Assembly (NCBI GenBank): GCA_963745235.1
Contig: CAVUXE010000035.1
Location: forward strand, 278,752 to 342,751
Length of the DNA stretch: 64,000 bases
Direction: 5' to 3'
From: an uncultured Spirochaetota bacterium
GTDB taxonomy: Bacteria > Spirochaetota > Spirochaetia > SZUA-6 > Fen-1364
The notes under the pieces were generated by a model. It was not told the DNA's origin. It saw only the letters and a list, made by a program, of their open reading frames with translations, and ran no database searches. Of the stretch, positions 1 to 64,000 are shown piece after piece. Positions within the stretch are counted from its first letter, which is position 1. Every line of letters begins with the position of its first letter. The position numbers and the translations under genes were made by a program.

Positions 1-1
1 C

Positions 2-511
2 AAACCACGCGATGATGACGACGACGTCTACTCCTATGACCAATCCAATAAGGCAGATGTAGTGAGGGATTGCAAGGAACCATTTGACGAGAGGGAGTCC
101 CGCCTTCAAGTCTTTCTGCACATCAGGATAGGGAATGTGGATATGGACTGCCTGCTCTTCATCTGTTGAAGGATATTTGTCTGTCAGCAGCCAAAGAAAG
201 GCGGAAACTCTAGCTGCAAACTTCGCAATGCCGACATTCCAATCAAACCACCATCTGGGATACTTCCACCTGAACAAGATCATGAGGACTGTAGGTAGGA
301 AGATGATGCCACCTGCAAGAAGTGGAAATGTGCCGAGATGACGATAATGGTGGTAACCACCACCACTCCAGTGAGGACCACTGATGAGAAGGAGAATGCC
401 AAGGATTGGCAGGATGAGGATGATGCGGAACGCCGTGGTCAGCCGATTGAGACGTTCTGGATAGTCAATGTCGAGGGTGACAGGGTATGAAGACTCAGGG
501 GCCTTTGCCAT
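2..511 (-). CDS. DUF4389-family membrane protein (runs off window start)
   Basis: Manual translation from ATG 511 (SD AAGGAGG): MAKAPESSYPVTLDIDYPERLNRLTTAFRIIL...LFRWKYPRWWFDWN...LLTDKYPS...LPLVKWFLAIPHY, typical DUF4389 repeats; no stop inside the window. Confidence 0.75.
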   Translation of the reverse strand, partial: MAKAPESSYPVTLDIDYPERLNRLTTAFRIILILPILGILLLISGPHWSGGGYHHYRHLGTFPLLAGGIIFLPTVLMILFRWKYPRWWFDWNVGIAKFAARVSAFLWLLTDKYPSTDEEQAVHIHIPYPDVQKDLKAGLPLVKWFLAIPHYICLIGLVIGVDVVVIIAWF

Positions 512-645
512 AGTTTCCTCCTTTGCCTACGGCTAACAATAGTGGAATCACCGGGACAAGACCATTAACGCAACTTTCAGCAGATGGCACGATTAAACTG
601 CTTCACCTATTGATGCGCTATTTGTATTGGAGTGGAGTTGGGGGG

Positions 646-984
646 TCACTTGCCTGCGATCTTTTTGGTCCCTTCGCCACTTACCTTGATGACGACCTTC
701 ACAGCATCTTCCATCGGGTCTTTGAAGGGCACTTCGATTCGAAGCAGTCCGTGTTCGTATGTCGCCTCGGCTTTGTCAGGTTTCACCGCCCAGCCCAAAG
801 CCAAGGATGCAACATACTCAATGTCCCTCGCTATCGCTGACAGGTGGACGCTGTCCTCCAGCATCTTGAGATCAATGGTATCCGCTGGCGCTCCTGGGAT
901 GGCGAACTCCACAATGAGCTTCCGGTTCTCCGCATCAGCATAGGCCACGTTATCGGGGGCAACCTTCATTCGATATTCGGGCAT
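646..984 (-). CDS. Hsp20/alpha-crystallin small heat-shock protein
   Basis: 112 aa; EFAIPG and AEATYEHGLLRIEVP motifs; SD AAGGAGG. Confidence 0.85.
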   Translation of the reverse strand: MPEYRMKVAPDNVAYADAENRKLIVEFAIPGAPADTIDLKMLEDSVHLSAIARDIEYVASLALGWAVKPDKAEATYEHGLLRIEVPFKDPMEDAVKVVIKVSGEGTKKIAGK

Positions 985-1714
985 CTATGTACCCTCCTTT
1001 TTGATCTAGACGCAATGTAGCCATTGTAAGGGTAAAAAAATAGGGATTTCGATTTGCAGCTGACTGAGGACCAACTGATCAGCAAGGATGAGAACGCTGG
1101 TCTTGAACAACTCACGAGTTGACCTACCGCATTTGGCGCCCGCGAGCCCTGGCTTCGGGCATCCAGAAGTCACAATCTACCCGCTCGGCGAAATACCATA
1201 ACCTCAGCGCAAAGCGTGCCCTAGAGGATTTTTATCTACCTACCCCCTATCCGGATAGGGTGTTCGAGGAGAGTTTTGGCAAGTATTATTAATGAGAGGG
1301 TCTACGCTATTTTGAATTGGACTCATGAGGAGGGACTGTGGCGGAAAAGAAAGCAAAGATTCTAACTGTCAACTGCTTCTTGCTCTTTTCTGGCGTTGTG
1401 GCTACCGGTCGAACAAGCCCGCTAACTGCTGCGTTGCCCTGATCCAGGAGCGAATGGGCGACGAGGTTTCCGAGCCAGCCAGTGATTCCGAAGGTGGTCT
1501 CGATACGCGGCGCAGAGCTGTCTCATGTCAGGAATACTGGGCGTTCGGAGGGCCAAAGAGGCAGCCTGGATGATCAATAGGAAAACGTCACTCCTCTTGG
1601 GGCCGCTGAACGGCTGACAGCATGGAAAGCAGTCAGACACCAGGAAAGAGCCGCGGCTCTGGTCAGGAGGAGGTTCGCGGCCGAAGGCCATGTCTGGCGA
1701 GGAGCCTGATATAT

Positions 1715-1873
1715 TATCCTGTCCAGGCCACAGTCCTCGCATTGAACGGCATCTGGATCCGAAACGATTACCTCCTCCCCATGCTGATCCTGGGAAAGGG
1801 TAATGCGGCGATAACGATTTCTCTCGCCGTTTTCAACTTCGCCGCGGCCTATTATGGTCAAGCAATTGGGTGA
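1715..1873 (+). pseudogene. Remnant of a MalG-type carbohydrate ABC permease C-terminus
   Basis: ATVLALNGIWIRNDYLLPMLILGKGN...ISLAVFNF resembles the WIWNDYLLP motif; no N-terminal part. Confidence 0.5.
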
Positions 1874-1928
1874 AGCAAAGCGCCGCGGCACTATTCGGCG
1901 TTAATTTAGCCCCCAATTGGGAGAGAAA

Positions 1929-3884
1929 ATGCTTGTAAAAGATCCAAACAAGTCCCGACTGCCGTCACCGCTCAACCGGAACTTCTCACTTTGGGGGGTA
2001 GTGGCGTCCGTCCTTCTGGTCCTGGCTCTGAACTTCCTCCTGATCCCCAAGCCCTCGGTCATGATGGTCGATTTCAGCGCTTTCAAGAAGCTGATCACGG
2101 ATGGTTCGATCAAGCGCGTGGAAATGACCCCGAGCGCCTATTACGGATTCGCTCTTACCAAGGAGCAGCAGGATGCTCTGCGGCAACAGGCTCAGCAGGG
2201 TAAGGTCACCCAGACGGGCAGTGCTCCCGCAAAGGAGTACCAGACCGCCCCCGTTCAGGACCCCGGGTTCGTAGCGCTGCTGGATTCCAAGGAGGTCGAA
2301 TACTACGAGGTCCTGCCGCAAAACCATCCTATCCTCGGCTTCCTGATTAGCTGGATTCTTCCCTTTGGCGCCATGTTCCTGATTTGGCGGCTTTTGTCCC
2401 GGCGCATGGGCGGGCTGGGGCGCGGTGTGATGAGCTTCGGACAGAACAAGTCCCTCTTGGTGGCCGAGGGGAATACAGGGGTCAGATTCGACGACGTGGC
2501 GGGAGCCGAGGAGGCGAAGGCGGAACTCGTCGAAGTCATCGATTTCCTCAAGCATCCCGCCCGCTACACTGCCATCGGCGGAAAGATCCCAAAAGGGGTG
2601 CTGCTTGTCGGTGCGCCAGGGACAGGGAAGACTCTCATGGCTCGGGCAGTTGCCGGAGAGGCAGGCGTGGCCTTTTTTAAGATCAGCGGCTCGGAGTTCG
2701 TGGAGATGTTCGTGGGGGTTGGCGCGGCACGGGTGCGAGACCTGTTCCAGCAAGCCAGGGGCAAGGCACCCTGCATCATCTTCATTGACGAGCTGGATGC
2801 CATCGGGAAAAGCAGAGCACAGGCACTGTCCGCCAACGACGAACGAGAGCAGACCCTGAACCAGCTCCTGGTGGAAATGGACGGGTTCGATTCGCGAACC
2901 GGAGTCATAATTCTGGCTGCCACGAACCGGCCTGAGGTCCTGGACCCCGCCCTTTTGCGTCCCGGACGTTTCGACAGGCAGGTCCTCATGGACAAGCCCG
3001 ACCTGAACGGCCGGGAGGCGATCCTGCGCATTCACAGCCAGGAGGTGCGGCTGGAAGATTCGGTGAACCTCAGGGATGTAGCCCGCAGGACTCCCGGGTT
3101 CGTCGGAGCGGACCTCGCAAATCTGGTGAATGAGGCAGCGCTTCTGGCGGTCAGGGCGGGGAGGGAAAAGGTGACGCAGCCTGACTTCGATTCGGCCTTC
3201 GAGAGACTGGTCGCGGGGCTGGAGAAGAGAAACCGCTTGATCAACGAGAAGGAGCGAAAGATCGTCGCCTACCACGAGACAGGCCATGCACTGGTTGCTC
3301 ATATGACTCCGGGGGCGGACTCAGTGGAAAAGATCTCCATCGTGCCTCGTGGCCTTGGCGCTCTGGGGTACACTATGCAGCTCCCCACTGAGGACCGTTT
3401 CCTGATGACCGAGGGTGAGCTGAACACTCGGATCGACGTTCTGCTCGGGGGAAGGGCCGCGGAGCAGCTGGTTTTCCATGAAGTTTCCACGGGCGCCACG
3501 AACGACCTGGACAAAGCAGGAGACATTGCCCGTCGAATGATTACAGACTTCGGAATGAGCGAAAGGTTCCGCAACACCTTCCTGCCCGCGAGGAGACAGG
3601 GCCAGCTACTTGGAGACGCCAACGCCATAACGCTGCGCGAATACTCGGAGGCTACCCAGCAGTACGTGGACGAGGAATCCGCCAGGATCATAGACAGAAG
3701 GTACGAGAAAGTCGCCGACATGCTCCGTCGCCACGAAGGTCTCCTTCACGAAATAGCCGAAAAGCTTCTGGAGGTCGAGGTACTGGAAAAGGCGCAATTC
3801 AAAGCCATGATCGAAAAATTCTCGGACAGGAAGACGGCTGCTGCCGGCAGCACGGAGACGTCGAAGGGCCAACCGCTGCATTAG
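1929..3884 (+). CDS. ftsH: ATP-dependent zinc metalloprotease FtsH
   Basis: Two TM helices, Walker A GAPGTGKT, Walker [37 protein letters not shown] zinc motif. Confidence 0.97.
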
Positions 3885-4458
3885 AATCACGTTTCTTATT
3901 GTTGCCAGCACGGTCTCGACTCCGCAGCTCAGGGAGTGCTCGTTTTCGCAATTCTAGCAGTGACACAGTGAGGTTTTTGGACTTGAGCTCTTGGCTCCGT
4001 TCATCGAGCACACCGTTGCGGGGTCGATTTCCCAGCGCGTTTAGCCTCAATTCAGGCTCCTGGGAGTGGCGGGGAAAGACCGAGCTTTTGATCCGCATAT
4101 GCAGAACCGCCCAGGCCGGCACAGGCAACTCGGGATCTTGTGGAGAGCCAGGGCAAAAACGAATCAGAATTACTGGAAGACCGTGAGTCCAATCTGTCCC
4201 GGATGCCGGACTTGGAATTAGTACAAGTTGATGCAAATCAGAGCGAGTTGAGGAAAGTCAAAAGAATGGCTCCGGCTGGTTTCCCAATGCTGGAGGTCGG
4301 GAGTTCGATTTCCCTTGCTCGCTCTTTTTATGGCGACCCAGCTTGAAGCGCAGAGGTAAAGCTCGCCAGGCAACGACGGGGAGATCCGCGCCGACAGACT
4401 CGTCCATAATGAGCGCCGCGCGGCCCCCCCGCGGCCCGCCCCTTCCGTACTCCACGGG

Positions 4459-5503
4459 TCAGGCGATTGCGCGCTTCCTCAACGCCCGGCGCTCGGCGCG
4501 AGCGGAAAGGAGACGGTTGAACACCAGCACAAGAATCAGCACCCCACCCCAGATCACGTCCCGGTAGAAGTTGGATACCTGGTTGAACATGTTGAGGCCG
4601 GACGAAAGGAACTGGAGGATCAGGATGGCGAGGGTGACGCCCGTGATCTTGCCGAAACCGCCGTTCGGATCGATGCCCCCGAGCACGGCGATGAGCACGC
4701 ACTGGAGCGTGTAGGGGGCCCCGTACTCCGCCTTGGCCGAGTTGGCGCGCGCCATCATGATGAGGCCCGCGACGGAGGAGAGCAGCCCGGAGAGCAGGTA
4801 GGTGCGCCGCAGGATCGAGGCGTTGTTGAGCCCCGCGTATCGGGCGGCCTTGGGGTTGGTCCCGTAGAGGTACATGTAGGTGCCGAAGCGGGTGCGGGAG
4901 AGGAGGAGGCCGACGCCGACCGCGATCACGAGGAAGAGGATGAAGGAGAGGGGGAAGAGGTTGAAGAACTCCGTGTTGCCGATCTTCGAGTAAAGGAGGG
5001 GCAGCCGGCTCTGGGGCCGACCGTTCGTGATGCCGACCGCGATGCCCGTGTAGAGCTGCTGGGTTCCGAGGGTGGCAAGGATGGCAGGGATGTTGAATCG
5101 GGAGATCAGGATCCCCGCGAAGTAGCCGCAGGCGAGCCCCGTCGCCAGCGAGATGAGGACCGCGGCCACGATGTAGGGCAGGACCACCTGGGGCGGCGCG
5201 CCCGCGGGCACGACGCCGATGAGGAACTTCGCCGCGAGGATGGCCGAGAGATTGGCCGTGCCGACGACGCCGAGGTCGATGCCCCCGGTGATCATCGTCA
5301 AGCTGATGCCGATCGCCATGATGCCGTACTCGGGGAACTGGCGCATCATCGAGCCGAAATTGGCGAGTGTGGGGAACAGTCCCGGCCGCAGCGCAGTCAT
5401 CAGCGCGAAAACGAGGACAAGCATGACGAAGAGCCGCACAAGGTTCTGGTCGCGGCTCTTGCGAGCCTGGAGGCGCGGGGATTCCCGCGTGGGTGGTGTT
5501 CAT
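4459..5503 (-). CDS. Monosaccharide ABC permease (YjfF/RbsC family); 5' junction frameshifted, alternative GTG start 5439
   Basis: TGGIDLGV, GTNPKAARYAG, IAVLGG motifs. Confidence 0.88.
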
Positions 5504-6527
5504 GGCGCCTGCCTGTGCCCTTCGGGCGGGGCCGCGCTCGCGCCGCCGCTTCGTGGTGATCTGCCGAGCGGTGACCCCCGTGCCGATGATGATGACCGCG
5601 CCGGTGAAGACGCGGGTCCAGTAGGTCGGTATGCCCATCAGGATGAGGCTGTTTGCGAGGATGATCACCAGGGCGACGCCGAGCGCGGTGCCCGTGAGGG
5701 TGCCGACCCCGCCCGTGACGCGGGTCCCGCCGAGCACGACCGCCGCGATGACCGTGAGCTCCATCCCGAGCACGGTCGAGGGATCGGCGTACGCGATCAT
5801 CGAGATTCGCGCGATGCCCGTGATCCCCGCGAGGACGCCGACCAGGCAGTAGAGGAACATCTTGATGGCACGAACGTTGAAGCCCGCCCGCTCCGCTGCC
5901 GCCTCGTCGCCGCCGATGGCGTAGATGCCGCGGCCGACCATCGTGTAGCGCAGCAGGAGAAAGGCCAGGGCGAAGCACGCCGACCAGGATGAGGACCTGG
6001 GAGGGCATGTTCGAGGTGAGGCCGAGCTGCGGGTTCACGGCGGTGAACAGGGTCTCTTTGCTGTGGGCGATGATGGCCGGGGGCACGTCGGACGCGCTCG
6101 CCGAGAAGGCGCCGAACATGAGGCCCGTGAAGAGACTCGCCGTGCCGAGGGTCACCACGAGTGTCGGCAGCCGGAGGAAGGCGATCAGCAACCCGTTGAG
6201 CGCCCCCATGACGAGACCGAGGCCGGCCGACATCGCGTAGGCGAGAAGGACGCTGCCGGCGTAGTGCGACGAGAGGAGGACGCGGTCCGTCACGTACATG
6301 GCGAGGGAGGCGACGGCCGTGAAGGACACGTCGATGCCCCCCGAAACGATGACCATCATGCAGCCGACGGAGAAGAGGCCGGGCACGATCATGGCCTGCA
6401 CGAGGTCCACGAGGTTGTTGCCGGTGAAGAACTGTCCCGACCGGACCTGGATCAGGAGGCTGAGGACGACGATGGACGCCAGGACCCAGGGTTCGGACCT
6501 TCCCAGCAGCCGGCGCGGATTGATCAC
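5500..6527 (-). CDS. Monosaccharide ABC permease (YtfT/RbsC family); frameshift near 5972, 3' end approximate
   Basis: SGGIDVSF in one frame; GRGIYAIGGDEAAAERAG and ELTVIAAVVLGG in the other. Confidence 0.85.
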
Positions 6528-6544
6528 CCTCGCGACCTCCCTTC

Positions 6545-8039
6545 CTACGCCACGCCGGTGGACAGCTCGCCCAGCCTCGATTCCGTCGTCGATGCCGGGT
6601 CGAGCTCCTGGACGAGGGCGCCGTCCCGCATCACGAGGATCCGGCTCGTGCAGGCGAGCACCTCCGGCAGGTCGTCCGAGACCACGATGATGGCGAGCCC
6701 GGAGGCGGCGAGCCTGCGCATCAGGGCGTGGATATCGTACTTCGAGCCGATGTCGACGCCCATCGTGGGGCCGTTCAGTACGAGGACCTTGAGGTCGTTG
6801 GCCAACCAGCGGGCCAGGACGGCCTTCTGCTGGTTCCCGCCAGAGAGTGTCCGCACCGGGAGGGAGGGGTCCCTGGTCGCGATAGAAAGCTCGGAGATCC
6901 AGCGCGCCGTGGTCTCCGCGACGGCCTTCGTCTTGAGGAAGCCGAGCCGGGAGGAGAGCCGCGCGAGCACCGCGACCACGATGTTGCGCTCGATGGTCTG
7001 GGGTTGGAACAGACCCTCCGTGAGGCGGTCAGAGGGCACATAGCCGATGCCCCGGCGGATCGCGGCCTTGACGCTGCGCATCCGCGCCGGCCTTCCCTCG
7101 ACCTGGATCGTGCCCCCGTCGGGCCTCGAGATGCCGAAGATGGTCTCGACCAGCTCTGTCCGCCCCGATCCAAGGAGGCCGGTGATGCCGAGGATCTCGC
7201 CCGGCGAGAGGTCGAAGGAAACGTCGGCGTAGCAGCCGCGCAGCGTGAGGCCCTTCACCGACAGCACAGGCTTCCCGACCGGGCCCGCGAGGCGATAGGA
7301 CTCCTCCGTAAACTCCCGGCCGGTCATGTGGAAGGCGAAGGTCTTTCGATCGAGATCCCGCGTGCTGCCGGAGGCGGCGTTTTCCCCGCTCCTGATGATC
7401 GTGTAGCGTTCGGAGATCTCGAAGACCTCGTCGAGCTTGTGGGAGACGAAGAGGATCGAGATCCCCCGAGACTGGAGATTCTTGATTACGGCGAAGAGGG
7501 CCTTCACCTCCTTCTTGGTCAAAGCGGAGGTGGGCTCGTCCATGATGATGAGCTTCGAGTTCTGCAGCAGTGCGCGGCAGATCGCGATGAGCTGGCGGTC
7601 CGCGACTGAGAGGTTCTCCACGCGCTCGTCGAGGTCGATATCGAAGCCGATGAGGGAGACGGCGCGGGCAGCGATCGATCGGGCCCTGCGGTAGTTCATC
7701 AGTTTGCGGCTGTCCATGAGCTCCCTGTTGAGGGCGAGATTCTCCATCACGCTCAGGTTGGGGAAGACGGAGAAATCCTGGTAGATGACCTGGACGCCGA
7801 GGGCGATTGCCTCCATGGGGGTGAGGCGGGAGAAGGAGCGTCCGCCGATCTCAATTCTGCCCGCGTCGGGCTCGGTGGACGCCCGAGATCACCTTGATGA
7901 GGGTGGACTTGCCCGAGCCGTTCTCGCCCGCGAGGCAGTGAATCTCCCCCGCACCGATCTCCAGGCTCACCCCCTTGAGCGCCTGGACTCCTCCGAAGGA
8001 CTTGACGATCCCCTGGACCCTCAGAACGGCATCCGACAC
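6545..8039 (-). CDS. Sugar ABC ATP-binding protein with two NBDs (RbsA/YtfR-like); frameshift near 7875
   Basis: GENGSGKST in the 7851-8177 ORF; DEPTSAL and LSGGNQQK in the 6545-7816 ORF; GTG start 8039. Confidence 0.9.
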
Positions 8040-8157
8040 CTCGAGCCTCCGCGACCGCAGGGTATCATAAAAAGCGCGGACGGGAGCATCACGCCCCGCC
8101 CGCGCCCTCATGGGAAGATGGTACGGGAGTACCCGTTCGGCGATAGTACGCCGCAGC

Positions 8158-9192
8158 CTAGAATCCGAACGTGTCAACGTTGGCCTTGTTGATCGTGATC
8201 CAGCCCTGTCCCTGGAGTACCGTGGTCGAGCCGGGCTTGAACTTCATGCTCGTCCAGCCCGGAGCCTTCAGGTTGATACCGTTGGCGACCTTCTCTCCCT
8301 TGAGGACGGCGACGGCCATCGCAAGCTGGGCATAGCCGGCGTCCCTGGGGTCCCAGAGGAGGACGCCATCAACGGTTCCGTCCTTGATGAAGGGCGCGCA
8401 CTCGTTGGGCAGTCCGACCGCAGTCACGAAGGCTTTGCCCTGAAGGCCGAGCTCCTCGATGGCACGACCGGTGCCCGGGACGGAGAGCGAGGAGGTTCCG
8501 AAGATGCCCTTGAGATTGGGATACTTCTTGAAGAGCTCCTTGGCCCGCTGGTAGGCGGTGTCGAGGTTGTCCATGATCTCGACGCGCGGCTCGGCGGCGA
8601 GCAGTGTCATGCCGGGGTAATGCGCCTTCTGGTAGGCGACGCCGGCGTCGGCCCACTCGTTATGCGAGGCGTTGGTGACGTTGCCGACCATCGTCGTGTA
8701 GACGCCCTTTTCCCCCATCATCTTGGCCAGCTCCTTCATGATCGTCTGGCCGAGGCCCTCGTTCGAGAAGGCTTCGATGTCGTAGAGGCAGTTCTGCTGG
8801 GAGGCGCCCTCATGGTCGATGACCACGATGCCCTTGGAAAGGGCTTCGCCGAGCACGGGCTCAAGGGCCGAGGGATCGACCGGTACGACGCAGATGGCGT
8901 CGACGCCCTGGGCGATAAGGTCCTCGATGACCTGGGCCTGCATGGCAGCGTCGGTCTTCGGGGGTCCCTTCTGGAAGACGTTGATCCCCGTTGCCTTGGC
9001 GAACTCCTTGACGCCGACCTCCATCCGAACGAACCAGGCGTTCGTGGCGTCCTTGGGGACCAGGGCGATCTTCCATGCCGATTGCGGCTTGGAAGACTTG
9101 AACTTCATGGGATCATAGTTCTGCGCGAAGAGCGGCACCGAGAGCATGAAGACGAGCACGAGCGATACCACGAGAACCAGTGTTCGTTTCAT
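8158..9192 (-). CDS. Periplasmic sugar-binding protein (LsrB/RhaS-like)
   Basis: Signal peptide [23 protein letters not shown]; [32 protein letters not shown]. Confidence 0.9.
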
Positions 9193-9391
9193 CTTGTCCC
9201 TCCTTCTTCGGGTCAAAGATGGTGCGAGTCTATCATTGGCATGCACCCTGTCAAGGGAAATTTAGTGATGCATAAGTAAAACAAGGCATTTCTTCAAGTA
9301 CCTGGTCTCCAAACGGTGCGCCGATGCACTGAAGCGCTCCGCGCTAATCGCTTGGAGAGTAGAGATGCATTTACTAAATATTCAGTTATCC

Positions 9392-9420
9392 TTGACAAAT
9401 GGACTTTTCGACCCTACGCT
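9392..9420 (+). promoter_or_regulatory. sigma70-type promoter of lacI-isomerase
   Basis: TTGACA-17 nt-TACGCT. Confidence 0.55.
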
Positions 9421-9454
9421 GTCCTATATTGCCCAAAGAAAGGTCGGCGACGGG

Positions 9455-10471
9455 ATGAGCGTTCGCGTAAAGGATATCGCCGCGGCAGTCGGTGTATCGC
9501 CGACCACGGTGTCTCTCGTTCTCAACAACAAGCCCGGCGCTGGGGAGAATTTGCGAGAGCGGATTCTCCGCACGGCGAAGGACCTCGGGTATGCGGCCCC
9601 GAAGGGCGCCAGGGCCGGCTCGCTCTGCCTCCTCCACATCGCTCGGCACGGCCACACCGTCAATCGCGACCATGACGTCTTCATCGCGGACTATATCGAA
9701 GGCCTCAGCCACGAGGCGAAGCTCGGGGGATACGCCCTCGAGATCGTCACCTTCAAGCCGGCGCCGATAGCGCAGGTCCTCGACGTCGCCCTCGGGATGG
9801 CCCCGGACGGATTCGTCGTCCTCGGGACCGAGCTGACCCGCCAGGACGTCGAGGCCTTCGGCGAGCTTCGCAAGCCCCTCGTCTTCCTCGACACCTACCA
9901 TGAGTTCCTGGACTTCGACTTCGTCGACATGAACAACGAGGACTCCGTTTTCCTCATCCTGTCCCACCTCCACGCGATGGGCCACCGGGAGATCGGCTTC
10001 GTCCGCGCGGCGGTCGAAACGCGGAATATCCGCTTGCGCGAGGAGGGATTCTACGCAGGGCTGGGCAGGCTCGGCCTCGAGGCGGACAAGTCCTTCGTTT
10101 TCTCCGTCGACCAGACCTATCACGGGGCTTGCGATGACATGAAGGCGATCCTCGCCGGCAGGCCGCGGCTTCCGACGGCCCTTGTCTGCGGCAACGACAT
10201 CATCGCGTGCGGTTGCCTGAAGGCGTGCTCCGACACCGGCATCAGTGTCCCCGATGACCTCTCCATCGTCGGCTTCGACAACCTCCCCCTTGCGGCGGTC
10301 GTCGACCCGCCGCTCACCACCATCCAGGTCTCCAAGGCCCAGATCGGCCGGATGGCAATCCAGCTCCTCGTCTCGCGGCTACGGGGCGACGCAGACGTGC
10401 CTTCGGTGAAGGTGCTCATCGGCGGCAAGCTCGTCGAGCGGCGCAGTGTGAAAAGGAGGGAAGCGACATGA
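9455..10471 (+). CDS. LacI-family regulator
   Basis: N-terminal HTH VKDIAAAVGVSPTTVSLVLN; VPDDLSIVGFDN, PPLTTI. Confidence 0.93.
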   Translation: MSVRVKDIAAAVGVSPTTVSLVLNNKPGAGENLRERILRTAKDLGYAAPKGARAGSLCLLHIARHGHTVNRDHDVFIADYIEGLSHEAKLGGYALEIVTFKPAPIAQVLDVALGMAPDGFVVLGTELTRQDVEAFGELRKPLVFLDTYHEFLDFDFVDMNNEDSVFLILSHLHAMGHREIGFVRAAVETRNIRLREEGFYAGLGRLGLEADKSFVFSVDQTYHGACDDMKAILAGRPRLPTALVCGNDIIACGCLKACSDTGISVPDDLSIVGFDNLPLAAVVDPPLTTIQVSKAQIGRMAIQLLVSRLRGDADVPSVKVLIGGKLVERRSVKRREAT

Positions 10472-11439
10472 AGTATTCCGTCATTCTCGGCAACCTGGGC
10501 AACACCTGCGACAGGTTCCTGTCCTCGGGTTACAAGGAACAGCTCCCCAAAGCGGAGATGATCCGGCAGGCCGCGGCCATCGAGGGCGTGAAAGGCGTCG
10601 AGCTCGTGGGCACGTGGGACGTGACGCGCGAGAACGTCGACGAGATCGGCGGGCTCCTGGCCAGGCACGGCCTTCAGTGCGTCTCGATCATCCCCGACCA
10701 CTTCTCGCAGAAACGCTGGGGCAGGGGCGCCTTCGTCTCGAAGGACCCGGCGATCCGCGCCCAGGCACTCGAGGAGACCCTGGCCGCTGCCGAGCTCGCG
10801 CGGAAGCTGAAGTGCCCCCTCGTCAATCTCTGGCCGGGCCAGGACGGCTACGACTATATCTTCCAGTCCGACTACCGCGTGGAGCGGCGCTGGACGATTG
10901 AGGCGGTCAAAGCCGCGGCGAAGGCCTATCCGGACATCCGCTTCTCTCTCGAGTACAAGCCGAAGGAGCCTCGTACGCACTCCACGTGGGCACGCGCCGC
11001 GGACACCCTCCTGGTGGCAAGAGAAACGGGCCTCCCCAACGTGGGGGTCACCATCGACACCGGCCACTCGCTCGCCGGGGGCGAGAACGTGGCGGAGGCA
11101 GCGGTCATCCTGTCAGACTACGGCCGCAAGCTTTTCCACCTGCACTTCAACGACAACTACCGTTCGTGGGACGACGACATGATCGTTGGCGCGGTGCACT
11201 TCGCGGAGTTCCTCGAGCTGCTCTTCTGGCTGCGGGAGGTCGGTTACGACGGCTGGTATTCCATGGACCAGTACCCGTACCGCGAGGACGGACAGGCCGC
11301 CATCCGATCCAGCGTCGAGTTCCTGCGCGGGCTCGAAACCATGCTCGACGGCTCCATGGACGAGTTGCGTGCCGTCATTGCCTCGGGGGACCCGATCGCC
11401 TACACGGCCTGGCTCAGGTCGAAGCTCTTCCGGCGCTGA
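10468..11439 (+). CDS. Xylose-isomerase-like TIM-barrel sugar isomerase/epimerase
   Basis: WPGQDGYDY, EYKPKEPR, DTGH, HFNDN...DDD metal ligands; ATGA-coupled to lacI. Confidence 0.85.
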   Translation: MKYSVILGNLGNTCDRFLSSGYKEQLPKAEMIRQAAAIEGVKGVELVGTWDVTRENVDEIGGLLARHGLQCVSIIPDHFSQKRWGRGAFVSKDPAIRAQALEETLAAAELARKLKCPLVNLWPGQDGYDYIFQSDYRVERRWTIEAVKAAAKAYPDIRFSLEYKPKEPRTHSTWARAADTLLVARETGLPNVGVTIDTGHSLAGGENVAEAAVILSDYGRKLFHLHFNDNYRSWDDDMIVGAVHFAEFLELLFWLREVGYDGWYSMDQYPYREDGQAAIRSSVEFLRGLETMLDGSMDELRAVIASGDPIAYTAWLRSKLFRR

Positions 11440-11569
11440 AGATTCAGCGCGGATGCGCTCCTGCATCTCGGCAACCGTGAGGTCGCCGCATAGTTCCCTT
11501 GCTGCCCTATTGCACCTTGCGGATACGCTGGTTGAGAGTGTCGCCGACATTGGGCCAGAAGGACTTTGA

Positions 11570-11701
11570 CTTGGCGCGGATGGAGACGGATTCATTTTGA
11601 CAGCCGAAATCCTCGATTTCCTGAAGGACTGGCTGCAAAACCACATCAAAGGGATGGACAGGCAATACATCCCATGCTTCGTCGAGAACGGACTGCGGTG
11701 A
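11570..11701 (+). pseudogene. Hemerythrin C-terminal remnant
   Basis: Frame opening after a TGA reads ...[32 protein letters not shown], matching WLxxHIxxxDxxY; N-terminal ligands absent. Confidence 0.6.
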
Positions 11702-11771
11702 GGCGCGCGTAGCCTGCGTCGTTGGCGGTTTCTGCTTTGCTCAGGGCACTGAGCGGCACGCCGCCGCCTGC

Positions 11772-14189
11772 TCAGTTCGCGCTGATCACCAGCGTGTAGG
11801 GGCCAATGTTCTCCTTCCCATACGTGCCGCCGACGCCGTCCTGGACGTCGATCCAGCGCGGGACGCTCGGCGCGTCTGGGACCCACCCCAGAGCCAGCGA
11901 CGAGGCGGCCGTGATCCCGATAGCCGAACCAGGGGGGAACGTGTTTGGACCCGTCATCGGAAACAGGCCGGCATCAAAGCTCCCCGTCCAGCTCATGGAG
12001 AAGTTGATTGCGTTCGCGGTGCCGGTGTTGAATTGGAAGATATCATCCTTGTCCGTGTTGTTCACCGGGTTCGGCAGTGATGCGTTGATCAGAATGCTCA
12101 TGCCCGGCCTCATGACAACGCCGCCGGCTATGCCGAAATTGTTGTAGTTTGTCAATCCGACATAGTCGCCGTTCGGCTCGGTTTCGCTGTAAATGCCTAC
12201 CGGCGTCGTTCCTGCCGTCGGCGCCGAATTGTTGGAGGGGTTGACGTCCTCTGCAACGGTCACCGATGCAATGAGGTAATAATTACCGTAGTTCAGCGGC
12301 CACGGCCCGCTGGACGAGATGGGAACAGTTGCTCCGGCGGCGAAAGGCAAGTTGGTGCCCGAGGCGACCGGAATTGCAGACCCGTCCAGGAAGTTTTTCG
12401 TTGACGCGTAGACGGTCCAGCTCAGCGGCTGAGTTCCGTTCTGGGTGCTGATGTTCTTGATCTGGAAAGTGAAGGGCACAGGTGCCCCGGGAATCCACGG
12501 CGCGCTTCCCGTGTTGGTTACGGAGATCACCGTGTAATCCGGCTGAGCCGGCGTTGTCACAAATGCCGCTGACGCCACCGTATTGTTGCTGGGAACCGTA
12601 TCGTCCGCCGCAGAAATCGAGATGATGAGGTACCAGGTTCCGGCCGTAGTCGGCCACAGCGCGGAAAAGGGGACGGTCGCCGGGACTCCTGACGCCGGCA
12701 CCGTGCCGGATGCCAACACGGCGTCCCCCGCACCGAGGGTGGCGGTCGGTGAGACGTACGCGGTCCAGCTCACCGGTTGTGACCCTGCCCCTGTTCCAAT
12801 GTTTTTCAGATCGAAGCTGGCGCTCAAGGTCTGGCCCGCTCCCGTTCCCCCAAGGTTGTTCACCGCTGTGACGGTGTAGTCGACGAAGGTGGTCGTGTAA
12901 GGACCGCTCACCGAAACGTTGTTGGCCGTGTTGATGTCCTCCGGTGAGGAGGCGGAGGCCTTCAGGTAGTAGGGTCCCCCAGGAGCGGTGGGCCACACTC
13001 CCGCAAAGCTCACCACCGTGGAAGCCGGCGAGGCCCCGAGCGCCGCCGCGGAGCCAGAGTCGATGGCCTTTGCCCCGGCATCTATCGTTGCCGTGCTGTC
13101 CGTGGAGACATACGCCGTCCAGGCGACTGACAGGACACCGGCGTCGCTGCCCAGGTTCTGCAGCGTGAAGTTTCCGGTAACCGCTTGCCCGGCAACAAGA
13201 CCGCCGGTGCTGCTGGGAGCAGACACCGAGTAGTCCACGTTCGGCGGGTTGAGGACAACGGCGTTTGCGGTAGTGAGATTGTTGCTCGAGTTCAGATCAT
13301 CGTCCGCCTGTATCATGACAAACAGATACCGCGTCGCCCCCGCTGGCACGGGTACCACGGGCCAGGTCCCGGTGATCGGAACTGCTGTCGAGGCTCCTGC
13401 CCCGAGGGCGGGTGTGGAGCCGCTTGAAAGCAGGATTGTGCCTGCTGTGTTGAGAGTCACGGTGTTCGAAAGGTAGACCCACCAGTTCACCGGGCGGCCT
13501 CCGGCTGCAACTCCTCCGTTTCGAACTGTGAAGCTGTACCCCCCGGGGATAGGCCGGCCGCCCGTGCCAGCGGTTGGATAGATGCCTGACTGGATTGTGT
13601 AGTCCACGTTCGTAACCGTGGCAGTGACGTCAACCGTCGCCGCGGCGGTGCTCGCCGCGCTGTCGGTGACTCGCACCTGGTCCGCTCCACCGCTGGTGAA
13701 CCCCGAGGTGTACAGGCCGCTTGCTCCGTTGATGGTCGGTGATGAGGTTGTTGCGCCAAGGCTGAAGGAGTAGGGGGGAGTGCCGCCTGCTGCCACGAAC
13801 TGAATGGATGAGTTCAATCCCACGCTGGCAGTGACGGGGTTGATCGTGAGGAGGCCCGTCGGGGTCACCGCGATCGAAGAGTCGCTGGTTCCCTTGATCC
13901 TGTCAGTGACGCGAATCACGACGTTCCCCGTGGCGGTGGCCGTGAACAAGCCGTTCAGGTTGTTGAGCGTGCCCACGCCGGAGACGATGGAGAATGCGTA
14001 CGGCTGAACGCCTCCGGTGGCTGAGAGCGTTATCGTGCTGCCGAGAAACAAGGACGCGCTGCGCGGGGCAATGGTGAGAGGAGGCGTGGCAATCTTGTCG
14101 CCGAGGGCGCCGTAGAAGCTCGCCTGCTTGCACGAGCCTATTGCCAGGACGATCGCGAAAGCTGCAAGGAACAGGAACGCCCTTTTCAT
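11772..14189 (-). CDS. Large surface lipoprotein with tandem Ig-like (CARDB-like) repeats
   Basis: Lipobox-like LAIGSC; four ~110-120 aa units starting VDY/PDY and ending DxxxxNN; C-terminal ETEPN domain. Confidence 0.7.
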   Translation of the reverse strand: MKRAFLFLAAFAIVLAIGSCKQASFYGALGDKIATPPLTIAPRSASLFLGSTITLSATGGVQPYAFSIVSGVGTLNNLNGLFTATATGNVVIRVTDRIKGTSDSSIAVTPTGLLTINPVTASVGLNSSIQFVAAGGTPPYSFSLGATTSSPTINGASGLYTSGFTSGGADQVRVTDSAASTAAATVDVTATVTNVDYTIQSGIYPTAGTGGRPIPGGYSFTVRNGGVAAGGRPVNWWVYLSNTVTLNTAGTILLSSGSTPALGAGASTAVPITGTWPVVPVPAGATRYLFVMIQADDDLNSSNNLTTANAVVLNPPNVDYSVSAPSSTGGLVAGQAVTGNFTLQNLGSDAGVLSVAWTAYVSTDSTATIDAGAKAIDSGSAAALGASPASTVVSFAGVWPTAPGGPYYLKASASSPEDINTANNVSVSGPYTTTFVDYTVTAVNNLGGTGAGQTLSASFDLKNIGTGAGSQPVSWTAYVSPTATLGAGDAVLASGTVPASGVPATVPFSALWPTTAGTWYLIISISAADDTVPSNNTVASAAFVTTPAQPDYTVISVTNTGSAPWIPGAPVPFTFQIKNISTQNGTQPLSWTVYASTKNFLDGSAIPVASGTNLPFAAGATVPISSSGPWPLNYGNYYLIASVTVAEDVNPSNNSAPTAGTTPVGIYSETEPNGDYVGLTNYNNFGIAGGVVMRPGMSILINASLPNPVNNTDKDDIFQFNTGTANAINFSMSWTGSFDAGLFPMTGPNTFPPGSAIGITAASSLALGWVPDAPSVPRWIDVQDGVGGTYGKENIGPYTLVISAN

Positions 14190-14208
14190 CCCTTATCCTT
14201 CATCGGTC

Positions 14209-15290
14209 CTACGGAAGAATCGTCAGCAACGCTGTCGGCGAGAACCCCATGATCAGGTATGGCATCTCGAAATATACCTCGTAATTTGCCTCAATACTGA
14301 TCCCGACGCGGGAAGTGATCATGACCCCGGCGCCCAGCCCGCTCTTCACGAACTCGGTGACGTCAAAGAGAGTTCCTTGCGCGCGGTGTTCATCACCAGG
14401 AGTGCGGGACCTCCGCACACGTGCGCGTACACGAGAAACGGCTGTCCACTGCCCGCTTCGTAGCGCAGGTCCGGACCGAGAGGAATCAGGTAGCTGCTCG
14501 CGGTGTCGATGAGGCCGTTCGCGGTAAAGGCGTTCATGGCGGCGTAAATGCCAACGGAGAACCTGCCGGCGGCGGTCTGGAACTGCATGCTTGCCAGGAT
14601 GGAGGGAAGAAGCCCCACGGAGAAGTATGCGCTTGCAGGGCCGAACGCAAGGAACGGGGCAAACCCGCTGGTGAGAGCCACGCGCCGGGGGGGCGCGGAG
14701 GACGAATACGCCGGACCGGTGGAAGCGGCTCCGGCCGCAGGTCCCCCCGAGGCGGGAACAGCCACTATCGGGCTCGGAGTCTCAGGCGGGGCCCGGGAAA
14801 CCCTTGAGGCTGCGGCTCTGGCTTTGGCCAGCCGGTCGATTTCCGGGCGGACGGCCGTGACCAGGGAGTCCAGGGCTCGAAGGATGATAGCGTCAGCCCG
14901 GAGGTCGAGCGCTCCGCTTTCCCGGGTCTCAACAGGCGCGCTCGACGCCCCGACCTCATGCCATGCAAACCAGATGAGCAGTCTCCCGTTGTCCGCTGAG
15001 TAGTGACACCTCATGGTCGCGGGCTCCCCGCCCTTCTTCGCCTCCGTGTCGACGTCTTTGTCACCGGCGTCAGCGGGCAGGAAAGCGATTTGGAGTCCGA
15101 GGCTGTTGAGCTTGTAGCTGACCGCAGACGCAATGACCGATCGATAGCCCTCTCTGTCGGGGCCCTGGGGAAAAACGCCAATCAAGACGTCTGCAGGAGG
15201 TATGGCGTCGGCCCTTGCGGCCTGGTCGAAAGAGAGAAAGAGAAGAAAGCTTGAGAAGGCGAGGAGAATGCCTCGCCCCACTGGAGTCAT
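14209..15290 (-). CDS. Exported protein with beta-strand-rich, OMP-like C-terminus; frameshift near 14385
   Basis: Signal peptide, Pro/Ala linker, amphipathic strands; C-terminus continues in the 14209-14418 frame. Confidence 0.55.
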
Positions 15291-15417
15291 CCCCGTATGC
15301 TCCTGAAGGAAGAGTCTACTTCTATTCTGTCTATTCTCTGCCTGTTATGCAAATATATCACAGATGCCTGGGTATCCCCTGGCAAGGGCCAGGCAGGTTG
15401 CGGGGTGACGGTATGAC

Positions 15418-18400
15418 TCAGCCGCTCACGGGGCCGGCGTTGTCTGGATGTTTCCTTCGTTCAAAGAGATAGAAAGCCGCGGGAACAACGTAGAATGTCA
15501 GCACCGTTGAAGAGATGATTCCCCCCAGCATCACGACTCCCAGTTTCTGACCGAACTCTGCGCCCTGGCCCCTCCCGAAAATGAGCGGGAAGCTTATCAC
15601 GAGCACCGTCAGGGTAGTCATGATGATGGGTCGGAATCGAAGCCTCGCTGACTCCACCAGCGCGTCCCGGAAGGGCATCACCTTCATGCGTTCCACCACG
15701 AAGTCCAGGTAGAGGATCGCGTTCTTCGCCGAAAGACCGATCAGCATCAGCATTCCCAGGAGCCCGAAGATGTCCAGGCCGGTGCTCAGCGCCCACGCCA
15801 GCCACAGCGCGCCCGCCAGGGCCAGCGGCACCGGCAGAAGGAGGTACACGGGATAGCGCCACGAGTTGAACTGGGCGCCCATCACCAGATACACGAGGAA
15901 CAGGGCCAGGAGGAAGGCGAGCGGCGCCTGGCCGGCAAGCTGCGCCGCGAGATCAGCGGGGCCGAAGCGCTTCTCCGTGTCGAAGCTGACGCCGTTGGCG
16001 AGGATGTCCGCTCTTCTCATCTCCGCGGTCACCTGGTTCTGGAAGGCAAGCGGAGGCGGAGCGTCGGGGGCCAGGTCCAGGTCAATGTCAGTGGAATACC
16101 GCCTGTTGGTCCTGTCAAGCCGAAGCGGAATCCTGCTGAGGATGAACGTGCCGAACTGCCTTGTCCGCATTGTGCTCTGCAGGGCAGAGGAGTAGACGGG
16201 AAGATTCAGGAGGGACTGGGCGCCGGAGAGCTCGGTCGGATCCATCTGCACGATGATGGGATAGCTGATCCCGCCCAGCTGCACCATTGAGGCCTGCATG
16301 CCGGAGGTGTAGGTCTGCAGGGCGTCAGCCAGCGCGCCCGGTGTGATGCCGGTCCCGCTCAACCGATTGGGATCGGGGACGAAGTCGTTCTCCAGCGTGG
16401 TCTGCGACAGGTCGGAGGCGGCATCCTCCACGTGCGGGTTGGCCGCGAGGAACGCCAGCGCCTTGTTGTTGGCGTCTGACAACGCGTTGAAATCGGAGGT
16501 TGAAAGCGTAAAGGAAACACGTGAACCCTGTCCCTGGAGCCCACCCGCCGCGCTTGCCGAGATGCCCGCAGACGGCTGGTCCCGCAGCAAGGCAAGGAGA
16601 TTTTTCCGATACTCGGCTGCAAGGATAAAGATGTTCCTTCGCTGCCGCGGCGGCACCAGCTGAACGGTCATGCCGGCGATGTTCGGACTGGACCCGAAGG
16701 TGGCCGTTCCATTCGAACCCACCGTCGTCTGGACGGAGAGAACGTCGTGCTGGTTGAACAGCCAGGCCTCTGCGCGTCCCGTGGCCGCGTTTGTCACGTC
16801 AATCGGGGCTCCCGGGGCAAGGCGCAGGTTGATCTGCATGACCCCCGAATCCGCCTGGGGAACGAAGCTGAAGGGGATCCGCGGCCCCAGGAGGAAAAGG
16901 GTCCCCAGGAAAAAGACGACGGCGCCCGCCAGGATCCACCCACCGCGCGCAATCGCGGCACTCAGGGTGTCCGCATAACGGTCTCGCAGCCACCGCAGTC
17001 CCGCTTCCGCCACCCGGTGCGGTGCCGTGACGATGGCCTGAATGACGGAGCGGGGACGGGAATCAGGGGTGTACGCAAGACGGACCGTCAGGAAAAGGAC
17101 GGCCTCCAGGAGAGAGAAAAAGACCGCCGCCGCCAGCCCGAGGGAGAACTGCATGAGGTATCGTCCGACAAACCCCCCGATGAAAGAGACGGGAATCAGC
17201 ACCGCCATCAAGGAAAGGGATGCTGCAACCACGGCGCTGAACACCTCGCTTGCTCCCTTGAGAACGGAGTCCTTCAATCCGTAGCCCATCTGCCGGTATC
17301 GCTCCACGTTTTCCGCCACCACGATGGAGTCATCAACCACGATCCCGATGGCAACGATGAGGGCCAGGAGTGAGACCTGGTTGAAATTGAAGCCCGCGAG
17401 CTTGTACAGGACAGGCGCCGCCGAAAGGGCAATGGGGATCGCCAGGATCACGGAGAGCGCGGTGTTGAGCTTCCCCAGGAACAGGAGACAGACCAGCGCG
17501 ACCACGACGGCCGTGATGATCAGCTCCCGGTAGGTGGAGCGGATGGAGGCTTTGATCGGTTCCGTGGTGTCGTTGCTCACGACGATCGAGTACCCGGCGG
17601 GTAGCTGGGTTGAGGCAAGGAGATCCCGCACGTTCTGGGCCACGGCAACCGTGTTGCTGTCCGTGGTCTTCTGAACCGACACGAGCACGACCGGCTGTCC
17701 GTCCACGCGGGCGTACGTTGTGGGCTGCGGGACATCCCTGACCGACCCGAGGTCTCGTACGCGGATGCCGCGGATGGCATCCACCAGGATGGAGGAAATC
17801 TGGGCAACGTCCTGCGGCGCGCTGGCCGTGGAGAAGGTCATCGTCTGTCCGCTGCTCGCCACCGTGCCGATGGACTGGTTCAGCGCAGAGGCCGAGACGG
17901 CAGCGGTCACCTGTTGCGGGTTGAATCCGTAGTATTGGAGCTTGTTCGGGTCCAGCAGGACCTGGAACTGACGCTGCGGCGCACCGTCCAACTGGATGTT
18001 CGCGACGCCGTCAACGCGCTGCAGCACGGGCTCCAGGTCGTTCTGCGCCCAGATGCCCACGTCTTCCAGGCTCGCCCTCGAGGCGCGGATTCCGAACTGG
18101 ATGATGGGAAGGGCATTCGGGTCGAAGGTCTGCACGGACGGCGGGGTCACGCCGCTGGGGAGCGTCTGCACCGCAGCGGAGACAGCCGCGGCTACCTGGT
18201 TGGTGTCGGCAAACCGGTCAGTGCCCGGGTCGAAGCTGATGATGACCCTGCTGGCGCCCAGGACGCTCGTCGACTTTATGACAGTGATGCCGCTAATCGT
18301 GGAAACGGCGTTCTCGATGATCTGGGAGACCTGCTCCTCCACCACGCTCGGGGAGGCGCCGGGGAACACCGTGTTCACGACGACAACCGGGATGTTGACA

Positions 18401-18561
18401 GTGGGAAGGAGGTCGACCCCCAGGTTCATGGTGGAGATCAGACCCAAAGCAACAACGGCGACAAAGAACCCGATGGACAGGACGTAGCGGGTGACGGAGA
18501 ATCGAACAGCCGGATTGATCCTGTCGAAGACTTTCGCCTGGAGGTCGCGCAGGGTGCTCAT
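15418..18561 (-). CDS. RND efflux permease (AcrB/CzcA family)
   Basis: 1047 aa; AIGIVVDDSIVVAENV, KNAIL, RFRPIIMTT. Confidence 0.95.
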   Translation of the reverse strand: MSTLRDLQAKVFDRINPAVRFSVTRYVLSIGFFVAVVALGLISTMNLGVDLLPTVNIPVVVVNTVFPGASPSVVEEQVSQIIENAVSTISGITVIKSTSVLGASRVIISFDPGTDRFADTNQVAAAVSAAVQTLPSGVTPPSVQTFDPNALPIIQFGIRASRASLEDVGIWAQNDLEPVLQRVDGVANIQLDGAPQRQFQVLLDPNKLQYYGFNPQQVTAAVSASALNQSIGTVASSGQTMTFSTASAPQDVAQISSILVDAIRGIRVRDLGSVRDVPQPTTYARVDGQPVVLVSVQKTTDSNTVAVAQNVRDLLASTQLPAGYSIVVSNDTTEPIKASIRSTYRELIITAVVVALVCLLFLGKLNTALSVILAIPIALSAAPVLYKLAGFNFNQVSLLALIVAIGIVVDDSIVVAENVERYRQMGYGLKDSVLKGASEVFSAVVAASLSLMAVLIPVSFIGGFVGRYLMQFSLGLAAAVFFSLLEAVLFLTVRLAYTPDSRPRSVIQAIVTAPHRVAEAGLRWLRDRYADTLSAAIARGGWILAGAVVFFLGTLFLLGPRIPFSFVPQADSGVMQINLRLAPGAPIDVTNAATGRAEAWLFNQHDVLSVQTTVGSNGTATFGSSPNIAGMTVQLVPPRQRRNIFILAAEYRKNLLALLRDQPSAGISASAAGGLQGQGSRVSFTLSTSDFNALSDANNKALAFLAANPHVEDAASDLSQTTLENDFVPDPNRLSGTGITPGALADALQTYTSGMQASMVQLGGISYPIIVQMDPTELSGAQSLLNLPVYSSALQSTMRTRQFGTFILSRIPLRLDRTNRRYSTDIDLDLAPDAPPPLAFQNQVTAEMRRADILANGVSFDTEKRFGPADLAAQLAGQAPLAFLLALFLVYLVMGAQFNSWRYPVYLLLPVPLALAGALWLAWALSTGLDIFGLLGMLMLIGLSAKNAILYLDFVVERMKVMPFRDALVESARLRFRPIIMTTLTVLVISFPLIFGRGQGAEFGQKLGVVMLGGIISSTVLTFYVVPAAFYLFERRKHPDNAGPVSG

Positions 18562-18811
18562 GCATGGGCCCCGGAGGCCACGGAGCCTTGCGTGGACCGA
18601 TGGAACCGGCCGTGGTCCCTCTCCGCGCCGGCTGCTGCGCGAGCGAGGGAGGAACCTGATCCATGCTGTATCCGATAGTGATCGAGTCGAATGGCCTGTG
18701 CTCCTCCCGCCCGTGAAATCCGCTATCCCGTGATTCTATTGTCATATTCAGGATACTGCGCTGCGAGACGTTTGGAAATTGCGTTGCTTCGCTGGCCACC
18801 TGCAGACAGTT

Positions 18812-20608
18812 TCAACGCCATCGTTGGGAGACAGCGGAGTTCTTGCGGTTGAACTCTTCGATCTCCCCTCGCAGGGTGTTCACCATTTCCACGAGCGAGC
18901 GGGAGGATTCGGTGATGATCTGGATCCTTCTTGCATTCGTCTGCGACAGCTCGTTGATGGATTCGATGGAGCGCGAGATGCCGGCCAGGGAAAGGCTCTG
19001 TTCGTTCATGGCCCTCGTGATATCCTCCGCGCGGCCTTTGACAAGTTGGGCGCTTTCCTTCACCACCTGGTTTGCCTGCGCCTGGTCTTCCGCGCGCTCG
19101 GAGAGCTCGGAGAATGCGGCAACGATACCGCCGATGTCCTTGATGATGGCGTTGATGCGCGACACCGCTACCGCGGTGTTCTGCATCCCGTTGCCGATCT
19201 CCTTCCCGTTGTTGCGGATCAGATTGTCGATGTTTTTGATGCTCGATGCCGTTGCGTCCGCCAGCTTGCCGATCTCATTCGCCACGACCGCGAAGCCGCG
19301 GCCTGACTCCCCTGCCCGGGCTGCCTCGATTGTGGCATTGAGGGCCAGCAGGTTGATGCGGTCGGAAATGTCGTTGATGATCTCGATGATCCCCGTGATC
19401 TCGGTGGAGCTTCCCTGGATTGTCTGCATGCTCTCGTTCATGGTCCGAAGGGATTCTTCCCCCGACCTGGCATTTGCGGACACCCCATCGATCATCGTCA
19501 GGGCATGGGACACCGTGCGGGAAAGGGCGTCGGTGGATCCGGTGAGCCTTACCAGGGTCTGGGACAGATTCTCCATCCCGGAGAGCTGCTTTTCCGCGCT
19601 CTCTTTCACACTGAGCGCGGCGCCGGACGCTCCCCCGATGGACGCGCTGATCTGCTCCGTGGCGGCCGCCTGGTCATGGGAATTGTCCGTGAACTCGGCG
19701 ATGCTGCGGGAAAGGGATTCGGTGTCCCCCAGGAGCTTTCCAGAGCTGGACTTGAGGACGCCCCGGATGAAAAGGTTCTGGGTCAGGTTCTTCTCCGACT
19801 CCTTTTGAGCGCGCTCGTTGGCCAGTTCCGTGCCGCGCGCCAGGTCCAGAAAGCGCCGCAGGGACCCCGCCATTGAGAGCAGGATGAAGAGCGTGATCCC
19901 GATGGTGAATCGGGAATACCGGAGGTGCGGGAAGATATCGTAAATGACTCTGCTTTCGACCGTGTGGGTACTGATGACGTCTATCGAGGCGCCGTAGATG
20001 GCCAAGAGCAGCCCTAGGAAGGAAGGCAGCAGATAGCGAAGCCGGCTATGCCGGATCATGTCGATAACGAAGCAACAGACCGCGTACAGGATGTAGAGGG
20101 CCAGGACCCCGTCCCGTACGCTGTACAGAAGTCCCTGCATTCCCCGACCGTGGTCGCCCTGCCTGATCATCCAATCCTCGCGATGCTGCGTCACGGAAAC
20201 GTACAGGTCCGGCATCGCAAAGGCGACGAACGTGAACGCGATTGCCAGCAGGAGACCGGCGATCATCACCGCCCGGTTTACCTTCTTCCCAAGAGGTCCG
20301 AAGGCGAGCAGGCTGCCAAGCATATTGGGAATGGCGAAGAAGAACAGAGTTGCGGCCACCTGCTCCATGCGATGGAACTGCATGCCAAGGGTCGTCTCTC
20401 CGAGCCAGCCGCCGACCAGCAGGATCATCGCTTCGCAGAAAACGAACGCTGCTCCGCCAAGGGCCAGGACGGACATGCTCAGGTAAAGCCGATCCCGGAC
20501 AAAAGAGTATATGAACGCGAAAATGAACAGGCCGATCAGGAGCATGCCAAAGCAGACGAGCGGCGGAACAAACTCAGAGAGCGTCAGGGTTTGCTGGAAT
20601 TGCGACAT
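18812..20608 (-). CDS. Methyl-accepting chemotaxis protein with polytopic membrane N-terminus
   Basis: About 7 hydrophobic segments, then [26 protein letters not shown]. Confidence 0.93.
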
Positions 20609-20805
20609 TGTGTTGCGCCTGCCACGCGTCAGTTGAATGCTTCAAGGAAATGACAGCCATCTGGATATCCCAAGTCGTGGCATCTTGTCCAGCCGCATCC
20701 GGCACCCATCAGGACCGCCTCAGCCGCGGCCCTCCCGGCCCAGTAGCGGCAGGCCGCGCGGATCGGGCGGCCGCGAGATGCTTCCCGAACAATCGCCCGC
20801 GTGAT

Positions 20806-20846
20806 CTGTTCCATGGTTCTGGAACAGGTGTGGAACGGTGGAACAT
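20806..20846. promoter_or_regulatory. Candidate activator/operator site
   Basis: Palindrome CTGTTCCA-N6-TGGAACAG plus two more TGGAAC direct copies. Confidence 0.5.
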
Positions 20847-20973
20847 CCAGAGTGAAGCAGCTCCCGGTAGAAATAGACCGTTCGTCATAATTTGCGCCTT
20901 AATGCGGCGGGCGGAGTTGACCTTTTGGAGGTTTGCGAGTAGGTGCGGCAAAAAACTCTTGTCCGTTCCTCCT

Positions 20974-20989
20974 TGGCATGATTGTTGCA
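20974..20989 (+). promoter_or_regulatory. sigma54 (-24/-12) promoter of the MCP-SBP operon
   Basis: TGGCATG-ATTG-TTGCA with exact GG-N10-GC spacing, ~85 nt upstream of ATG 21075. Confidence 0.7.
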
Positions 20990-21074
20990 TTTTCTCTGCA
21001 TCCAAAGGGCGAGCATTCGCAGGGCTCTTGACTGATGGGCACCTCGGCTGCCGCCCTGCAACGAGGGGAGAGCC

Positions 21075-22772
21075 ATGAACAACTCCTTGGATCACGAACC
21101 TGGCGGGAAAACTCGCGGGGCTCGTCGCCGCTCGGTGTCGACGAGGATCATACTGGTCCAGATGGTTGTCGTTCTTGTTGCCATGGGGCTGAACGGCGCC
21201 TTCACGACGCTCCAGATGAGGGACCAGTTGAACGCATCCCTGCAGCAGCGGGGAGGGCAGCTTCTCAAGAGGCTGCCCGCGAGCCTGTCAACGCCTCTCT
21301 GGAACCTTGACAACGCTTCGATCGAAATGCTCATCGGGCTGGAAATGGCGGACAACGACGTCCAGGCGATCATCGTAAGAGGAGACCAGGGAACTTTTGG
21401 CTCTCTTCGTGATGCCACGGGCAAGATCTCCCCGTACGATGAAAGCCAGGCGAAGGCTGTCCAAGCAGCCGGCTATCAACACCTGCAGGCCCCCGTCCTT
21501 TACCAGGACAAGAACATCGGTGGTATCGATGTTTTTCTTTCCGACCGTTCGATCAAAGCGGCACTCCGGGCGAATCTGACACAGACAATCCTGGTTGCCC
21601 TTGGCATAATCATTCTCTTGGCTCTATCCACGTTCCTCATCAGCCGCCTGCTCGTGAGCAGGCCATTGAGGTCCATCAATCATGCGGTGGGACGCATCGC
21701 ACGGGGAGATCTCGGCAACCTGGTCGAGTTCAGGTCCCTGGATGAGCTGGGAAGCCTGGCGGAGGCGGTCAACGAAATGATCGCACAGCTCCGTGGCATG
21801 GTGGTTCAAATCCGGGAGACTTCGGACCAGGTAGCCGGATCCAGCAGCCAGATCTCGGACAGCGCCCGGGAGCTCGCTGCTGGAGCCCAAAGTCAGGCGT
21901 CTACCCTCGAGGAGACGAGCGCCGCGGTAGAGGAGCTCACTTCGAGCGTCGAGCAGGTGGCCTCACATGCCCAGAATCAGGCCGGTTCGGTGGAAAAATC
22001 CGAGACAGCCATGAAACAAATGCGCGGTTCTGCCGACGCCGTTTCAATCACTCTGAAGGAAGTATCAGGCCTGTCCGGCGAATCCGTCCAGATGGCGCAT
22101 TCCGGTGTCGAAGCAGTGAATGCTGCCGTGACGGCAATCCGATCAATCTCGGAGAACGCGGTGCAGATCGGCAATATTGTGACCGTCATTTCCGATATCG
22201 CCGACCAGACGAACCTCCTCTCCCTGAACGCCTCCATCGAGGCGGCACGAGCCGGCGAACATGGACGGGGTTTCGCGGTCGTGGCGCAGGAGGTGAGCAA
22301 GCTCGCCGAGCGCAGCGCGGCATCCACGCGGGAGATTCAGAAGCTCATTGAGGACAGCGCACGCAACGTAACCAACGGCGTGAAGATCGCTGAGGGCGCA
22401 CTGGGCGCAATGAACGCCATTATCGCCGGGGCGCAGAGAACGAACGAGTCCATCACCGCCCTGTCGAAAAACATTCAAGCACAGATCGAGTCGATCGAAG
22501 GGGCGGCGGCGGCCACGGAGACAATCACCGAAATGTCGCGCAGCATTTCGGCGGCCACCGAGGAGCAGACGACGAACGCCCGCCAGGTTGCCGGCGCTGT
22601 GGAGAACGTGAACGAGCTTACCCAGCATGCTGCAGAGGCTGCGAGCCAGATGTCCGATGCGACAGCCGGGCTCACACGGCTGGCGACACAGCTGAAAGAG
22701 CTCGTGCAGCAGTTCGTGCTGGAGAACGGAAAGGGGCCGGGTGGGCAATTCTCGCACTACGCCCTTCAGTGA
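21075..22772 (+). CDS. Methyl-accepting chemotaxis protein (2 TM, periplasmic sensor, HAMP)
   Basis: TM-sensor-TM, [44 protein letters not shown]. Confidence 0.95.
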
Positions 22773-22796
22773 AGGGAAGGAACAAGGGAGGTTCTT

Positions 22797-23547
22797 ATGC
22801 TTAAGAGAGTTATGGCTTTGGGCGTGCTGCTTGTTGCTGTCCTTGCGACGGCCGGCGCACAGCAGGTGATCAAGATCGGCTACTTTGACAACGGCCCCTT
22901 CGTGCTTGGCCAGCCAGGCGGAAAACCTCCGGTTGGAGCGGCCGTCGACTACTGGAACACAATCGTAGCCCCGGCCATGAACGTGAAGGTGGAGTGGGTC
23001 GGGCCAACTCCCATGCTGAGGCTTCTCGGCCAGCTGAAGACCGGCGACCTTGATGCGCTGCTGGTCGTGGGGAAGAATCCTGAAAGAGCGCAGATTTTCC
23101 TTTACCCCGCAGCGCCGTTTGTGCGATTCCAGCCGGGAATTGCTGTCCGGAAAGAAAACCCGCTTGCGGTCATCAAGACGCAGGATGACCTGAGCGGCTT
23201 GAGAGTCGGGACCGCGCAAGGGGCAGTAGTTTCTGATTTCATCAAGACGGCGAAGGTCACGTGGGACAACGTGAGCACAGCGACGTGGATTCAAGACGGT
23301 TTTGCCAAGCTTGCGAACAAGCGCATTGATGCCGTATTCAACCTCACTCTGGACGGTCTGCGGTATGAGGCCTCTCAAACCTACCCCGGCAAGTTCAAGT
23401 TCCTTGCTCTGCCCGGTTCCTCCCGCGGACATCTTTACTGCCTTTTCAAAAACTGACAGAGGCTCCGCCTTCCTGAAGCAGTACGACGCGATCAACGCGA
23501 AAAATGCATCTGCCATGGAGAGGCTGGTCAAAAAATATACAGAGTAA
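22797..23547 (+). CDS. Family 3 (amino-acid type) solute-binding protein; frameshift near 23415
   Basis: Signal peptide; LKTGDLDAL, DDLSGLRVG, LANKRIDAV; C-terminus in the 23302-23547 frame. Confidence 0.8.
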
Positions 23548-23560
23548 GGCTTCCGCGAGC

Positions 23561-23597
23561 GAAAGAGACGGTACTCACGCCCGGTATCGTCTCTTTC
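23561..23597 (+). terminator. Hairpin after the SBP gene, probable terminator
   Basis: GAAAGAGACGGTAC / GTATCGTCTCTTTC stem. Confidence 0.55.
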
Positions 23598-23653
23598 ACA
23601 AAAAACTCTATTCAGTTTGATTTCTAAAATTACTGTGTTATTATTAGCTCAAG

Positions 23654-24286
23654 ATGCTTGGGAAAACGGCGAAGCGCCAAGCAGCACAACCACTGCGCAA
23701 TCTCCCATCGCGCGAACGCATTATCCGTGCAGCAAAAGAGTTGTTTGAAAACAGGGGCTATCATGGCACCGGCTTGAACGAGATCGTTCGCCGAGGCAAG
23801 GCGCCAAAAGGCTCGATCTACTACCATTTTCCCGGGGGGAAAGACGAAATTGCCGCCGAAGCCATTCTCCTCGTGGGGCGTAGCTTTGAAGAGAACAGCC
23901 GCGTCAACCCGGTCGAGAAGCAGACTGCTGCCGACGCGGTACGGACATTTGTCGAGCGGCTGTCTTCCGTCATTATGGAATCCGGCTACCGTTCCGGAGG
24001 CTCCCTGGCGATTGTCGCATCAGAGACTGCGACAACAAACGAGAAGCTGAACAAAGCCTGTCGGAAAGCCTATGACCTTATCAGGGGGACCGTCAGGAAA
24101 AGGCTGCATGATCGCGGCTTCCCGGAAGCCGAGGCCGAGTCGTTGTCAACTGCAATAACGGCAACCGTAGAGGGCGGCATCATTCTGAGTCGAACCTACC
24201 ATTCGCGCAAGCCACTGCTCACCATCGCCAGACTTCTTTGCGAGATGCTGAAGGCGGTGGATCCTGCAACCAAGCGACGTTCCTGA
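23654..24286 (+). CDS. TetR-family regulator (LmrA/YxaF-like)
   Basis: GYHGTGLNEI...APKGSIYYHFPGGKDE. Confidence 0.9.
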   Translation: MLGKTAKRQAAQPLRNLPSRERIIRAAKELFENRGYHGTGLNEIVRRGKAPKGSIYYHFPGGKDEIAAEAILLVGRSFEENSRVNPVEKQTAADAVRTFVERLSSVIMESGYRSGGSLAIVASETATTNEKLNKACRKAYDLIRGTVRKRLHDRGFPEAEAESLSTAITATVEGGIILSRTYHSRKPLLTIARLLCEMLKAVDPATKRRS

Positions 24287-24329
24287 GAAGGTGAGGGCGA
24301 TCCATCCAGCCTCGCGCTCTCCTCCCGCA

Positions 24330-24707
24330 TCATTTTCGCGCCTGCAGTGGCATGGGGAACATTTCCTGGATCTCGGAATCCGCAATGAACCCGGGGCCCA
24401 GGATCTTCAGGTGGATCTCCATGAATCGCCGGCCCAGCTCGATGGCTTCCTCGCGGGACTCTACCTCGATTATCGCGTAGCCGCCGACAAGTTCCTTCGT
24501 TTCGGGGAAGGGACCGTCGGTCACGGTCAACTTCCCACCAGAAGCCGTGATCCTCGAGATCCTGGCGCTGGAGGCCATCCCTCCGGTCTGTACCAGCTTG
24601 CCAGCCTTGATCATTTCGTCAGTGAGCCTTCCGATTGCGCTCATAAGCTCGGGGCTGGGTTCGAATGCCTTGTTCGCATCCATGAGCATCTTCATCATGA
24701 ACTGCAT
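24330..24707 (-). CDS. YciI/DGPF-family protein
   Basis: VTDGPFPETKELVGGY motif; SD GAGGAGG before ATG 24707. Confidence 0.9.
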   Translation of the reverse strand: MQFMMKMLMDANKAFEPSPELMSAIGRLTDEMIKAGKLVQTGGMASSARISRITASGGKLTVTDGPFPETKELVGGYAIIEVESREEAIELGRRFMEIHLKILGPGFIADSEIQEMFPMPLQARK

Positions 24708-24733
24708 CTCTTTTCCCTCCTCCTCGGAACGTA

Positions 24734-24760
24734 GTCGCGCGGAAAGGCGCCAAATCGACA
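24734..24760 (-). promoter_or_regulatory. ECF42-type promoter of the DGPF gene
   Basis: Minus strand TGTCGA-17 nt-CGAC; ECF42 sigma factors are known to target DGPF genes via TGTCGA/CG(A/T)C. Confidence 0.5.
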
Positions 24761-24847
24761 TTGCAATGAGCTACTGTCCTGGTTGTTCTGGGCCAGGTGT
24801 GCAAATATGACTCCAGGGGACATCGCGTTCCATGTGAGGGGTCTGCA

Positions 24848-26290
24848 GTGGGTGAAACCAGGAAGCTCGTAATCAGGAACGTCGGGGCCATCGTGACATG
24901 CGACGCTGCGAACAGGGTTGTGCGCGGCGCGGATATCCTGGTCGAAGGCCCTGCGATAGCCCGCATCGAGAGTGGCATCGATCCCTCCGGGGCGTCGATC
25001 CTTGACGCTCGAGGCGCATTCATATACCCGGGCCTCATCAACACGCATCATCACTTCTTCCAGACGTTCGTGCGCAACCTGGTGTCAGTAGATTATCCCA
25101 ACCTCTCGGTCCTCGAGTGGATTGCGAAAATATACGAGATCTTCACGCTCATCGATTCCGACGCGATCTACTATTCATCTCTCATAGCCATGGCTGATCT
25201 CGTCAAGCATGGGTGCACGTGCGCCTTCGACCACCAGTACTGCTTCCCCCGTGCCGCTGGCAAGAGGCTGGTTGATCGGCAGATGGAAGCGGCAAGGCTC
25301 ATCGGAATCCGTTACCACGCGGGTCGTGGCGCGAATACTCTCCCCAGGGCAGAGGGGAGCACGATCCCGGACGAGATGGTGGAGTCGACTGACGAGTTTC
25401 TCGACGACTGCGACCGACTCATACGCGAATACCACGACGGGTCGCGTTTTTCCATGCGCCAGATCGCGGTTTCTCCGTGCCAGCCCATCAATTGCCGCCG
25501 GGAGACCTTTGTCGAATCCGTGGCCTTCGCGCGGTCGCGGGGCGTCAGGCTCCACACCCATCTGGGCGAAGGTGAGAATGGCCCCATGGAAGCTCGCTGG
25601 GGAAAACGCACCCTCGCATGGTGCAGCGAGATCGGCTTTGTCGGGCCCGACGTCTGGTTTGCTCATGGATGGGAGCTGAAACCGGAAGAGCTCCCCGTGA
25701 TGGCTTCTACAGGGACGGGGCTCTCGCACTGCCCCGCCCCCGCAGTGCTTGGCGGCTTCCCCATCATCAACATGCCTGCAATGCTGCGCGCGGGAATACG
25801 GCTGGGCCTCGGCTGCGACGGTTCTTCAACGAACGACGGCTCGAGCCTGCTCGACAGCCTGCGCGTAGCGTATCTCATGCAGGCGTATCACAGCAAGGAA
25901 CGCGGGGGTTGCCCCAGTCCCTACGAAATGCTGAAGATAGCGACCGTTGGCGGCGCGCATCTCCTGGGCCGGGACGACGTGGGTTCCCTGGAGCCGGGCA
26001 AGGCCGCGGACCTCTTCATGATCGACGCCGGGAAACTCGAGCTGGCGGGAGCGACGCATGATCCGGCCAACCTCCTGGCACGAGCAGGCGTGACAGGCCC
26101 CGTGGCCCTCACGATGGTGAACGGGAAAGTCGTATACTCCGAGGGCAGGATCACAGGCGTCGACGAGGAGCAGTTGGCGGCAGAGGCGGACCGCGCATGC
26201 ACGCGCACAATCCGATCTCAGCTCACGATCCCGCCCGTCATTGATTTTTCGAGCTTGCAGAAAATCTTCTCCGGCCAGGCGAGAAGGTAG
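24848..26290 (+). CDS. Amidohydrolase-family deaminase (8-oxoguanine deaminase/AtzB-like)
   Basis: PGLINTHHH, HTHLGE, WFAHG, LGCDGSSTND, GSLEPGKAADL. Confidence 0.88.
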   Translation: MGETRKLVIRNVGAIVTCDAANRVVRGADILVEGPAIARIESGIDPSGASILDARGAFIYPGLINTHHHFFQTFVRNLVSVDYPNLSVLEWIAKIYEIFTLIDSDAIYYSSLIAMADLVKHGCTCAFDHQYCFPRAAGKRLVDRQMEAARLIGIRYHAGRGANTLPRAEGSTIPDEMVESTDEFLDDCDRLIREYHDGSRFSMRQIAVSPCQPINCRRETFVESVAFARSRGVRLHTHLGEGENGPMEARWGKRTLAWCSEIGFVGPDVWFAHGWELKPEELPVMASTGTGLSHCPAPAVLGGFPIINMPAMLRAGIRLGLGCDGSSTNDGSSLLDSLRVAYLMQAYHSKERGGCPSPYEMLKIATVGGAHLLGRDDVGSLEPGKAADLFMIDAGKLELAGATHDPANLLARAGVTGPVALTMVNGKVVYSEGRITGVDEEQLAAEADRACTRTIRSQLTIPPVIDFSSLQKIFSGQARR

Positions 26291-26622
26291 CAGGTGTTGA
26301 CGATGGAAGGAAAGAGCCCTTGTGCCGTGAAGTCGCCGATGGTGGACTGTTTGACTCTGTAATAGCATCCTGCGCTACGACGGCCCTGAACCTCCCTCAG
26401 CTTCTCAAGGCACAGGTGGTAGCCGGGAAACGCTTCGGCGGAGAAGGAAAACAGGTAAACGACTGAGCGATCCGCCTCGTCAAATCCGAGCAAACGGCAT
26501 GCCCCGCTCAGGATATGTCGTAGACCATGCAGGATGATCCGGTCGTGCGTACCGCTGAGCTTGTACTGCCAGAGTCCGTGCGCGTTGCCGACCTTCACGC
26601 TGACCACGTATACCCGGGACAT
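26218..26622 (-). CDS. Hypothetical protein
   Basis: 134 aa ORF with SD AGGAGG, downstream of lacI. Confidence 0.5.
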   Translation of the reverse strand: MSRVYVVSVKVGNAHGLWQYKLSGTHDRIILHGLRHILSGACRLLGFDEADRSVVYLFSFSAEAFPGYHLCLEKLREVQGRRSAGCYYRVKQSTIGDFTAQGLFPSIVNTCYLLAWPEKIFCKLEKSMTGGIVS

Positions 26623-26669
26623 CCCGCAACCCTCCTGGCCTGCCTATGTCGACCCACCAGGCTCCGGTG

Positions 26670-27698
26670 TCATGTCATCTTCCGGCAGGATCCTCGGTCC
26701 ACCAGTTGCTGCTTCACCTTCAGCACGTGGATGTCCTCCGGGTGGCGGCGCAGCCTGTTCACGATGAGATCCGCCGAAATCTGCCCCATCAGCGCAGTGT
26801 TGATCTTCATTGTAGTGATCTGCGGCACAAATGGCTCGCCATAGTCCAGCACGTCACCCGGAGCGATGATTGACACGTCACCGGGTACCTGCATGCCCAA
26901 CGCCGAGAGCTCCGCAATCACGCGGGCCGCGAAATAATCGTCATGCGCAAAGAGGGCCGTAGGCTTGTTGGGAAGGGAAAACAACCTGCGCAGACCGGCT
27001 CGCAGCAGCTCCCGGTCATGGAGGTCGGTTGTCAGCCGGAGGTCAGGGCTGAAGGGAACGGCAAACTCCTCCACCGCCTTTCGAAACCCGAAGAACCGGT
27101 CCACGACCACAGCCGGAAGCTCGGGCCGGGGATAATCGATGTATCCGATGGAGGTGTGCCCGAGCCGCAGCAGGTGCAGACATCCCTCGTAGGCTCCCTG
27201 GAAATCATCCACACACACGGAATACAGCGTGTCCTGGTAATTGTTGTTCATCACGACGACAACCGGGATCCCCATCTCCTCCAGATTGCGGAAAAGCTTT
27301 TCATTGCCGTAGTGGATGGAGAAGACGGCCTTGGCCTCATTCGCCAATACCTTGGCGACCATGTCTTCCGCATCCGAGGAATAGAAAGTCGGAAGCAGGA
27401 CAGGATAGAAGCCCTCACGGATCAGGCTTCGCTCGATCTCCACGATGATGGGGCGGACGAAGTAGAAAATGTGAGCCCACGTGTCATCAACGGGCAGCAG
27501 GATCGTCACGGTGCCCGGGGCCTGGGATGGGACCGGCGAACGGCGCTCCCGTCTTTGGTACCCGATCTTCTGCGCAGCCTGCGCGACCCTTTCCCGGACG
27601 GCAGCAGAGATCTTTCCCTTTCCTGACAGGGCGAGAGATGCGGTTGTAAGAGAAACCTTTGCCTCTTGGGCCACGTTCTGCAATTTTGGTCTTGGCAT
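26670..27698 (-). CDS. LacI-family regulator
   Basis: LQNVAQEAKVSLTTASLALSG HTH; VPGDVSII, PQITT. Confidence 0.92.
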   Translation of the reverse strand: MPRPKLQNVAQEAKVSLTTASLALSGKGKISAAVRERVAQAAQKIGYQRRERRSPVPSQAPGTVTILLPVDDTWAHIFYFVRPIIVEIERSLIREGFYPVLLPTFYSSDAEDMVAKVLANEAKAVFSIHYGNEKLFRNLEEMGIPVVVVMNNNYQDTLYSVCVDDFQGAYEGCLHLLRLGHTSIGYIDYPRPELPAVVVDRFFGFRKAVEEFAVPFSPDLRLTTDLHDRELLRAGLRRLFSLPNKPTALFAHDDYFAARVIAELSALGMQVPGDVSIIAPGDVLDYGEPFVPQITTMKINTALMGQISADLIVNRLRRHPEDIHVLKVKQQLVDRGSCRKMT

Positions 27699-27711
27699 AT
27701 TCTCACTTGTT

Positions 27712-27873
27712 AGTGAAATTCACTTGACAGCCCTTATCTAATCAGCATTTTTTCCGCCTGTCAACGAACGAAATTCAAGGAAATCGTATTTTTATCGTGA
27801 TTTTTTTCTTGACATCAGGTTGAATAGGGATAAAATGTGGTCCCACTGATTCATCTTTCAGTAAAATTTCACT
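27712..27873. promoter_or_regulatory. Divergent promoter region with two candidate LacI operators
   Basis: AGTGAAATTCACT (27712-27724) and AGTAAAATTTCACT (27860-27873); TTGACA-16-TAAAAT at 27809-27836. Confidence 0.6.
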
Positions 27874-27892
27874 TGTATCTGGAGGGGGGCGC

Positions 27893-28216
27893 GTGTCCAG
27901 GCATGGCCAGGTAATTCGTCTGAAACCAGGAAAGCTCGAGGAGTACCGGAAGTACCACGCCAAGGCATGGCTGGGCGTCCTCGACATGATCACGAAGTGC
28001 AATATCCACAACTATTCCATCTTCTACAGGGATGGCTTCCTGTACGCGTATTTCGAGTACACGGGAAAGGATTTTTCAGCCGACATGGCAAGAATGGCCG
28101 CCGATCCGGAAACACAGAGGTGGTGGGCAATAATGAACCCCATGCAGGAGCCTGTGGAAACCCGAGCAAAGGGTGAGTGGTGGGCCGAGATGGATGAAGT
28201 CTTCCACCTGGACTGA
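27893..28216 (+). CDS. L-rhamnose mutarotase family protein
   Basis: EEYRKYH..W, IHNYSIF, TQRWW, MDEVFHLD. Confidence 0.88.
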   Translation: MSRHGQVIRLKPGKLEEYRKYHAKAWLGVLDMITKCNIHNYSIFYRDGFLYAYFEYTGKDFSADMARMAADPETQRWWAIMNPMQEPVETRAKGEWWAEMDEVFHLD

Positions 28217-28224
28217 GAAAGCGC

Positions 28225-29484
28225 ATGAGAATGACTCCTCGAGAGAGAGTGCTTGCCAGCATGGATCACCGGGAGCCGGACGGGGTGCCGGTGGACCTCG
28301 GCGCCACGCCGAGCTCCGGCATCTCTGTCATCGCCTACGGCCGGCTTGCCAGCCTCCTGGGCGTGCGCAACGGGCACAGCAGGATCTACGATGTTGTCCA
28401 GCAGTTGGCCCAGCCCGAGGAGACTGTCATAGAGAGGCTCGGCGTGGACGTGCTGGACATAGGACGTACCTTCAATGCCAGTGATGATGACTGGCAGCCC
28501 ACCCGGCTTTCCGACGGGAGCGCGGCGGAATATCCGCGGTGGTTCAATCCACAGCCGGGGCCGGAGGGGAGCTTCACTGTAAACGACCCGGACGGGACGC
28601 GGATAGCCTCCATGCCGGCGGGAGCGACTTTTTTCGATCAGACCTGCTTTCCCTACGAGGCTGGCTACCCCGCGGATTACCGTGACCTGCCCAAAGCCAT
28701 GGCGAAGGTGCACTGGTCAGCCCTTGCGCACAGCCCGTGGGACCACGCGGGAGAGAGGGACTTCTGGAGCCGGCTGAGAGAAAATGCCCTCACGCTTCGG
28801 CGGGGCAGCAACCGGGCGCTGATGATCGTTTGCGGCTGCAACCTGTTCGAGTGGGGCACGTTCCTGCGCCGGCTGGACAACTTCCTGATGGACCTCTATA
28901 CCGAGCAGGGAGAAGTCGAGAGGCTCCTGGACGCCCTCATGGAAGTACATCTTTCAACGCTCGACAAGGTATGCTCTGCCGTTGGGGACGTGGCGGATGT
29001 GCTTCGGTTTGGAGATGACCTGGGTTTCGATGCCGGACCCTTCATGGCGCCGGATATCTACCGCAAGCTTTTCAAACCCAGGCATGCCGCGTTGTGCGCT
29101 TACGTGAGGAAGCACAGCCGCATGCGCACGTTCCTCCACTCCTGCGGTGGGATCGCCCCGCTTATCCCGGACCTGATCGATGCCGGCTTCGAGGCGCTCA
29201 ACCCCGTCCAGACGAGCGCGCAGGGCATGGACCCCGTGGTCCTGAAGCGGGAGTTCGGCCATGATATCACATTCTGGGGCGGCGGCGCAGACACCCGGAG
29301 AATGCTCAACTTTGCGACTCCGCAGGAGGTGCGGCGCCATGTCCTGGAGCGACTGGGAATCCTGTCCCCGGGAGGGGGCTTCGTCTTTGCCGCGGTCCAC
29401 AACATCATGCCCGACGTGCCTGCCGTGAACGCAGCCGCGATGTTCGAAGCGGTGGCAGAGTTCAACGGCGTCCGGGTATCCTGA
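28225..29484 (+). CDS. Uroporphyrinogen decarboxylase / MtaA-CmuA methyltransferase family protein
   Basis: MTPRERVL..HREPD, GDDLG, HSCG, LNPVQ, GGGFVFAAVHNI. Confidence 0.85.
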   Translation: MRMTPRERVLASMDHREPDGVPVDLGATPSSGISVIAYGRLASLLGVRNGHSRIYDVVQQLAQPEETVIERLGVDVLDIGRTFNASDDDWQPTRLSDGSAAEYPRWFNPQPGPEGSFTVNDPDGTRIASMPAGATFFDQTCFPYEAGYPADYRDLPKAMAKVHWSALAHSPWDHAGERDFWSRLRENALTLRRGSNRALMIVCGCNLFEWGTFLRRLDNFLMDLYTEQGEVERLLDALMEVHLSTLDKVCSAVGDVADVLRFGDDLGFDAGPFMAPDIYRKLFKPRHAALCAYVRKHSRMRTFLHSCGGIAPLIPDLIDAGFEALNPVQTSAQGMDPVVLKREFGHDITFWGGGADTRRMLNFATPQEVRRHVLERLGILSPGGGFVFAAVHNIMPDVPAVNAAAMFEAVAEFNGVRVS

Positions 29485-29496
29485 AAGGAGCGTCTC

Positions 29497-30491
29497 GTGG
29501 AGTTGACGACGCGCCCGGCGCCCGGTCGGAGAAACATCTTCCGCTCTTTCCTTCGTCGCACGGATGCGAGTGCAATCATCGCGACGGTTGTCCTTTTTGT
29601 CGTGTTTTCCAGCGCAACGGAGAACTTCTTTACCCCGTTCAACCAGTTCAACGTCTGGCGAGCCGCCTCGCAGAACGTGTTCATCGCGCTCGGCCAGGCC
29701 ATGGTGGTCCTCATCGGGGGCATGAACCTTTCCCTCGGGGCAATCGGCGGCCTCACCGTGGTCATCCTGGGTCACTCCATCGAGATCCTTGGTTTTCCCG
29801 TCTGGGTGGCGGTGATCCTTGCGCTCCTGGCCGGCGTAGGCTGCGGGGTTGTCAACGGCTTTTTCATCAGCCGGTTCAAGCTGAACTCTTTCGTCGTCAC
29901 CCTGGCCACGAGCTTCATTTTCCAGGGCCTTGTGAACGGCATCTCCCAGGGCAGGCCGTACTCCAAGATTCCCGCGCAGTTCACCCTGCTGGGGAAGGGG
30001 GACATCCTGGGAATCCCCAACATGGTGTTCCTTATGGCGGCCGCTCTCTTTGTCGTGTTTTTCGCCTTCCGCTACACGGTGATCGGCCGGCGCCTCCTGG
30101 CGGTGGGAGGGAACGTGGAGGCCGCGCGTCTTTCGGGGATCAAGACGGGCGGATGATCATGCTCGCAAACGTCCTGTCCGGGGTCTGCGCTTCCGTTGCG
30201 GCAATCCTGTGGGTCTCCCGCATGGGAACGGCCCAGCCGGCAACCGGTGGGGACTGGCTCATCGTGTCTTTTGCCGTGACGGTGATCGGGGGAACCGCCC
30301 TTTCCGGCGGCACCATCAGCGCTTTGGGCTTCCTGTTCTCCGGGCTGCTCATGGCGCTCATCAGGAACGGCCTGATCATGATCGGTGTGAACGTCTATTT
30401 CGAGGCGACATTCCTCGGGGTCATCATCCTGCTTGCCGTGATGGTGGAGTACTTCCGGCTGGGCGTTTCCAGCCGGGCAAAGAAGCTGTGA
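29497..30491 (+). CDS. Sugar ABC permease (RbsC family); frameshift near 30150
   Basis: GGMNLSLG, AVGGNVEAARLSGI, then VIGGTALSGG in the second frame. Confidence 0.88.
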
Positions 30492-30550
30492 GAGGGTGGG
30501 ACCGTTGGTTCCGCTGTTACTTTTTTCCAGAGGTGAGAGGAGGGCTTGAG

Positions 30551-31535
30551 ATGAAAAAGATTCTGGGAGTCGTGGTGGCGCTGGTTTTCGTGGCGGCTTT
30601 CGTCGGCGCGGCGCCGGCGAAGTTCGTGTGGTACATCCCAGCTCCGCATCCGTACTTCGACACGGTGAAGGTCGGCGTCGAGGCGTTCGCGAAGGACTAC
30701 AACATCGCAGTCAAGGAGCAGGTGGGTCCGGACTGGAACATGGACAGCGAGAACACCGGCGTGCTGGCGCTCGCAGCCGAAGGATACAACTTCTTCTCTG
30801 TCTATCCATCCGACGCCAGCGCGGCGAACGGGCTGTATGACGAGGTGGTGAAGAGAGGCGGGAAGGTCGTCAACTTCGGCGCTTCCACCTTCGAGCCCAC
30901 GCCGGCGAGCTTCGCCGTCCGCACCGACGTCAAGGACGCGGCAATGGTGGCGGCAGAGTTCCTGATCGGCAAGATGGGCAAGAAGGGCACCCTGGTGGAC
31001 GTGCTGGAGGTCCTGGAAGACCCCAACACCAAGCTGCGCAAGGAAGGCATTCGAGCAGGTTGCGGCGAAGTACCCCGACATCAAGATCGTTGAAGTGGCG
31101 GGGATCAAGAGCGAGCAGGAAGCGGTAGAGAAGATCGAAGCGGCCATCGCGGGCGCGGGCGGCTTTGTTGACGGCATCATCTGCACCGGCTACGTTCCGA
31201 CCGTTGCCCTGTCCAAGATCCTCACGAACTACGAGACCAAGTACAAGAAACACATCCGCGGCGTGGGCATCGACACGGACCCCGTGACCATGAAAGCTAT
31301 TGAAGACGGGTACCTGGAAGGGACCATCTCCCAGAACCCGTACGGCCACGGCTACCTGTCACTCCTGGCTCTCAAGTACATGTCCGAGGGATGGAAGCCC
31401 CGGCCGGGCGCTTACAACATCAACGCCGGCATCGTGATGGTTACCAAAGCAAACCTGACCACATACAACAACGATCTGACCAAGGTCACCAACCAGATCA
31501 AGGCCGACATGACCAAGAAGTACCTGACAAAGTAG
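30551..31535 (+). CDS. Sugar-binding periplasmic protein; frameshift near 31051
   Basis: Signal peptide MKKILGVVVAL; HPYF, GIDTD, SQNPYGHGY. Confidence 0.88.
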
Positions 31536-31609
31536 GCAGGTACCGGGACACGCAGAACGGGCTTCCGGCCACGCGCCGGAGGCCCTCTTTCGTGAAAGGG
31601 TGAGACGCA

Positions 31610-33115
31610 ATGCTCGAAGTGCGGTCGGTCAGCAAGAGCTTTCCCGGCGTGAAGGCGCTGGACGGGGTGAGTGTCTCCTTTGCTCCCGGCACCATCCACG
31701 CTCTCCTGGGTGAGAACGGCGCCGGCAAGAGCACGCTGATGAAGATCATCTGCGGCATCTACGGCCCCGACGAGGGGGAGATGCTGATGGAGGGCCGGCG
31801 CCTCCAGCTTCGCGACACCTTCGAGGCGCTCAAGCACAGGATCAGCATCGTCCACCAGGAGATCCAGGTGGTCCCCCGCGCTTCCATCGCGGAGAACGTC
31901 ATGCTGGACAAGCTGGACCGGTACCGCCGCGGGCTTGCCATCGACTGGAAGAGGCTCAATCGGGACGCCGCGGAGTTCATGGCCATGGTGGACCTTACCC
32001 TGCCTCCGGAAACTCCCGTGGCCGAGCTGAGCGCTGCCCAGAAGCAGCTCGCCCAGATTGCGCGCGCTCTTTCCGACGGAGCCGTCGTGCTCCTCCTGGA
32101 TGAGCCCACGTCGTCCCTCACCTTGCACGAGGCGGACCGCTTGTTCGAGCTGCTGCGAAAGCTCAAGGGGCAGGGGGTCACCATCGTATTCGTGTCTCAC
32201 AAGCTGGAAGAGGTCATGGCCTTGTGCGACGTGGTCACCGTGCTGCGCGACGGGAAGTTGATCGGCACGCGGCCGCGCTCCGAGTTGACACGGGAACAGA
32301 TCATCACGATGATGATCGGCCGCAGCACCATCGAGAGGTGGCGCGGGCTCCTGCCCGCGAACAGGGAGAAGCCGGTGCTGGAGGTGCGGGACCTGAAGAG
32401 CGGCCTGTTCAAAGGCCTGAGCCTGACCCTGTACGAGGGTGAGATCCTTGGCCTGTATGGCCTGGTGGGCTCCGGGCGCACCGAGCTGGCCAAGACCATA
32501 ATCGGGGAGTATCGCTCGGAGCCGGGAGCCATCTTCGTCAAGGGACGGAAGGCACGGATAGATTCCATGGCGGACAGCCTGCATCGCTACCACATCGGCT
32601 ATGTGAGCGAGAACCGGAAGGAAGAGGGCCTGATCCTGAGCGCATCGGTGACGACCAACCTCACCATCACTGTCTGGAATCGCCTTCGGAGCAGGGTGTT
32701 GCGGATCCTCAGGCCGGCGCGGGAGATGGACCAGGCGGAGAAGACAATCCGGGGACTGGACATAAAGACGCCCCATGCCTCCCAGACGGTGAACAACCTC
32801 TCCGGCGGGAACCAGCAGAAAGTGTCCATTGGCAAGTGGCTCGTTGCGGACTGCGATATCCTGATCGTTGACGAGCCCACTGTCGGGGTGGACGTCGGCG
32901 CGAAGGAATACATCCACGACCTCATCTGGAAGATGGCAAAGGAGGAGGGGAAGAGCATCATCCTGATCTCCTCCGACATGCCGGAGCTGGTGCAGCTGTC
33001 ACGACGCATCCTGGTTTTCAAGAACTACGCCGTTGTCGGGGAGCTGGACGACCTGAATGAGAGCGAGCGATCCCTGGACGAGACCAGCATGAGAATCGGC
33101 AGGTACCTTGCCTGA
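31610..33115 (+). CDS. Sugar ABC ATP-binding protein (RbsA/MglA family)
   Basis: [37 protein letters not shown]. Confidence 0.95.
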   Translation: MLEVRSVSKSFPGVKALDGVSVSFAPGTIHALLGENGAGKSTLMKIICGIYGPDEGEMLMEGRRLQLRDTFEALKHRISIVHQEIQVVPRASIAENVMLDKLDRYRRGLAIDWKRLNRDAAEFMAMVDLTLPPETPVAELSAAQKQLAQIARALSDGAVVLLLDEPTSSLTLHEADRLFELLRKLKGQGVTIVFVSHKLEEVMALCDVVTVLRDGKLIGTRPRSELTREQIITMMIGRSTIERWRGLLPANREKPVLEVRDLKSGLFKGLSLTLYEGEILGLYGLVGSGRTELAKTIIGEYRSEPGAIFVKGRKARIDSMADSLHRYHIGYVSENRKEEGLILSASVTTNLTITVWNRLRSRVLRILRPAREMDQAEKTIRGLDIKTPHASQTVNNLSGGNQQKVSIGKWLVADCDILIVDEPTVGVDVGAKEYIHDLIWKMAKEEGKSIILISSDMPELVQLSRRILVFKNYAVVGELDDLNESERSLDETSMRIGRYLA

Positions 33116-33837
33116 TTCCATGAAAGAATCACCCGGCAGCGCCGGGCAGAGGATGCGGCGGATCCTGGCCCTGGCCGGCTTCCCTATCCTCCTGGCCGTG
33201 ATCATTGTTCCCGTGATTGTGTTTCGCCACGAAGTATGGACCCTGTTCACATCGGTGAAGACGCTCGAGGCGTGGGTTCACGCCAGCGGCTCCCTTGCGC
33301 CAATGGTCTTCATCGGTGTCCAGGTCATCCACGTCATTGTCTTCGTTATCCCGGGCGAAGCCGTCCAGATCGCGGGAGGGTATCTTTTCGGGACCTGGCG
33401 GGGCACGCTGTATTCGACCATCGGCGTGCTGATTGGCTCCCCGATCGACTTCTATCTTGCCCGATCCCTCGGCGTCCCTTTTGTAAACGCGCTGTTCAGC
33501 GCCGAAAGGGTGGAGAGGCTGAAGGCGCCGCTCGGATCCCCGAGCTCGAAAATCGCCCTGTTCCTTCTTTTCCTGATCCCCGGGATCCCCAAGGACGCCC
33601 TCTGCTATGTTGCCGGCTTGTCGCCCCTGCGTTTCCGCTTCTTCATTCTTGCCTCCATGGCGGCGAGGCTTCCTGGTATCTTCGGCAGCTCACTCATTGG
33701 AAGCTCGGCAGCGGACAGGAAGTGGATACTGGCAGGCGCAGTCTTCGCTGGAGCGTCGCTTCTGTTTGCCGCCGGCTTTTTTCCTGCGCGGAAGAATCGA
33801 GCATTGGCTCCAGCATCGTCATACCAGGGATGGGTAG
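33108..33837 (+). CDS. TVP38/TMEM64 (DedA/VTT) membrane protein; extra T in a T6 run near 33780 hides the stop at 33837
   Basis: VIPGE...GGYLFG, LIPGIPKDALCYVAG; removing one T gives ...FFLRGRIEHWLQHRHTRDG*. Confidence 0.8.
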
Positions 33838-33995
33838 CGTTCTGTTCAGTCCGGCGTTTGCAAAATTCATTTCTTTGCGAGAAGATAGGATATGCAAGCG
33901 TCTGTTTCCCGCGAAAGGCGGCAGAGCCTTTCATTGCAGGGCAATTGCATGATCGTGGTGGAGAAACATTCCACGTCCGCTGGGAGGTATTTGAC

Positions 33996-34202
33996 ATGAC
34001 AGATCAACGCTCGGATAAAGAGAAGATCGGCGAGTTTCTTGTGAAAATAGGAGCCATGAAGCAGTGGCAGGTGGAGGACATCCTCAAGGTCCAGAAGTCG
34101 GGCGACCCTCGGATGTTCGGAGAGCTCGCCATCTCTCAGGGTTACATCGATGACGCGGCTCTCATGAAGTACGTCGAATCGAAATCGACGGGAGAAGCAT
34201 GA
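33996..34202 (+). CDS. Stand-alone MshEN-like microprotein (68 aa)
   Basis: Own SD GGAGGT; KIGEFLVKIGAMKQWQVEDILKVQ...RMFGELAISQGYI tandem motif. Confidence 0.65.
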   Translation: MTDQRSDKEKIGEFLVKIGAMKQWQVEDILKVQKSGDPRMFGELAISQGYIDDAALMKYVESKSTGEA

Positions 34203-35227
34203 CGGTCGGCATCACGTACGACCTGCGTTCCGAATGGCTCGCGCTTGGCTATTCTGAGCTGGAGACGGCGGAGCTCGACAGGGAAGAGACCGTTGAATCG
34301 GTCGAAGCGGCGCTCCGCGCGGATGGGTTTCTCACCGAGCGGATAGGAAACTTCCGCAGCCTGATCAGGGCGCTCTCCGCCGGCAGAAAATGGGACCTCG
34401 TGTTCAATTTCTGCGAGGGGATGCACGGGCTCGGCAGGGAAGCCCTGGTGCCCGCGCTTCTTGACGAGCACCGGATTCCGTACACCTTCTCGGATCCCGC
34501 GGTCCTGGCCGTCTGTCTGCACAAGGGTCTGGCAAAACGGGTGGTCCGCGACGCCGGAGTCCGCACGCCGGACTTCGCCATCGTGCAGACGCTGGCAGAC
34601 GTTGACCGCGTGACGCTGCCGTATCCCCTCTTTGCCAAGCCGGTTGCCGAAGGGACTGGCAAGGGCGTCACGCCGCGCTCCCGGATCGAAAGCTCCGCGG
34701 ACCTTCGCGAGGTGTGCCGCGCTCTGCTGAAGGAATATCGCCAGCCTGTCCTCGTGGAGGAATACCTGCCGGGCAGGGAGTTCACGACGGGAATCACGGG
34801 CACCGGTGCCGAGGCAGAGGCCGTGGGCACCATGGAGGTGATCATGCGGGACAGCGCGGAGCCTTTTGCCTACACCTATGTGAACAAGGAAGATTGCGAC
34901 CGGCGGGTCGTTTACGAGCTGTCCCGCGGCGAGGAAGCGCAGGCCTGCGCGGACATTTCCCTTGCCGCCTGGAGGGCGCTGGGGTGCCGGGACGCGGGCA
35001 GGGTCGACATCCGGATGGACGGCAAGGGAAGGGTGAGCTTCATGGAAGTGAACCCGCTCGCCGGGCTGCACCCGTTGCATTCCGACCTCCCCATCATCTG
35101 TTCCATGGTCGGCATCAGCTTCCCGCAGCTCGTCCACAGGATCATGGCGTCAGCCCTGGGGCGGCGCGAGAGCCCATCACCGGGTTCGCCTGGTCCGAGA
35201 CGAGCTTCCTGCGGACGCACGCGCTGA
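34199..35227 (+). CDS. D-Ala-D-Ala-ligase-like ATP-grasp enzyme
   Basis: LVFNFCEG, PYTFSD, FAKPVAEGTGKGV, EEYLPGREF, GRVDIR, EVNPLAGL. Confidence 0.85.
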   Translation: MTVGITYDLRSEWLALGYSELETAELDREETVESVEAALRADGFLTERIGNFRSLIRALSAGRKWDLVFNFCEGMHGLGREALVPALLDEHRIPYTFSDPAVLAVCLHKGLAKRVVRDAGVRTPDFAIVQTLADVDRVTLPYPLFAKPVAEGTGKGVTPRSRIESSADLREVCRALLKEYRQPVLVEEYLPGREFTTGITGTGAEAEAVGTMEVIMRDSAEPFAYTYVNKEDCDRRVVYELSRGEEAQACADISLAAWRALGCRDAGRVDIRMDGKGRVSFMEVNPLAGLHPLHSDLPIICSMVGISFPQLVHRIMASALGRRESPSPGSPGPRRASCGRTR

Positions 35228-36050
35228 ACTTGTCCAGCACCCACTCATAGCAGGGCGCGGGGAGCTTCTCCGGCCTGACGTCAGGCACATCGTTGTAGCT
35301 GTCAATCACTACCGCGGCGCGATCCTTCGTGATGCTCCATTCGACGGTGTTGAAATCAAGGCCCTGCGCCTCTGTCAGCGCCGCCGTTTTTTTCACCAGC
35401 TCATCGCTGACGTCCGCCAGGTCCCCCCTGCCCAGGAGCGAGTATTCCGCCATGTCGAACGGGCGAGGCGTCCAGCGGACAAGAAAAACGTCCCGGCTCT
35501 CGATGCAGAACGCCCGCACGTAATCCACGTGCTGGATGAGCTCCTGCACCATGAGAACCCGGGAGTCCGAGAGGGACTCGTACAGGCTCCGCAAGGCAAC
35601 CGGGGTTTCCGCTCGAAACACGTCCTGCCAGCCGTAGCCGTCCACCGGCTTGAGAATGCAGGGAAAGCCTACCCGCTCTTCCACTTCATTCCAGTCAGGC
35701 GGAGCGACGATTTCCCTCACATCCTCCGCGTGGTTGATTCGGGGAAGCACAACTGTCCGGGGGTGACGGATGCCGAGTGAATCGTACAGCAGGAGCTCCG
35801 TGAGCTTGTCAGTGGTGAGGGTGAAGAAGGGGTTGTTGATGACGTATGCGCCGCCGCGCGCCCAATAGCGCAGGACGGTGCGCAGGTAGGAGTCGCAGAA
35901 GCTCACCCTGTCTATGATAACCCGATACGGAGAAGGACGCGGGTGGATCAGCTCCCCGAAACGGATGAACTCGGTGTCCAGGTCCGACAACCGCTGGACT
36001 ACGCCGCGGATGAACGCGTTGTCCTTGAACTCGAGAATTCCGACCTTCAC
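35142..36050 (-). CDS. RimK/glutathione-synthase-like ATP-grasp protein
   Basis: VINNPF...DK, FPCILKPVDGYGWQDV, MVQELI, LDFNTVE; GTG start 36050. Confidence 0.75.
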   Translation of the reverse strand: MKVGILEFKDNAFIRGVVQRLSDLDTEFIRFGELIHPRPSPYRVIIDRVSFCDSYLRTVLRYWARGGAYVINNPFFTLTTDKLTELLLYDSLGIRHPRTVVLPRINHAEDVREIVAPPDWNEVEERVGFPCILKPVDGYGWQDVFRAETPVALRSLYESLSDSRVLMVQELIQHVDYVRAFCIESRDVFLVRWTPRPFDMAEYSLLGRGDLADVSDELVKKTAALTEAQGLDFNTVEWSITKDRAAVVIDSYNDVPDVRPEKLPAPCYEWVLDKFSACVRRKLVSDQANPVMGSRAAPGLTP

Positions 36051-36082
36051 CGCCGCTGCGGCTCCGGATGCGGCATCAGGGC

Positions 36083-36565
36083 TCAGAACCAGATGCGGAA
36101 ACCGATGGCTGGCTGCACCTGGAAGGTCAAGGGGGCCAAGCCGCCGCTGCTGATGGGTATCCAGGCCGGGGCGATCTCCAGGAAGATCTCCAGCACGCTT
36201 CCCACGGGCCATACCTGCAGCCCAATGGGAAGCCGCGCGCCAAGGTCGAACGAGGACTGGTTTCCCGCGGCGAGGGCCAGGTAACCGCCGATACCGACGT
36301 AGTAGTCGAGCATTCCCGACAAGCGGCTGTGCGCAAACCAGTAGTCCATCGTGAAGTCCAGCGCAAAGCCGCCGGATTCAGCAAGGCCGCCGATCCCGAA
36401 ATACAGGGGGACGCGCGGGATATGGAAGACGAACCTGCCGCCCCAATCGTTGAAGTTCTGCGACGCCGCCTCCGCTCCGATGGCGATATCCGCCCTGGCA
36501 AACGCGGCCGTGGACACGGACAACAGACCGACGGTTATGAAAGCCAGAATGACGCCCTTTTTCAT
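36083..36565 (-). CDS. DUF3996-like small outer-membrane beta-barrel protein
   Basis: Signal peptide; YVGIGGY, GARLPIGL, EIFLEIAP, C-terminal GFRIWF. Confidence 0.7.
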   Translation of the reverse strand: MKKGVILAFITVGLLSVSTAAFARADIAIGAEAASQNFNDWGGRFVFHIPRVPLYFGIGGLAESGGFALDFTMDYWFAHSRLSGMLDYYVGIGGYLALAAGNQSSFDLGARLPIGLQVWPVGSVLEIFLEIAPAWIPISSGGLAPLTFQVQPAIGFRIWF

Positions 36566-36633
36566 GCTCGCTCCCTTCGATCGCTTGCCAACAGTGTAGC
36601 AGCAGCATATCTTATTCTCCAGCCCGGTTCAAC

Positions 36634-36990
36634 GTGAACGGGCGCCTGGCCGATACTGGAATCAGGGAAGGATCGCCCGCACACATGAACTGGAGAGTGC
36701 GTATGCGAAGGGACGAGCTGCAGCTGAGGCGGATCGTCCAGAGCCTCGCGAAGATGCACGGGGATGACCCGGACGTCGCCGCGGCACGGGAGAAGGCCCT
36801 GCGCGCGCTGGCAGCCAGGCTCGCGGAGATGAAGGGCCTGGTGGAAGACTGTCTCAGCGGCCGCAACGGATACGAGCGATCCGTCATGGAGTATCGCGTC
36901 AGGGTGGAGTTTCCGTTCTATTCCCACCTCGGTTCTCTCTCCGGCTTCGACGAATATTTTTACACGTCTCGGATACAGTTCCAAGATTGA
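36634..36990 (+). CDS. Hypothetical protein
   Basis: Helical 100-118 aa ORF with genome-like codon use; start uncertain. Confidence 0.5.
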   Translation: MNGRLADTGIREGSPAHMNWRVRMRRDELQLRRIVQSLAKMHGDDPDVAAAREKALRALAARLAEMKGLVEDCLSGRNGYERSVMEYRVRVEFPFYSHLGSLSGFDEYFYTSRIQFQD

Positions 36991-37024
36991 CAGCTCATCG
37001 ACCCGGTAGTAGAACGGAATCGAA

Positions 37025-38800
37025 ATGAGCACAGCATCACGGCCTCGTTCCCTCTTGTCGGGAAACGAGGCAATCGCGCGGGGAGCCTGGGAGGCCGGCG
37101 TCACTGTTGCCACCGGATATCCGGGGACCCCTTCAACGGAGATCCTCGAGTTTGCCAGCCGCTACAAAGAGGACATCTACTGCGAATGGTCACCGAACGA
37201 GAAGGTAGCGCTGGAGGTGGCCGCGGGAGCCTCCCTCTCGGGGGCTCGCGTCATCGTGACAATGAAGCACGTGGGCCTGAACGTTGCGGCGGATCCCCTG
37301 ATGACCCTCTCGTATATCGGGACTGTCGGCGGCCTCGTGGTGTGCGTCGCGGACGACCCCGGCATGCACTCCTCGCAGAACGAGCAGGACACCCGGCACT
37401 ACGCACGCCTGGGGAAGATGCCAATCCTGGAGCCGGCAGATTCCGAACAGGCGCGGGACTTCATTCTGCTGGGCATGGAGATCTCGGAGAAGTACTCCAC
37501 CCCTGTGATCCTGCGCTCCACGACGCGGGTCAGCCACTCAAGCGGCGCCGTCTCCCTTGGTGAGAGGGTGGACCGGGCACCCCCGGGCGGGTTCGTGAAG
37601 GATCCGACGCGGTTCGTTCCCATTCCCCTGTACGGCAGGCCCATGCGCCAGAAGGTGGAGGAACGGCTTTCCGCCATGAAGGCAGAGGTCAACTCTTCAC
37701 GGGCGAACAGGATCGAATGGGGGGACCGCTCGCTGGGAATCATAGCGGAGGGAATCGCCTACCAGTACGTGAAGGAGCTTGCGCCGCAGGCGTCGGTGTT
37801 GAGGATCGGCTGGGTGTGGCCTTTCCCTGATGACCTCCTGCGGGAGTTTGCCGCGGGAGTGAGGAAGGTCCTGGTCGTGGAAGAGCTGGACCCGATTCTC
37901 GAGGAGCACGTGCGCTCTCTTGGCATTCCCTGCGAGGGGAAGGAAGTTGTCCCCGCCATTGGCGAGCTTTCCCCGGACAGGCTTGCGGGTGCCCTCGGAC
38001 GGCAAGGGGCACCGCGCGCGGTTCCCGGCGCGGAAGCCGCGGATGGCTTGCCGGCCCGGCCGCCCGTTCTCTGTCCCGCCTGCCCCCACAGGGGGATCTT
38101 CTACGCCCTCGGGAAGTTCGATGTCGTGGTGACCGGGGACATCGGTTGCTACTCCCTGGGAGTGTTCCCTCCGCTCAAGCGCATCGACACAATCCTCTGC
38201 ATGGGCGCCGGGATCTCCATGGCGCACGGGATGCAGAAGGCGGGAGAGAAGCGGAAGGTGGTGGGGATCGTCGGAGATTCCACCTTTTTCCATTCCGGCA
38301 TCACGGGACTTCTCGACATCGCTTACAACAAGGGCGCCTCCATAATCATCGTGGTGGACAACAGGACCACGGCAATGACCGGACACCAGGAGCACCCGGG
38401 AACAGGCCGGACGCTCCTCGGTGAACAGACCATCAGCGCCAGCATTGAAACCTTCGGCAGAGCATGCGGGATCAGGAACATTGCGACCGTTGATCCATAC
38501 GACATCAAGCCGACGGTTGAGACAATCCGCACGGCCGTGGAGTCGGATGAGCCCTGGCTCATCGTTGCAAGCTCCCCGTGTCCGTTGTCCACGAAGAAGA
38601 ACCCGGGGGAGCCGCGCAGGGTCAATCAGGATCTGTGCCGCAAGTGCAAGCTGTGCCTGCGCCTCGGCTGCCCTGCAATCGAGTGGGTGAATGATGAGAT
38701 CAGGGTGAACGAGCTTCTTTGCGGCGGCTGCGCCATGTGCGAGAAGACCTGCAAGGAAGGCGCGTTCCAGGTCGCCTCAGGAGCATGCCATGAGTCTTGA
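37025..38800 (+). CDS. iorA: Indolepyruvate:ferredoxin oxidoreductase alpha subunit
   Basis: GNEAIARG, YPGTPSTE, MKHVGLNVAAD, CPACPHR, GDIGCY, GDSTFFHSG, C-terminal 2x[4Fe-4S]. Confidence 0.95.
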   Translation: MSTASRPRSLLSGNEAIARGAWEAGVTVATGYPGTPSTEILEFASRYKEDIYCEWSPNEKVALEVAAGASLSGARVIVTMKHVGLNVAADPLMTLSYIGTVGGLVVCVADDPGMHSSQNEQDTRHYARLGKMPILEPADSEQARDFILLGMEISEKYSTPVILRSTTRVSHSSGAVSLGERVDRAPPGGFVKDPTRFVPIPLYGRPMRQKVEERLSAMKAEVNSSRANRIEWGDRSLGIIAEGIAYQYVKELAPQASVLRIGWVWPFPDDLLREFAAGVRKVLVVEELDPILEEHVRSLGIPCEGKEVVPAIGELSPDRLAGALGRQGAPRAVPGAEAADGLPARPPVLCPACPHRGIFYALGKFDVVVTGDIGCYSLGVFPPLKRIDTILCMGAGISMAHGMQKAGEKRKVVGIVGDSTFFHSGITGLLDIAYNKGASIIIVVDNRTTAMTGHQEHPGTGRTLLGEQTISASIETFGRACGIRNIATVDPYDIKPTVETIRTAVESDEPWLIVASSPCPLSTKKNPGEPRRVNQDLCRKCKLCLRLGCPAIEWVNDEIRVNELLCGGCAMCEKTCKEGAFQVASGACHES

Positions 38801-39389
38801 AAGCGCCGTCACCGGCATCGTCCTGGTCGGGGTTGGGGGACAGGGGATACTCCTTGCCACCCAGATTGCCGCGCGCGCGGCGCTGATTGCAGGCCATGAC
38901 GTCAAGACGAACGAGGTGCACGGAATGGCGCAGCGGGGCGGCTCGGTGGTTGCGCAGATCAGGTTTGGCGCCCGCGTCTACTCCCCGCTGGTTCCCGAGG
39001 GCAGCGCGAGCGTCCTGCTTTCTTTGGAGAGGATAGAGGCGCTTCGGTTCGCAGGCTACCTTGCCCCGGACGGGCTTGCCGTTGTCTCGAGCCAGGCGAT
39101 TGTCCCCGTGACGGTGTCTTCCGGCCAGGCCTCGTATCCCGCGGATGCTGAAGAGTTGCTGCGACGGCGCTTTCCCCGGCTGGTGTACGTGGATGCGGTT
39201 GCCGTGGGTGACAAGCTCTGCGATACCCGTGTAGCAAACGTGGTGCTTCTTGGCGCCATGTCCACGGCTCTCCCGCTCCCGACGGAAAGCTGGGGGGAGG
39301 CCATTTCTCAGTGCGTCAAGCCTCGTTTTGTGGACATCAATCGCACGGCGTTCGAAGAAGGCAGGAAGCTCGCCGTGGCTGCCGCATAG
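38790..39389 (+). CDS. iorB: Indolepyruvate:ferredoxin oxidoreductase beta subunit
   Basis: GVGGQGIL, EVHGMAQRGGSV. Confidence 0.93.
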   Translation: MSLESAVTGIVLVGVGGQGILLATQIAARAALIAGHDVKTNEVHGMAQRGGSVVAQIRFGARVYSPLVPEGSASVLLSLERIEALRFAGYLAPDGLAVVSSQAIVPVTVSSGQASYPADAEELLRRRFPRLVYVDAVAVGDKLCDTRVANVVLLGAMSTALPLPTESWGEAISQCVKPRFVDINRTAFEEGRKLAVAAA

Positions 39390-39398
39390 CCCAGCCCG

Positions 39399-39833
39399 CT
39401 AGTTCCTCTGATCCCAGCCTGCCAGCAGGGAGAGGAAACGGCTGAAGGCTTCCCGTGAGAATGCTTCTTCGGTGATCCGCACCACGCGGAAACGGGAGAG
39501 CCTGACCAGGGCAACGCGCCTCATGAACCTGCTCTTCATTTCCAGGCTTGCGATGTCCGCCCGGTTGATGACCTGAGGTTTCAGCTCCCACCCCCGAAAC
39601 AGGGTGATTGTGCGCTCGTCCAACTCTATGGACCGGATTCCCCTGTACAGCCAGAGTGCCACGTCACCGCCGAACGCCGCGGCAAGCGCCAGGATCACCA
39701 CAAGTGCGGCCAGGGGTGAGATGAGCGCACGGATCCGGGATGCAAGCAGGACTAGGAGCGCGGCGAAGAGGAAAGCGGCCACGTCGGTTGCCAGGAGATA
39801 GCGCAGGTGCGCCTGGAAGCTCATCTTTTCCAT
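39399..39833 (-). CDS. Hypothetical membrane protein (2 TM)
   Basis: MEKMSFQAH..., two hydrophobic helices then a small soluble domain. Confidence 0.6.
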   Translation of the reverse strand: MEKMSFQAHLRYLLATDVAAFLFAALLVLLASRIRALISPLAALVVILALAAAFGGDVALWLYRGIRSIELDERTITLFRGWELKPQVINRADIASLEMKSRFMRRVALVRLSRFRVVRITEEAFSREAFSRFLSLLAGWDQRN

Positions 39834-39903
39834 CCGCCGCCTGTTATACCGCAAACCATGCTCGTCTTGACAGAGCACCGCCCCGCCGCTACCGTGGCCC
39901 CCG

Positions 39904-41019
39904 GTGGGTCAAGCCGCACTACTCCTTGAGGACGGGACATACTTCGAAGGGCAATCCCTTGGCGCCCGCGGGGAGGCCTTCGGCGAGGTCGTTTTCAATA
40001 CTTCGATTACGGGCTACCAGGAAGTCCTCACTGACCCCTCGTACAGGGGCCAGATCGTCACAATGACGTACCCCCTGATCGGCAATTATGGAATCGTCCC
40101 CGGTGACGGGGAATCCAAAAAGGCATGGCTCTCCGGGTTAATTGTCCGGGAGGCCTGTGCCGTGCGATCCAACTGGCGCGGAACGATGGACATCCAGGAG
40201 TGGCTGGAGGACCAGGGCGTTGTCGGCATCCAGGGGATAGACACGCGGGCCCTGACCAGGCATCTGCGCATCAACGGGTCGAAGCACGGAGTCATCTCGA
40301 GTCAGGATCTCGACCGCGCCTCCCTTGCGCGCAAGCTGGAGCATGCGCCACGCATCGTGGGAAGGGACCTGGTGGCGGAAGTGAGCTGTGAGGCCCCGTA
40401 CGAATGGACCGAGCCGGCCTTCGGAGACGCGGCGCCCCGCCCGGCGGAGTTCCACGCTGTCGTGATTGACTGCGGCGTCAAGTACAACATCCTTCGCAGG
40501 CTGGTTTCCGCCGGTTGCCGCGTGACTGTCGTGCCCGCGTTCGCCGGCGTCGAAGACGTGCTCGGAATGCGGCCCGACGGTATCGTTCTTTCCAACGGGC
40601 CGGGAGACCCGGAGCCGGTCACCTACGTCGTCGAAACCGTTCGAAAGCTCATCGGCAGGAAGCCCATTTTCGGGATCTGCCTGGGGCAGCAGATCCTTGG
40701 GCTGGCCCTCGGGGGACGCACGTACAAGCTGAAGTTCGGTCATCATGGCGGCAACCACCCCGTCAAGGATACGAGCACCGGACGGATTGCCATTACCACG
40801 CAGAACCACGGGTTCAATGTCGATATGGATTCAATCGCCCATCCGGGGACGCGCCCAACGCACGTCAACCTGTACGATGGGACTACGGAGGGTCTTGAAA
40901 ACCAGGGGATGGAGTTCTTCAGCGTCCAATACCATCCCGAGGCGAGCCCGGGGCCGCACGATGCCGCCTACCTGTTCACCAGGTTCACGGACATGATGGG
41001 CGCGCACCGGGGGGCATGA
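39904..41019 (+). CDS. carA: Carbamoyl-phosphate synthase small subunit
   Basis: [37 protein letters not shown]. Confidence 0.97.
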
Positions 41020-41023
41020 GGAG

Positions 41024-44000
41024 ATGCCCCGCCGAAACGACATCCACTCCGTCCTGATCATCGGGACCGGGCCGATCATCATCGGGCAGGCCTGCGAGTT
41101 CGACTACTCGGGAACGCAGGCCTGCAAGGCCCTCCGGGAGGAAGGGCTGCGGGTAGTCCTTGTGAACTCCAATCCGGCCACCATCATGACGGATCCCGAG
41201 ATGGCGGATGCCACCTATATAGAGCCCATCACCGTGCCCTTCCTTTCCAAGATCATCGAGGCGGAGAAGCCCGACGCCATCCTCCCTACCCTGGGAGGAC
41301 AGACCGGCTTGAATATCGCAATCCAGCTCGCGGAAAACGGGACGCTGGAACGTCACGGGGTCCGGATGATCGGCGCGGACAGGGAGGCTATCCGGAAAGC
41401 CGAGGACCGCAAGCTGTTCAAGCAGTCAATGGAGCGCGTGGGCCTGGAGGTGCCGAGGAGCGGCCTGGCTCATTCCCTTGCAGACGCGCGAGAGACGGCA
41501 AAGGAGATCGGCTTCCCCCTGATCATCAGGCCTTCCTTCACACTGGGAGGGACCGGCGGGGCCGTGGTTTGCGACCCCGGAGGCCTTCGATGAGATGGCG
41601 CTCCGCGGGCTGTCTGCAAGCATGATCTCTGAAGTCCTCATTGAGGAGTCCATAGCCGGCTGGAAGGAGTTCGAGCTGGAGGTGATGCGTGACAGCGCGG
41701 ACAACGTTGTCGTGATCTGCTCCATAGAGAACTTCGATCCCATGGGCGTGCACACGGGGGACTCCATAACCGTGGCCCCCGCGCAGACGCTCACGGACAG
41801 GGAGTACCAGAGGATGCGGGACGCCGCAATTGCCTGCATTCGGGAGATCGGCGTGGAGACGGGCGGATCCAACATCCAGTTTGCCGTGCACCCGGAAACG
41901 GGCCGGCTGGTGGTCATTGAGATGAACCCGCGAGTCTCCCGCTCCTCCGCGCTTGCATCAAAAGCAACGGGGTTTCCGATTGCAAAGATCGCCGCCAAGC
42001 TCGCCGTGGGCTACACCCTGGATGAAATCCCCAACGACATCACGAAGAGCACCCCCGCTTCCTTCGAGCCGACAATCGACTACTGCGTGGTGAAGATCCC
42101 GCGCTTCGCGTTCGAGAAGTTCCCGTCCGCTGACCCCACGCTCACCATCCAGATGAAATCAGTGGGGGAGGTGATGGCCATCGGCCGCACGTTCAAGGAG
42201 GCCCTTCAGAAAGGGATCCGGGGGCTGGAGATCCGGCGCGCGGGGCTGGGCGGCGTCAACGGCGTCTCCGACGAGGGCCTGGAGGAAGGGCTGGCGCGGC
42301 CCACCGCGGACCGTCTCTACCAGATCCATGAGGCATTCTGCAGGGGATGGGCCGTGGACAGGGTCCACCGGGCAACCCGCGTGGACCCGTGGTTCCTGCG
42401 CAACATGAAGGAGATCGCGGACTTCGAGCCGACCATCACGGAGAAGAACCTGCGGGACGCGAAGCGCCTCGGGTTCAGCGACCAGCAGATTGCGGCGCGG
42501 CTCGGGAAAGACGAGCATGCCGTTCGAGAGCTTCGCGCCTCCAGCGGGATCCTGCCCGCCTACAAGCTCGTGGACACGTGCGCGGCTGAGTTCGAGGCGC
42601 ACACTCCCTACTATTATTCCACCTACGACGCGGAGGACGAGGCTCGACCGTCCCAGCGGAAAAAGATCATGATCCTCGGCGGCGGGCCGAACAGGATCGG
42701 GCAGGGGATCGAGTTCGACTACTGCTGCGTGCACGCCGCGTTCGCCCTGCGGGAGATCGGCTACGAGACGATCATGGTGAACTCCAATCCGGAGACCGTC
42801 TCCACGGACTATGACACCTCCGACAAGCTTTACTTCGAGCCCCTGACCCGGGAAGACGTGCTGAACATCGTTGACCGGGAAAAGCCGCACGGCGTGATCG
42901 TGCAGCTCGGGGGACAGACCCCGCTCACGCTTGCCGTCGGGCTCGAGCAGGCGGGGGTTCCCATCATCGGGACCAGCCCGGACTCGATTGACCGGGCGGA
43001 GGACAGGAAGAGGTTCTCCGATCTGGTGAGGACCCTGGGTCTCCGCCAGCCGGAGAACGGCAGCGCGGTGGAGGTGGCTGATGCGCTTCGCATCGCGCAT
43101 GGCATCGGGTATCCGGTCCTGGTGCGCCCCAGCTACGTGCTGGGCGGCCGCGCCATGGAGATCGTGTATGATGACTCCAGCCTGGAGCACTACATGCGCC
43201 GGGCCGTCTGGGCGTCCCCCGAGAGGCCTGTCCTGATAGACAGGTTCATCGAGGACGCCATCGAGGTGGACGTGGACATGGTGAGCGACGGCCGCATCTC
43301 GGTGATCGGCGGGATCCTGGAGCACATCGAGGAGGCCGGGGTGCACTCCGGGGATGCCGCCATGGTGCTTCCCCCGCACACCCTGCCGCACTGGATGATA
43401 GAGGAGATACGCAGATACACGCGGGTCCTTGCGAAGGAGCTCCGTGTCGTGGGGCTGATGAACGTCCAGTACGCGGTCAAGGGCAAGGAGCTTTACATCA
43501 TCGAGGTGAACCCGCGCGCCTCGCGGACGGTGCCGTTCGTATCCAAGGCCATCGGGGTTCCCCTTGCCAAGCTTGCGGCCAAGGTGATGGTGGGTATGAG
43601 CCTTTCTGATCTCGGCTTCACGGAGGAGGTCATTCCCGACCACATCTGTGTCAAGGAATCCGTGCTGCCCTTCGCCAAGTTTCCGGGGGTGGACATCATC
43701 CTGGGGCCCGAGATGAAATCCACGGGTGAGGTCATGGGAATCGACACGGATTTCGGCAGGGCGTACTGCAAGAGCCAGCTCGGCGCCATGCAGAACGTCC
43801 CGGTGGGCGGCACGGTGTTCATCAGCGTGAAGGACAAGGACAAGACGCAGCTTGTCGTCTCCGTTGCGCACCAGCTCAAGGTCCTCGGATTCACCATCGT
43901 TTCCACAAGCGGGACCGCAAGGTTTCTGGAGGCAAACGGAATAGAAACGGGGGTGGTCCGCAGGGTGAGTGAAGGCGCGCCGAACCTCCTGGACATGATC

Positions 44001-44219
44001 AACGGCGGAAAGATCCAGCTCATCATCAACTCTCCGTCAGGGAAGGGTCCCCGGCAGGACGAGGTATCCATCCGCGCGCTGGCGAACGCCCGCGGCGTTC
44101 CCGTTGTCACCACCATGCCGGGAGCGGACGCATACGCGCAGGGGATCCGGGCCTTCATCCGGGGAGAGCTGGGCGTCAAGCCAATCCAGCGCTACCATGC
44201 CGGCTCGCTTCTTCGGTGA
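41024..44219 (+). CDS. carB: Carbamoyl-phosphate synthase large subunit; frameshift near 41577
   Basis: [44 protein letters not shown] domain. Confidence 0.95.
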
Positions 44220-45337
44220 GCACCGAACGCGCGCACCCGTGAGAAGAACCTTGCTGCACGTCGGCCGCTTCCTGCTGACCTGGCTGTGATTCGCTCCAGC
44301 ATGCTGGAGAGCTCGGTGAGCGGATCCACCTCCCGATTGAGCACCCGATAGACGCCCTCTATGATGGGCAAGGACAGCTTGCCGACCAGCTCGTGTGCCC
44401 ACTTTGAGGTCACGACGCCCTCAGCGATGTAGCCGAACCGGGGCAGGCTTTCGATCACCTGGTCAATCGATGTGCAACTGTCGATCAGCTTCTTGAGGAT
44501 GATCTCCCGTCCGAAGCGACGGTTTCTCCCGTGGACGCTGCGGCACGTGACGTCCAGGTCTCCGACGCCGGCAATGGAGGTGAAGGTCTCCGGGTGCGTG
44601 GCCCCCATTGCCTTCCCGATGGCAAGAATCTCGTTCAGCCCCGCGGCAAGGAGAAGGGACTCGGTGTTGTCCCCGAACCTGTCCGAGGTCTCTTTCAAGG
44701 CGTCAAGCATTCCAAACGCTATGGCGACGACGTTCTTGACCGCCGCGCTGACCTGGACGCCCCTCACATCGAGAGAAGAGAACACAACGAGGCTGCCTCC
44801 CGACAGGAGCTCCCGCACCCGGATGGAGTTCCGACCGCTGCGTGACGCGCTGATCAGGCCCGTGATTTTTCCCTGGGACACTTCGATGGCATGGCTGGGT
44901 CCGGACACATACACGAGCTTGTTCCGGTACATGCCGGGGAGATAGTCCTCGATGGCCTCCGTCACCAGCCTGATGCCGCCGGGCGTTTCGATCAGTCCCT
45001 TGGTGAGAGCCGCGATGACAACGCGCCCTTCGCGCACGCTGTTGCACCCCGTGATTCTCTTTACATGCGTGAGCAGGTGGAGGGATGGGATAGCGATGAA
45101 AAGGTAGTCCTTATCCTCCGCCACCGCGCTGAGGTCAGCGGAAGCCCTGACCAGGGGGAGCGTGACCCCCGCCAGGTACAGAGGGTTGCTGTGTGTCCTG
45201 TTGATGGAGGAAGCCAGGTCAGGCTCATGGCACCAGAGGTCCACAGGATGCTGTTTTTCCGCCAGCACTTTCGCAACGGCAGTGCCCCAGGCCCCCGCAC
45301 CCAGCACGCCAATCTTTGTCTGGACCCCGTTTGCCAT
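44192..45337 (-). CDS. gpsA: NAD(P)H-dependent glycerol-3-phosphate dehydrogenase
   Basis: [34 protein letters not shown]. Confidence 0.93.
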
Positions 45338-45349
45338 GCGCCGGCCCTT

Positions 45350-46660
45350 CTACGGTCTCGGGCTCTTCTTCAGCAATTCCTTGTCCTGCCCGAGAAGCCT
45401 GCTGTCCGGATACGCCGCCAGACCCTGGTCCAGCACGCTCCGAGCATCCGCTATCTTTCTGGCATTGTAGAGCTGCGCAAACGCGTTGTGGACATATGCC
45501 TCGTAGGTCTGCAGGAGGAGGGGCGGGGAGCCGAGCTTCCTCATGCCGTCAACCACCACCTGGGCAGCGGCAAGGAATCCCGCGTTCCTGGATTCCGCCT
45601 CTGCCCGCAATTGCACCAGGGAGACTGACAGGTCCGTCCAATCCTTGTCTTCCAGCGCGGCCCTGGTGGCGGGTTGGGACAGGAGTGAGTCCGCATCCTG
45701 GAAAGCGCCCGCGCTGAACAGGCTTACGACCCAGTTGTGGTAGATCTCCCGCCGGAGCTGATCCAGGTCTATGCCCCCGCCGAAGGAAGCCTTCACGTCA
45801 TCCATGAACTGCACGGCGTGGGCGAAGTCGCTCCTTGTCCCCATCCACGAAACGTAGTTCGAAAGGGCAAGCGTGGCGATCCTCTTGAACTCTTCCGTGG
45901 AGAGAAGGGCGTACACGCTCACCGCGGGGGTCACCGCGTCTCGGAAGTATCTGCCGTCGGTGTATTCGGAGACCCGGTTGTACAGGATGAGCCCGAGCAG
46001 CTCCCGCTCTCCGATGACACGCCTGTCACGGTAGTTGGAGGGCGGCACATAGCTGTACCCGGTGAGCTTGCCGAAGCTGTCGCTGAACTCCTTGCGCGTG
46101 CCCGGATTGTAGCCATACGGATTTGTGGTCTCCACGTCGACTGGCTCTCCATCCACGAGGACCGTGCAGAACGCGTGGTCGGTGGTCCGGATCCCGCCCA
46201 CGGAAAGCCCGACGGACCGGGCAAACACCAGGTACAAGACAGCCGAAGACACGCAGTTGAAGACGCCGGTCTCCAGCGCAGTGTCGATCCGCGTCTGACG
46301 CTCCGAGTAGGTGGAAAGGAGGTTCTTGTGAAGGAACGTCAGCGTCCTCTCCGCAAGCTCAGCCTGTCCGGTCACATCTGCAACCTCGTCCCTGAATCTG
46401 TGCATCAGGGAGCCAAGCTTCTCCTTGTCCGCTGCCGCGGCATCATCCGACGCTCCCGAGAACTGCAGAGACGCATCTATCAGAGTCTCAATCGGGATGG
46501 GCTCCCTCATGGTGGAAAGCTGCTCGCTCAACGAAAGAGGGGTGAGCTCGGGGAACGCCTGCAGGCCGGATTTGCCTTGAGCCAGGAGGGGCTGCAAAGA
46601 GACCACCAGGATGAAAAGCAAAACAACACTTTGGCGCTTGAGCTGCATTCGGCTTCCCAT
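45350..46660 (-). CDS. Exported transglutaminase-like (SirB1-type) protein with TPR-like C-terminus
   Basis: FNCVSS, DHAF, DVETT (Cys-His-Asp/Glu triad); signal peptide; helical tail. Confidence 0.65.
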   Translation of the reverse strand: MGSRMQLKRQSVVLLFILVVSLQPLLAQGKSGLQAFPELTPLSLSEQLSTMREPIPIETLIDASLQFSGASDDAAAADKEKLGSLMHRFRDEVADVTGQAELAERTLTFLHKNLLSTYSERQTRIDTALETGVFNCVSSAVLYLVFARSVGLSVGGIRTTDHAFCTVLVDGEPVDVETTNPYGYNPGTRKEFSDSFGKLTGYSYVPPSNYRDRRVIGERELLGLILYNRVSEYTDGRYFRDAVTPAVSVYALLSTEEFKRIATLALSNYVSWMGTRSDFAHAVQFMDDVKASFGGGIDLDQLRREIYHNWVVSLFSAGAFQDADSLLSQPATRAALEDKDWTDLSVSLVQLRAEAESRNAGFLAAAQVVVDGMRKLGSPPLLLQTYEAYVHNAFAQLYNARKIADARSVLDQGLAAYPDSRLLGQDKELLKKSPRP

Positions 46661-46746
46661 GAACAAGATCAGCATTACCCTGGAATTGCGTCAAGACATT
46701 CGCCGCACTTCTGCTGCGGCCTTCTTCTCTTGCGTTTTCCGGCCCA

Positions 46747-46772
46747 ATATACTATACCTTTGTATAGTATAT
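46747..46772. promoter_or_regulatory. Perfect palindrome overlapping the dnaE2 start; candidate SOS-type operator
   Basis: ATATACTATAC-CTTT-GTATAGTATAT. Confidence 0.6.
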
Positions 46773-49700
46773 GAGCTCCCACCATATTCACTTTCGATCA
46801 AACTACTCCTTCCTTCGAGGCTGTCACTCCCCCGAGGAGATCTGCCGTTTTGCCAGAGAGCGAAGCCTTTCTGTCGTAGGCTTGACAGACGTCAACAATT
46901 TTCACGGGTTGATTCTCTTTCTGCTTGCAGCGGACAGGGCGGGGTTGAAGCCCGTCGCGGGCGTCGTCGTAGAAAAAGGGGGGAGGGAGCTGTTCACCGC
47001 GTACGTGATGAGCCGGCGCGGTTACGGCAGGATCTGCCGGGTGCTCACGGAGGTTTTGACGGATCCTGATGGTTCTTTCGACCCGGTTGGAGCGCTTTGC
47101 GACCGCGGGTGGGAAGGCCTTTCCATCCTGTCGCCGCACACGGATGTCATCAATCGTCTGGCGAAGCGCGAGCGGGCCGGGCTGTATGTCCAGCTCACCT
47201 ACGGAAGTCCTTTCTCAATCCTGGCGGGCTTTGCTCGGGAGCGCGGGCTGCAGACCGCCGCCATTCAAGAAACCGTCCTGCTGGACGAATCGGATGAAGC
47301 GCTTTATCCCCTGCTGCGGGCCATGGACCTGAACACCACGCTGGAGCGTTTGCCCGAGGCGGAGAGACTGGGAGGACGCCACCGGTACGCCCCGCCTGGC
47401 GCGCTGAAGAGGTTCTTCTCCGCAGTGCCGGAAGCGCTTGATAACACCGAGGCCATAGCGCGGGAAGCCGACGCCAGCGGCATTATCAGCCCGCAGTATG
47501 TTTTCCCGGCGTTCGACGGGCTCTCAGAGGAAGAGGCTTTCCGGCTCCTCGCCCGGTTGTGCGATGACGGGGTGCGCCGCCGCTACGGTGGCGTGCGCCC
47601 CGACATACGGGATCGGCTGGATTACGAGCTTTCAGTAATCCGGGAAAAAGGATTTGCCTCCTACTTCCTGGTTGTCCGGGACATCGTCCAGCAGTGCCCG
47701 CGTACGTGCGGCCGCGGCAGCGCGGCATCCAGCATCGTTTCCTACCTTCTTGGCATCACGCACGTGGACCCGCTTCGCTACACTCTCTTCTTCGAGCGGT
47801 TTCTCAACCGGGGCAGGAAGGACCCTCCGGACATCGACGTTGATTTTCCCTGGGACGAGAGGGACAAGACATTGAAATATGTCTTTCAGAAATACGAAGG
47901 CCGGTCCGCCATGGTGGCCAACCATGTCACCTTCGGTCCGCGCTCTGCGCTGCGGGAGCCGGCGAAGGCGCTGGGGCTGCCGGAGGAGGAGCTGAGCGTC
48001 ATTGTGCGCGCCTTTCGCCAGGGACGCCTGGACGACATCCCCCCCTACGTCCGCGAGGCGGCGGCCCGCATCCGCGGCTTCCCCCGCAACCTCGGAACCC
48101 ACTGCGGCGGGGTGGTCATCACCCCCGGCCCCATCTCTGACTACACGCACGTGCAGGTCTCTCCGCTCGGGTACCCGGTGATTGCCTGGGAGAAAGACGC
48201 CACGGAGGACGCGGGACTTGTGAAGATAGACCTCCTGGGCAACAGGTCCCTGGCAGTCCTGCGTGATGCCCTGGAGCTGGTGGAAAAAAACCACGGTGAG
48301 CGGTACGACTGGGAAAGCTTTGATCCCCTTTCCAACGCGGACACCCGGGACCTCATTGCGAGCGGACGGACTCTGGGAGTCTTCTACGTGGAGTCTCCCG
48401 CCACCCGTCAGCTCCTCACCAAGATGCGGCGGGGAGACTATGAGAATCTCGTCATCGCGAGCTCCATCATCCGGCCGGCCGCCAACCAGTACATCCGGAC
48501 CTTCGTCAAACGCCTGCATGGCGCTCCGTACCAGCCCCTCCATCCCCTGATCGAGCAGACCCTCGCGGAGACCTTCGGAGTCATGGTCTACCAGGAGGAT
48601 GTGTCCCGGGTGGCCATCGACCTGGCGGGGTTCCCCATCGAAGAGGCGGACAGGCTGCGAAAGATCCTGTCAAAAAAAGACCGGGACCTGAAGCTCCCTG
48701 ACGTCCGGGAGAAGTTCTTCCGCGGCGCCAGCGCGCGGGGGGTGAGCGGGCAGACCGTGGCGAAGGTCTGGGACATGATCCTTTCCTTTGACGGGTACTC
48801 TTTCTGCAAAGCGCATAGCGCATCCTATGCGCAGGTGTCCTACCGCGTGGCCTATCTCAAGCGCTTCTACCCCCTGGAGTTCATCGCGGCGGTGATCAAC
48901 AACGGGGGAGGTTTTTACGGGCGGCAGACTTACGTGGATGAATGCCGCCGCATGGGCTTCGCCGTCCTTGCGCCGGACGTGAACGCAAGCAAATGGGAGT
49001 ACACCGTGGAGCCGTCACGGGGAGGCCTGCGTGTCGGCCTGGGGCAGCTCAAAGACGCGAGGCGAGCCCTGGTGGAGGCCATTGTGGAAGAGCGCGAGCG
49101 TGGCGGCCCGTACTCCGGTTTCCGTGATTTTCTCCTGCGCGTCCCCTGTCGATTTGAAGATATCCGCGTGCTCATCAGGTCCGGCGCCCTTGATTCGGTT
49201 TCAGAGGGCTTCACGCGGCCCCAGCTTTTCTTCCGTTGGCAGAACATCGACAAGGAAGAGGGTCTGGGTTTCCTGCCGTCCGCTCCTCCGCTCATCGGGG
49301 ACTACCCGGACCGGGTGAAGCTGACGGACGAGGTGGGCACCCTCGGGATCGTTATTTCCCGGCATCCCCTCGAGCTGTTTCGACCGCGCATCCACGGGAT
49401 CGTCTCCCGTCTCGGCCTTTCACCCTTTATTTCTTCTGCGGACATTCCGGTCTTTCGGGGACACAAGGTCTGGACGGCGGGCATCCTGGTGACAGGCAAG
49501 GAGGTGACCACAAAAAAACAGGAGCCCATGATCTTCGTCAGCTTCGAGGACGAGCTGTCCATCTATGAAGCAGTGCTGTTCCCCGGCTCCTTCGCCCGTT
49601 TCTTCCCCCTGTTGGATGAAGGCTGGGCCTTTCTGGTGTTTGGCCGGGTTGAAGAAGATCTCGGAGCGGTCTCGATCAGCGTGGAGAAGCTGCTTCCTGT

Positions 49701-49842
49701 TTCGAGGATACGTGAAGAAGAGACAACGACTGCGCTTCCCGAGCGGCCACCGGTGTTCATGGGGGAGCGCGAGCACGCACCGCTCGGCCCGTCTCCCGCT
49801 GTCTCAGCTGCCGCGCGAGCCGAGGTAACCTTCCGCCCTTAG
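46771..49842 (+). CDS. dnaE2: Family C DNA polymerase alpha subunit, DnaE2-like (error-prone)
   Basis: PHP SNYSFLRG, GRGSAASS, PPDIDVDF, FCKAHSASY, OB fold; short (1023 aa). Confidence 0.8.
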   Translation: MSSHHIHFRSNYSFLRGCHSPEEICRFARERSLSVVGLTDVNNFHGLILFLLAADRAGLKPVAGVVVEKGGRELFTAYVMSRRGYGRICRVLTEVLTDPDGSFDPVGALCDRGWEGLSILSPHTDVINRLAKRERAGLYVQLTYGSPFSILAGFARERGLQTAAIQETVLLDESDEALYPLLRAMDLNTTLERLPEAERLGGRHRYAPPGALKRFFSAVPEALDNTEAIAREADASGIISPQYVFPAFDGLSEEEAFRLLARLCDDGVRRRYGGVRPDIRDRLDYELSVIREKGFASYFLVVRDIVQQCPRTCGRGSAASSIVSYLLGITHVDPLRYTLFFERFLNRGRKDPPDIDVDFPWDERDKTLKYVFQKYEGRSAMVANHVTFGPRSALREPAKALGLPEEELSVIVRAFRQGRLDDIPPYVREAAARIRGFPRNLGTHCGGVVITPGPISDYTHVQVSPLGYPVIAWEKDATEDAGLVKIDLLGNRSLAVLRDALELVEKNHGERYDWESFDPLSNADTRDLIASGRTLGVFYVESPATRQLLTKMRRGDYENLVIASSIIRPAANQYIRTFVKRLHGAPYQPLHPLIEQTLAETFGVMVYQEDVSRVAIDLAGFPIEEADRLRKILSKKDRDLKLPDVREKFFRGASARGVSGQTVAKVWDMILSFDGYSFCKAHSASYAQVSYRVAYLKRFYPLEFIAAVINNGGGFYGRQTYVDECRRMGFAVLAPDVNASKWEYTVEPSRGGLRVGLGQLKDARRALVEAIVEERERGGPYSGFRDFLLRVPCRFEDIRVLIRSGALDSVSEGFTRPQLFFRWQNIDKEEGLGFLPSAPPLIGDYPDRVKLTDEVGTLGIVISRHPLELFRPRIHGIVSRLGLSPFISSADIPVFRGHKVWTAGILVTGKEVTTKKQEPMIFVSFEDELSIYEAVLFPGSFARFFPLLDEGWAFLVFGRVEEDLGAVSISVEKLLPVSRIREEETTTALPERPPVFMGEREHAPLGPSPAVSAAARAEVTFRP

Positions 49843-50896
49843 AAGCTCCGCGCTGAGGATCCCCCCGCCGGCCGCTCCCCGCACCGTGTTGTGGGAAAGG
49901 CAGACGAAGCGGTAGTCCAGGATCCTGTCTTCCCGCAGCCGGCCGATCGAAATCCCCATGCCCCGGCCGGTGTCGCGGTCCAGCCTGGTCTGGGGTCGGT
50001 TGTCGTCCTCGAAGTACGTCAGGAAAGGCTTTGGCGCGCTGGGCAGGCTGAGCTTCTGCGGCGTGCCCTCGAAGCTCGCCCAAAGCTCCCGTATCTTCTT
50101 CGCGGAGGGCTTGTTCTTGAAGGAAACGAAGACCGCGGCCATGTGGCCGTCCGTCACGGGCACCCGGATACACTGGCTCGAGATGACAGGGTCCCTGGCG
50201 TTGATGATCTGACCGCCCTGGACATTCCCCCATATCTTCAAGGGCTCGATCTCGCTCTTCTCTTCCTCTCCGCGGATGAACGGCATCACGTTGTCTTCCA
50301 TCTCCGGCCAGTCCTTGAACGTCTTGCCCGCCCCGGAGATGGCCTGGTAGGTGCAGACAAAGACTTTCTCGATTCCGAGGTCGCGAAGGGGATGGAGCGC
50401 CGGCACATAGCTTTGAATGGAGCAGTTCGGTTTGACGACGATGAAGCCGCGTTTCGTGCCGAGTCTCTTCTTCTGGGTTTCGATGACCGCGTAGTGGTCC
50501 GGGTTGATCTCCGGAAGGATCATGGGAACGTCCGGGGCCAGCCTGTTGGCGGAATTGCTCGAAACGATGGGAACCTCTGCCCTGGCGTAGCTTTCTTCGA
50601 GCGCCCGGGTCTCGTCCTTGGGCATGTCCACGGCGCAGAACGCAAGGTCAAGCCCTTTGCTCACCTCATCCACCAGCGCCGCATTCTTGACGATGAGCCC
50701 AGCCGCCTGCTCCGGGCAAGGGAGTGAGCATTCGCCATCTGTCTCCCACCGCCTCACGGTAGCACTTGCCCGCGGAGCGCTCGCTGGCCGCCACAGTCAC
50801 CACGTCGAACCACGGATGCTGCGAAAGAAGCGAGATGAAACGTTGGCCAACCATTCCGGTGGCGCCGATGACCCCAACCCTGAGCTTCTCAGGCAT
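49804..50896 (-). CDS. asd: Aspartate-semialdehyde dehydrogenase; frameshift near 50719
   Basis: [42 protein letters not shown]. Confidence 0.95.
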
Positions 50897-51008
50897 GTCG
50901 GGAAGAATACGGACTCAAGCGCCGTTGATCAAGACCGCGGGCCGTTGGGTGCCGCAGGCCCGGCGCAGAGGCCGAGCGCGCAGGCCCCAACAGCGCGCAG
51001 GCCCGACG

Positions 51009-51037
51009 TTGACAAGCCCTCCGGGCCAGAATACTCT
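51009..51037 (+). promoter_or_regulatory. sigma70 promoter of tRNA-Val
   Basis: TTGACA-17 nt-TACTCT. Confidence 0.6.
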
Positions 51038-51047
51038 GGGCTCGCCC

Positions 51048-51121
51048 GGGCGGCTAGCTCAGCTGGTTAGAGCGTCTGGTTTACACCCAGAAGGTCGGGG
51101 GTCCGAATCCCTCGCCGCCCA
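51048..51121 (+). tRNA. tRNA-Val(TAC), CCA not encoded
   Basis: Acceptor GGGCGGC/GCCGCCC+A, D arm GCTC/GAGC, anticodon arm TCTGG-TTTACAC-CCAGA, T arm GGGGG-TCCGAAT-CCCTC. Confidence 0.95.
51080..51121 (+). repeat. attL, 42-bp direct repeat (3' half of tRNA-Val)
   Basis: TTTACACCCAGAAGGTCGGGGGTCCGAATCCCTCGCCGCCCA, identical to 57530-57571. Confidence 0.95.
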
Positions 51122-51213
51122 TTCTTCTATAGCAAAAAGAATTGCTGGCTATTTTTCGACCCGGAAAAGAAACACGTTGACGAAAATCGAAGCTCAATTG
51201 TAAACTGAATTCC

Positions 51214-52395
51214 ATGGGAAGACATGCCGGTGTCTATTCCCTCTTCAAGCGGAGCAAGCGTGACGGCGGCTATTACTACTATCGCCTCCGCGGCGAGGGG
51301 TCCTACAAGAGCACGGGGACTCGTGACTACAACGAAGCCCTGGGCGTCATCGAACAGAAGCTAAAGGCCGTCGAGATCGAGAGAACGGCGCCGGCACGAC
51401 GGTCTCTCAAGGAATACTCGGCGGTTTTTTTTGTCTGGGGCAAGTGCCCGCACTGCCGCAAGCTCATCGAAGAGGGTCGCCAGATCACTAAGCGCCACGC
51501 CTACAATCAGCGCCGCTGGCTGGAGAAGTACATTCTGACCGACGCGATCGCGGACAGGCAGCTCGTGGAGCTCACTCGCGCCGACGTCCTCGATTTCCGC
51601 TCGCGCCTGGCTCGGAAGCTCGGCGCGAAAGTGAACACCGCAAATAAGGTCCTCGCGGTCTTGAAAACGATTCTCAAGGAAGCGCTCTTCCGCGAGGACC
51701 TCGAGCGGGATCCCTCCGCCGGCGTCGGCAACCTGAAAGAGGACCGCAGAGAAGCCGGGATCTTCACGGCGGACGAGCTGCGCGCGCTCTTTCCTTCCGA
51801 GGGCCTCGGGCCGTGGGAGGACCTGCAGGCGAAAACCTGTTTCCTCGTGGCTGCCTCTACGGGGATGCGCCGCGGAGAGATCCTCGCTCTTAGCTGGCAG
51901 CACGTCGACTTTGAGCGCTCGGCTATTCAGATTGCCCAGGCCTGGAAATCTCGGGACGAGCTCGGAGCTCCGAAATGGGGACACACGCGCGTTGTCCCTC
52001 TTCCTTCAGTCGCCGCGGCGGCGCTTATGGAGCTCTGGGACGGGAGGCCTCCGAAGCTCGCAAGCGCCGACTCACTTGTTTTCTGCTACGCGGATATCGA
52101 GCGCGCGTATTGGGGCGAGCGCTTAGGAGAAACCTGGTGGACTAAAAACTTCGCCGCGGCGATGAAGAAGGTGAAGGTCGGGGAGAAGGTCGGCATCGAC
52201 GCGCGAGCTCGGGGGATCAAGCCGCACTCATTCCGACATACCGTGGCCACGCTGCGACGGGATGCCGGCGAGGATCCCGCGAAGATCCGCGCGGCTCTGG
52301 GCTGGACGAACGAGCGCACCCAGGGGAACTACGAGCACTTCGCGCCGGAAATGCTGAAGTCTGAGGCCATAGAAAAGATATGGGGATCCGGATGA
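51214..52395 (+). CDS. int: Tyrosine integrase
   Basis: Arm-binding-like N-terminus (YYYR...STGTRD); catalytic R (TGMRRGE), K (PKW), HSFRH, W (LGW), Y (GNYEH). Confidence 0.95.
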   Translation: MGRHAGVYSLFKRSKRDGGYYYYRLRGEGSYKSTGTRDYNEALGVIEQKLKAVEIERTAPARRSLKEYSAVFFVWGKCPHCRKLIEEGRQITKRHAYNQRRWLEKYILTDAIADRQLVELTRADVLDFRSRLARKLGAKVNTANKVLAVLKTILKEALFREDLERDPSAGVGNLKEDRREAGIFTADELRALFPSEGLGPWEDLQAKTCFLVAASTGMRRGEILALSWQHVDFERSAIQIAQAWKSRDELGAPKWGHTRVVPLPSVAAAALMELWDGRPPKLASADSLVFCYADIERAYWGERLGETWWTKNFAAAMKKVKVGEKVGIDARARGIKPHSFRHTVATLRRDAGEDPAKIRAALGWTNERTQGNYEHFAPEMLKSEAIEKIWGSG

Positions 52396-52486
52396 AATGC
52401 TTGCACGGTCCCCTAAGCTATGATACGTTAGGGATGACACTGTTTGAGACTGTCGGGGGAGATAGTTCCCCTTACTCGCTGATGAG

Positions 52487-52574
52487 GCGGGCTGGCAGCA
52501 ACTCAAAGGGATAGAGATGCGGGGGCATCTGACGCGAGAGCGTTCCCTTTGGTTTGCTGTCGGCCCGTTTTTTT
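52487..52574 (+). ncRNA. Y-shaped structured leader RNA ending in a U tract (attenuator or small RNA)
   Basis: GCGGGCTGGCAGCAA/TTGCTGTCGGCCCGT and CAAAGGGA/TCCCTTTG stems, two apical hairpins, then T7. Confidence 0.6.
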
Positions 52575-52596
52575 GTGCCTCGGGAGGGGGCGATGT

Positions 52597-52818
52597 ATGC
52601 AAGAGCTTCAGAAAAAACTCGACTCGCTTCTCGACTACCGGGGAGCGGCTGAGGTCCTCGCCGTCTCGGTGCCGACTGTGAAGCGGCTCGCTTCCTCGGG
52701 AGAGATCCCCGTCATTCGCGTGGGGCAGCGGGCGACCAGGTTCGAGCCCTCAGCGCTGCGCGAGTTCATCGACAGCCGCCGCGGCGACGCGCAGAAAGCG
52801 CAGCGCACCGGAGCCTGA
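52597..52818 (+). CDS. Excisionase/AlpA-like HTH protein
   Basis: LLDYRGAAEVLAVSVPTVKRLASSGEIPVIRVG..TRF (HTH_17 pattern); SD GGAGG. Confidence 0.85.
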   Translation: MQELQKKLDSLLDYRGAAEVLAVSVPTVKRLASSGEIPVIRVGQRATRFEPSALREFIDSRRGDAQKAQRTGA

Positions 52819-52820
52819 CG

Positions 52821-53510
52821 GTGGAGTACTCCCTTGTGATCGATCAACTCGCTTTGAAGCGCTGGCACGGCAAGATTGACGGGGACGACGCGCTTCTGAT
52901 AGCGTTCATTTCGAAGCTTAACTCCCACAATCCAGAGGTAGCGCGCTACATGGACCGCGACTATTTCCGACTCAACCGCTCCTGGATACTGACAGAGCTT
53001 CCTCTCCTGGGATTCACGGAGTATACGCTCAGTCGCCGCCTGCACCAGCTGCAGAAGCTCGGGATCCTCGACCTCAAGAATCCCCACGGCCAGGGCGGAC
53101 ACCTGCTCTTGCACGGCCGCATGTCAAAGCTCTGGTACCAGGAAGTAGAGAAAGCAAAGAGGGAAGTGGATCTACTTTCCACCGCCACCGAGCAAAAAAG
53201 CCATATGGCGGAAATACCATATGGCGAAACCGCCCATGGGCATCTGGCGCAAATGCCAGTGGCAAAAACGACACATGATCATATTAAGAATGATCATAAA
53301 GAGGAGACCGCAGCCGCCCTCCCTGACGGGGCGGCTTGCGGCCTCCCTGAAGAGAAAGAACCCAGCCTGTTCCCTGAGGATCCCCGCGCCGACGTGCCTA
53401 CCGCAGAGATTCTTGCGGCAGCAGACAGCGAATTTGCGCGGAGCATACTCCGGGAGCGCGCGGAGGAAGAGTCTGATTTCCCTGAGGCGGAAGCGGGGAG
53501 GCCGGCGTGA
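52821..53510 (+). CDS. Putative phage-type replication initiator (N-terminal winged HTH)
   Basis: TLSRRLHQLQKLGIL wHTH; internal DNA repeats plus AT-rich tract; position after xis. Confidence 0.6.
   Translation: MEYSLVIDQLALKRWHGKIDGDDALLIAFISKLNSHNPEVARYMDRDYFRLNRSWILTELPLLGFTEYTLSRRLHQLQKLGILDLKNPHGQGGHLLLHGRMSKLWYQEVEKAKREVDLLSTATEQKSHMAEIPYGETAHGHLAQMPVAKTTHDHIKNDHKEETAAALPDGAACGLPEEKEPSLFPEDPRADVPTAEILAAADSEFARSILRERAEEESDFPEAEAGRPA
53190..53300. repeat. Iteron-like repeats and AT-rich tract (putative origin)
   Basis: TGGCGGAAATACCA, TGGCGAAACCGCCCA, TGGCGCAAATGCCA, TGGCAAAAACGACACA, then ATGATCATATTAAGAATGATCATAAA. Confidence 0.6.
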
Positions 53511-53830
53511 CTCCGACAACTCCTACGCGATGGCAGGCCTTTCTGATTCTGCTACTCAACTCGGTGTTCTGGGGGCTGGGCTGGGCCTACGGGCTGCCGC
53601 GGCGGATCTGCGCCACCGTCGGCTCCTACCTCCCCACTGAGGCCCCCGCGGCGATCCTCTTCTCCAGGGCGCCTGCCGTTGCTGCGGGAAATACGGGAAC
53701 CACGACGCCATGGGCTCCGATTCAGACCACCGTCCGGGCCGATCCGATACTTGCGGCTCAGCTGGGCGCTGCGGGCGTGGCAGTCAACCAGACACCGGCA
53801 GATCTGGGCATTGGGCAGCCGTTAAACTGA
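53507..53830 (+). CDS. Hypothetical protein, one N-terminal TM
   Basis: GTGA overlap with the rep stop; WQAFLILLLNSVFWGLGWAYG. Confidence 0.55.
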   Translation: MTPTTPTRWQAFLILLLNSVFWGLGWAYGLPRRICATVGSYLPTEAPAAILFSRAPAVAAGNTGTTTPWAPIQTTVRADPILAAQLGAAGVAVNQTPADLGIGQPLN

Positions 53831-53868
53831 TGGACCTCAACGATCTGGTATGTAACGGGAGGGGGAGA

Positions 53869-53943
53869 ATGAAAGCACTCGTGATGAAGCTGTGGGCGCG
53901 GCTGTTCGGCAGGCTCGAAGTGGACTTCAAGCAGGCGGCGTAA
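53869..53943 (+). CDS. 24-aa amphipathic peptide
   Basis: Purine-rich SD; MKALVMKLWARLFGRLEVDFKQAA*; abuts the next ATG. Confidence 0.4.
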   Translation: MKALVMKLWARLFGRLEVDFKQAA

Positions 53944-53944
53944 C

Positions 53945-54136
53945 ATGGAGCGCTTTCTGAAACGGAACAGCCGCGGCGTCACGTGCATTTTCTGCAACCG
54001 CCGCGCGGAACGCTTCGAGTTCAAGATCAAGGGCACGCTGCAAGCCTGGGTCTGCGACTCATGCGCCGAGAAGCATGCAGCGCAGTGCGAACGAATCGAA
54101 GAGCCGTCGAACATTGCGGCGGCGAAGGAAGGGTGA
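53945..54136 (+). CDS. ClpX-type C4 zinc-finger miniprotein
   Basis: CIFC-x19-CDSC with IKG and AWVC. Confidence 0.6.
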   Translation: MERFLKRNSRGVTCIFCNRRAERFEFKIKGTLQAWVCDSCAEKHAAQCERIEEPSNIAAAKEG

Positions 54137-54138
54137 AT

Positions 54139-54501
54139 ATGGGCACCATCGTTGCAAGGAACGTGTACCATGGCGACACGGCCGTTGAGGTTCCGATCCC
54201 TGACGGGGATCCCTCGACCTGGCCCGCGCGCTGGTGGGAAGGCCCTGGCCGCTCGACCAGGCAGGACAGCGCTACAGTGAGACTGTCCCTTGTGGGGAAT
54301 GCCGCGGCGGACCAGATCCCCGACCTTTCGCACTTCGACGCGACGGTCGAGTACGACTCCGAGGTGGTTCGCGAGCGGATGATCAAGCGGATGAATGCCG
54401 ACTCGCGCAGCTACCAGGGCACGACCCGGGCGAACGTCAAGGAGACGGCCAAAGAAGGGATCTCCGCGGCTATGGGCTCCGGCTACTACAGGGAGGGCTG
54501 A
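54139..54501 (+). CDS. Hypothetical protein (120 aa), C-terminus GSGYYREG
   Basis: SD-like GGAAGGG; tightly packed in the operon. Confidence 0.7.
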   Translation: MGTIVARNVYHGDTAVEVPIPDGDPSTWPARWWEGPGRSTRQDSATVRLSLVGNAAADQIPDLSHFDATVEYDSEVVRERMIKRMNADSRSYQGTTRANVKETAKEGISAAMGSGYYREG

Positions 54502-54503
54502 GC

Positions 54504-55235
54504 ATGCCGGCGGGACGTTTGATCGACTGGGCCGCCGAACGGCGCGCTGACGAAGCCGATAAGGTATTCGAGCGCATCGAGGCTTTGCAGCGGCTGCGCG
54601 GGACCACGGACCTGTACCCGGGCAATTTTCTCCGGCCCGGCCGCGAGGCCTACGTCGCCATCATCGACGAACAGCACACGTTCGTCAATGACGGCCATCT
54701 CCACGCCAAGCCCTGGCTTGCGACTTGTCCTCGGCGGCCGTTCGACGGGGGCGGCTTTCGGCACATGAAATGCTTCGAGCCCGAGCGCTGCATGCGGCTT
54801 TTCCAGTACGACGAAGAGGCTGGCAAGGTCGGCGCCGAGCTCTTTGCAGGACGGGTGTTCTACAAGAGCATCGGCCCAGGATCACGGGAAATCATCGACG
54901 AAGCGACGGGCGAGGCACACTACGTCCAAAAAGACGCGGGCTTTGAAATGGCGATCTGCGGGTATGAGGTCATCGCCGTCGCCGCGGGAGCGATAAAGCA
55001 GCGCCCAAAGGAACATCCTCAACTGCCGCGCGACCTGGTAGGCGTTGCTCTCTGGCGCACCCTTTTCGCATACATTGATTTCTCGATCACGCCGGACGAT
55101 GAGGCCCAGCGCGAAAGAGACTGCTCCACGAGCGAATGGAGCGCCTACAAGGCGGCGAAGTCCCTGAAGCTGGGCACCGCCACAACCGTGGATCGGAGAG
55201 GAATGGACCCGTTATATCGCACCGGGGGCGCATGA
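54504..55235 (+). CDS. Hypothetical protein (243 aa)
   Basis: SD GGAGG before ATG 54504; 2-nt gap from the previous gene. Confidence 0.75.
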   Translation: MPAGRLIDWAAERRADEADKVFERIEALQRLRGTTDLYPGNFLRPGREAYVAIIDEQHTFVNDGHLHAKPWLATCPRRPFDGGGFRHMKCFEPERCMRLFQYDEEAGKVGAELFAGRVFYKSIGPGSREIIDEATGEAHYVQKDAGFEMAICGYEVIAVAAGAIKQRPKEHPQLPRDLVGVALWRTLFAYIDFSITPDDEAQRERDCSTSEWSAYKAAKSLKLGTATTVDRRGMDPLYRTGGA

Positions 55236-55236
55236 T

Positions 55237-55674
55237 ATGGCTGGAATCGGGCTGCCATTCTTCAGGGGGGCGGACCCTCGCCGGCCCTCGCGTAAAACTG
55301 CCACGGTGGCAAAAATAGCGAGCGCGGAGACAGGGGAATCGCCCGGCAACTCCGACGCGACGGAAGAGGTCCTGCCTGAAGTGGTTTTCGACCCGGAGCC
55401 CGAGGAAGGCGGATCCACCGTACATGCGGGTAAGCAACAGGCCTGGCCGCGGTCACTGTCCCGCAGGGACCGGGGTCTGATCGCACGGGCCGCGGCCGAG
55501 ACGGAGAAGCTCCAGGAGCTCGCGGGGATCCCGCCGGACCTGGCCCAGCTCCAGCGCTCCGATCCGCGGATCGAGCTCGACCAGGACGGCAACATCAAGC
55601 GCCGGCAGCCGAAGCCCGAGAAGTTGAGCGAGGCCGACGCGGCGTTCCTTTTCATGATGAACTACAGGAGGTAG
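55237..55674 (+). CDS. Hypothetical protein (145 aa), acidic/disordered
   Basis: 1-nt gap from the previous stop; genome-like codon use. Confidence 0.65.
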   Translation: MAGIGLPFFRGADPRRPSRKTATVAKIASAETGESPGNSDATEEVLPEVVFDPEPEEGGSTVHAGKQQAWPRSLSRRDRGLIARAAAETEKLQELAGIPPDLAQLQRSDPRIELDQDGNIKRRQPKPEKLSEADAAFLFMMNYRR

Positions 55675-55677
55675 TCA

Positions 55678-55923
55678 ATGGCAGACAAGAATGGCAACTT
55701 CGGTTTTCCCCGAGACGGTGTCAGCGCGGACGGCACGCCGGTGACGCGGCAGATCGTCACGACAGGGGGAGGCGGTGCGCGCGTCGTGGATATCCCGCGC
55801 GTGCAGAGCTCGGGACCTGGAGGCGGACCGTCCGGACTGGGGAGCTCGCACGAGGGCGGCCACCCCGCGGGAGTGAACGGCGAGCAGATCCCCGTGAAGG
55901 GCAGCGGGTACTACCCCGAATGA
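55678..55923 (+). CDS. Gly-rich hypothetical protein (81 aa), C-terminus GSGYYPE
   Basis: SD AGGAGGT. Confidence 0.7.
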   Translation: MADKNGNFGFPRDGVSADGTPVTRQIVTTGGGGARVVDIPRVQSSGPGGGPSGLGSSHEGGHPAGVNGEQIPVKGSGYYPE

Positions 55924-56303
55924 AACCCCTGCTCGCAGAGATCAAGCAGCGGCGCACGGAGCCCCTCGAGCAGAGCGCGACGGGCGGAGCGATCGCACGG
56001 CAGCCAGCGACCATTGCGCCGCGGCAGCCTTCGCCGAGCCTGCCGGCGCGGGGTACTCCTCGAGCTCCGATGCCCAACCCGGCCAGCCTGGCAAGGATCC
56101 CGGCTCGCGCAACCTTCACCAACGTGCCCACTGCCGGCGGCCAAGTCTCCACGGTGACGCCCTCGGTGGAGAACGTCACGACCGGAGCGCCTGGCATGCA
56201 GCGCAAGATCGTGCATGATCCGCACCGCGGCGCGCACGTCGAGCTCGTGCCGAGCTTCAGGGCATCGAAGCCGGGAGCGCAGACGGGCGAGCTCCCGGAA
56301 TAG
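55920..56303 (+). CDS. Pro/Arg-rich hypothetical protein (127 aa)
   Basis: ATGA overlap with the previous gene. Confidence 0.65.
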   Translation: MKPLLAEIKQRRTEPLEQSATGGAIARQPATIAPRQPSPSLPARGTPRAPMPNPASLARIPARATFTNVPTAGGQVSTVTPSVENVTTGAPGMQRKIVHDPHRGAHVELVPSFRASKPGAQTGELPE

Positions 56304-56305
56304 TT

Positions 56306-56683
56306 CGGGGCGGGCGCTGCCGCAAGCGAAGCGCTCACCCCGGGGCAGGGTAGTGATTCCCCTGTCCCCGGCCCTCTGCTGGTCCGGGTTCTTCACGGTC
56401 CCCGGCCGGCGCAACACCCGTGAGGGCGGAAGCCCCGCCGTTGGCGGACAAGCGAAAACCCTCGCGGGTCCTTTTGAAACAGGACCGCTCCTGGCCGTTG
56501 CGACGAGCGGCTTCATGGGGCGGATCTGCAGGGAAGCCGGGCCTGGCGTTGCCAGAGCTCCCGGCTTTCCCGTTAAAACAGGCGCATACCGTGCGCGGGG
56601 CCTGAAGGCGGCCGTTGGCCGTCCGGGCCCCTTTCCTTTGCGCGTGGCGGGGGCAAGGCGCGACTTTCGCGGGGCCTGCCGCA
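56306..56683 (+). ncRNA. Candidate large structured non-coding RNA (~380 nt, ~10 stems)
   Basis: Near-contiguous stems with many G-U pairs in + sense; four CGTTG-capped apices; no credible ORF. Confidence 0.6.
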
Positions 56684-56745
56684 TGATTCTACCAGGCCAA
56701 AAGCGCCCCTTGACAGATTTGCTATGAGTGCTGTACATTCATGGC

Positions 56746-56916
56746 ATGACGCTACAGGTTCGACACGTGCCCGATACGGTGCACAAGGCTTTGAAACGGC
56801 AGGCGCTCGAGAGAGATCTCTCCCTGAACGCTCTGGTACTGCAGATCCTGGGGCTAGCGTCGAAGAAGAAGCGGATCCCCCCAGGGGATCGCGCTGTCGG
56901 CATTTCCACGGATTGA
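56746..56916 (+). CDS. Ribbon-helix-helix (Arc/FitA-like) DNA-binding protein
   Basis: MTLQVRHVPDTVHKALKRQALERDLSLNALVLQIL; TTGACA-18-TACATT ends 6 nt before ATG (leaderless). Confidence 0.8.
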   Translation: MTLQVRHVPDTVHKALKRQALERDLSLNALVLQILGLASKKKRIPPGDRAVGISTD

Positions 56917-57043
56917 AAGGAGGGCAGCGGCAGTCCTATTATGGGGCTGCCGTGGATAGGGTAGCTCCCGACACGCCGGTGTCTCTTGCCCGGCTTCCAC
57001 GGCACTTTCAAAGCAAGAGCGCACTTTCAAGAGGAGTGCACCA

Positions 57044-57340
57044 ATGGTCAACAAGAACATAGACGGCAAGCCCGTCGCTCTTCGCTTGCTTTCGAAGATC
57101 ACTGAGGACACCACCCCAGACGGGGACTCGCGCGCGGCGGAAATCAAGAAGGCGAATGATTCGCTCGGCGAGGCGCTCGCGCTCCAGGAACAGATTCAAA
57201 CGCTCGCGACTTTGGCTGATGGGCGGAGCAAAGACTCGACGCTCTTGTATGTGATCGAGAGGCTTTCGAAGGAGCTGAACCGACACCTCAGCACGATCGA
57301 GCGCGCGTTGATGGATCTGGGCCGCATCGACGGGACCTGA
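57044..57340 (+). CDS. Hypothetical helical protein (98 aa)
   Basis: SD GAGGAG; followed by a terminator. Confidence 0.7.
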   Translation: MVNKNIDGKPVALRLLSKITEDTTPDGDSRAAEIKKANDSLGEALALQEQIQTLATLADGRSKDSTLLYVIERLSKELNRHLSTIERALMDLGRIDGT

Positions 57341-57360
57341 GAGTACCGCCGCGGCGCTTG

Positions 57361-57393
57361 AAGAGGCCCTCGAGAGATCGGGGGCTTTTTTTT
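57361..57393 (+). terminator. Rho-independent terminator
   Basis: AAGAGGCCCTCGA-GAGA-TCGGGGGC followed by T8. Confidence 0.8.
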
Positions 57394-57529
57394 GCCCGGC
57401 TCTTCGAGGCTCAATCGAAGCTGATTCGAAGCCTTATTCGGGAATGTGAGCGCATTGAAAATCGTGCGTAACATTGTAGCGGGAAAGACAGGGAGTGGAA
57501 TGGGAGCGCGCGGGAGAATAGGATTTTGC

Positions 57530-57571
57530 TTTACACCCAGAAGGTCGGGGGTCCGAATCCCTCGCCGCCCA
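57530..57571 (+). repeat. attR, duplicated tRNA-Val 3' half
   Basis: 42/42 identity with 51080-51121. Confidence 0.95.
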
Positions 57572-57782
57572 GAAGTACTACGTTGTCATAACAGCGAGAA
57601 GCCCGCGGACGCAGCCAGCTCAGCCAGTCTTTGATGCCCTTCCCCGCTTCCCCGTGTCTTTGAACGAGAAGGATCGTTCCGCGTCATGGTAATTCAGCCA
57701 GGGTTCCGCATCATCGCAAGACAACGAAGCGAGCAGCGCCCCGCGGGGCCGAGGCGCGCTCTGGAGCGTTTGGGATGAGGAA

Positions 57783-58820
57783 CTAGAAGTGAAACGTGTA
57801 CGAGACTTTCACCGAGAGATCGAAGGTTGGGTTCACATTTGTAAGTCCGTCGGTGTTCGAGTCGTCGTAGTTGTGGATCTTGAATACCGCTTCCACATAA
57901 AAAGGTCCCGTAGCATAGATGATTCCGGGATAGAGACTGGATCCTAGCGCTTTGGCGGAACCGGAGTGGCCTCCGTAAAAGGCGGAGCCCGGAGTGCTTC
58001 CATTGGGAACATTCTGGTAGGTGTACAAGGATGCTCTGAAATATGCCTTGAGACCGGGAAGGCCTATGCTTGTGAAGTCAAACGTCAGCTTGGGATACGT
58101 GTACAGACGCAGGTTATAGCCTGCATCGCTGAATGAAGGGGTTGTGCTCCCCTGGTCGGAAAAATAGACGGCTTCCAGCACATCGAGCTGCCAGGGTCCG
58201 TAGATGAAGCTCACTTGCGGATTTACATCGTACAGCCATGCTGGAGAGAGCCCGATTTCAGTGCTCACGGAGAATACCAGTGCCGTGGTTTTGTCGAAAG
58301 AGAGCTTGTATGCGATACTCTCGTAGTTTGTAAAGAGAAAAGTGTTCATCCCGCTCCCAAAGAACGTCCCAAGAGAGATCCCTTTGTAGGCGTAGTCCAT
58401 GAGATATTTGATCTCCGCGTAGGCGGGATCATTCGTCGCGTCAGTGCCGATGAAATACAAAGGAAGGCTGACACGCAGCGTCCAAGGCCCGGAGAGAAAG
58501 TCCACAAAAGGTTCCGCTCGGGCAAAGTTCACAAAGGAAGGGGAAATGGTGCCCATCATGTCTTCCGCGCGCAGGCCAAGCCTCAGCGTCGTGGAATCAT
58601 CTGGCTTCAGTGTGTAATAGCCGTTGATGTAGGGGTCTGGGACCAGATTGAGATTGCTCGTGATTGCCGTAGCGGCGCCCGGCTTTTGCTGCGCAGATGA
58701 GAAAGCGTTGAGTGCCGCGCCGAGAGCGCCGACTTCCAGCGTGATTCCCTCCGCGAAAGCAGCAAACCCAGCTGCGGAAACGAGGAGAATCGTCACAACA
58801 ATAAGACGCAATTGTTTCAT
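57783..58820 (-). CDS. Putative outer-membrane beta-barrel protein
   Basis: Signal peptide ...AAFA; aromatic alternating strands; C-terminal VKVSYTFHF. Confidence 0.7.
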   Translation of the reverse strand: MKQLRLIVVTILLVSAAGFAAFAEGITLEVGALGAALNAFSSAQQKPGAATAITSNLNLVPDPYINGYYTLKPDDSTTLRLGLRAEDMMGTISPSFVNFARAEPFVDFLSGPWTLRVSLPLYFIGTDATNDPAYAEIKYLMDYAYKGISLGTFFGSGMNTFLFTNYESIAYKLSFDKTTALVFSVSTEIGLSPAWLYDVNPQVSFIYGPWQLDVLEAVYFSDQGSTTPSFSDAGYNLRLYTYPKLTFDFTSIGLPGLKAYFRASLYTYQNVPNGSTPGSAFYGGHSGSAKALGSSLYPGIIYATGPFYVEAVFKIHNYDDSNTDGLTNVNPTFDLSVKVSYTFHF

Positions 58821-59066
58821 GAGGGCTCCTTTTCAAAAAACTTTTGCCAGAGAGAGTTCCTGTTGCCCAACCATAAGCTGCTAACGGCTGGAGTCGATCG
58901 TTCTTCGGACCAGATAGCTTCGTCTGCTTGCCGGGCGATCAGACCAGGACCTGTGACGGGGGATCAGTTACGTCGAAGAGTTCAACCTTGCATGCACGGC
59001 ATTCAGGACTTCCTCCTTGAAACTTTGGATAAGCAATCCCCTTGAATGCCAGCATGAGTGGAGGCA

Positions 59067-59163
59067 GTTCCCCTTTCCACACTGGGAGGCGACCCAGTTT
59101 CCCGGATCGCCCTGCCGCCTTGAGGTTCGTGGCATTTCGCTTTAGAACGACGAGGTCGGGGAT
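59067..59163 (-). ncRNA. Moco/Tuco (molybdenum/tungsten cofactor) riboswitch motif
   Basis: Minus strand UCCCCGA...CAGGGCGAUCCGG-GAAA-CUGGGUCGCCUCCCAGUGUGGAAAGGGGA matches the P4/P5/P1 pattern; promoter TTGACA-17-TAGCAT at 59199-59171. Confidence 0.75.
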
Positions 59164-59396
59164 CGGCAACATGCTACCTTTGCGATTGTCGCCTGTCAAT
59201 GATTTTTTGGACCTGGAAGGCGATACCAGATGTAAGAGCCGGCTCGGGGAAACGTTGTCGGAAAATCTTGGCTGCGCGGCTCTTCAGCGGCCGAGACGGG
59301 GCGGTTCTGCCGCCCAGTCTCTTTCGCCCTCCGCAACGACCGGCAGCCCGGGAACGATGTCCCACCTCCGAACGCAGCGCGATTAGAGAGGGTTTT

Positions 59397-59867
59397 TCAG
59401 AGTGAAAGACTCCAGACTTCCCGGCAGATCAGCCTGCCAGTGGTCTCCGGCCACGCTCTCGGGCGTTCGTTGACAAAGTCCGCTGTCCCTTCGATACCGG
59501 AAAACTTCCCGGTCCCCCCGAGCAGTTTTGCCTTGCCTGCATCCGCGCCCGTGGGATAATCCCAGATCTCCACCATCATGGTGTCGCCATCCTTGTCCGC
59601 GTACACCCCATACCCGTGGAAGCGCCACCCCACCCCTTTTCGAAGTAGGCGATCACGGAAAAATGGGTAGACAGGTTATTGAACGCCGGCTGGTCGTTAA
59701 TTTCTATGCCATACTGTTCTCCGAGCAGCACGGCGTGGTCCTTGTCGATAGGCATGAGTTTCGGCAGAGGGGGATGCGTAGTTCGTCCCCTTGAAAGTCA
59801 GCTTTGTCTGAGAATACCCCAACGCTCCCGCGACGACTGCCAGAACCAGGCTGACTCTCCGGTCCAT
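59397..59867 (-). CDS. Small exported beta-rich protein, broken by about three homopolymer frameshifts
   Basis: MDRRVSLVLAVVAGALG..., then ...DKDGDT...LGGTGKFSGIEG; shifts near 59820, 59770 and 59635. Confidence 0.5.
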
Positions 59868-60168
59868 GTTTCGCCTCCTGTGCAGTATTTCGGAAGACGG
59901 CCTCTTTTGCCGACTCCGATCATATCAGTGACGTTAGCCTCTGCACGGCAGACTCCTTTCCCGGGGCCACTCAGCCCCCGGATGTGCATAAGTCTAAGCA
60001 CATTTGCGCGGGTTGTCAAGAAGTTTCTGCATATTTTTAAGCATATACCAATGGTTGGCGGAGTTTGCTGCAAGCAGCGCCGCCTCTTGCGGCGGGGTCT
60101 TGCGGCCCTGGTGCGTCCTGGGTCGGCAATCGAGGCCGTAGAGACGTTTCTGTCGTTCTTGTGTCCGC

Positions 60169-60633
60169 TTACTTCTCCACGTGGTAGAGGATCAAATACG
60201 TGGAATCCTGCTGATCAATCCTGCTCGGATAGATCGGGTTCCTCAGCTCCTCGTCGCTATTAGGCGACAGCGATACCGACTCTCGCACTGTTCCAGATTT
60301 GCTATACTTCATGAGTACGGCGAATATCTCAAACTTGCTGTCACCGGGGGCTTTGCCTGAGGAGAGAACCTTCATCCAAATGTTACCCTCTGAATCCGTC
60401 CATTCGCTGGTTATTTTTCCCGTGCCTTCATAAAGAGGACTTGAGTCAGACAGGCGCAGGTACTGCTTCCATCCGTCAGCGGTGTCGACCTCTTTCTGAA
60501 TCGACATCTTTTCGTTGACCCAGGTTCCCAAGCCTATATCTTTCGGAATTTCTTTCCCTTTGACGCAACCTCCAGACAGGATCAAGACCAGGGAACTCAA
60601 AAAGGCGGCAAGAATGATCGGTCGGGTATTCAT
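60169..60633 (-). CDS. Hypothetical lipoprotein
   Basis: SD AGGAGG; MNTRPIILAAFLSSLVLILSGGC. Confidence 0.65.
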   Translation of the reverse strand: MNTRPIILAAFLSSLVLILSGGCVKGKEIPKDIGLGTWVNEKMSIQKEVDTADGWKQYLRLSDSSPLYEGTGKITSEWTDSEGNIWMKVLSSGKAPGDSKFEIFAVLMKYSKSGTVRESVSLSPNSDEELRNPIYPSRIDQQDSTYLILYHVEK

Positions 60634-60951
60634 GCACTTCCTCCTCTCCGCTCCTCTTGTTGGCTTGTGGTAAATGACAGGGTTGCAGGTCAACCAGTTC
60701 AGGGTGGCGAAATTCAATTTTCAGCTTACATCACCGGATGGCTCTGTCAAGCCATGGAGCCGATCCTCACACTGGGGGTGGGGAAGAGAGCCGTCGCACC
60801 AGCTTTTTCGCGAGATCGCCTCCCCCGCGCGGAGGGATGGAATTTTTCCCTTACCTTGCTCCTGCACCGGTATTACTTTACGTCTGTGCGCAAGGGGACC
60901 TTGCAAGTCACGTCGCGAGGCTCCAAGGACAGCCCGGCGGCGAGTAAGCAG

Positions 60952-63899
60952 ATGCTCGTCGGCCGTCAATCAGAGCTGACGTTCATATCTCGCCTTCTGG
61001 ATGAAGCAAAGTCTGGAAACGGAACCTTCCTGGGACTCAGCGGCGAGCCGGGGATCGGGAAGACGAGGCTCGCCGAGGCGGGGGCTGCCGTGGCCCAGTC
61101 GAAAGGGTTCATAACTTTCTGGGGACAGTGCCATGACGGGCAGTACATCCCGCCCTACTGGCCCTGGAAAGAACCCCTCAGAGGACTTCTGAAAATGCTT
61201 CCCCGGCCGCGAGGGGAGATCAGGCAAAATGGAATACCGGAAGGACTGGCCAGCATCTTTTTCGAAGCCTTCCGGAACCCCGACTCTCAGCAGGCAATGC
61301 CCATGCCTGTGTCTGACCAGGCCAGGCTCCTGATACTGGAATCCGCAACGGCTCTCATACGCAGGATTTCCGAGCGCAGGCCCCTGCTGTTGATCATGGA
61401 TAACATTCATTGCGCTGACGTTCCGTCGCTCCAGCTGCTCGAAGTCGTGGCGTCGGAAATGCGCGCGCAGAACCTCATGATTATCGGCACGTACCGCGAA
61501 CCCGCGGCGGATTCAAGGGCTGAGTTCCGGCCCGCAATTGGCGCTCTGGCAAGCAAGGCTTTCTTTCACGGCATCTGTCTCTCCGGCTGGGACCAGGCGG
61601 CCATCTCCGAGTACCTGAAGATCCGCGGTATTGCCGCACCGCCGGCAAGAGCTCCTTCGCGCGGTTTTGAACCGAACGGAGGGAAATCCTCTTTTTGTCG
61701 GTGAAGTCACGAACCTGCTGAAGCACGAAGGGTTCCTGGACATCGGAGCTCCTGAGGGCCCAGGTGCCTGGGAGAAATACATCCCCCAGAAGATCCGCCT
61801 GGCAATCCTTGGCCAGTTCCAGAGGCTCTCAACGCCGTGCCAGGATGTCATGTCCCTTGCCGCTCTCGCTGGACGAGAGTTCGAGTCTGCAATTCTTCGC
61901 CAAGCCACAAAGATGACACGAGCGGCCCTCGAGCGGGGTCTTGAGGAGGCAATTGCCCACGGCATAGTCATCGCAGATGCAGAAAAGCCCGGTCTTTACA
62001 AGTTCACGCACGCTCTGGTCCAGGACGTCTTCGTTGAGCAAATAACGGTCCACCGGAGACCAGCGCTTCATCTGGAGATAGGAAGGGTGCTGGAACGGCA
62101 TTACGCCCGTGATCTCGAAACTCACGCGGGAGAGCTGGCTCGTCACTTTGACCGCGCTGGACCGGAAGGCATGAAGCGCGCGGCTCACTACTATAGCCTG
62201 GCGGGCGAGCGCGCCTTGAAGATGCACGGTTTCGAGGATGCCCTTGAGCAGCTCGGTTGCGCTCTCCACCTGTCTGAGGGCACAGGGAGCGCGCAGGACA
62301 TCGCCCGGTTGCTTTTCGGTCTGGCTCAATGCCAGCATGGCGTGGGCAGGTATAAAGAGGCTGTTGAGACTTATACACGGGCTTTCGACCTGTTCGAGCA
62401 GAGCGGAGACAGGGACAACGCGGTCCGTATGCTGGAGCAGCCCCTGATCCTGGCAGAAAAGGGCGCAGACGCAACAGGGCTTCTCGAGAGAGCGATTGCC
62501 CTGGCGGGTCCCGGATCGTTGCGCGCTGAGGCCCTTGGCGGGAAATACGGTCTCGCCGTCTACCACGCTACAGGTGACTATCAGAAAGCCGCCTCGCTGT
62601 TCGACCGTGCGCTGCGCGCCGCAAGGCAGTCCAGGGACCGCCCCCAGGAATTGTCAGCGCTGATGAACCGCGGACGCGTGGAATGCGATGAGCTGCACTT
62701 CGAAGAAGCGCACAGGCTGGAAAAGGAGTCCACCCGGCTTGCGCAGGAATACGAAGACGTCTGGATCGAGCTGGTGTCGCTGGGAAGCGATATTCAATCA
62801 TTGCTGGGCCTCGGACGGTTGGCCGAAGCTGAGAAGCTGACTGATTCTGTCAGGGCCTTGGGAGAGCGCCGTGGCGTGCACATCCGCAAACTGGCTACTG
62901 TAAACTTGGGCTTCCGCTTTGCCGTGCAGCGCCAAAAGGGAGCGCTTGCGGCCGCTCGCGAGATAAACGAGAAGGCGCTCGCTGCTGGACCCGTTCCTTA
63001 CGCCATCTGGAGCCTCGCGGACAGGGCTCTCCTGGAGTTTGAGCAAGGCGATGCGGCCCACGGTGCTCAGTTCCTCCGTAAAGTGGAAGAACAGGCTCAT
63101 ATGGCCGACGCCTACATCGTTTTCCACTGGGAGGGTTGGCTCATCGTTCTGATTTCCCTGATCGCCTGGTTCACTGGCGAAGCCGTACGTTTTGAAGGCG
63201 CAGAAAGCGCCGCACGAGATCTCCTTTCGAGGGGCGGCCTTCGTAAGGGAGACCTTGTGCATCTCCACGCCGGACTTGGGCTTATTACGGTCATACGGGG
63301 GGATGGCGAAGCTGCCGGAAAGCACTACACGGAGCTACTCCCGTTCCGCGGACTGGTCGTCTGCCCGTACCAGGGCTTTGTGGCAGATCATCTCCTGGCT
63401 TTGCTGGCGGGCACGATGGGAGATCACACGCGAGCACGTGACCATTTCAACGCGGCCCTAACTTTCTGCCGAAATCAGGGATTGACGCTCGAGCTGGCAT
63501 ACACATGCTGGGACTATGCGCAGTTTCTTGTCGAGAGCACAGAGAGTCGTGATCCTGCGCTTGCCGCGAGTCTTTGCCATGAGGCGGCTCTGATCGCGAG
63601 GCACTGCGGTCTTCCCCTGGCTCATCGAGAGACTGGCGAGATTACAGAGCCAGCTCCAACGCAAGCCCGTGCGGCCGGCGCATCGAGATTCGTTGAGCGA
63701 AAGAGAAGTGGAAGTTCTGCGGCTGCTCGCGGAAGGGCTGAGCAACGCTCTGATAGGCGAGAGGCTGTTCATCAGCTTGCACACCGTGGCAAACCACGTG
63801 CAAAAAATCCTGGAAAAGACCGGGGCGGTGAATCGAACGGAAGCCGCGATGTATGCCGTTCGTCACAATCTCACCGGGACAGGAACCCCTCCCGAATAG
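60952..63899 (+). CDS. STAND AAA ATPase + TPR + LuxR HTH regulator; frameshifts near 61645 and 63615, start uncertain
   Basis: LVGRQSEL, GEPGIGKTRL, IMDNIHCAD, TEGNPLFV, YKFTHALV, LSEREVEVLRLLAEGLSN..IGERLFISLHTV. Confidence 0.88.
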
Positions 63900-64000
63900 T
63901 GCGCGCGCAAAAAGCGGCGCACGGTCCACGGCACACGAACGCTTGGCCAGCCTGCGGACACGATTCCAGAATCCGTGGTACCCTCGGACGCGCGCGATGT

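Follow-up and report, generated by a model that had tools for sequence, protein, structure and literature searches.

PICMI are small islands of Vibrionaceae, with six genes in PICMI115, in which int is followed by a gene for an AlpA/HTH_17-type excision factor. The parts of the source that describe them report a few small genes without assigned function and large non-coding regions, with capsid-remodelling genes lacking; a DUF3987/DUF5906 primase and a position beside fis in Vibrionaceae define the family (PMC10803314). The layout of Gram-negative PICIs is given as int-alpA-pri in the relevant section of another report (PMC13612085). Islands that carry only an oriT, termed iOriT, are described as frequent in the portion of a preprint that deals with them (bioRxiv 10.64898/2026.01.13.699239). 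A 64-kb stretch of DNA from an uncultured Spirochaetota bacterium (64,000 nucleotides, GCA_963745235.1 CAVUXE010000035.1:278752-342751; hereafter the window) contains a 6.45-kb element in a tRNA-Val gene that recalls such islands. We tentatively read it as an intact, self-excising and helper-dependent 'hitcher', most likely phage-satellite-like, and give this reading not quite an even chance.

The element is delimited as follows.

51048..51121, + strand, tRNA-Val(TAC), the integration target (ARAGORN; Rfam tRNA 68.1 bits)
51080..51121, + strand, attL core, 42 nt, the 3' part of tRNA-Val(TAC) (same sequence as 57530-57571)
57530..57571, + strand, attR core (same sequence as attL)

The perfect att repeats claimed in an earlier sequence-only reading are present: the copies at 51080-51121 and 57530-57571 are identical at 42/42 nt, flank 6,408 bp and start 6,450 nt apart, and 45 nt can be aligned with one mismatch. 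They duplicate the 3' end of the tRNA-Val gene, the hallmark of a tyrosine-recombinase element that targets a tRNA, and the tRNA-Val(TAC) is still intact after the insertion. The tRNA-Val lies beside asd, the nearest genomes are Spirochaetia MAGs, and the host belongs to an uncultured lineage of Spirochaetia. The GC content of the element (62.4%) is near that of the host (60.9%), so the element is host-adapted. A sister MAG bears, at the same tRNA-Val, a degenerate second att copy with the same boundary base change, and its att-flanked DNA persists there without an integrase; in a further MAG the contig ends within the att core. The sister MAG has no syntenic empty attB, and because its right flank is not syntenic, an empty attB could not be reconstructed.

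The gene order is int, an HTH_17 xis, nine coupled ORFs, a 424-nt gap, a ribbon-helix-helix (RHH) gene, a 98-aa ORF and a terminator. All credited genes lie on the + strand, as had been claimed, with a GC3 of 0.66-0.83 and mostly with SD-like sequences, and the long ORFs of the minus strand show no codon-position pattern of GC. The coupled run extends from orf3 to orf11 with junctions of -4 to +3 nt; the tight coupling reported for eight orphan ORFs is thus real, but the run itself numbers nine, eight of them after the 'rep-like' orf3. Judged by GC3, ribosome-binding sites and start/stop coupling, the ORFs look real. Host genes in the assembly contain frameshifts, and individual ORF boundaries might be wrong. 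The perfect att repeats, the intact int and xis and the coupled ORFs with strong GC3 argue against decay, and the element is probably capable of excision.

The recombination genes and the sites around them are listed below.

51177..51206, + strand, promoter-like site directly 5' of int (consensus scan 9/12)
51214..52395, + strand, tyrosine integrase gene int, 393 aa (PF00589 E 2.9e-18; phrog_1 E 2.9e-48)
52484..52574, + strand, long hairpin ending in U7 (MFE -59.1 kcal/mol, z -6.4)
52597..52818, + strand, excisionase/AlpA-type HTH_17 protein, 73 aa from ATG (PF12728 E 5.2e-10)
57399..57432, + strand, tandem repeat of 11 nt x 3.2 copies, containing ATCGAAGCT (TRF score 40)

The integrase retains the catalytic residues R219, H338-x-x-R341 and Y373 in addition to its profile matches and is intact as stated earlier; its identity to the best phage integrases is 31% or less. 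Because int has no SD sequence, it may be leaderless. The box ATCGAAGCT occurs in three exact copies in the 64-kb window, two of them in the att arms. The copy at 51186-51194, upstream of int, is a candidate arm-type site, and the tandem repeat, which holds an exact ATCGAAGCT at 57414 about 100 nt from the attR core, may likewise provide arm-type Int sites. The hairpin between int and xis ends 22 nt upstream of the xis start and was equalled in stability by 0/200 shuffles; the whole int-xis spacer folds with z -5.07. This strong terminator hairpin would end the int transcript and/or attenuate the xis operon from within its leader. The xis-like gene was correctly recognised: it also matches TIGR01764 (1.7e-8, 34.7 bits against a cut-off of 28.8) and phrog_66 (4.2e-7). 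Its ATG start is preceded by the SD sequence gggaggggg, and an alternative TTG start at 52549 would give 89 aa.

The first gene of the coupled run contains an unusual repeat array.

52821..53510, + strand, orf3, 229 aa (phrog_11527, unknown function, 1.1e-5, residues 1-86)
53185..53300, unstranded, AT-rich palindrome array inside orf3 (GC 45.7% against 62.4% for the element)

A conserved N-terminal winged-helix-like domain of orf3 is followed by an acidic variable tail. orf3 is one of two cargo ORFs, the other being orf8, with rare metagenomic homologues of similar lengths; its own homologues share 82% and 45% identity, and weak MarR/HTH_20 matches were found for a homologue. Its look-alikes in the Atlas are viral HTH_36 and Phage_rep_O clusters (feature scores 0.92-0.96), and the Phage_rep_O score of 0.92 is the only lead to that family. 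orf3 matches no Pfam Rep family, Phage_rep_O included, and no PDB chain, and hhalign detected no relation to lambda O (probability 0.14%). The gene described as 'rep-like' exists, but its label is a lead only, and orf3 is a candidate replication initiator or regulator. The array holds three CC(A/C)AT(A/G)GG palindromes spaced 16 nt apart and two ATGATCAT. Here 120 nt hold five perfect 8-nt palindromes, where the window averages 0.54, and the only two copies of CCATATGG in the 64-kb window lie within the array. It may serve as an origin or operator. Lambda offers a parallel, since its annotation places the ori iterons within gene O just as orf3 holds the array: in both, a gene for a DNA-binding protein (putatively so for orf3) carries periodic dyad-symmetric repeats in an AT-rich patch at a domain boundary. 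orf3 nevertheless shows no sequence or profile similarity to lambda O and has no adjoining P-like helicase loader.

The rest of the run consists of eight small ORFs.

53507..53830, + strand, orf4, 107 aa, 4-nt overlap with orf3 (GC3 0.72, SD ggggagg)
53830..53943, + strand, orf5, 37 aa, start overlapping the orf4 stop (TGATG) (sequence reading; frame GC3 0.79)
53945..54136, + strand, orf6, 63 aa, CxxC...CxxC zinc ribbon (zf-C4_ClpX 6.9e-4; GC3 0.78)
54139..54501, + strand, orf7, 120 aa, orphan, C-terminal GSGYYREG (GC3 0.83, SD gaaggaaggg)
54504..55235, + strand, orf8, 243 aa, beta-rich (phmmer; member of a rare family)
55237..55674, + strand, orf9, 145 aa, charged, orphan (GC3 0.82)
55678..55923, + strand, orf10, 81 aa, C-terminal GSGYYPE (GC3 0.78, SD aggagg)
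55920..56303, + strand, orf11, 127 aa, 4-nt overlap with orf10 (GC3 0.81)

No cargo family was named by four profile libraries, PDB sequences, phage and plasmid collections or Foldseek, and the description of the cargo as almost wholly unrecognisable holds. orf4 has one hydrophobic N-terminal segment (KD19 1.59 at residue 12) and no significant family, its sub-threshold NCBIfam match to futalosine hydrolase (E 0.0033) reaching 17.1 bits against a cut-off of 213. orf5 is the least secure gene of the element. The zf-C4_ClpX match of orf6, at 19.9 bits, is under the cut-off of 27. orf7 has no match in four libraries, the PDB or phages; orf9 has no family match beyond a weak sub-threshold PADLOC hit to AbiEi (E 0.022, 12.1 bits); and orf11, which is Pro-rich with a pI of 11.4, matches no family in Pfam, PHROGs, NCBIfam or PADLOC. 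Gly and Pro make up 35% of orf10. The orf8 family has six representatives of 216-234 aa among 1.84 billion (phmmer) and no relatives in 185,579 species genomes; its alignment shows 12 invariant columns, a WLATCP motif among them. An AF2 model of orf8 built with this alignment (pLDDT 68, pTM 0.65) consists mostly of beta strands, and Foldseek gave no match to it at E <= 0.001. A stretch identical to part of orf8 is also on record from a separate contig of 7,329 nt.

Beyond the run lie a non-coding tract, two further genes and an RNA.

56304..56727, unstranded, GC-rich non-coding tract, 424 nt, several hairpins (no frame with GC3 signal)
56746..56916, + strand, RHH (FitA/HicB/Arc-type) DNA-binding protein, 56 aa from ATG (PF22513 9.8e-7)
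56949..57018, + strand, int-alpA RNA (Rfam RF02996), full length 1-71 (39.5 bits)
57044..57340, + strand, orf13, 98 aa, acidic, orphan (GC3 0.79, SD agaggag)
57360..57395, + strand, intrinsic terminator, hairpin + U8 (fold -34.1 kcal/mol, z -3.5)

Of the two structured non-coding tracts proposed by the sequence-only reading, the one between int and xis is strong (z -5.1 and -6.4), but the 424-nt tract is marginal (z -2.3; 1/100 shuffles as stable). The latter, which at 56598-56640 has a GGGGCC...GGCCCC hairpin and then UUUCCUUU, may act as a cis site (pac/cos, oriT or ori) and terminate the operon. The int-alpA RNA, which that reading had missed, is a third RNA element; it separates the RHH gene from orf13, the last ORF, and exceeds its gathering score (35.8 bits), with E 1.4e-5 when 8 kb were searched. 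It adds a further link to int/alpA islands. A promoter-like site at 56913-56942 (scan 10/12) would start transcription at the first base of this RNA, and another at 56710-56739 (scan 10/12) would make the RHH transcript leaderless. The RHH module and the terminator that had been noted are both present. The RHH protein, a candidate repressor, exceeds the PF22513 cut-off (29.1 bits against 27) and also matches HicB (1.8e-4); an alternative GTG start at 56728 would give 62 aa. No partner toxin was found for it in Pfam or PADLOC, and orf13 has no significant match in Pfam, PHROGs, NCBIfam, PADLOC or further searches, toxin families included.

Capsid, terminase, primase, relaxase and Zot families gave no match in Pfam, PHROGs, NCBIfam or PADLOC, in line with the absences first reported, and every + frame of the element lacks a P-loop/Walker A motif. 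The element revealed no pac or cos site and no small terminase, and the 64-kb window holds neither helper phage genes nor conjugation genes. Among 50,697 phage records, neither the whole element (blastn) nor orf3, orf7, orf8, orf9 and orf13 (tblastn) found a match. Without machinery for inter-cell movement, the element likely relies on a helper, for instance a phage, and we infer that its transfer between cells is helper-dependent.

A working cycle can be proposed on these grounds. In the resting state, int would be expressed alone, possibly via a leaderless transcript, and the leader terminator, the RHH repressor or both would silence the xis-orf11 operon. Once a signal, possibly helper-derived, had lifted this silencing, Xis and Int would release a circle. 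The winged-helix protein of orf3 may bind the palindrome array in its own gene and bring in replication proteins of the host. Together with the 424-nt GC-rich tract, the eight small novel proteins, among them one with a membrane segment, a zinc ribbon, a beta-rich protein of 243 aa and several disordered ones, may redirect the packaging or transfer machinery of the helper. The RHH, int-alpA RNA and orf13 module would be the switch, which in the circle would lie directly upstream of attP and int.

The hitcher could instead travel with a conjugative element. In this reading, a relaxase-less integrative mobilizable element of the iOriT kind would carry an oriT in the 424-nt tract, on which the conjugative element's relaxase would act in trans, and the small proteins would be accessory or leading-region products. 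The element has no relaxase, coupling protein or any NTPase, and the long non-coding tract at 56304-56727 is rich in inverted repeats; oriT-only islands are also frequent, at least in what the preprint says of them (bioRxiv 10.64898/2026.01.13.699239). However, the fold of the tract barely beats shuffles (z -2.3), conjugation genes are absent from the 64-kb window, and the int-alpA RNA, the AlpA-type Xis and the viral look-alikes of orf3 favour the phage world. This route appears unlikely. The 42-nt perfect att repeats, the intact int and xis, the tight coupling and the strong GC3 speak against an island resident in the host, or a plasmid-like integrated element, whose transfer has ceased or never took place, although it may still excise. 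Its cargo would serve the host or its own upkeep, and RHH and orf13 would form an addiction-type module. Such an island would agree with the cargo without known function, the GC content equal to that of the host and the persistence of att-flanked DNA without integrase in the sister MAG, and FitA/HicB-type RHH proteins are, by their family names, often antitoxins. However, 127 nt that include an RNA gene separate the RHH gene from orf13, an arrangement not usual in toxin-antitoxin pairs, and no toxin family matches orf13. We hold an island of this type to be rather improbable.

The size range of the smallest bacterial viruses takes in the size of the element. A minimal temperate non-tailed virus would use orf8 as capsid or coat protein, orf4 and orf5 as membrane parts and the Gly/Pro-rich disordered proteins as internal or scaffold components, and its genome would enter particles without an NTPase. 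The predominance of beta strands in the orf8 model, the membrane segment of orf4 and the identical orf8 piece on the separate 7,329-nt contig are compatible with this proposal, and the insignificant Foldseek matches of orf8 are all to beta-sandwich/jelly-roll and tail-tube proteins. However, none of these matches reaches E <= 0.001 and the best TM is 0.17; no HUH Rep, Zot-type ATPase or known capsid family was found; and 50,697 phage records contain no match to the element (blastn) or to five queried orphans (tblastn). A virus of this design seems very unlikely.

Among described systems, the inoviruses or filamentous phages were set aside: the + frames contain no P-loop motif, and no Zot-type ATPase or rolling-circle Rep family was found. 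P4 immunity is termination-based, and the element resembles P4 in its tyrosine integrase, its excisionase-type HTH regulator and the possible RNA or termination control of its early operon. A P4-like satellite was rejected, with no alpha primase, sid, psu or delta in the element by Pfam, PHROGs and NCBIfam. The P4 record contains C4/CI RNA, for which the element has no match, and has no int-alpA RNA match at E <= 0.1; the int-alpA RNA alone is therefore no satellite marker. The element is about half the usual size of a PICI. It shares with PICIs, as far as the source sets out their layout, the int - alpA-like order, integration at direct repeats and an Rfam RNA named after int/alpA neighbourhoods. 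Neither PICI nor cf-PICI was accepted as a class, as four libraries gave no pri-rep and no packaging module (terS, rpp/ppi, capsid) and there is no Walker A motif. Like the iOriT islands in the portion of the preprint that characterises them, the element is att-delimited with an integrase and no relaxase or mating-pore genes, but that study covers six nosocomial species, not spirochaetes (bioRxiv 10.64898/2026.01.13.699239).

The satellite-like reading is favoured by the anatomy, the missing structural and transfer genes, the PICMI/PICI-like size and the int-alpA-like layout, but the defining primase is absent. PICMI membership was rejected on this point, as no DUF3987/DUF5906 primase was found in any ORF at Pfam E <= 0.1 or in PHROGs and NCBIfam. 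The element also differs from PICMI in its position in tRNA-Val rather than beside fis, in its spirochaete host and in having no cargo proteins in common. The integrase plus AlpA (PF05930 or PF12728) combination that the PICMI source uses is found here as PF00589 and PF12728. On the features which that source describes, the element is similar to PICMI in size, in its int and AlpA-type xis, in its small unknown genes, in lacking genes for capsid remodelling and in its large non-coding regions.

The integrated unit is a real, intact small integrative element whose cargo is almost entirely new. The sole tRNA gene found in the window by ARAGORN, tRNA-Val(TAC) (51048-51121; 68.1 bits against Rfam), has its last 42 nt (51080-51121) repeated exactly at 57530-57571, at an offset of 6,450 nt. 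The perfect att repeats described from sequence alone are therefore present (42 of 42 nt identical, with the left copy inside the tRNA gene), and the match extends to 45 nt with a single G/C mismatch at the left edge. The 6,408 bp between the repeats have a GC content of 62.4%, compared with 60.9% in the remaining window. Three exact copies of the motif ATCGAAGCT stand in the window; those at 51186 and 57414 belong to the att arms, the latter within an 11-nt tandem repeat. These two copies are candidate arm-type sites of a motif that was picked after inspection.

Because long spurious ORFs are common in this GC-rich genome, where 11 kb contain 138 ORFs of 30 aa or more in all, genes were called by third-position GC, by the GC at each codon position of every candidate, by the sequence upstream and by gene junctions. 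Thirteen genes with GC3 values of 0.66-0.83 are supported, every one on the plus strand. Minus-strand ORFs of up to 275 aa do not show the usual GC1/GC2/GC3 pattern, in keeping with the one-strand layout previously proposed.

Genes of the element and the terminator near its end
51214-52395, +, int, tyrosine integrase
52597-52818, +, xis, excisionase
52821-53510, +, orf3
53507-53830, +, orf4
53830-53943, +, orf5
53945-54136, +, orf6
54139-54501, +, orf7
54504-55235, +, orf8
55237-55674, +, orf9
55678-55923, +, orf10
55920-56303, +, orf11
56746-56916, +, ribbon-helix-helix (RHH) gene
57044-57340, +, orf13
57360-57395, terminator, hairpin followed by U8

The genes from xis through orf11 are tightly coupled, with junctions of -4 to +3 nt and SD-like purine runs before most starts; the run of eight orphan ORFs that the sequence-only reading had described lies among them. 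Since host genes of the window show frameshifts, indel errors in the element are possible; its junctions argue against such an artefact, as a start codon is found at every one of them and errors would not give rise to these. Among the host genes, asd (49804-50896, minus strand) lies in two reading frames with a shift near 50714-50721 and is a single ORF in the sister MAG, which points to a pseudogene or to an indel in the assembly. In carB (41024-44219, plus strand), the gene for the large chain of carbamoyl-phosphate synthase, the frame is split into ORFs of 189 and 874 aa, and pieces of a branched-chain transporter permease at 4331-6527 and 29497-30153 look broken; these suggest assembly indel errors. 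The products of orf7 and orf10, otherwise unrelated, share a C-terminal GSGYY(R/P)E (54478-54498 and 55900-55920), which may be a common docking or processing motif.

The recognisable proteins are few. The integrase is intact, as earlier proposed: it matches PF00589 (2.9e-18) and phrog_1 (2.9e-48) and has the catalytic residues R219, H338xxR341 and Y373. The closest phage integrases share at most 31% identity with it, and four records are matched at E <= 1e-10. The xis-like gene likewise holds up, with matches to HTH_17 (5.2e-10) and to TIGR01764 'excise' (34.7 bits, cut-off 28.8), and so does the RHH module, a FitA-like protein scoring 29.1 bits against a cut-off of 27. A toxin-antitoxin reading of the RHH gene with orf13 was rejected on account of their spacing and the absence of a toxin-family match. 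Orf6 has a CxxC...CxxC zinc ribbon and matches the ClpX zinc finger at 19.9 bits, under the cut-off. The remaining ORFs have no further significant match to a family of named function in Pfam, PHROGs, NCBIfam or PADLOC. The motif [AG]xxxxGK[ST] is absent from all plus-strand frames of the element, and therefore no P-loop terminase, helicase, Zot, FtsK-type or coupling ATPase is encoded there; the four libraries agree with the previous failure to recognise a terminase or Zot ATPase.

Searches beyond the profile libraries also leave the cargo nearly all unrecognisable, as had been claimed. No match was obtained for the whole element against phages and plasmids (blastn, distant mode), for orf3, orf7, orf8, orf9 and orf13 against phages (tblastn), or for orf3 and orf8 against plasmids (tblastn). 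Against PDB sequences, the orf8 and orf3 families and orf7, orf9 and orf13 gave nothing better than E 0.2. A tblastn search of all 13 proteins against 80 related loci and the remaining window returned one distant integrase only.

Orf8, the largest of the orphans, belongs to a small family. A word-based protein search returned nothing but a fragment of orf8 itself; exhaustive phmmer against 1.84 billion representatives gave nine matches including self. Six of these are true homologues (216-234 aa, 28-41% identity), and two large repeat proteins were dropped as chance matches to a short repeat (P0012 and P0014 of the phmmer list). A profile search recovered two of the six and nothing further. 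Because the family aligns from the first residues, the start of orf8 is placed at 54504. Twelve columns are invariant, including W71, C75 and P76 ('WLATCP'), F91-x-P93-x-R95 and D230-x-R232. Among 185,579 species-representative genomes, 312 pattern matches were found and none was confirmed; the family gave nothing below E 0.01 in Pfam and PHROGs, and the ESM Atlas gave no usable match. A single-sequence AF2 model was of no use (pLDDT 34.5). With the seven-sequence alignment (pLDDT 68, pTM 0.65), the predicted fold has roughly ten strands, with one helix at the N-terminus and further helices at the C-terminus. Foldseek searches of PDB and BFVD with this model gave no match at E <= 0.001, the best having E 0.027-0.028 and TM <= 0.17. 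An identical 147-aa piece of orf8 (54792-55235; P0007) is recorded on a 7,329-nt contig, and for orf3 the records give the identical protein on two contigs, up to 342,751 nt long, so the element may have been assembled separately as well.

The orf3 gene had been called rep-like. Its residues 1-86 match phrog_11527, a family of unknown function (1.1e-5), and its two metagenomic homologues (82% and 45% identity) have almost fully conserved first ~115 residues and a variable acidic tail. One homologue has weak MarR_2 and HTH_20 matches over residues 63-88 (E about 0.1). Look-alikes in the ESM Atlas are viral hypothetical proteins (0.95-0.96) followed by HTH_36 and Phage_rep_O clusters (0.92), which serve as a pointer and not as a test. 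These viral look-alikes keep the rep-like label as a lead, but no Pfam Rep family is matched, the PDB holds no relative, and kinship with lambda O is rejected (hhalign probability 0.14%, no similarity). Within orf3, GC content falls to 45.7% at 53185-53300, and this patch contains five perfect 8-nt palindromes against a window mean of 0.54 per 120 nt. Three of them, CCATATGG, CCATATGG and CCCATGGG, are spaced exactly 16 nt apart, and the two copies of ATGATCAT are 15 nt apart; both copies of CCATATGG in the 64-kb window lie in the patch. In lambda, four ori iterons are annotated within gene O, much as a palindrome array lies within orf3 here. By this analogy, orf3 is a putative initiator that would bind the array in its own gene.

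Of the two structured non-coding tracts proposed earlier, the int-xis spacer stands, as its fold is well beyond that of shuffled sequences (z -5.07), whereas the 424-nt tract at 56304-56727 is only marginally above them (z -2.3). The latter has no coding signal and contains several GC hairpins, one of which is followed by UUUCCUUU. The core of the spacer is a 90-nt hairpin ending in U7 (52484-52574; z -6.4, none of 200 shuffles as stable). The hairpin leaves only 22 nt to the xis ATG, so a promoter of the xis operon must be situated upstream of the hairpin, which is accordingly predicted to be the terminator of int and probably an attenuator for xis-orf11. Promoter-like sites nearly abut the ATGs of int (51177-51214) and the RHH gene (56710-56746), neither start having an SD sequence; with the sites so near, both mRNAs would be leaderless.

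A full-length match to the Rfam int-alpA RNA (RF02996) lies at 56949-57018 (39.5 bits, gathering score 35.8). A promoter-like TTGAAA-18-TATTAT (10/12) ends at 56942 and would start transcription close to the first base of the match. Once the element is excised as a circle, attP and int would follow directly downstream of this RNA, orf13 and the terminator, a terminator located near the element end as formerly noted. The main text of the paper defining this RNA does not mention it, and two other papers give its bare name or gene-order wording; phage P4 lacks the RNA. A pair of 21-nt boxes at the int start (51221-51241) and in the int-alpA RNA (56970-56990), matching at 18 of 21 positions with a GACAYGCCGGTGTC dyad, was dismissed as chance-level, about one such pair being expected by chance in 7 kb by our estimate.

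The asd gene adjoining the tRNA is closest to those of Spirochaetia MAGs (84%, 80% and 71% identity). In the closest, the sister MAG (locus L001, 2172-4693), tRNA-Val(TAC) again adjoins asd, and the 3' half of the tRNA is present a second time, in degenerate form, 2.4 kb off. This copy has about 88-89% identity to the att repeats over 43-44 nt and carries a G-to-C change at its left boundary, as does attR here. Between the copies are two genes, one cyclase-like and one with a CxxCH heme motif, and no integrase; the arrangement resembles what an earlier insertion would leave behind. The contig of the next related MAG (locus L002, 1-47) stops 47 nt into tRNA-Val, inside the att core, as expected if a repeat or variable insertion interrupts assembly there. 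The second copy with its boundary change and this contig break suggest that insertions have used this tRNA-Val repeatedly in the lineage. By tblastx, the right flank matches nothing in L001, and the empty site is therefore not reconstructable from that locus. The 345-aa protein encoded directly right of attR (57783-58820, minus strand) has an N-terminus resembling a signal peptide and an aromatic C-terminus; it matches nothing in Pfam and is probably an outer-membrane beta-barrel protein. Farther right (60667-64000, plus strand), an AAA_16 ATPase ORF and the long TPR/MalT-like ORF that follows and overlaps it together resemble a STAND-type regulator and may be parts of one frameshifted gene. 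Elsewhere the window contains ordinary chromosomal genes, with neither prophage nor conjugation genes among them.

The element is a tRNA-targeting int-xis island or hitcher, and a satellite label is plausible. Int, Xis and att are all present for excision, orf3 with its array is possibly sufficient for replication, and no cell-exit function is recognisable within the element. The leader terminator, the RHH protein or both would keep the xis operon off until a helper-derived signal switches it on. A helper-dependent hitcher, most likely satellite-like, is given somewhat less than an even chance. An oriT-only island mobilised by a conjugative element, a concept set out in a preprint (bioRxiv 10.64898/2026.01.13.699239), is considered unlikely. 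An island that does not transfer at all is ranked slightly below it. A minimal non-tailed virus with orf8 as its coat protein is the least probable of these.

A broader and more tentative proposal, considered less likely than not, goes further. The element would be the founding example of a new Spirochaetia family of minimal (6.4 kb), primase-less mobile elements, and either a phage satellite or a tiny virus sufficient in itself. About nine entirely new protein families would provide the functions for exploiting a helper or for making particles, with its control in a terminator-hairpin leader, an int-alpA-class RNA and an RHH repressor, and its origin within the initiator gene. If it is a satellite or minimal virus, such elements would be extended to Spirochaetia, a hitcher could dispense with a primase, regarded as almost universal in satellites, and about nine new protein families would gain a testable role. 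The orphan int-alpA RNA would also gain a compact context of promoter, RNA and downstream gene beside attP. Should it be no more than a resident island, it would join the other small tRNA islands to which no function is assigned. The host is an uncultured bacterium. Most worth attention are the terminator-leader, the int-alpA RNA with its defined context, the orf3 palindrome array and the orf8 family.

A literature search found no paper linking phage satellites with spirochaetes, and another had no primase-less satellite family among the 10 titles listed. Phage P4 has sid, psu, delta and alpha genes, whereas the element has none of the four. The PICI/PICMI likeness proposed from sequence holds in part: PICMI and PICI have a defining primase, which the element lacks, and PICMI has a fis insertion site and a host range of its own, neither of which the element matches (PMC10803314). 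Because these defining features are missing, the element is placed in no named satellite family, but among the systems compared it works most like PICMI or PICI satellites (PMC10803314; PMC13612085).

Follow-up and report, generated by a model that had tools for sequence, protein, structure and literature searches.

The tract at positions 56306-56683 of the window, which is the whole 64,000-nt stretch of DNA that was analysed, is read here as the structured non-coding 3′ end and terminator of the + strand transcript of a phage-related tRNA-Val island, with a probability of roughly 45%. Rightward genes, the lack of an internal promoter-like site, a folding excess on the RNA + strand and a terminator-like end together make a structured 3′ end the simplest reading. 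The tract is accordingly a candidate for a new structured RNA of a generally familiar type, namely the structures that mobile elements carry in 3′ UTRs or at operon ends. The original prediction was of a new large RNA; the + strand RNA structure is upheld by the calculations, but a free-standing molecule of ~380 nt is not, as the structure resides in a core of ~226 nt that is preceded by a weak 5′ third and followed by a last stem that is a separate motif.

The island measures 6.45 kb between two direct repeats, derived from the 3′ part of tRNA-Val, which are identical at 44 of 45 positions in a direct-repeat comparison (51077-51121 versus 57527-57571). All of its genes are on the + strand, and the ORF directly upstream of the tract (55920-56303) ends with a TAG stop at 56301-56303; the non-coding interval extends from 56304 to 56727. 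As had been described, the tract starts after the stop of the last gene and ends before the promoter of the ribbon-helix-helix gene. Across 56300-56600, the GC content at third codon positions is flat in all three frames, where adjacent genes show clear frame signals, indicating that the tract is non-coding; two long overlapping ORFs (275 aa, − strand; 170 aa, + strand) have neither a family match nor a frame signal. Moreover, a promoter scan found no promoter-like sites within the tract, making a 3′ UTR of the upstream operon simpler than a free-standing RNA. Downstream, only 7 nt separate the −10 element from the ATG of the ribbon-helix-helix gene, which is therefore probably leaderless, and an int-alpA RNA motif begins 270 nt beyond the tract. 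Within this motif, 11 nt are exactly complementary to the 5′ arm of hairpin 56531-56571 (inverted repeat I2).

Family searches (Pfam, phrog and others) gave no match for the seven small ORFs of the island, and the 229-aa protein has a sole family match, phrog_11527, which is a family of unknown function. Inside the 229-aa gene, two tandem 16-nt repeats (53196-53227) form a better and more conventional origin candidate than the tract. The coordinates of all features are collected in Table 1.

Table 1. Features of the tRNA-Val island and of the structured tract at the right end of its gene row. Positions are those of the window.
Feature	Position	Strand	Basis or description
tRNA-Val(tac) gene	51048-51121		ARAGORN
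attL, 3′ part of tRNA-Val	51077-51121	+	left copy of the 45-nt direct repeat bounding the island
Island gene row	51214-56303	+	Pfam, frame-specific GC3 and phrog matches
Tyrosine integrase	51214-52395	+	Pfam
HTH_17 (AlpA/excisionase-like)	52549-52818	+	Pfam
229-aa winged-helix-like protein	52821-53510	+	N-terminus matches phrog_11527
Seven small ORFs	53507-53830, 53945-54136, 54139-54501, 54504-55235, 55237-55674, 55678-55923, 55920-56303	+	
5′ third of tract	56306-56415	+	three GC-rich hairpins (56306-56342, 56342-56368, 56377-56411) without GTT apex; weak statistics
Module A	56416-56510	+	long hairpin 56416-56469, linker TCCTTTTGAAACAGG 56469-56483, second hairpin 56485-56510 containing GGCCGTTG
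Module B	56531-56631	+	long hairpin 56531-56571, linker TCCCGTTAAAACAGG 56568-56582, hairpins 56582-56596 (small) and 56597-56631
Candidate intrinsic terminator of + strand operon	56597-56642	+	15-bp interrupted GC-rich stem (−28.3 kcal/mol), then TTTCCTTTGCGC
Last stem, ~45-nt conserved sequence motif	56644-56682	+	outside the supported fold
Promoter-like site	56710-56739	+	TTGACA, 18-nt spacer, TACATT; promoter scan
Ribbon-helix-helix gene	ATG 56746 to stop 56916	+	Pfam FitA-like_RHH, 9.8e-07
int-alpA RNA motif (RF02996)	56949-57018	+	39.5 bits versus gathering score 35.8
98-aa ORF	57044-57340	+	3′ of int-alpA motif
attR, right tRNA-Val 3′ repeat	57527-57571	+	island end

Folding calculations show that the + strand of the tract is exceptional as RNA, while its − strand is unremarkable. 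In particular, the minimum free energy (MFE) of the + strand is −213.4 kcal/mol, compared to −192.8 ± 5.9 kcal/mol for dinucleotide shuffles (z = −3.48), and none of the 100 shuffles was as stable; on the − strand, the z-score is −1.07 and 21 of 100 shuffles were as stable. Because shuffles can flatter GC-rich sequence, a comparison with real sequence was added, in which 378-nt windows of the 64-kb sequence were folded on both strands (1010 folds) and their MFEs were regressed on GC. The residual of the + strand tract corresponds to a z of −3.53, with 1 of the 1010 window-strands lower, and the residual of the − strand to a z of −1.22. The GC content of the tract is nonetheless high (71%), which eases hairpin formation and counts against the best explanation.

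The folding excess is local to the ~226-nt core at 56416-56641. With 300 shuffles per region, the core has a z of −3.68 on the + strand (0/300 as stable) and −1.35 on the − strand; the 5′ third (56306-56415) has a z of −1.97 on the + strand (11/300 as stable) and −1.60 on the − strand (19/300), and the last-stem region (56642-56690) has a z of −0.8 on both strands. The observation of a densely folded tract is confirmed and narrows to the core, as the statistics of the 5′ third are weak and those of the last stem ordinary. All ten of the stems that were listed earlier fold when taken alone; in the whole-tract MFE structure, competing pairing replaces the stems at 56467-56486 and 56485-56510. 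Further, the bias in G-U pairs does favor a + strand fold, as was proposed from the sequence: they account for 17 of 130 pairs in the + fold and 8 of 117 pairs in the − fold. Of the ten hairpins, 56306-56342 and 56467-56486 have a slight preference for the − sense, and the other eight gain 0.7 to 7 kcal/mol of stability in the + sense.

The same calculations bear on a role at the level of DNA, where the hairpins would form in single strands, as a single-strand or transfer origin or a packaging site, or where the duplex would be an operator or iteron for the ribbon-helix-helix protein, HTH_17 or the 229-aa protein. A mobile island must replicate and transfer, and the palindromes are perfect in DNA for 5 bp around each GTT; moreover, the tract adjoins the ribbon-helix-helix gene and its last stem is a sequence motif that is conserved near promoters elsewhere. 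Folded with DNA parameters, however, the tract is no better than its shuffles (z = −1.63 on the + strand and −1.23 on the − strand), and the excess rests on G-U pairs, whose positions become mismatched in the opposite strand and in duplex DNA. The half-sites vary while the asymmetric GTT centre keeps one orientation, unlike the selection imposed by a dimeric duplex-binder, and the distance of ~850 nt between the tract and attR is too great for recombination arm sites. In addition, no island ORF has a family match to Rep/HUH, Zot, relaxase or terminase proteins, no rolling-circle Rep was detected among them, and the tandem repeats within the 229-aa gene are the better origin candidate. A DNA-level element, including the ssDNA structure that was originally offered as the alternative, is therefore quite improbable.

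Within the core, the hairpins share a repeated apex. The tract contains four CGTTG sequences (56439, 56496, 56547 and 56613), compared to 0.49 expected from the genome-wide frequency, a density that is not rare alone, as 472 window starts in the genome have at least four CGTTG per 378 nt. The 5.85-Mb genome has 125 GTT triloops on at least 5 perfect pairs; three of these (56440, 56548 and 56614) are found here within 175 nt, and they make up the only cluster in the genome of three GTT-triloop hairpins closed by C-G. The repetition of identical apices is far beyond chance. Accordingly, the recurrence of CGTTG at hairpin apices is confirmed for three copies, which are GTT triloops on at least five perfect pairs, but the copy at 56496 is only near an apex. 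The first long hairpin (56416-56469) consists of 11 basal and 5 apical base pairs separated by an internal loop, with its triloop at 56440-56442; the second (56531-56571) is built in the same way, except that one U bulges from its basal stem, and has its triloop at 56548-56550; and the third (56597-56631), which is the second long hairpin of Module B, contains GGCCGTTG and has its triloop at 56614-56616.

A linker is repeated together with the apex. The sequence TCCNNTTNAAACAGG starts at 56469 and at 56568, each time just 3′ of a GTT-capped long hairpin, and its pattern occurs twice in 5.85 Mb with both strands counted; both occurrences are in the tract, which is far beyond chance. Each linker is then followed by a hairpin containing GGCCGTTG (56485-56510 and 56597-56631), so that the core consists of two tandem modules of ~95-100 nt each. 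Apart from the apex and linker, the two modules are close to background in their sequence identity, and no tandem repeat was found in the tract by TRF. When the hairpins 56416-56469 and 56531-56571 are aligned, 10 of the 16 pair positions carry different bases in both arms and 6 are identical, with pairing kept at all 16; the two-sided changes are moderate support rather than proof, as they are covariation only if the modules are homologous.

The repeated apices would also be consistent with a free-standing or processed RNA that binds protein at several sites, as a sponge, an RNP scaffold or a packaging signal, with each C-GUU-G apex docking one protein of the island or of a helper phage. As in loop-motif sponges, three identical apices are carried on stems that differ in sequence and are accompanied by repeated linkers, and the excess in folding is specific to the + strand RNA. 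The island also encodes small proteins that are possible partners: a 63-aa protein with four cysteines, whose ClpX-type zinc-finger match is below threshold (19.9 bits versus a cut-off of 27), and a 145-aa protein with an Arg-rich N-terminus. Such an RNA is unlikely, however, when the tract holds no promoter-like site, matches no Rfam family and is conserved only within one near-identical lineage, and when a distant relative of the island does not have the motif.

The 3′ end of the core has the form of a candidate intrinsic terminator on the coding strand. Hairpin 56597-56631 is followed by the tail UUUCCUUU, in which 6 of 8 nucleotides are U, and the features that are expected of an intrinsic terminator are all found: a GC-rich stem-loop, a run rich in U directly after it, and a gene upstream in the same orientation. 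The + strand terminator at 56597-56642 is absent from the list of a simple terminator scanner, which expects an uninterrupted stem.

The last stem is located beyond the candidate terminator, and it is the only piece of the tract with copies elsewhere. These copies are 85-90% identical and are found at G000:C30, G013:C10 and G007:C18, which are another contig of the same genome and contigs of two genomes of the genus; each of them precedes small ORFs or promoter-like sequence, apparently within other mobile elements. Across three sequences, the consensus fold has 13 pairs, of which one is compensatory, and three pair positions are each broken in one of the three sequences. The last stem has been kept as a sequence and not as a structure, and it is to be split from the structured RNA; it is probably a different motif, either DNA-level or promoter-associated.

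Natural variation is available from fragments of the island in soil and sediment metagenome runs from three studies. Four runs were compared with the tract, parts of which have no contig coverage in them and so carry no information. A variant lineage, present in two soil runs of one study, has contigs that cover 56280-56578 with five differences: one inserted A in a loop, and four differences in hairpin 56531-56571. The variant hairpin keeps its apex and has a calculated stability of −28.9, compared to −27.9 for the reference; the substitution C56542G and the C inserted after 56559 together add one base pair (−30.8). The retained stability is the sole comparative support for the structure and, coming from one lineage, it is a hint only.

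Searches for relatives of the tract gave no Rfam match and no homologue in the collections covered. A known Rfam family had been named as grounds to reject the prediction, and the tract has no Rfam 15 match at or above the gathering score; the only families identified across the window were tRNA, the Moco riboswitch and int-alpA, and none of them lies within the tract. At permissive settings, the region 56100-56900 gave four matches of 10-15 bits (E = 3.7-9.7, with gathering scores of 37.8-82), and these weak echoes (E > 3) are of terminator-bearing sRNA models. According to BLAST, the 5.85-Mb assembly contains no second copy of the tract or island besides the self match and a 45-nt match to the last stem, and 60 relatives have no homologue of the tract, only partial matches of 24-46 nt that are chiefly to the last stem; blastn searches of phage and plasmid collections found no homologue. 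A text search of the literature for the loop motif found no such hairpin motif among the matches listed.

Pattern searches likewise found nothing related. The three-apex pattern occurs at no fewer than 118 loci in metagenome contigs; among the matches listed, none resembles the island by blastn or tblastn, and the few in which all three sites form hairpins are tandem arrays without relation to it. The module pattern has no match in viral contigs. Across 401 genomes of the class, the apex-plus-linker pattern has two matches in this genome only and a single match in 6 others; the latter were rejected as relatives, as none is hairpin-like and a reversed control pattern also matched at least 2 genomes.

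Relatives of the island were also sought through its proteins. For the 243-aa protein, a word-index search returned only itself, and no relatives were found in viral, genome or metagenome contigs; a full HMMER search found 8 relatives, one of them encoded on a contig of 14 kb. Its AF2 model is beta-rich (pLDDT 68) and has no match in PDB or BFVD at E ≤ 0.001; there was no usable Atlas match, nor any from a PDB sequence search. The same protein was considered as an HUH Rep and rejected, as its His-Leu-His is not conserved in its homologues. Profile A3 matched one other genome of 92 in the order (G012) and none of 400 others in a sample of the phylum. Profile A2, built on the 229-aa protein, matched genomes G041 and G029, both on contigs that end within 1.5 kb, as well as one phage contig with which the 229-aa gene is the only one in common. 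The 145-aa and 98-aa proteins have no match in viral contigs.

The one distant relative of the island whose DNA could be examined is the G012 locus (G012:C226), from the same genus. Its gene order is HTH_17, a replication-initiator O-like gene, homologues of the 243-aa and then the 81-aa protein, a 384-aa baseplate-hub gene (phrog_196, 3.4e-35) and finally non-coding sequence. The non-coding end comprises 189 nt of GC-rich sequence, cut by the contig end, with no GTT-capped hairpin and a z of −1.57. This gene content shows that the island's genes derive from phage, but not that the RNA is conserved. Two other connections were considered and rejected: a decayed baseplate-hub gene as the origin of the tract, for which tblastn finds no trace in the tract, and a link of the tract to the int-alpA motif, as no comparable tract precedes that motif at 6 other int-alpA loci of relatives. 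Overall, among the sequences searched, the tract is an orphan that is present in one assembled genome and in near-identical fragments from a few soil and sediment metagenomes.

Orphan status is one of several observations consistent with a tract that has no function beyond ordinary termination, where a phage module degraded and its end, through duplications or a deletion, was left as GC-rich filler whose hairpins are by-products. For example, GAAGCCGGG and GAGCTCCCGG, found at 56267 and 56289 in the 3′ end of the upstream ORF, recur at 56533 and 56555, in hairpin 56531-56571, with a spacing of 266 nt; the G012 locus has a 384-aa baseplate-hub gene where the island has a 127-aa ORF and the tract; the island resembles a cut-down phage module; and neither the 5′ third nor the last stem stands out statistically. 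In contrast, the core has a z of −3.68 and, after GC correction, a single one of 1010 real windows outranks the tract; the stems have diverged around identical apices and a linker found nowhere else in the genome; the hub gene has no protein-level trace in the tract; and the variant lineage keeps the hairpin's stability. Filler is accordingly a doubtful account of the tract.

In the preferred reading, that of a structured 3′ end with a terminator, the tract would be transcribed as the 3′ UTR of the island operon. The core would then fold as two copies of one module, in each of which a C-GUU-G-capped hairpin is joined by the unpaired linker UCCNNUUNAAACAGG to another hairpin with GGCCGUUG, and the last core hairpin and its U-rich tail would act as an intrinsic terminator. 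The tract may thereby block read-through into the module of the ribbon-helix-helix gene, int-alpA motif and 98-aa ORF, which is probably promoted separately, and this insulation may extend to run-around transcription in the excised circle. Further, the stacked hairpins could shield the 3′ end of the transcript. The apices and linkers exceed what termination needs, which suggests recognition by some factor; they could be sites for an RNase, or for an RNA-binding protein of the island, a helper phage or the host.

A more ambitious version, which we regard as rather unlikely, is a new class of modular structured RNA whose C-GUU-G apices and linker are multivalent docking sites for an island or helper-phage protein, so that termination or antitermination, the fate of the transcript, or packaging would be coupled to the helper's state. 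Should the modules serve for recognition, they would amount to an RNA-level control device in a very small phage-related island, in a setting where the regulation of minimal phage-related elements is poorly understood, and the defined loop and linker motif could be used to fish for a binding partner. If they are only an array of terminating or stabilising hairpins, the tract is an ordinary but unusually elaborate operon end. Because the tract is an orphan of one assembled genome and a few metagenome fragments, its importance is limited until relatives are found.

Several known systems offer points of comparison. Two were set aside: a type III antitoxin of the ToxI kind, as TRF found no tandem repeat and the downstream gene encodes a ribbon-helix-helix protein rather than a toxin endoribonuclease, and REP/BIME repeats. 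The tract does resemble the latter in having GC-rich palindromes clustered after a stop codon, but REPs are dispersed in many copies, and BLAST of the 5.85-Mb assembly found only the tract itself and the 45-nt match to its last stem. A k-mer scan found no CRISPR arrays in the 86%-complete assembly, and there is thus no repeat with which the hairpins could be compared as a CRISPR-repeat mimic. The Ff phage intergenic region and plasmid single-strand origins are likewise non-coding, orientation-specific, multi-hairpin tracts in small mobile genomes; unlike them, the island has no detected Rep or morphogenesis genes (no Rep/HUH, Zot or relaxase in its ORFs) and folding with DNA parameters gives unremarkable z-scores (−1.63 and −1.23), and this candidate was rejected.

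The island as a whole is like small int-alpA satellites (PICI; PICMI, PMC10803314) in having an integrase and then HTH_17 (AlpA-like) and a minimalist size of ~6 kb. Of the characteristics of PICI and PICMI, the integrase and HTH_17 are present within 6.45 kb, and no primase domain was found among the island ORFs. The island also carries a bona fide int-alpA match (RF02996), which the tract itself does not match.

Among RNAs, CsrB/RsmZ sponges similarly display the same short apex motif on several hairpins with differing stems. The tract differs from them in that its apex is GUU closed by C-G and not GGA, in its three or four copies only, in its lack of an Rfam match and in probably not being transcribed independently; as a sponge of this type needs many GGA loop motifs and a CsrA/RsmA partner, the tract was not assigned to it. 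A further comparison is to intrinsic (Rho-independent) terminators and structured 3′ UTRs, which are found at the operon ends of phages and mobile elements, for example in the sib/tI retroregulation region downstream of lambda int. The ~335 nt and roughly nine hairpins of the tract up to the end of its terminator far exceed the needs of termination, and its two tandem modules with an identical apex and linker set it apart from such operon ends. Like them, the tract is downstream of a stop codon on the coding strand, has long GC-rich hairpins of which the last has a U-rich tail, and is positioned at the boundary of two transcription modules in an integrating element.

The tract lies in a 6.45-kb island that is integrated at a tRNA-Val and bounded by a 45-nt direct repeat (see table). 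Alongside an integrase and an HTH_17 gene, the island holds small genes that are mostly orphans, and the rest of the genome contains no paralogue of it; a molybdenum cofactor riboswitch lies just beyond it. A related phage-derived block (L011, contig C226) is present in G012, a genome of the same genus, where an HTH_17 gene is followed by a replication-initiator O-like gene, then by genes for homologues of the 243-aa protein and the 81-aa protein, and lastly by a baseplate-hub gene. By eye, the N-terminal F..G.DPRR...RK.AT of this block's 139-aa protein resembles the N-terminus of the window's 145-aa protein. Within the island, both the 120-aa (54139-54501) and 81-aa (55678-55923) proteins end in GSGYY plus one or two residues.

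The last stem of the original prediction coincides with a motif of about 45 nt that is 85-90% conserved in a second contig of the same genome as well as in two congeneric genomes. Every copy has a promoter-like sequence or small ORFs downstream, and integrase-like genes adjoin. In the ribbon-helix-helix promoter, downstream of the tract, the distance from the end of the -10 element to the ATG is 7 nt, and the mRNA is therefore probably leaderless.

The 5′ arm of the GTT-capped hairpin at 56531-56571 contains 11 nt that are exactly complementary to a segment of the int-alpA RNA motif, which could reflect either chance or an RNA-RNA contact; a 9-mer from the same arm recurs at position 56267, in the last part of the upstream ORF. 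Across the whole window, the top fold outlier (GC-corrected z of -3.84) falls within the 229-aa gene, in its 3′ half. A tandem pair of 16-nt repeats there, each containing the palindrome CCATATGG, could constitute an iteron-type origin within this initiator-like gene.

Coordinates of the island, its neighbours and related loci (window positions unless a locus is named)
Feature	Position	Strand	Score
Island	51048-57571		
Direct repeat, 45 nt	51077-51121 and 57527-57571		
Fold outlier	53047-53424	-	z -3.84
Tandem 16-nt repeats	53196-53227		
Complementary 11-nt segments	56532-56542 and 56988-56998		
Motif of ~45 nt	56644-56682; L002 1501-1545; L003 1501-1540; L004		
Ribbon-helix-helix promoter up to the ATG	56710-56746		
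Molybdenum cofactor riboswitch (RF01055)	59054-59173	-	66.8 bits
Related block	L011 2289-6915		
Other GTT-triloop hairpins, own assembly	L007 (G000:C100) 8990-9081		
Other GTT-triloop hairpins, metagenomes	L097, L114, L121/L062		

Other GC-rich hairpins with a C-G-closed GTT triloop, none related in sequence to the tract, are present elsewhere as short units repeated in tandem. In the same assembly, two of them follow the stop codon of a gene where a contig ends; metagenome contigs contain arrays of greater length.
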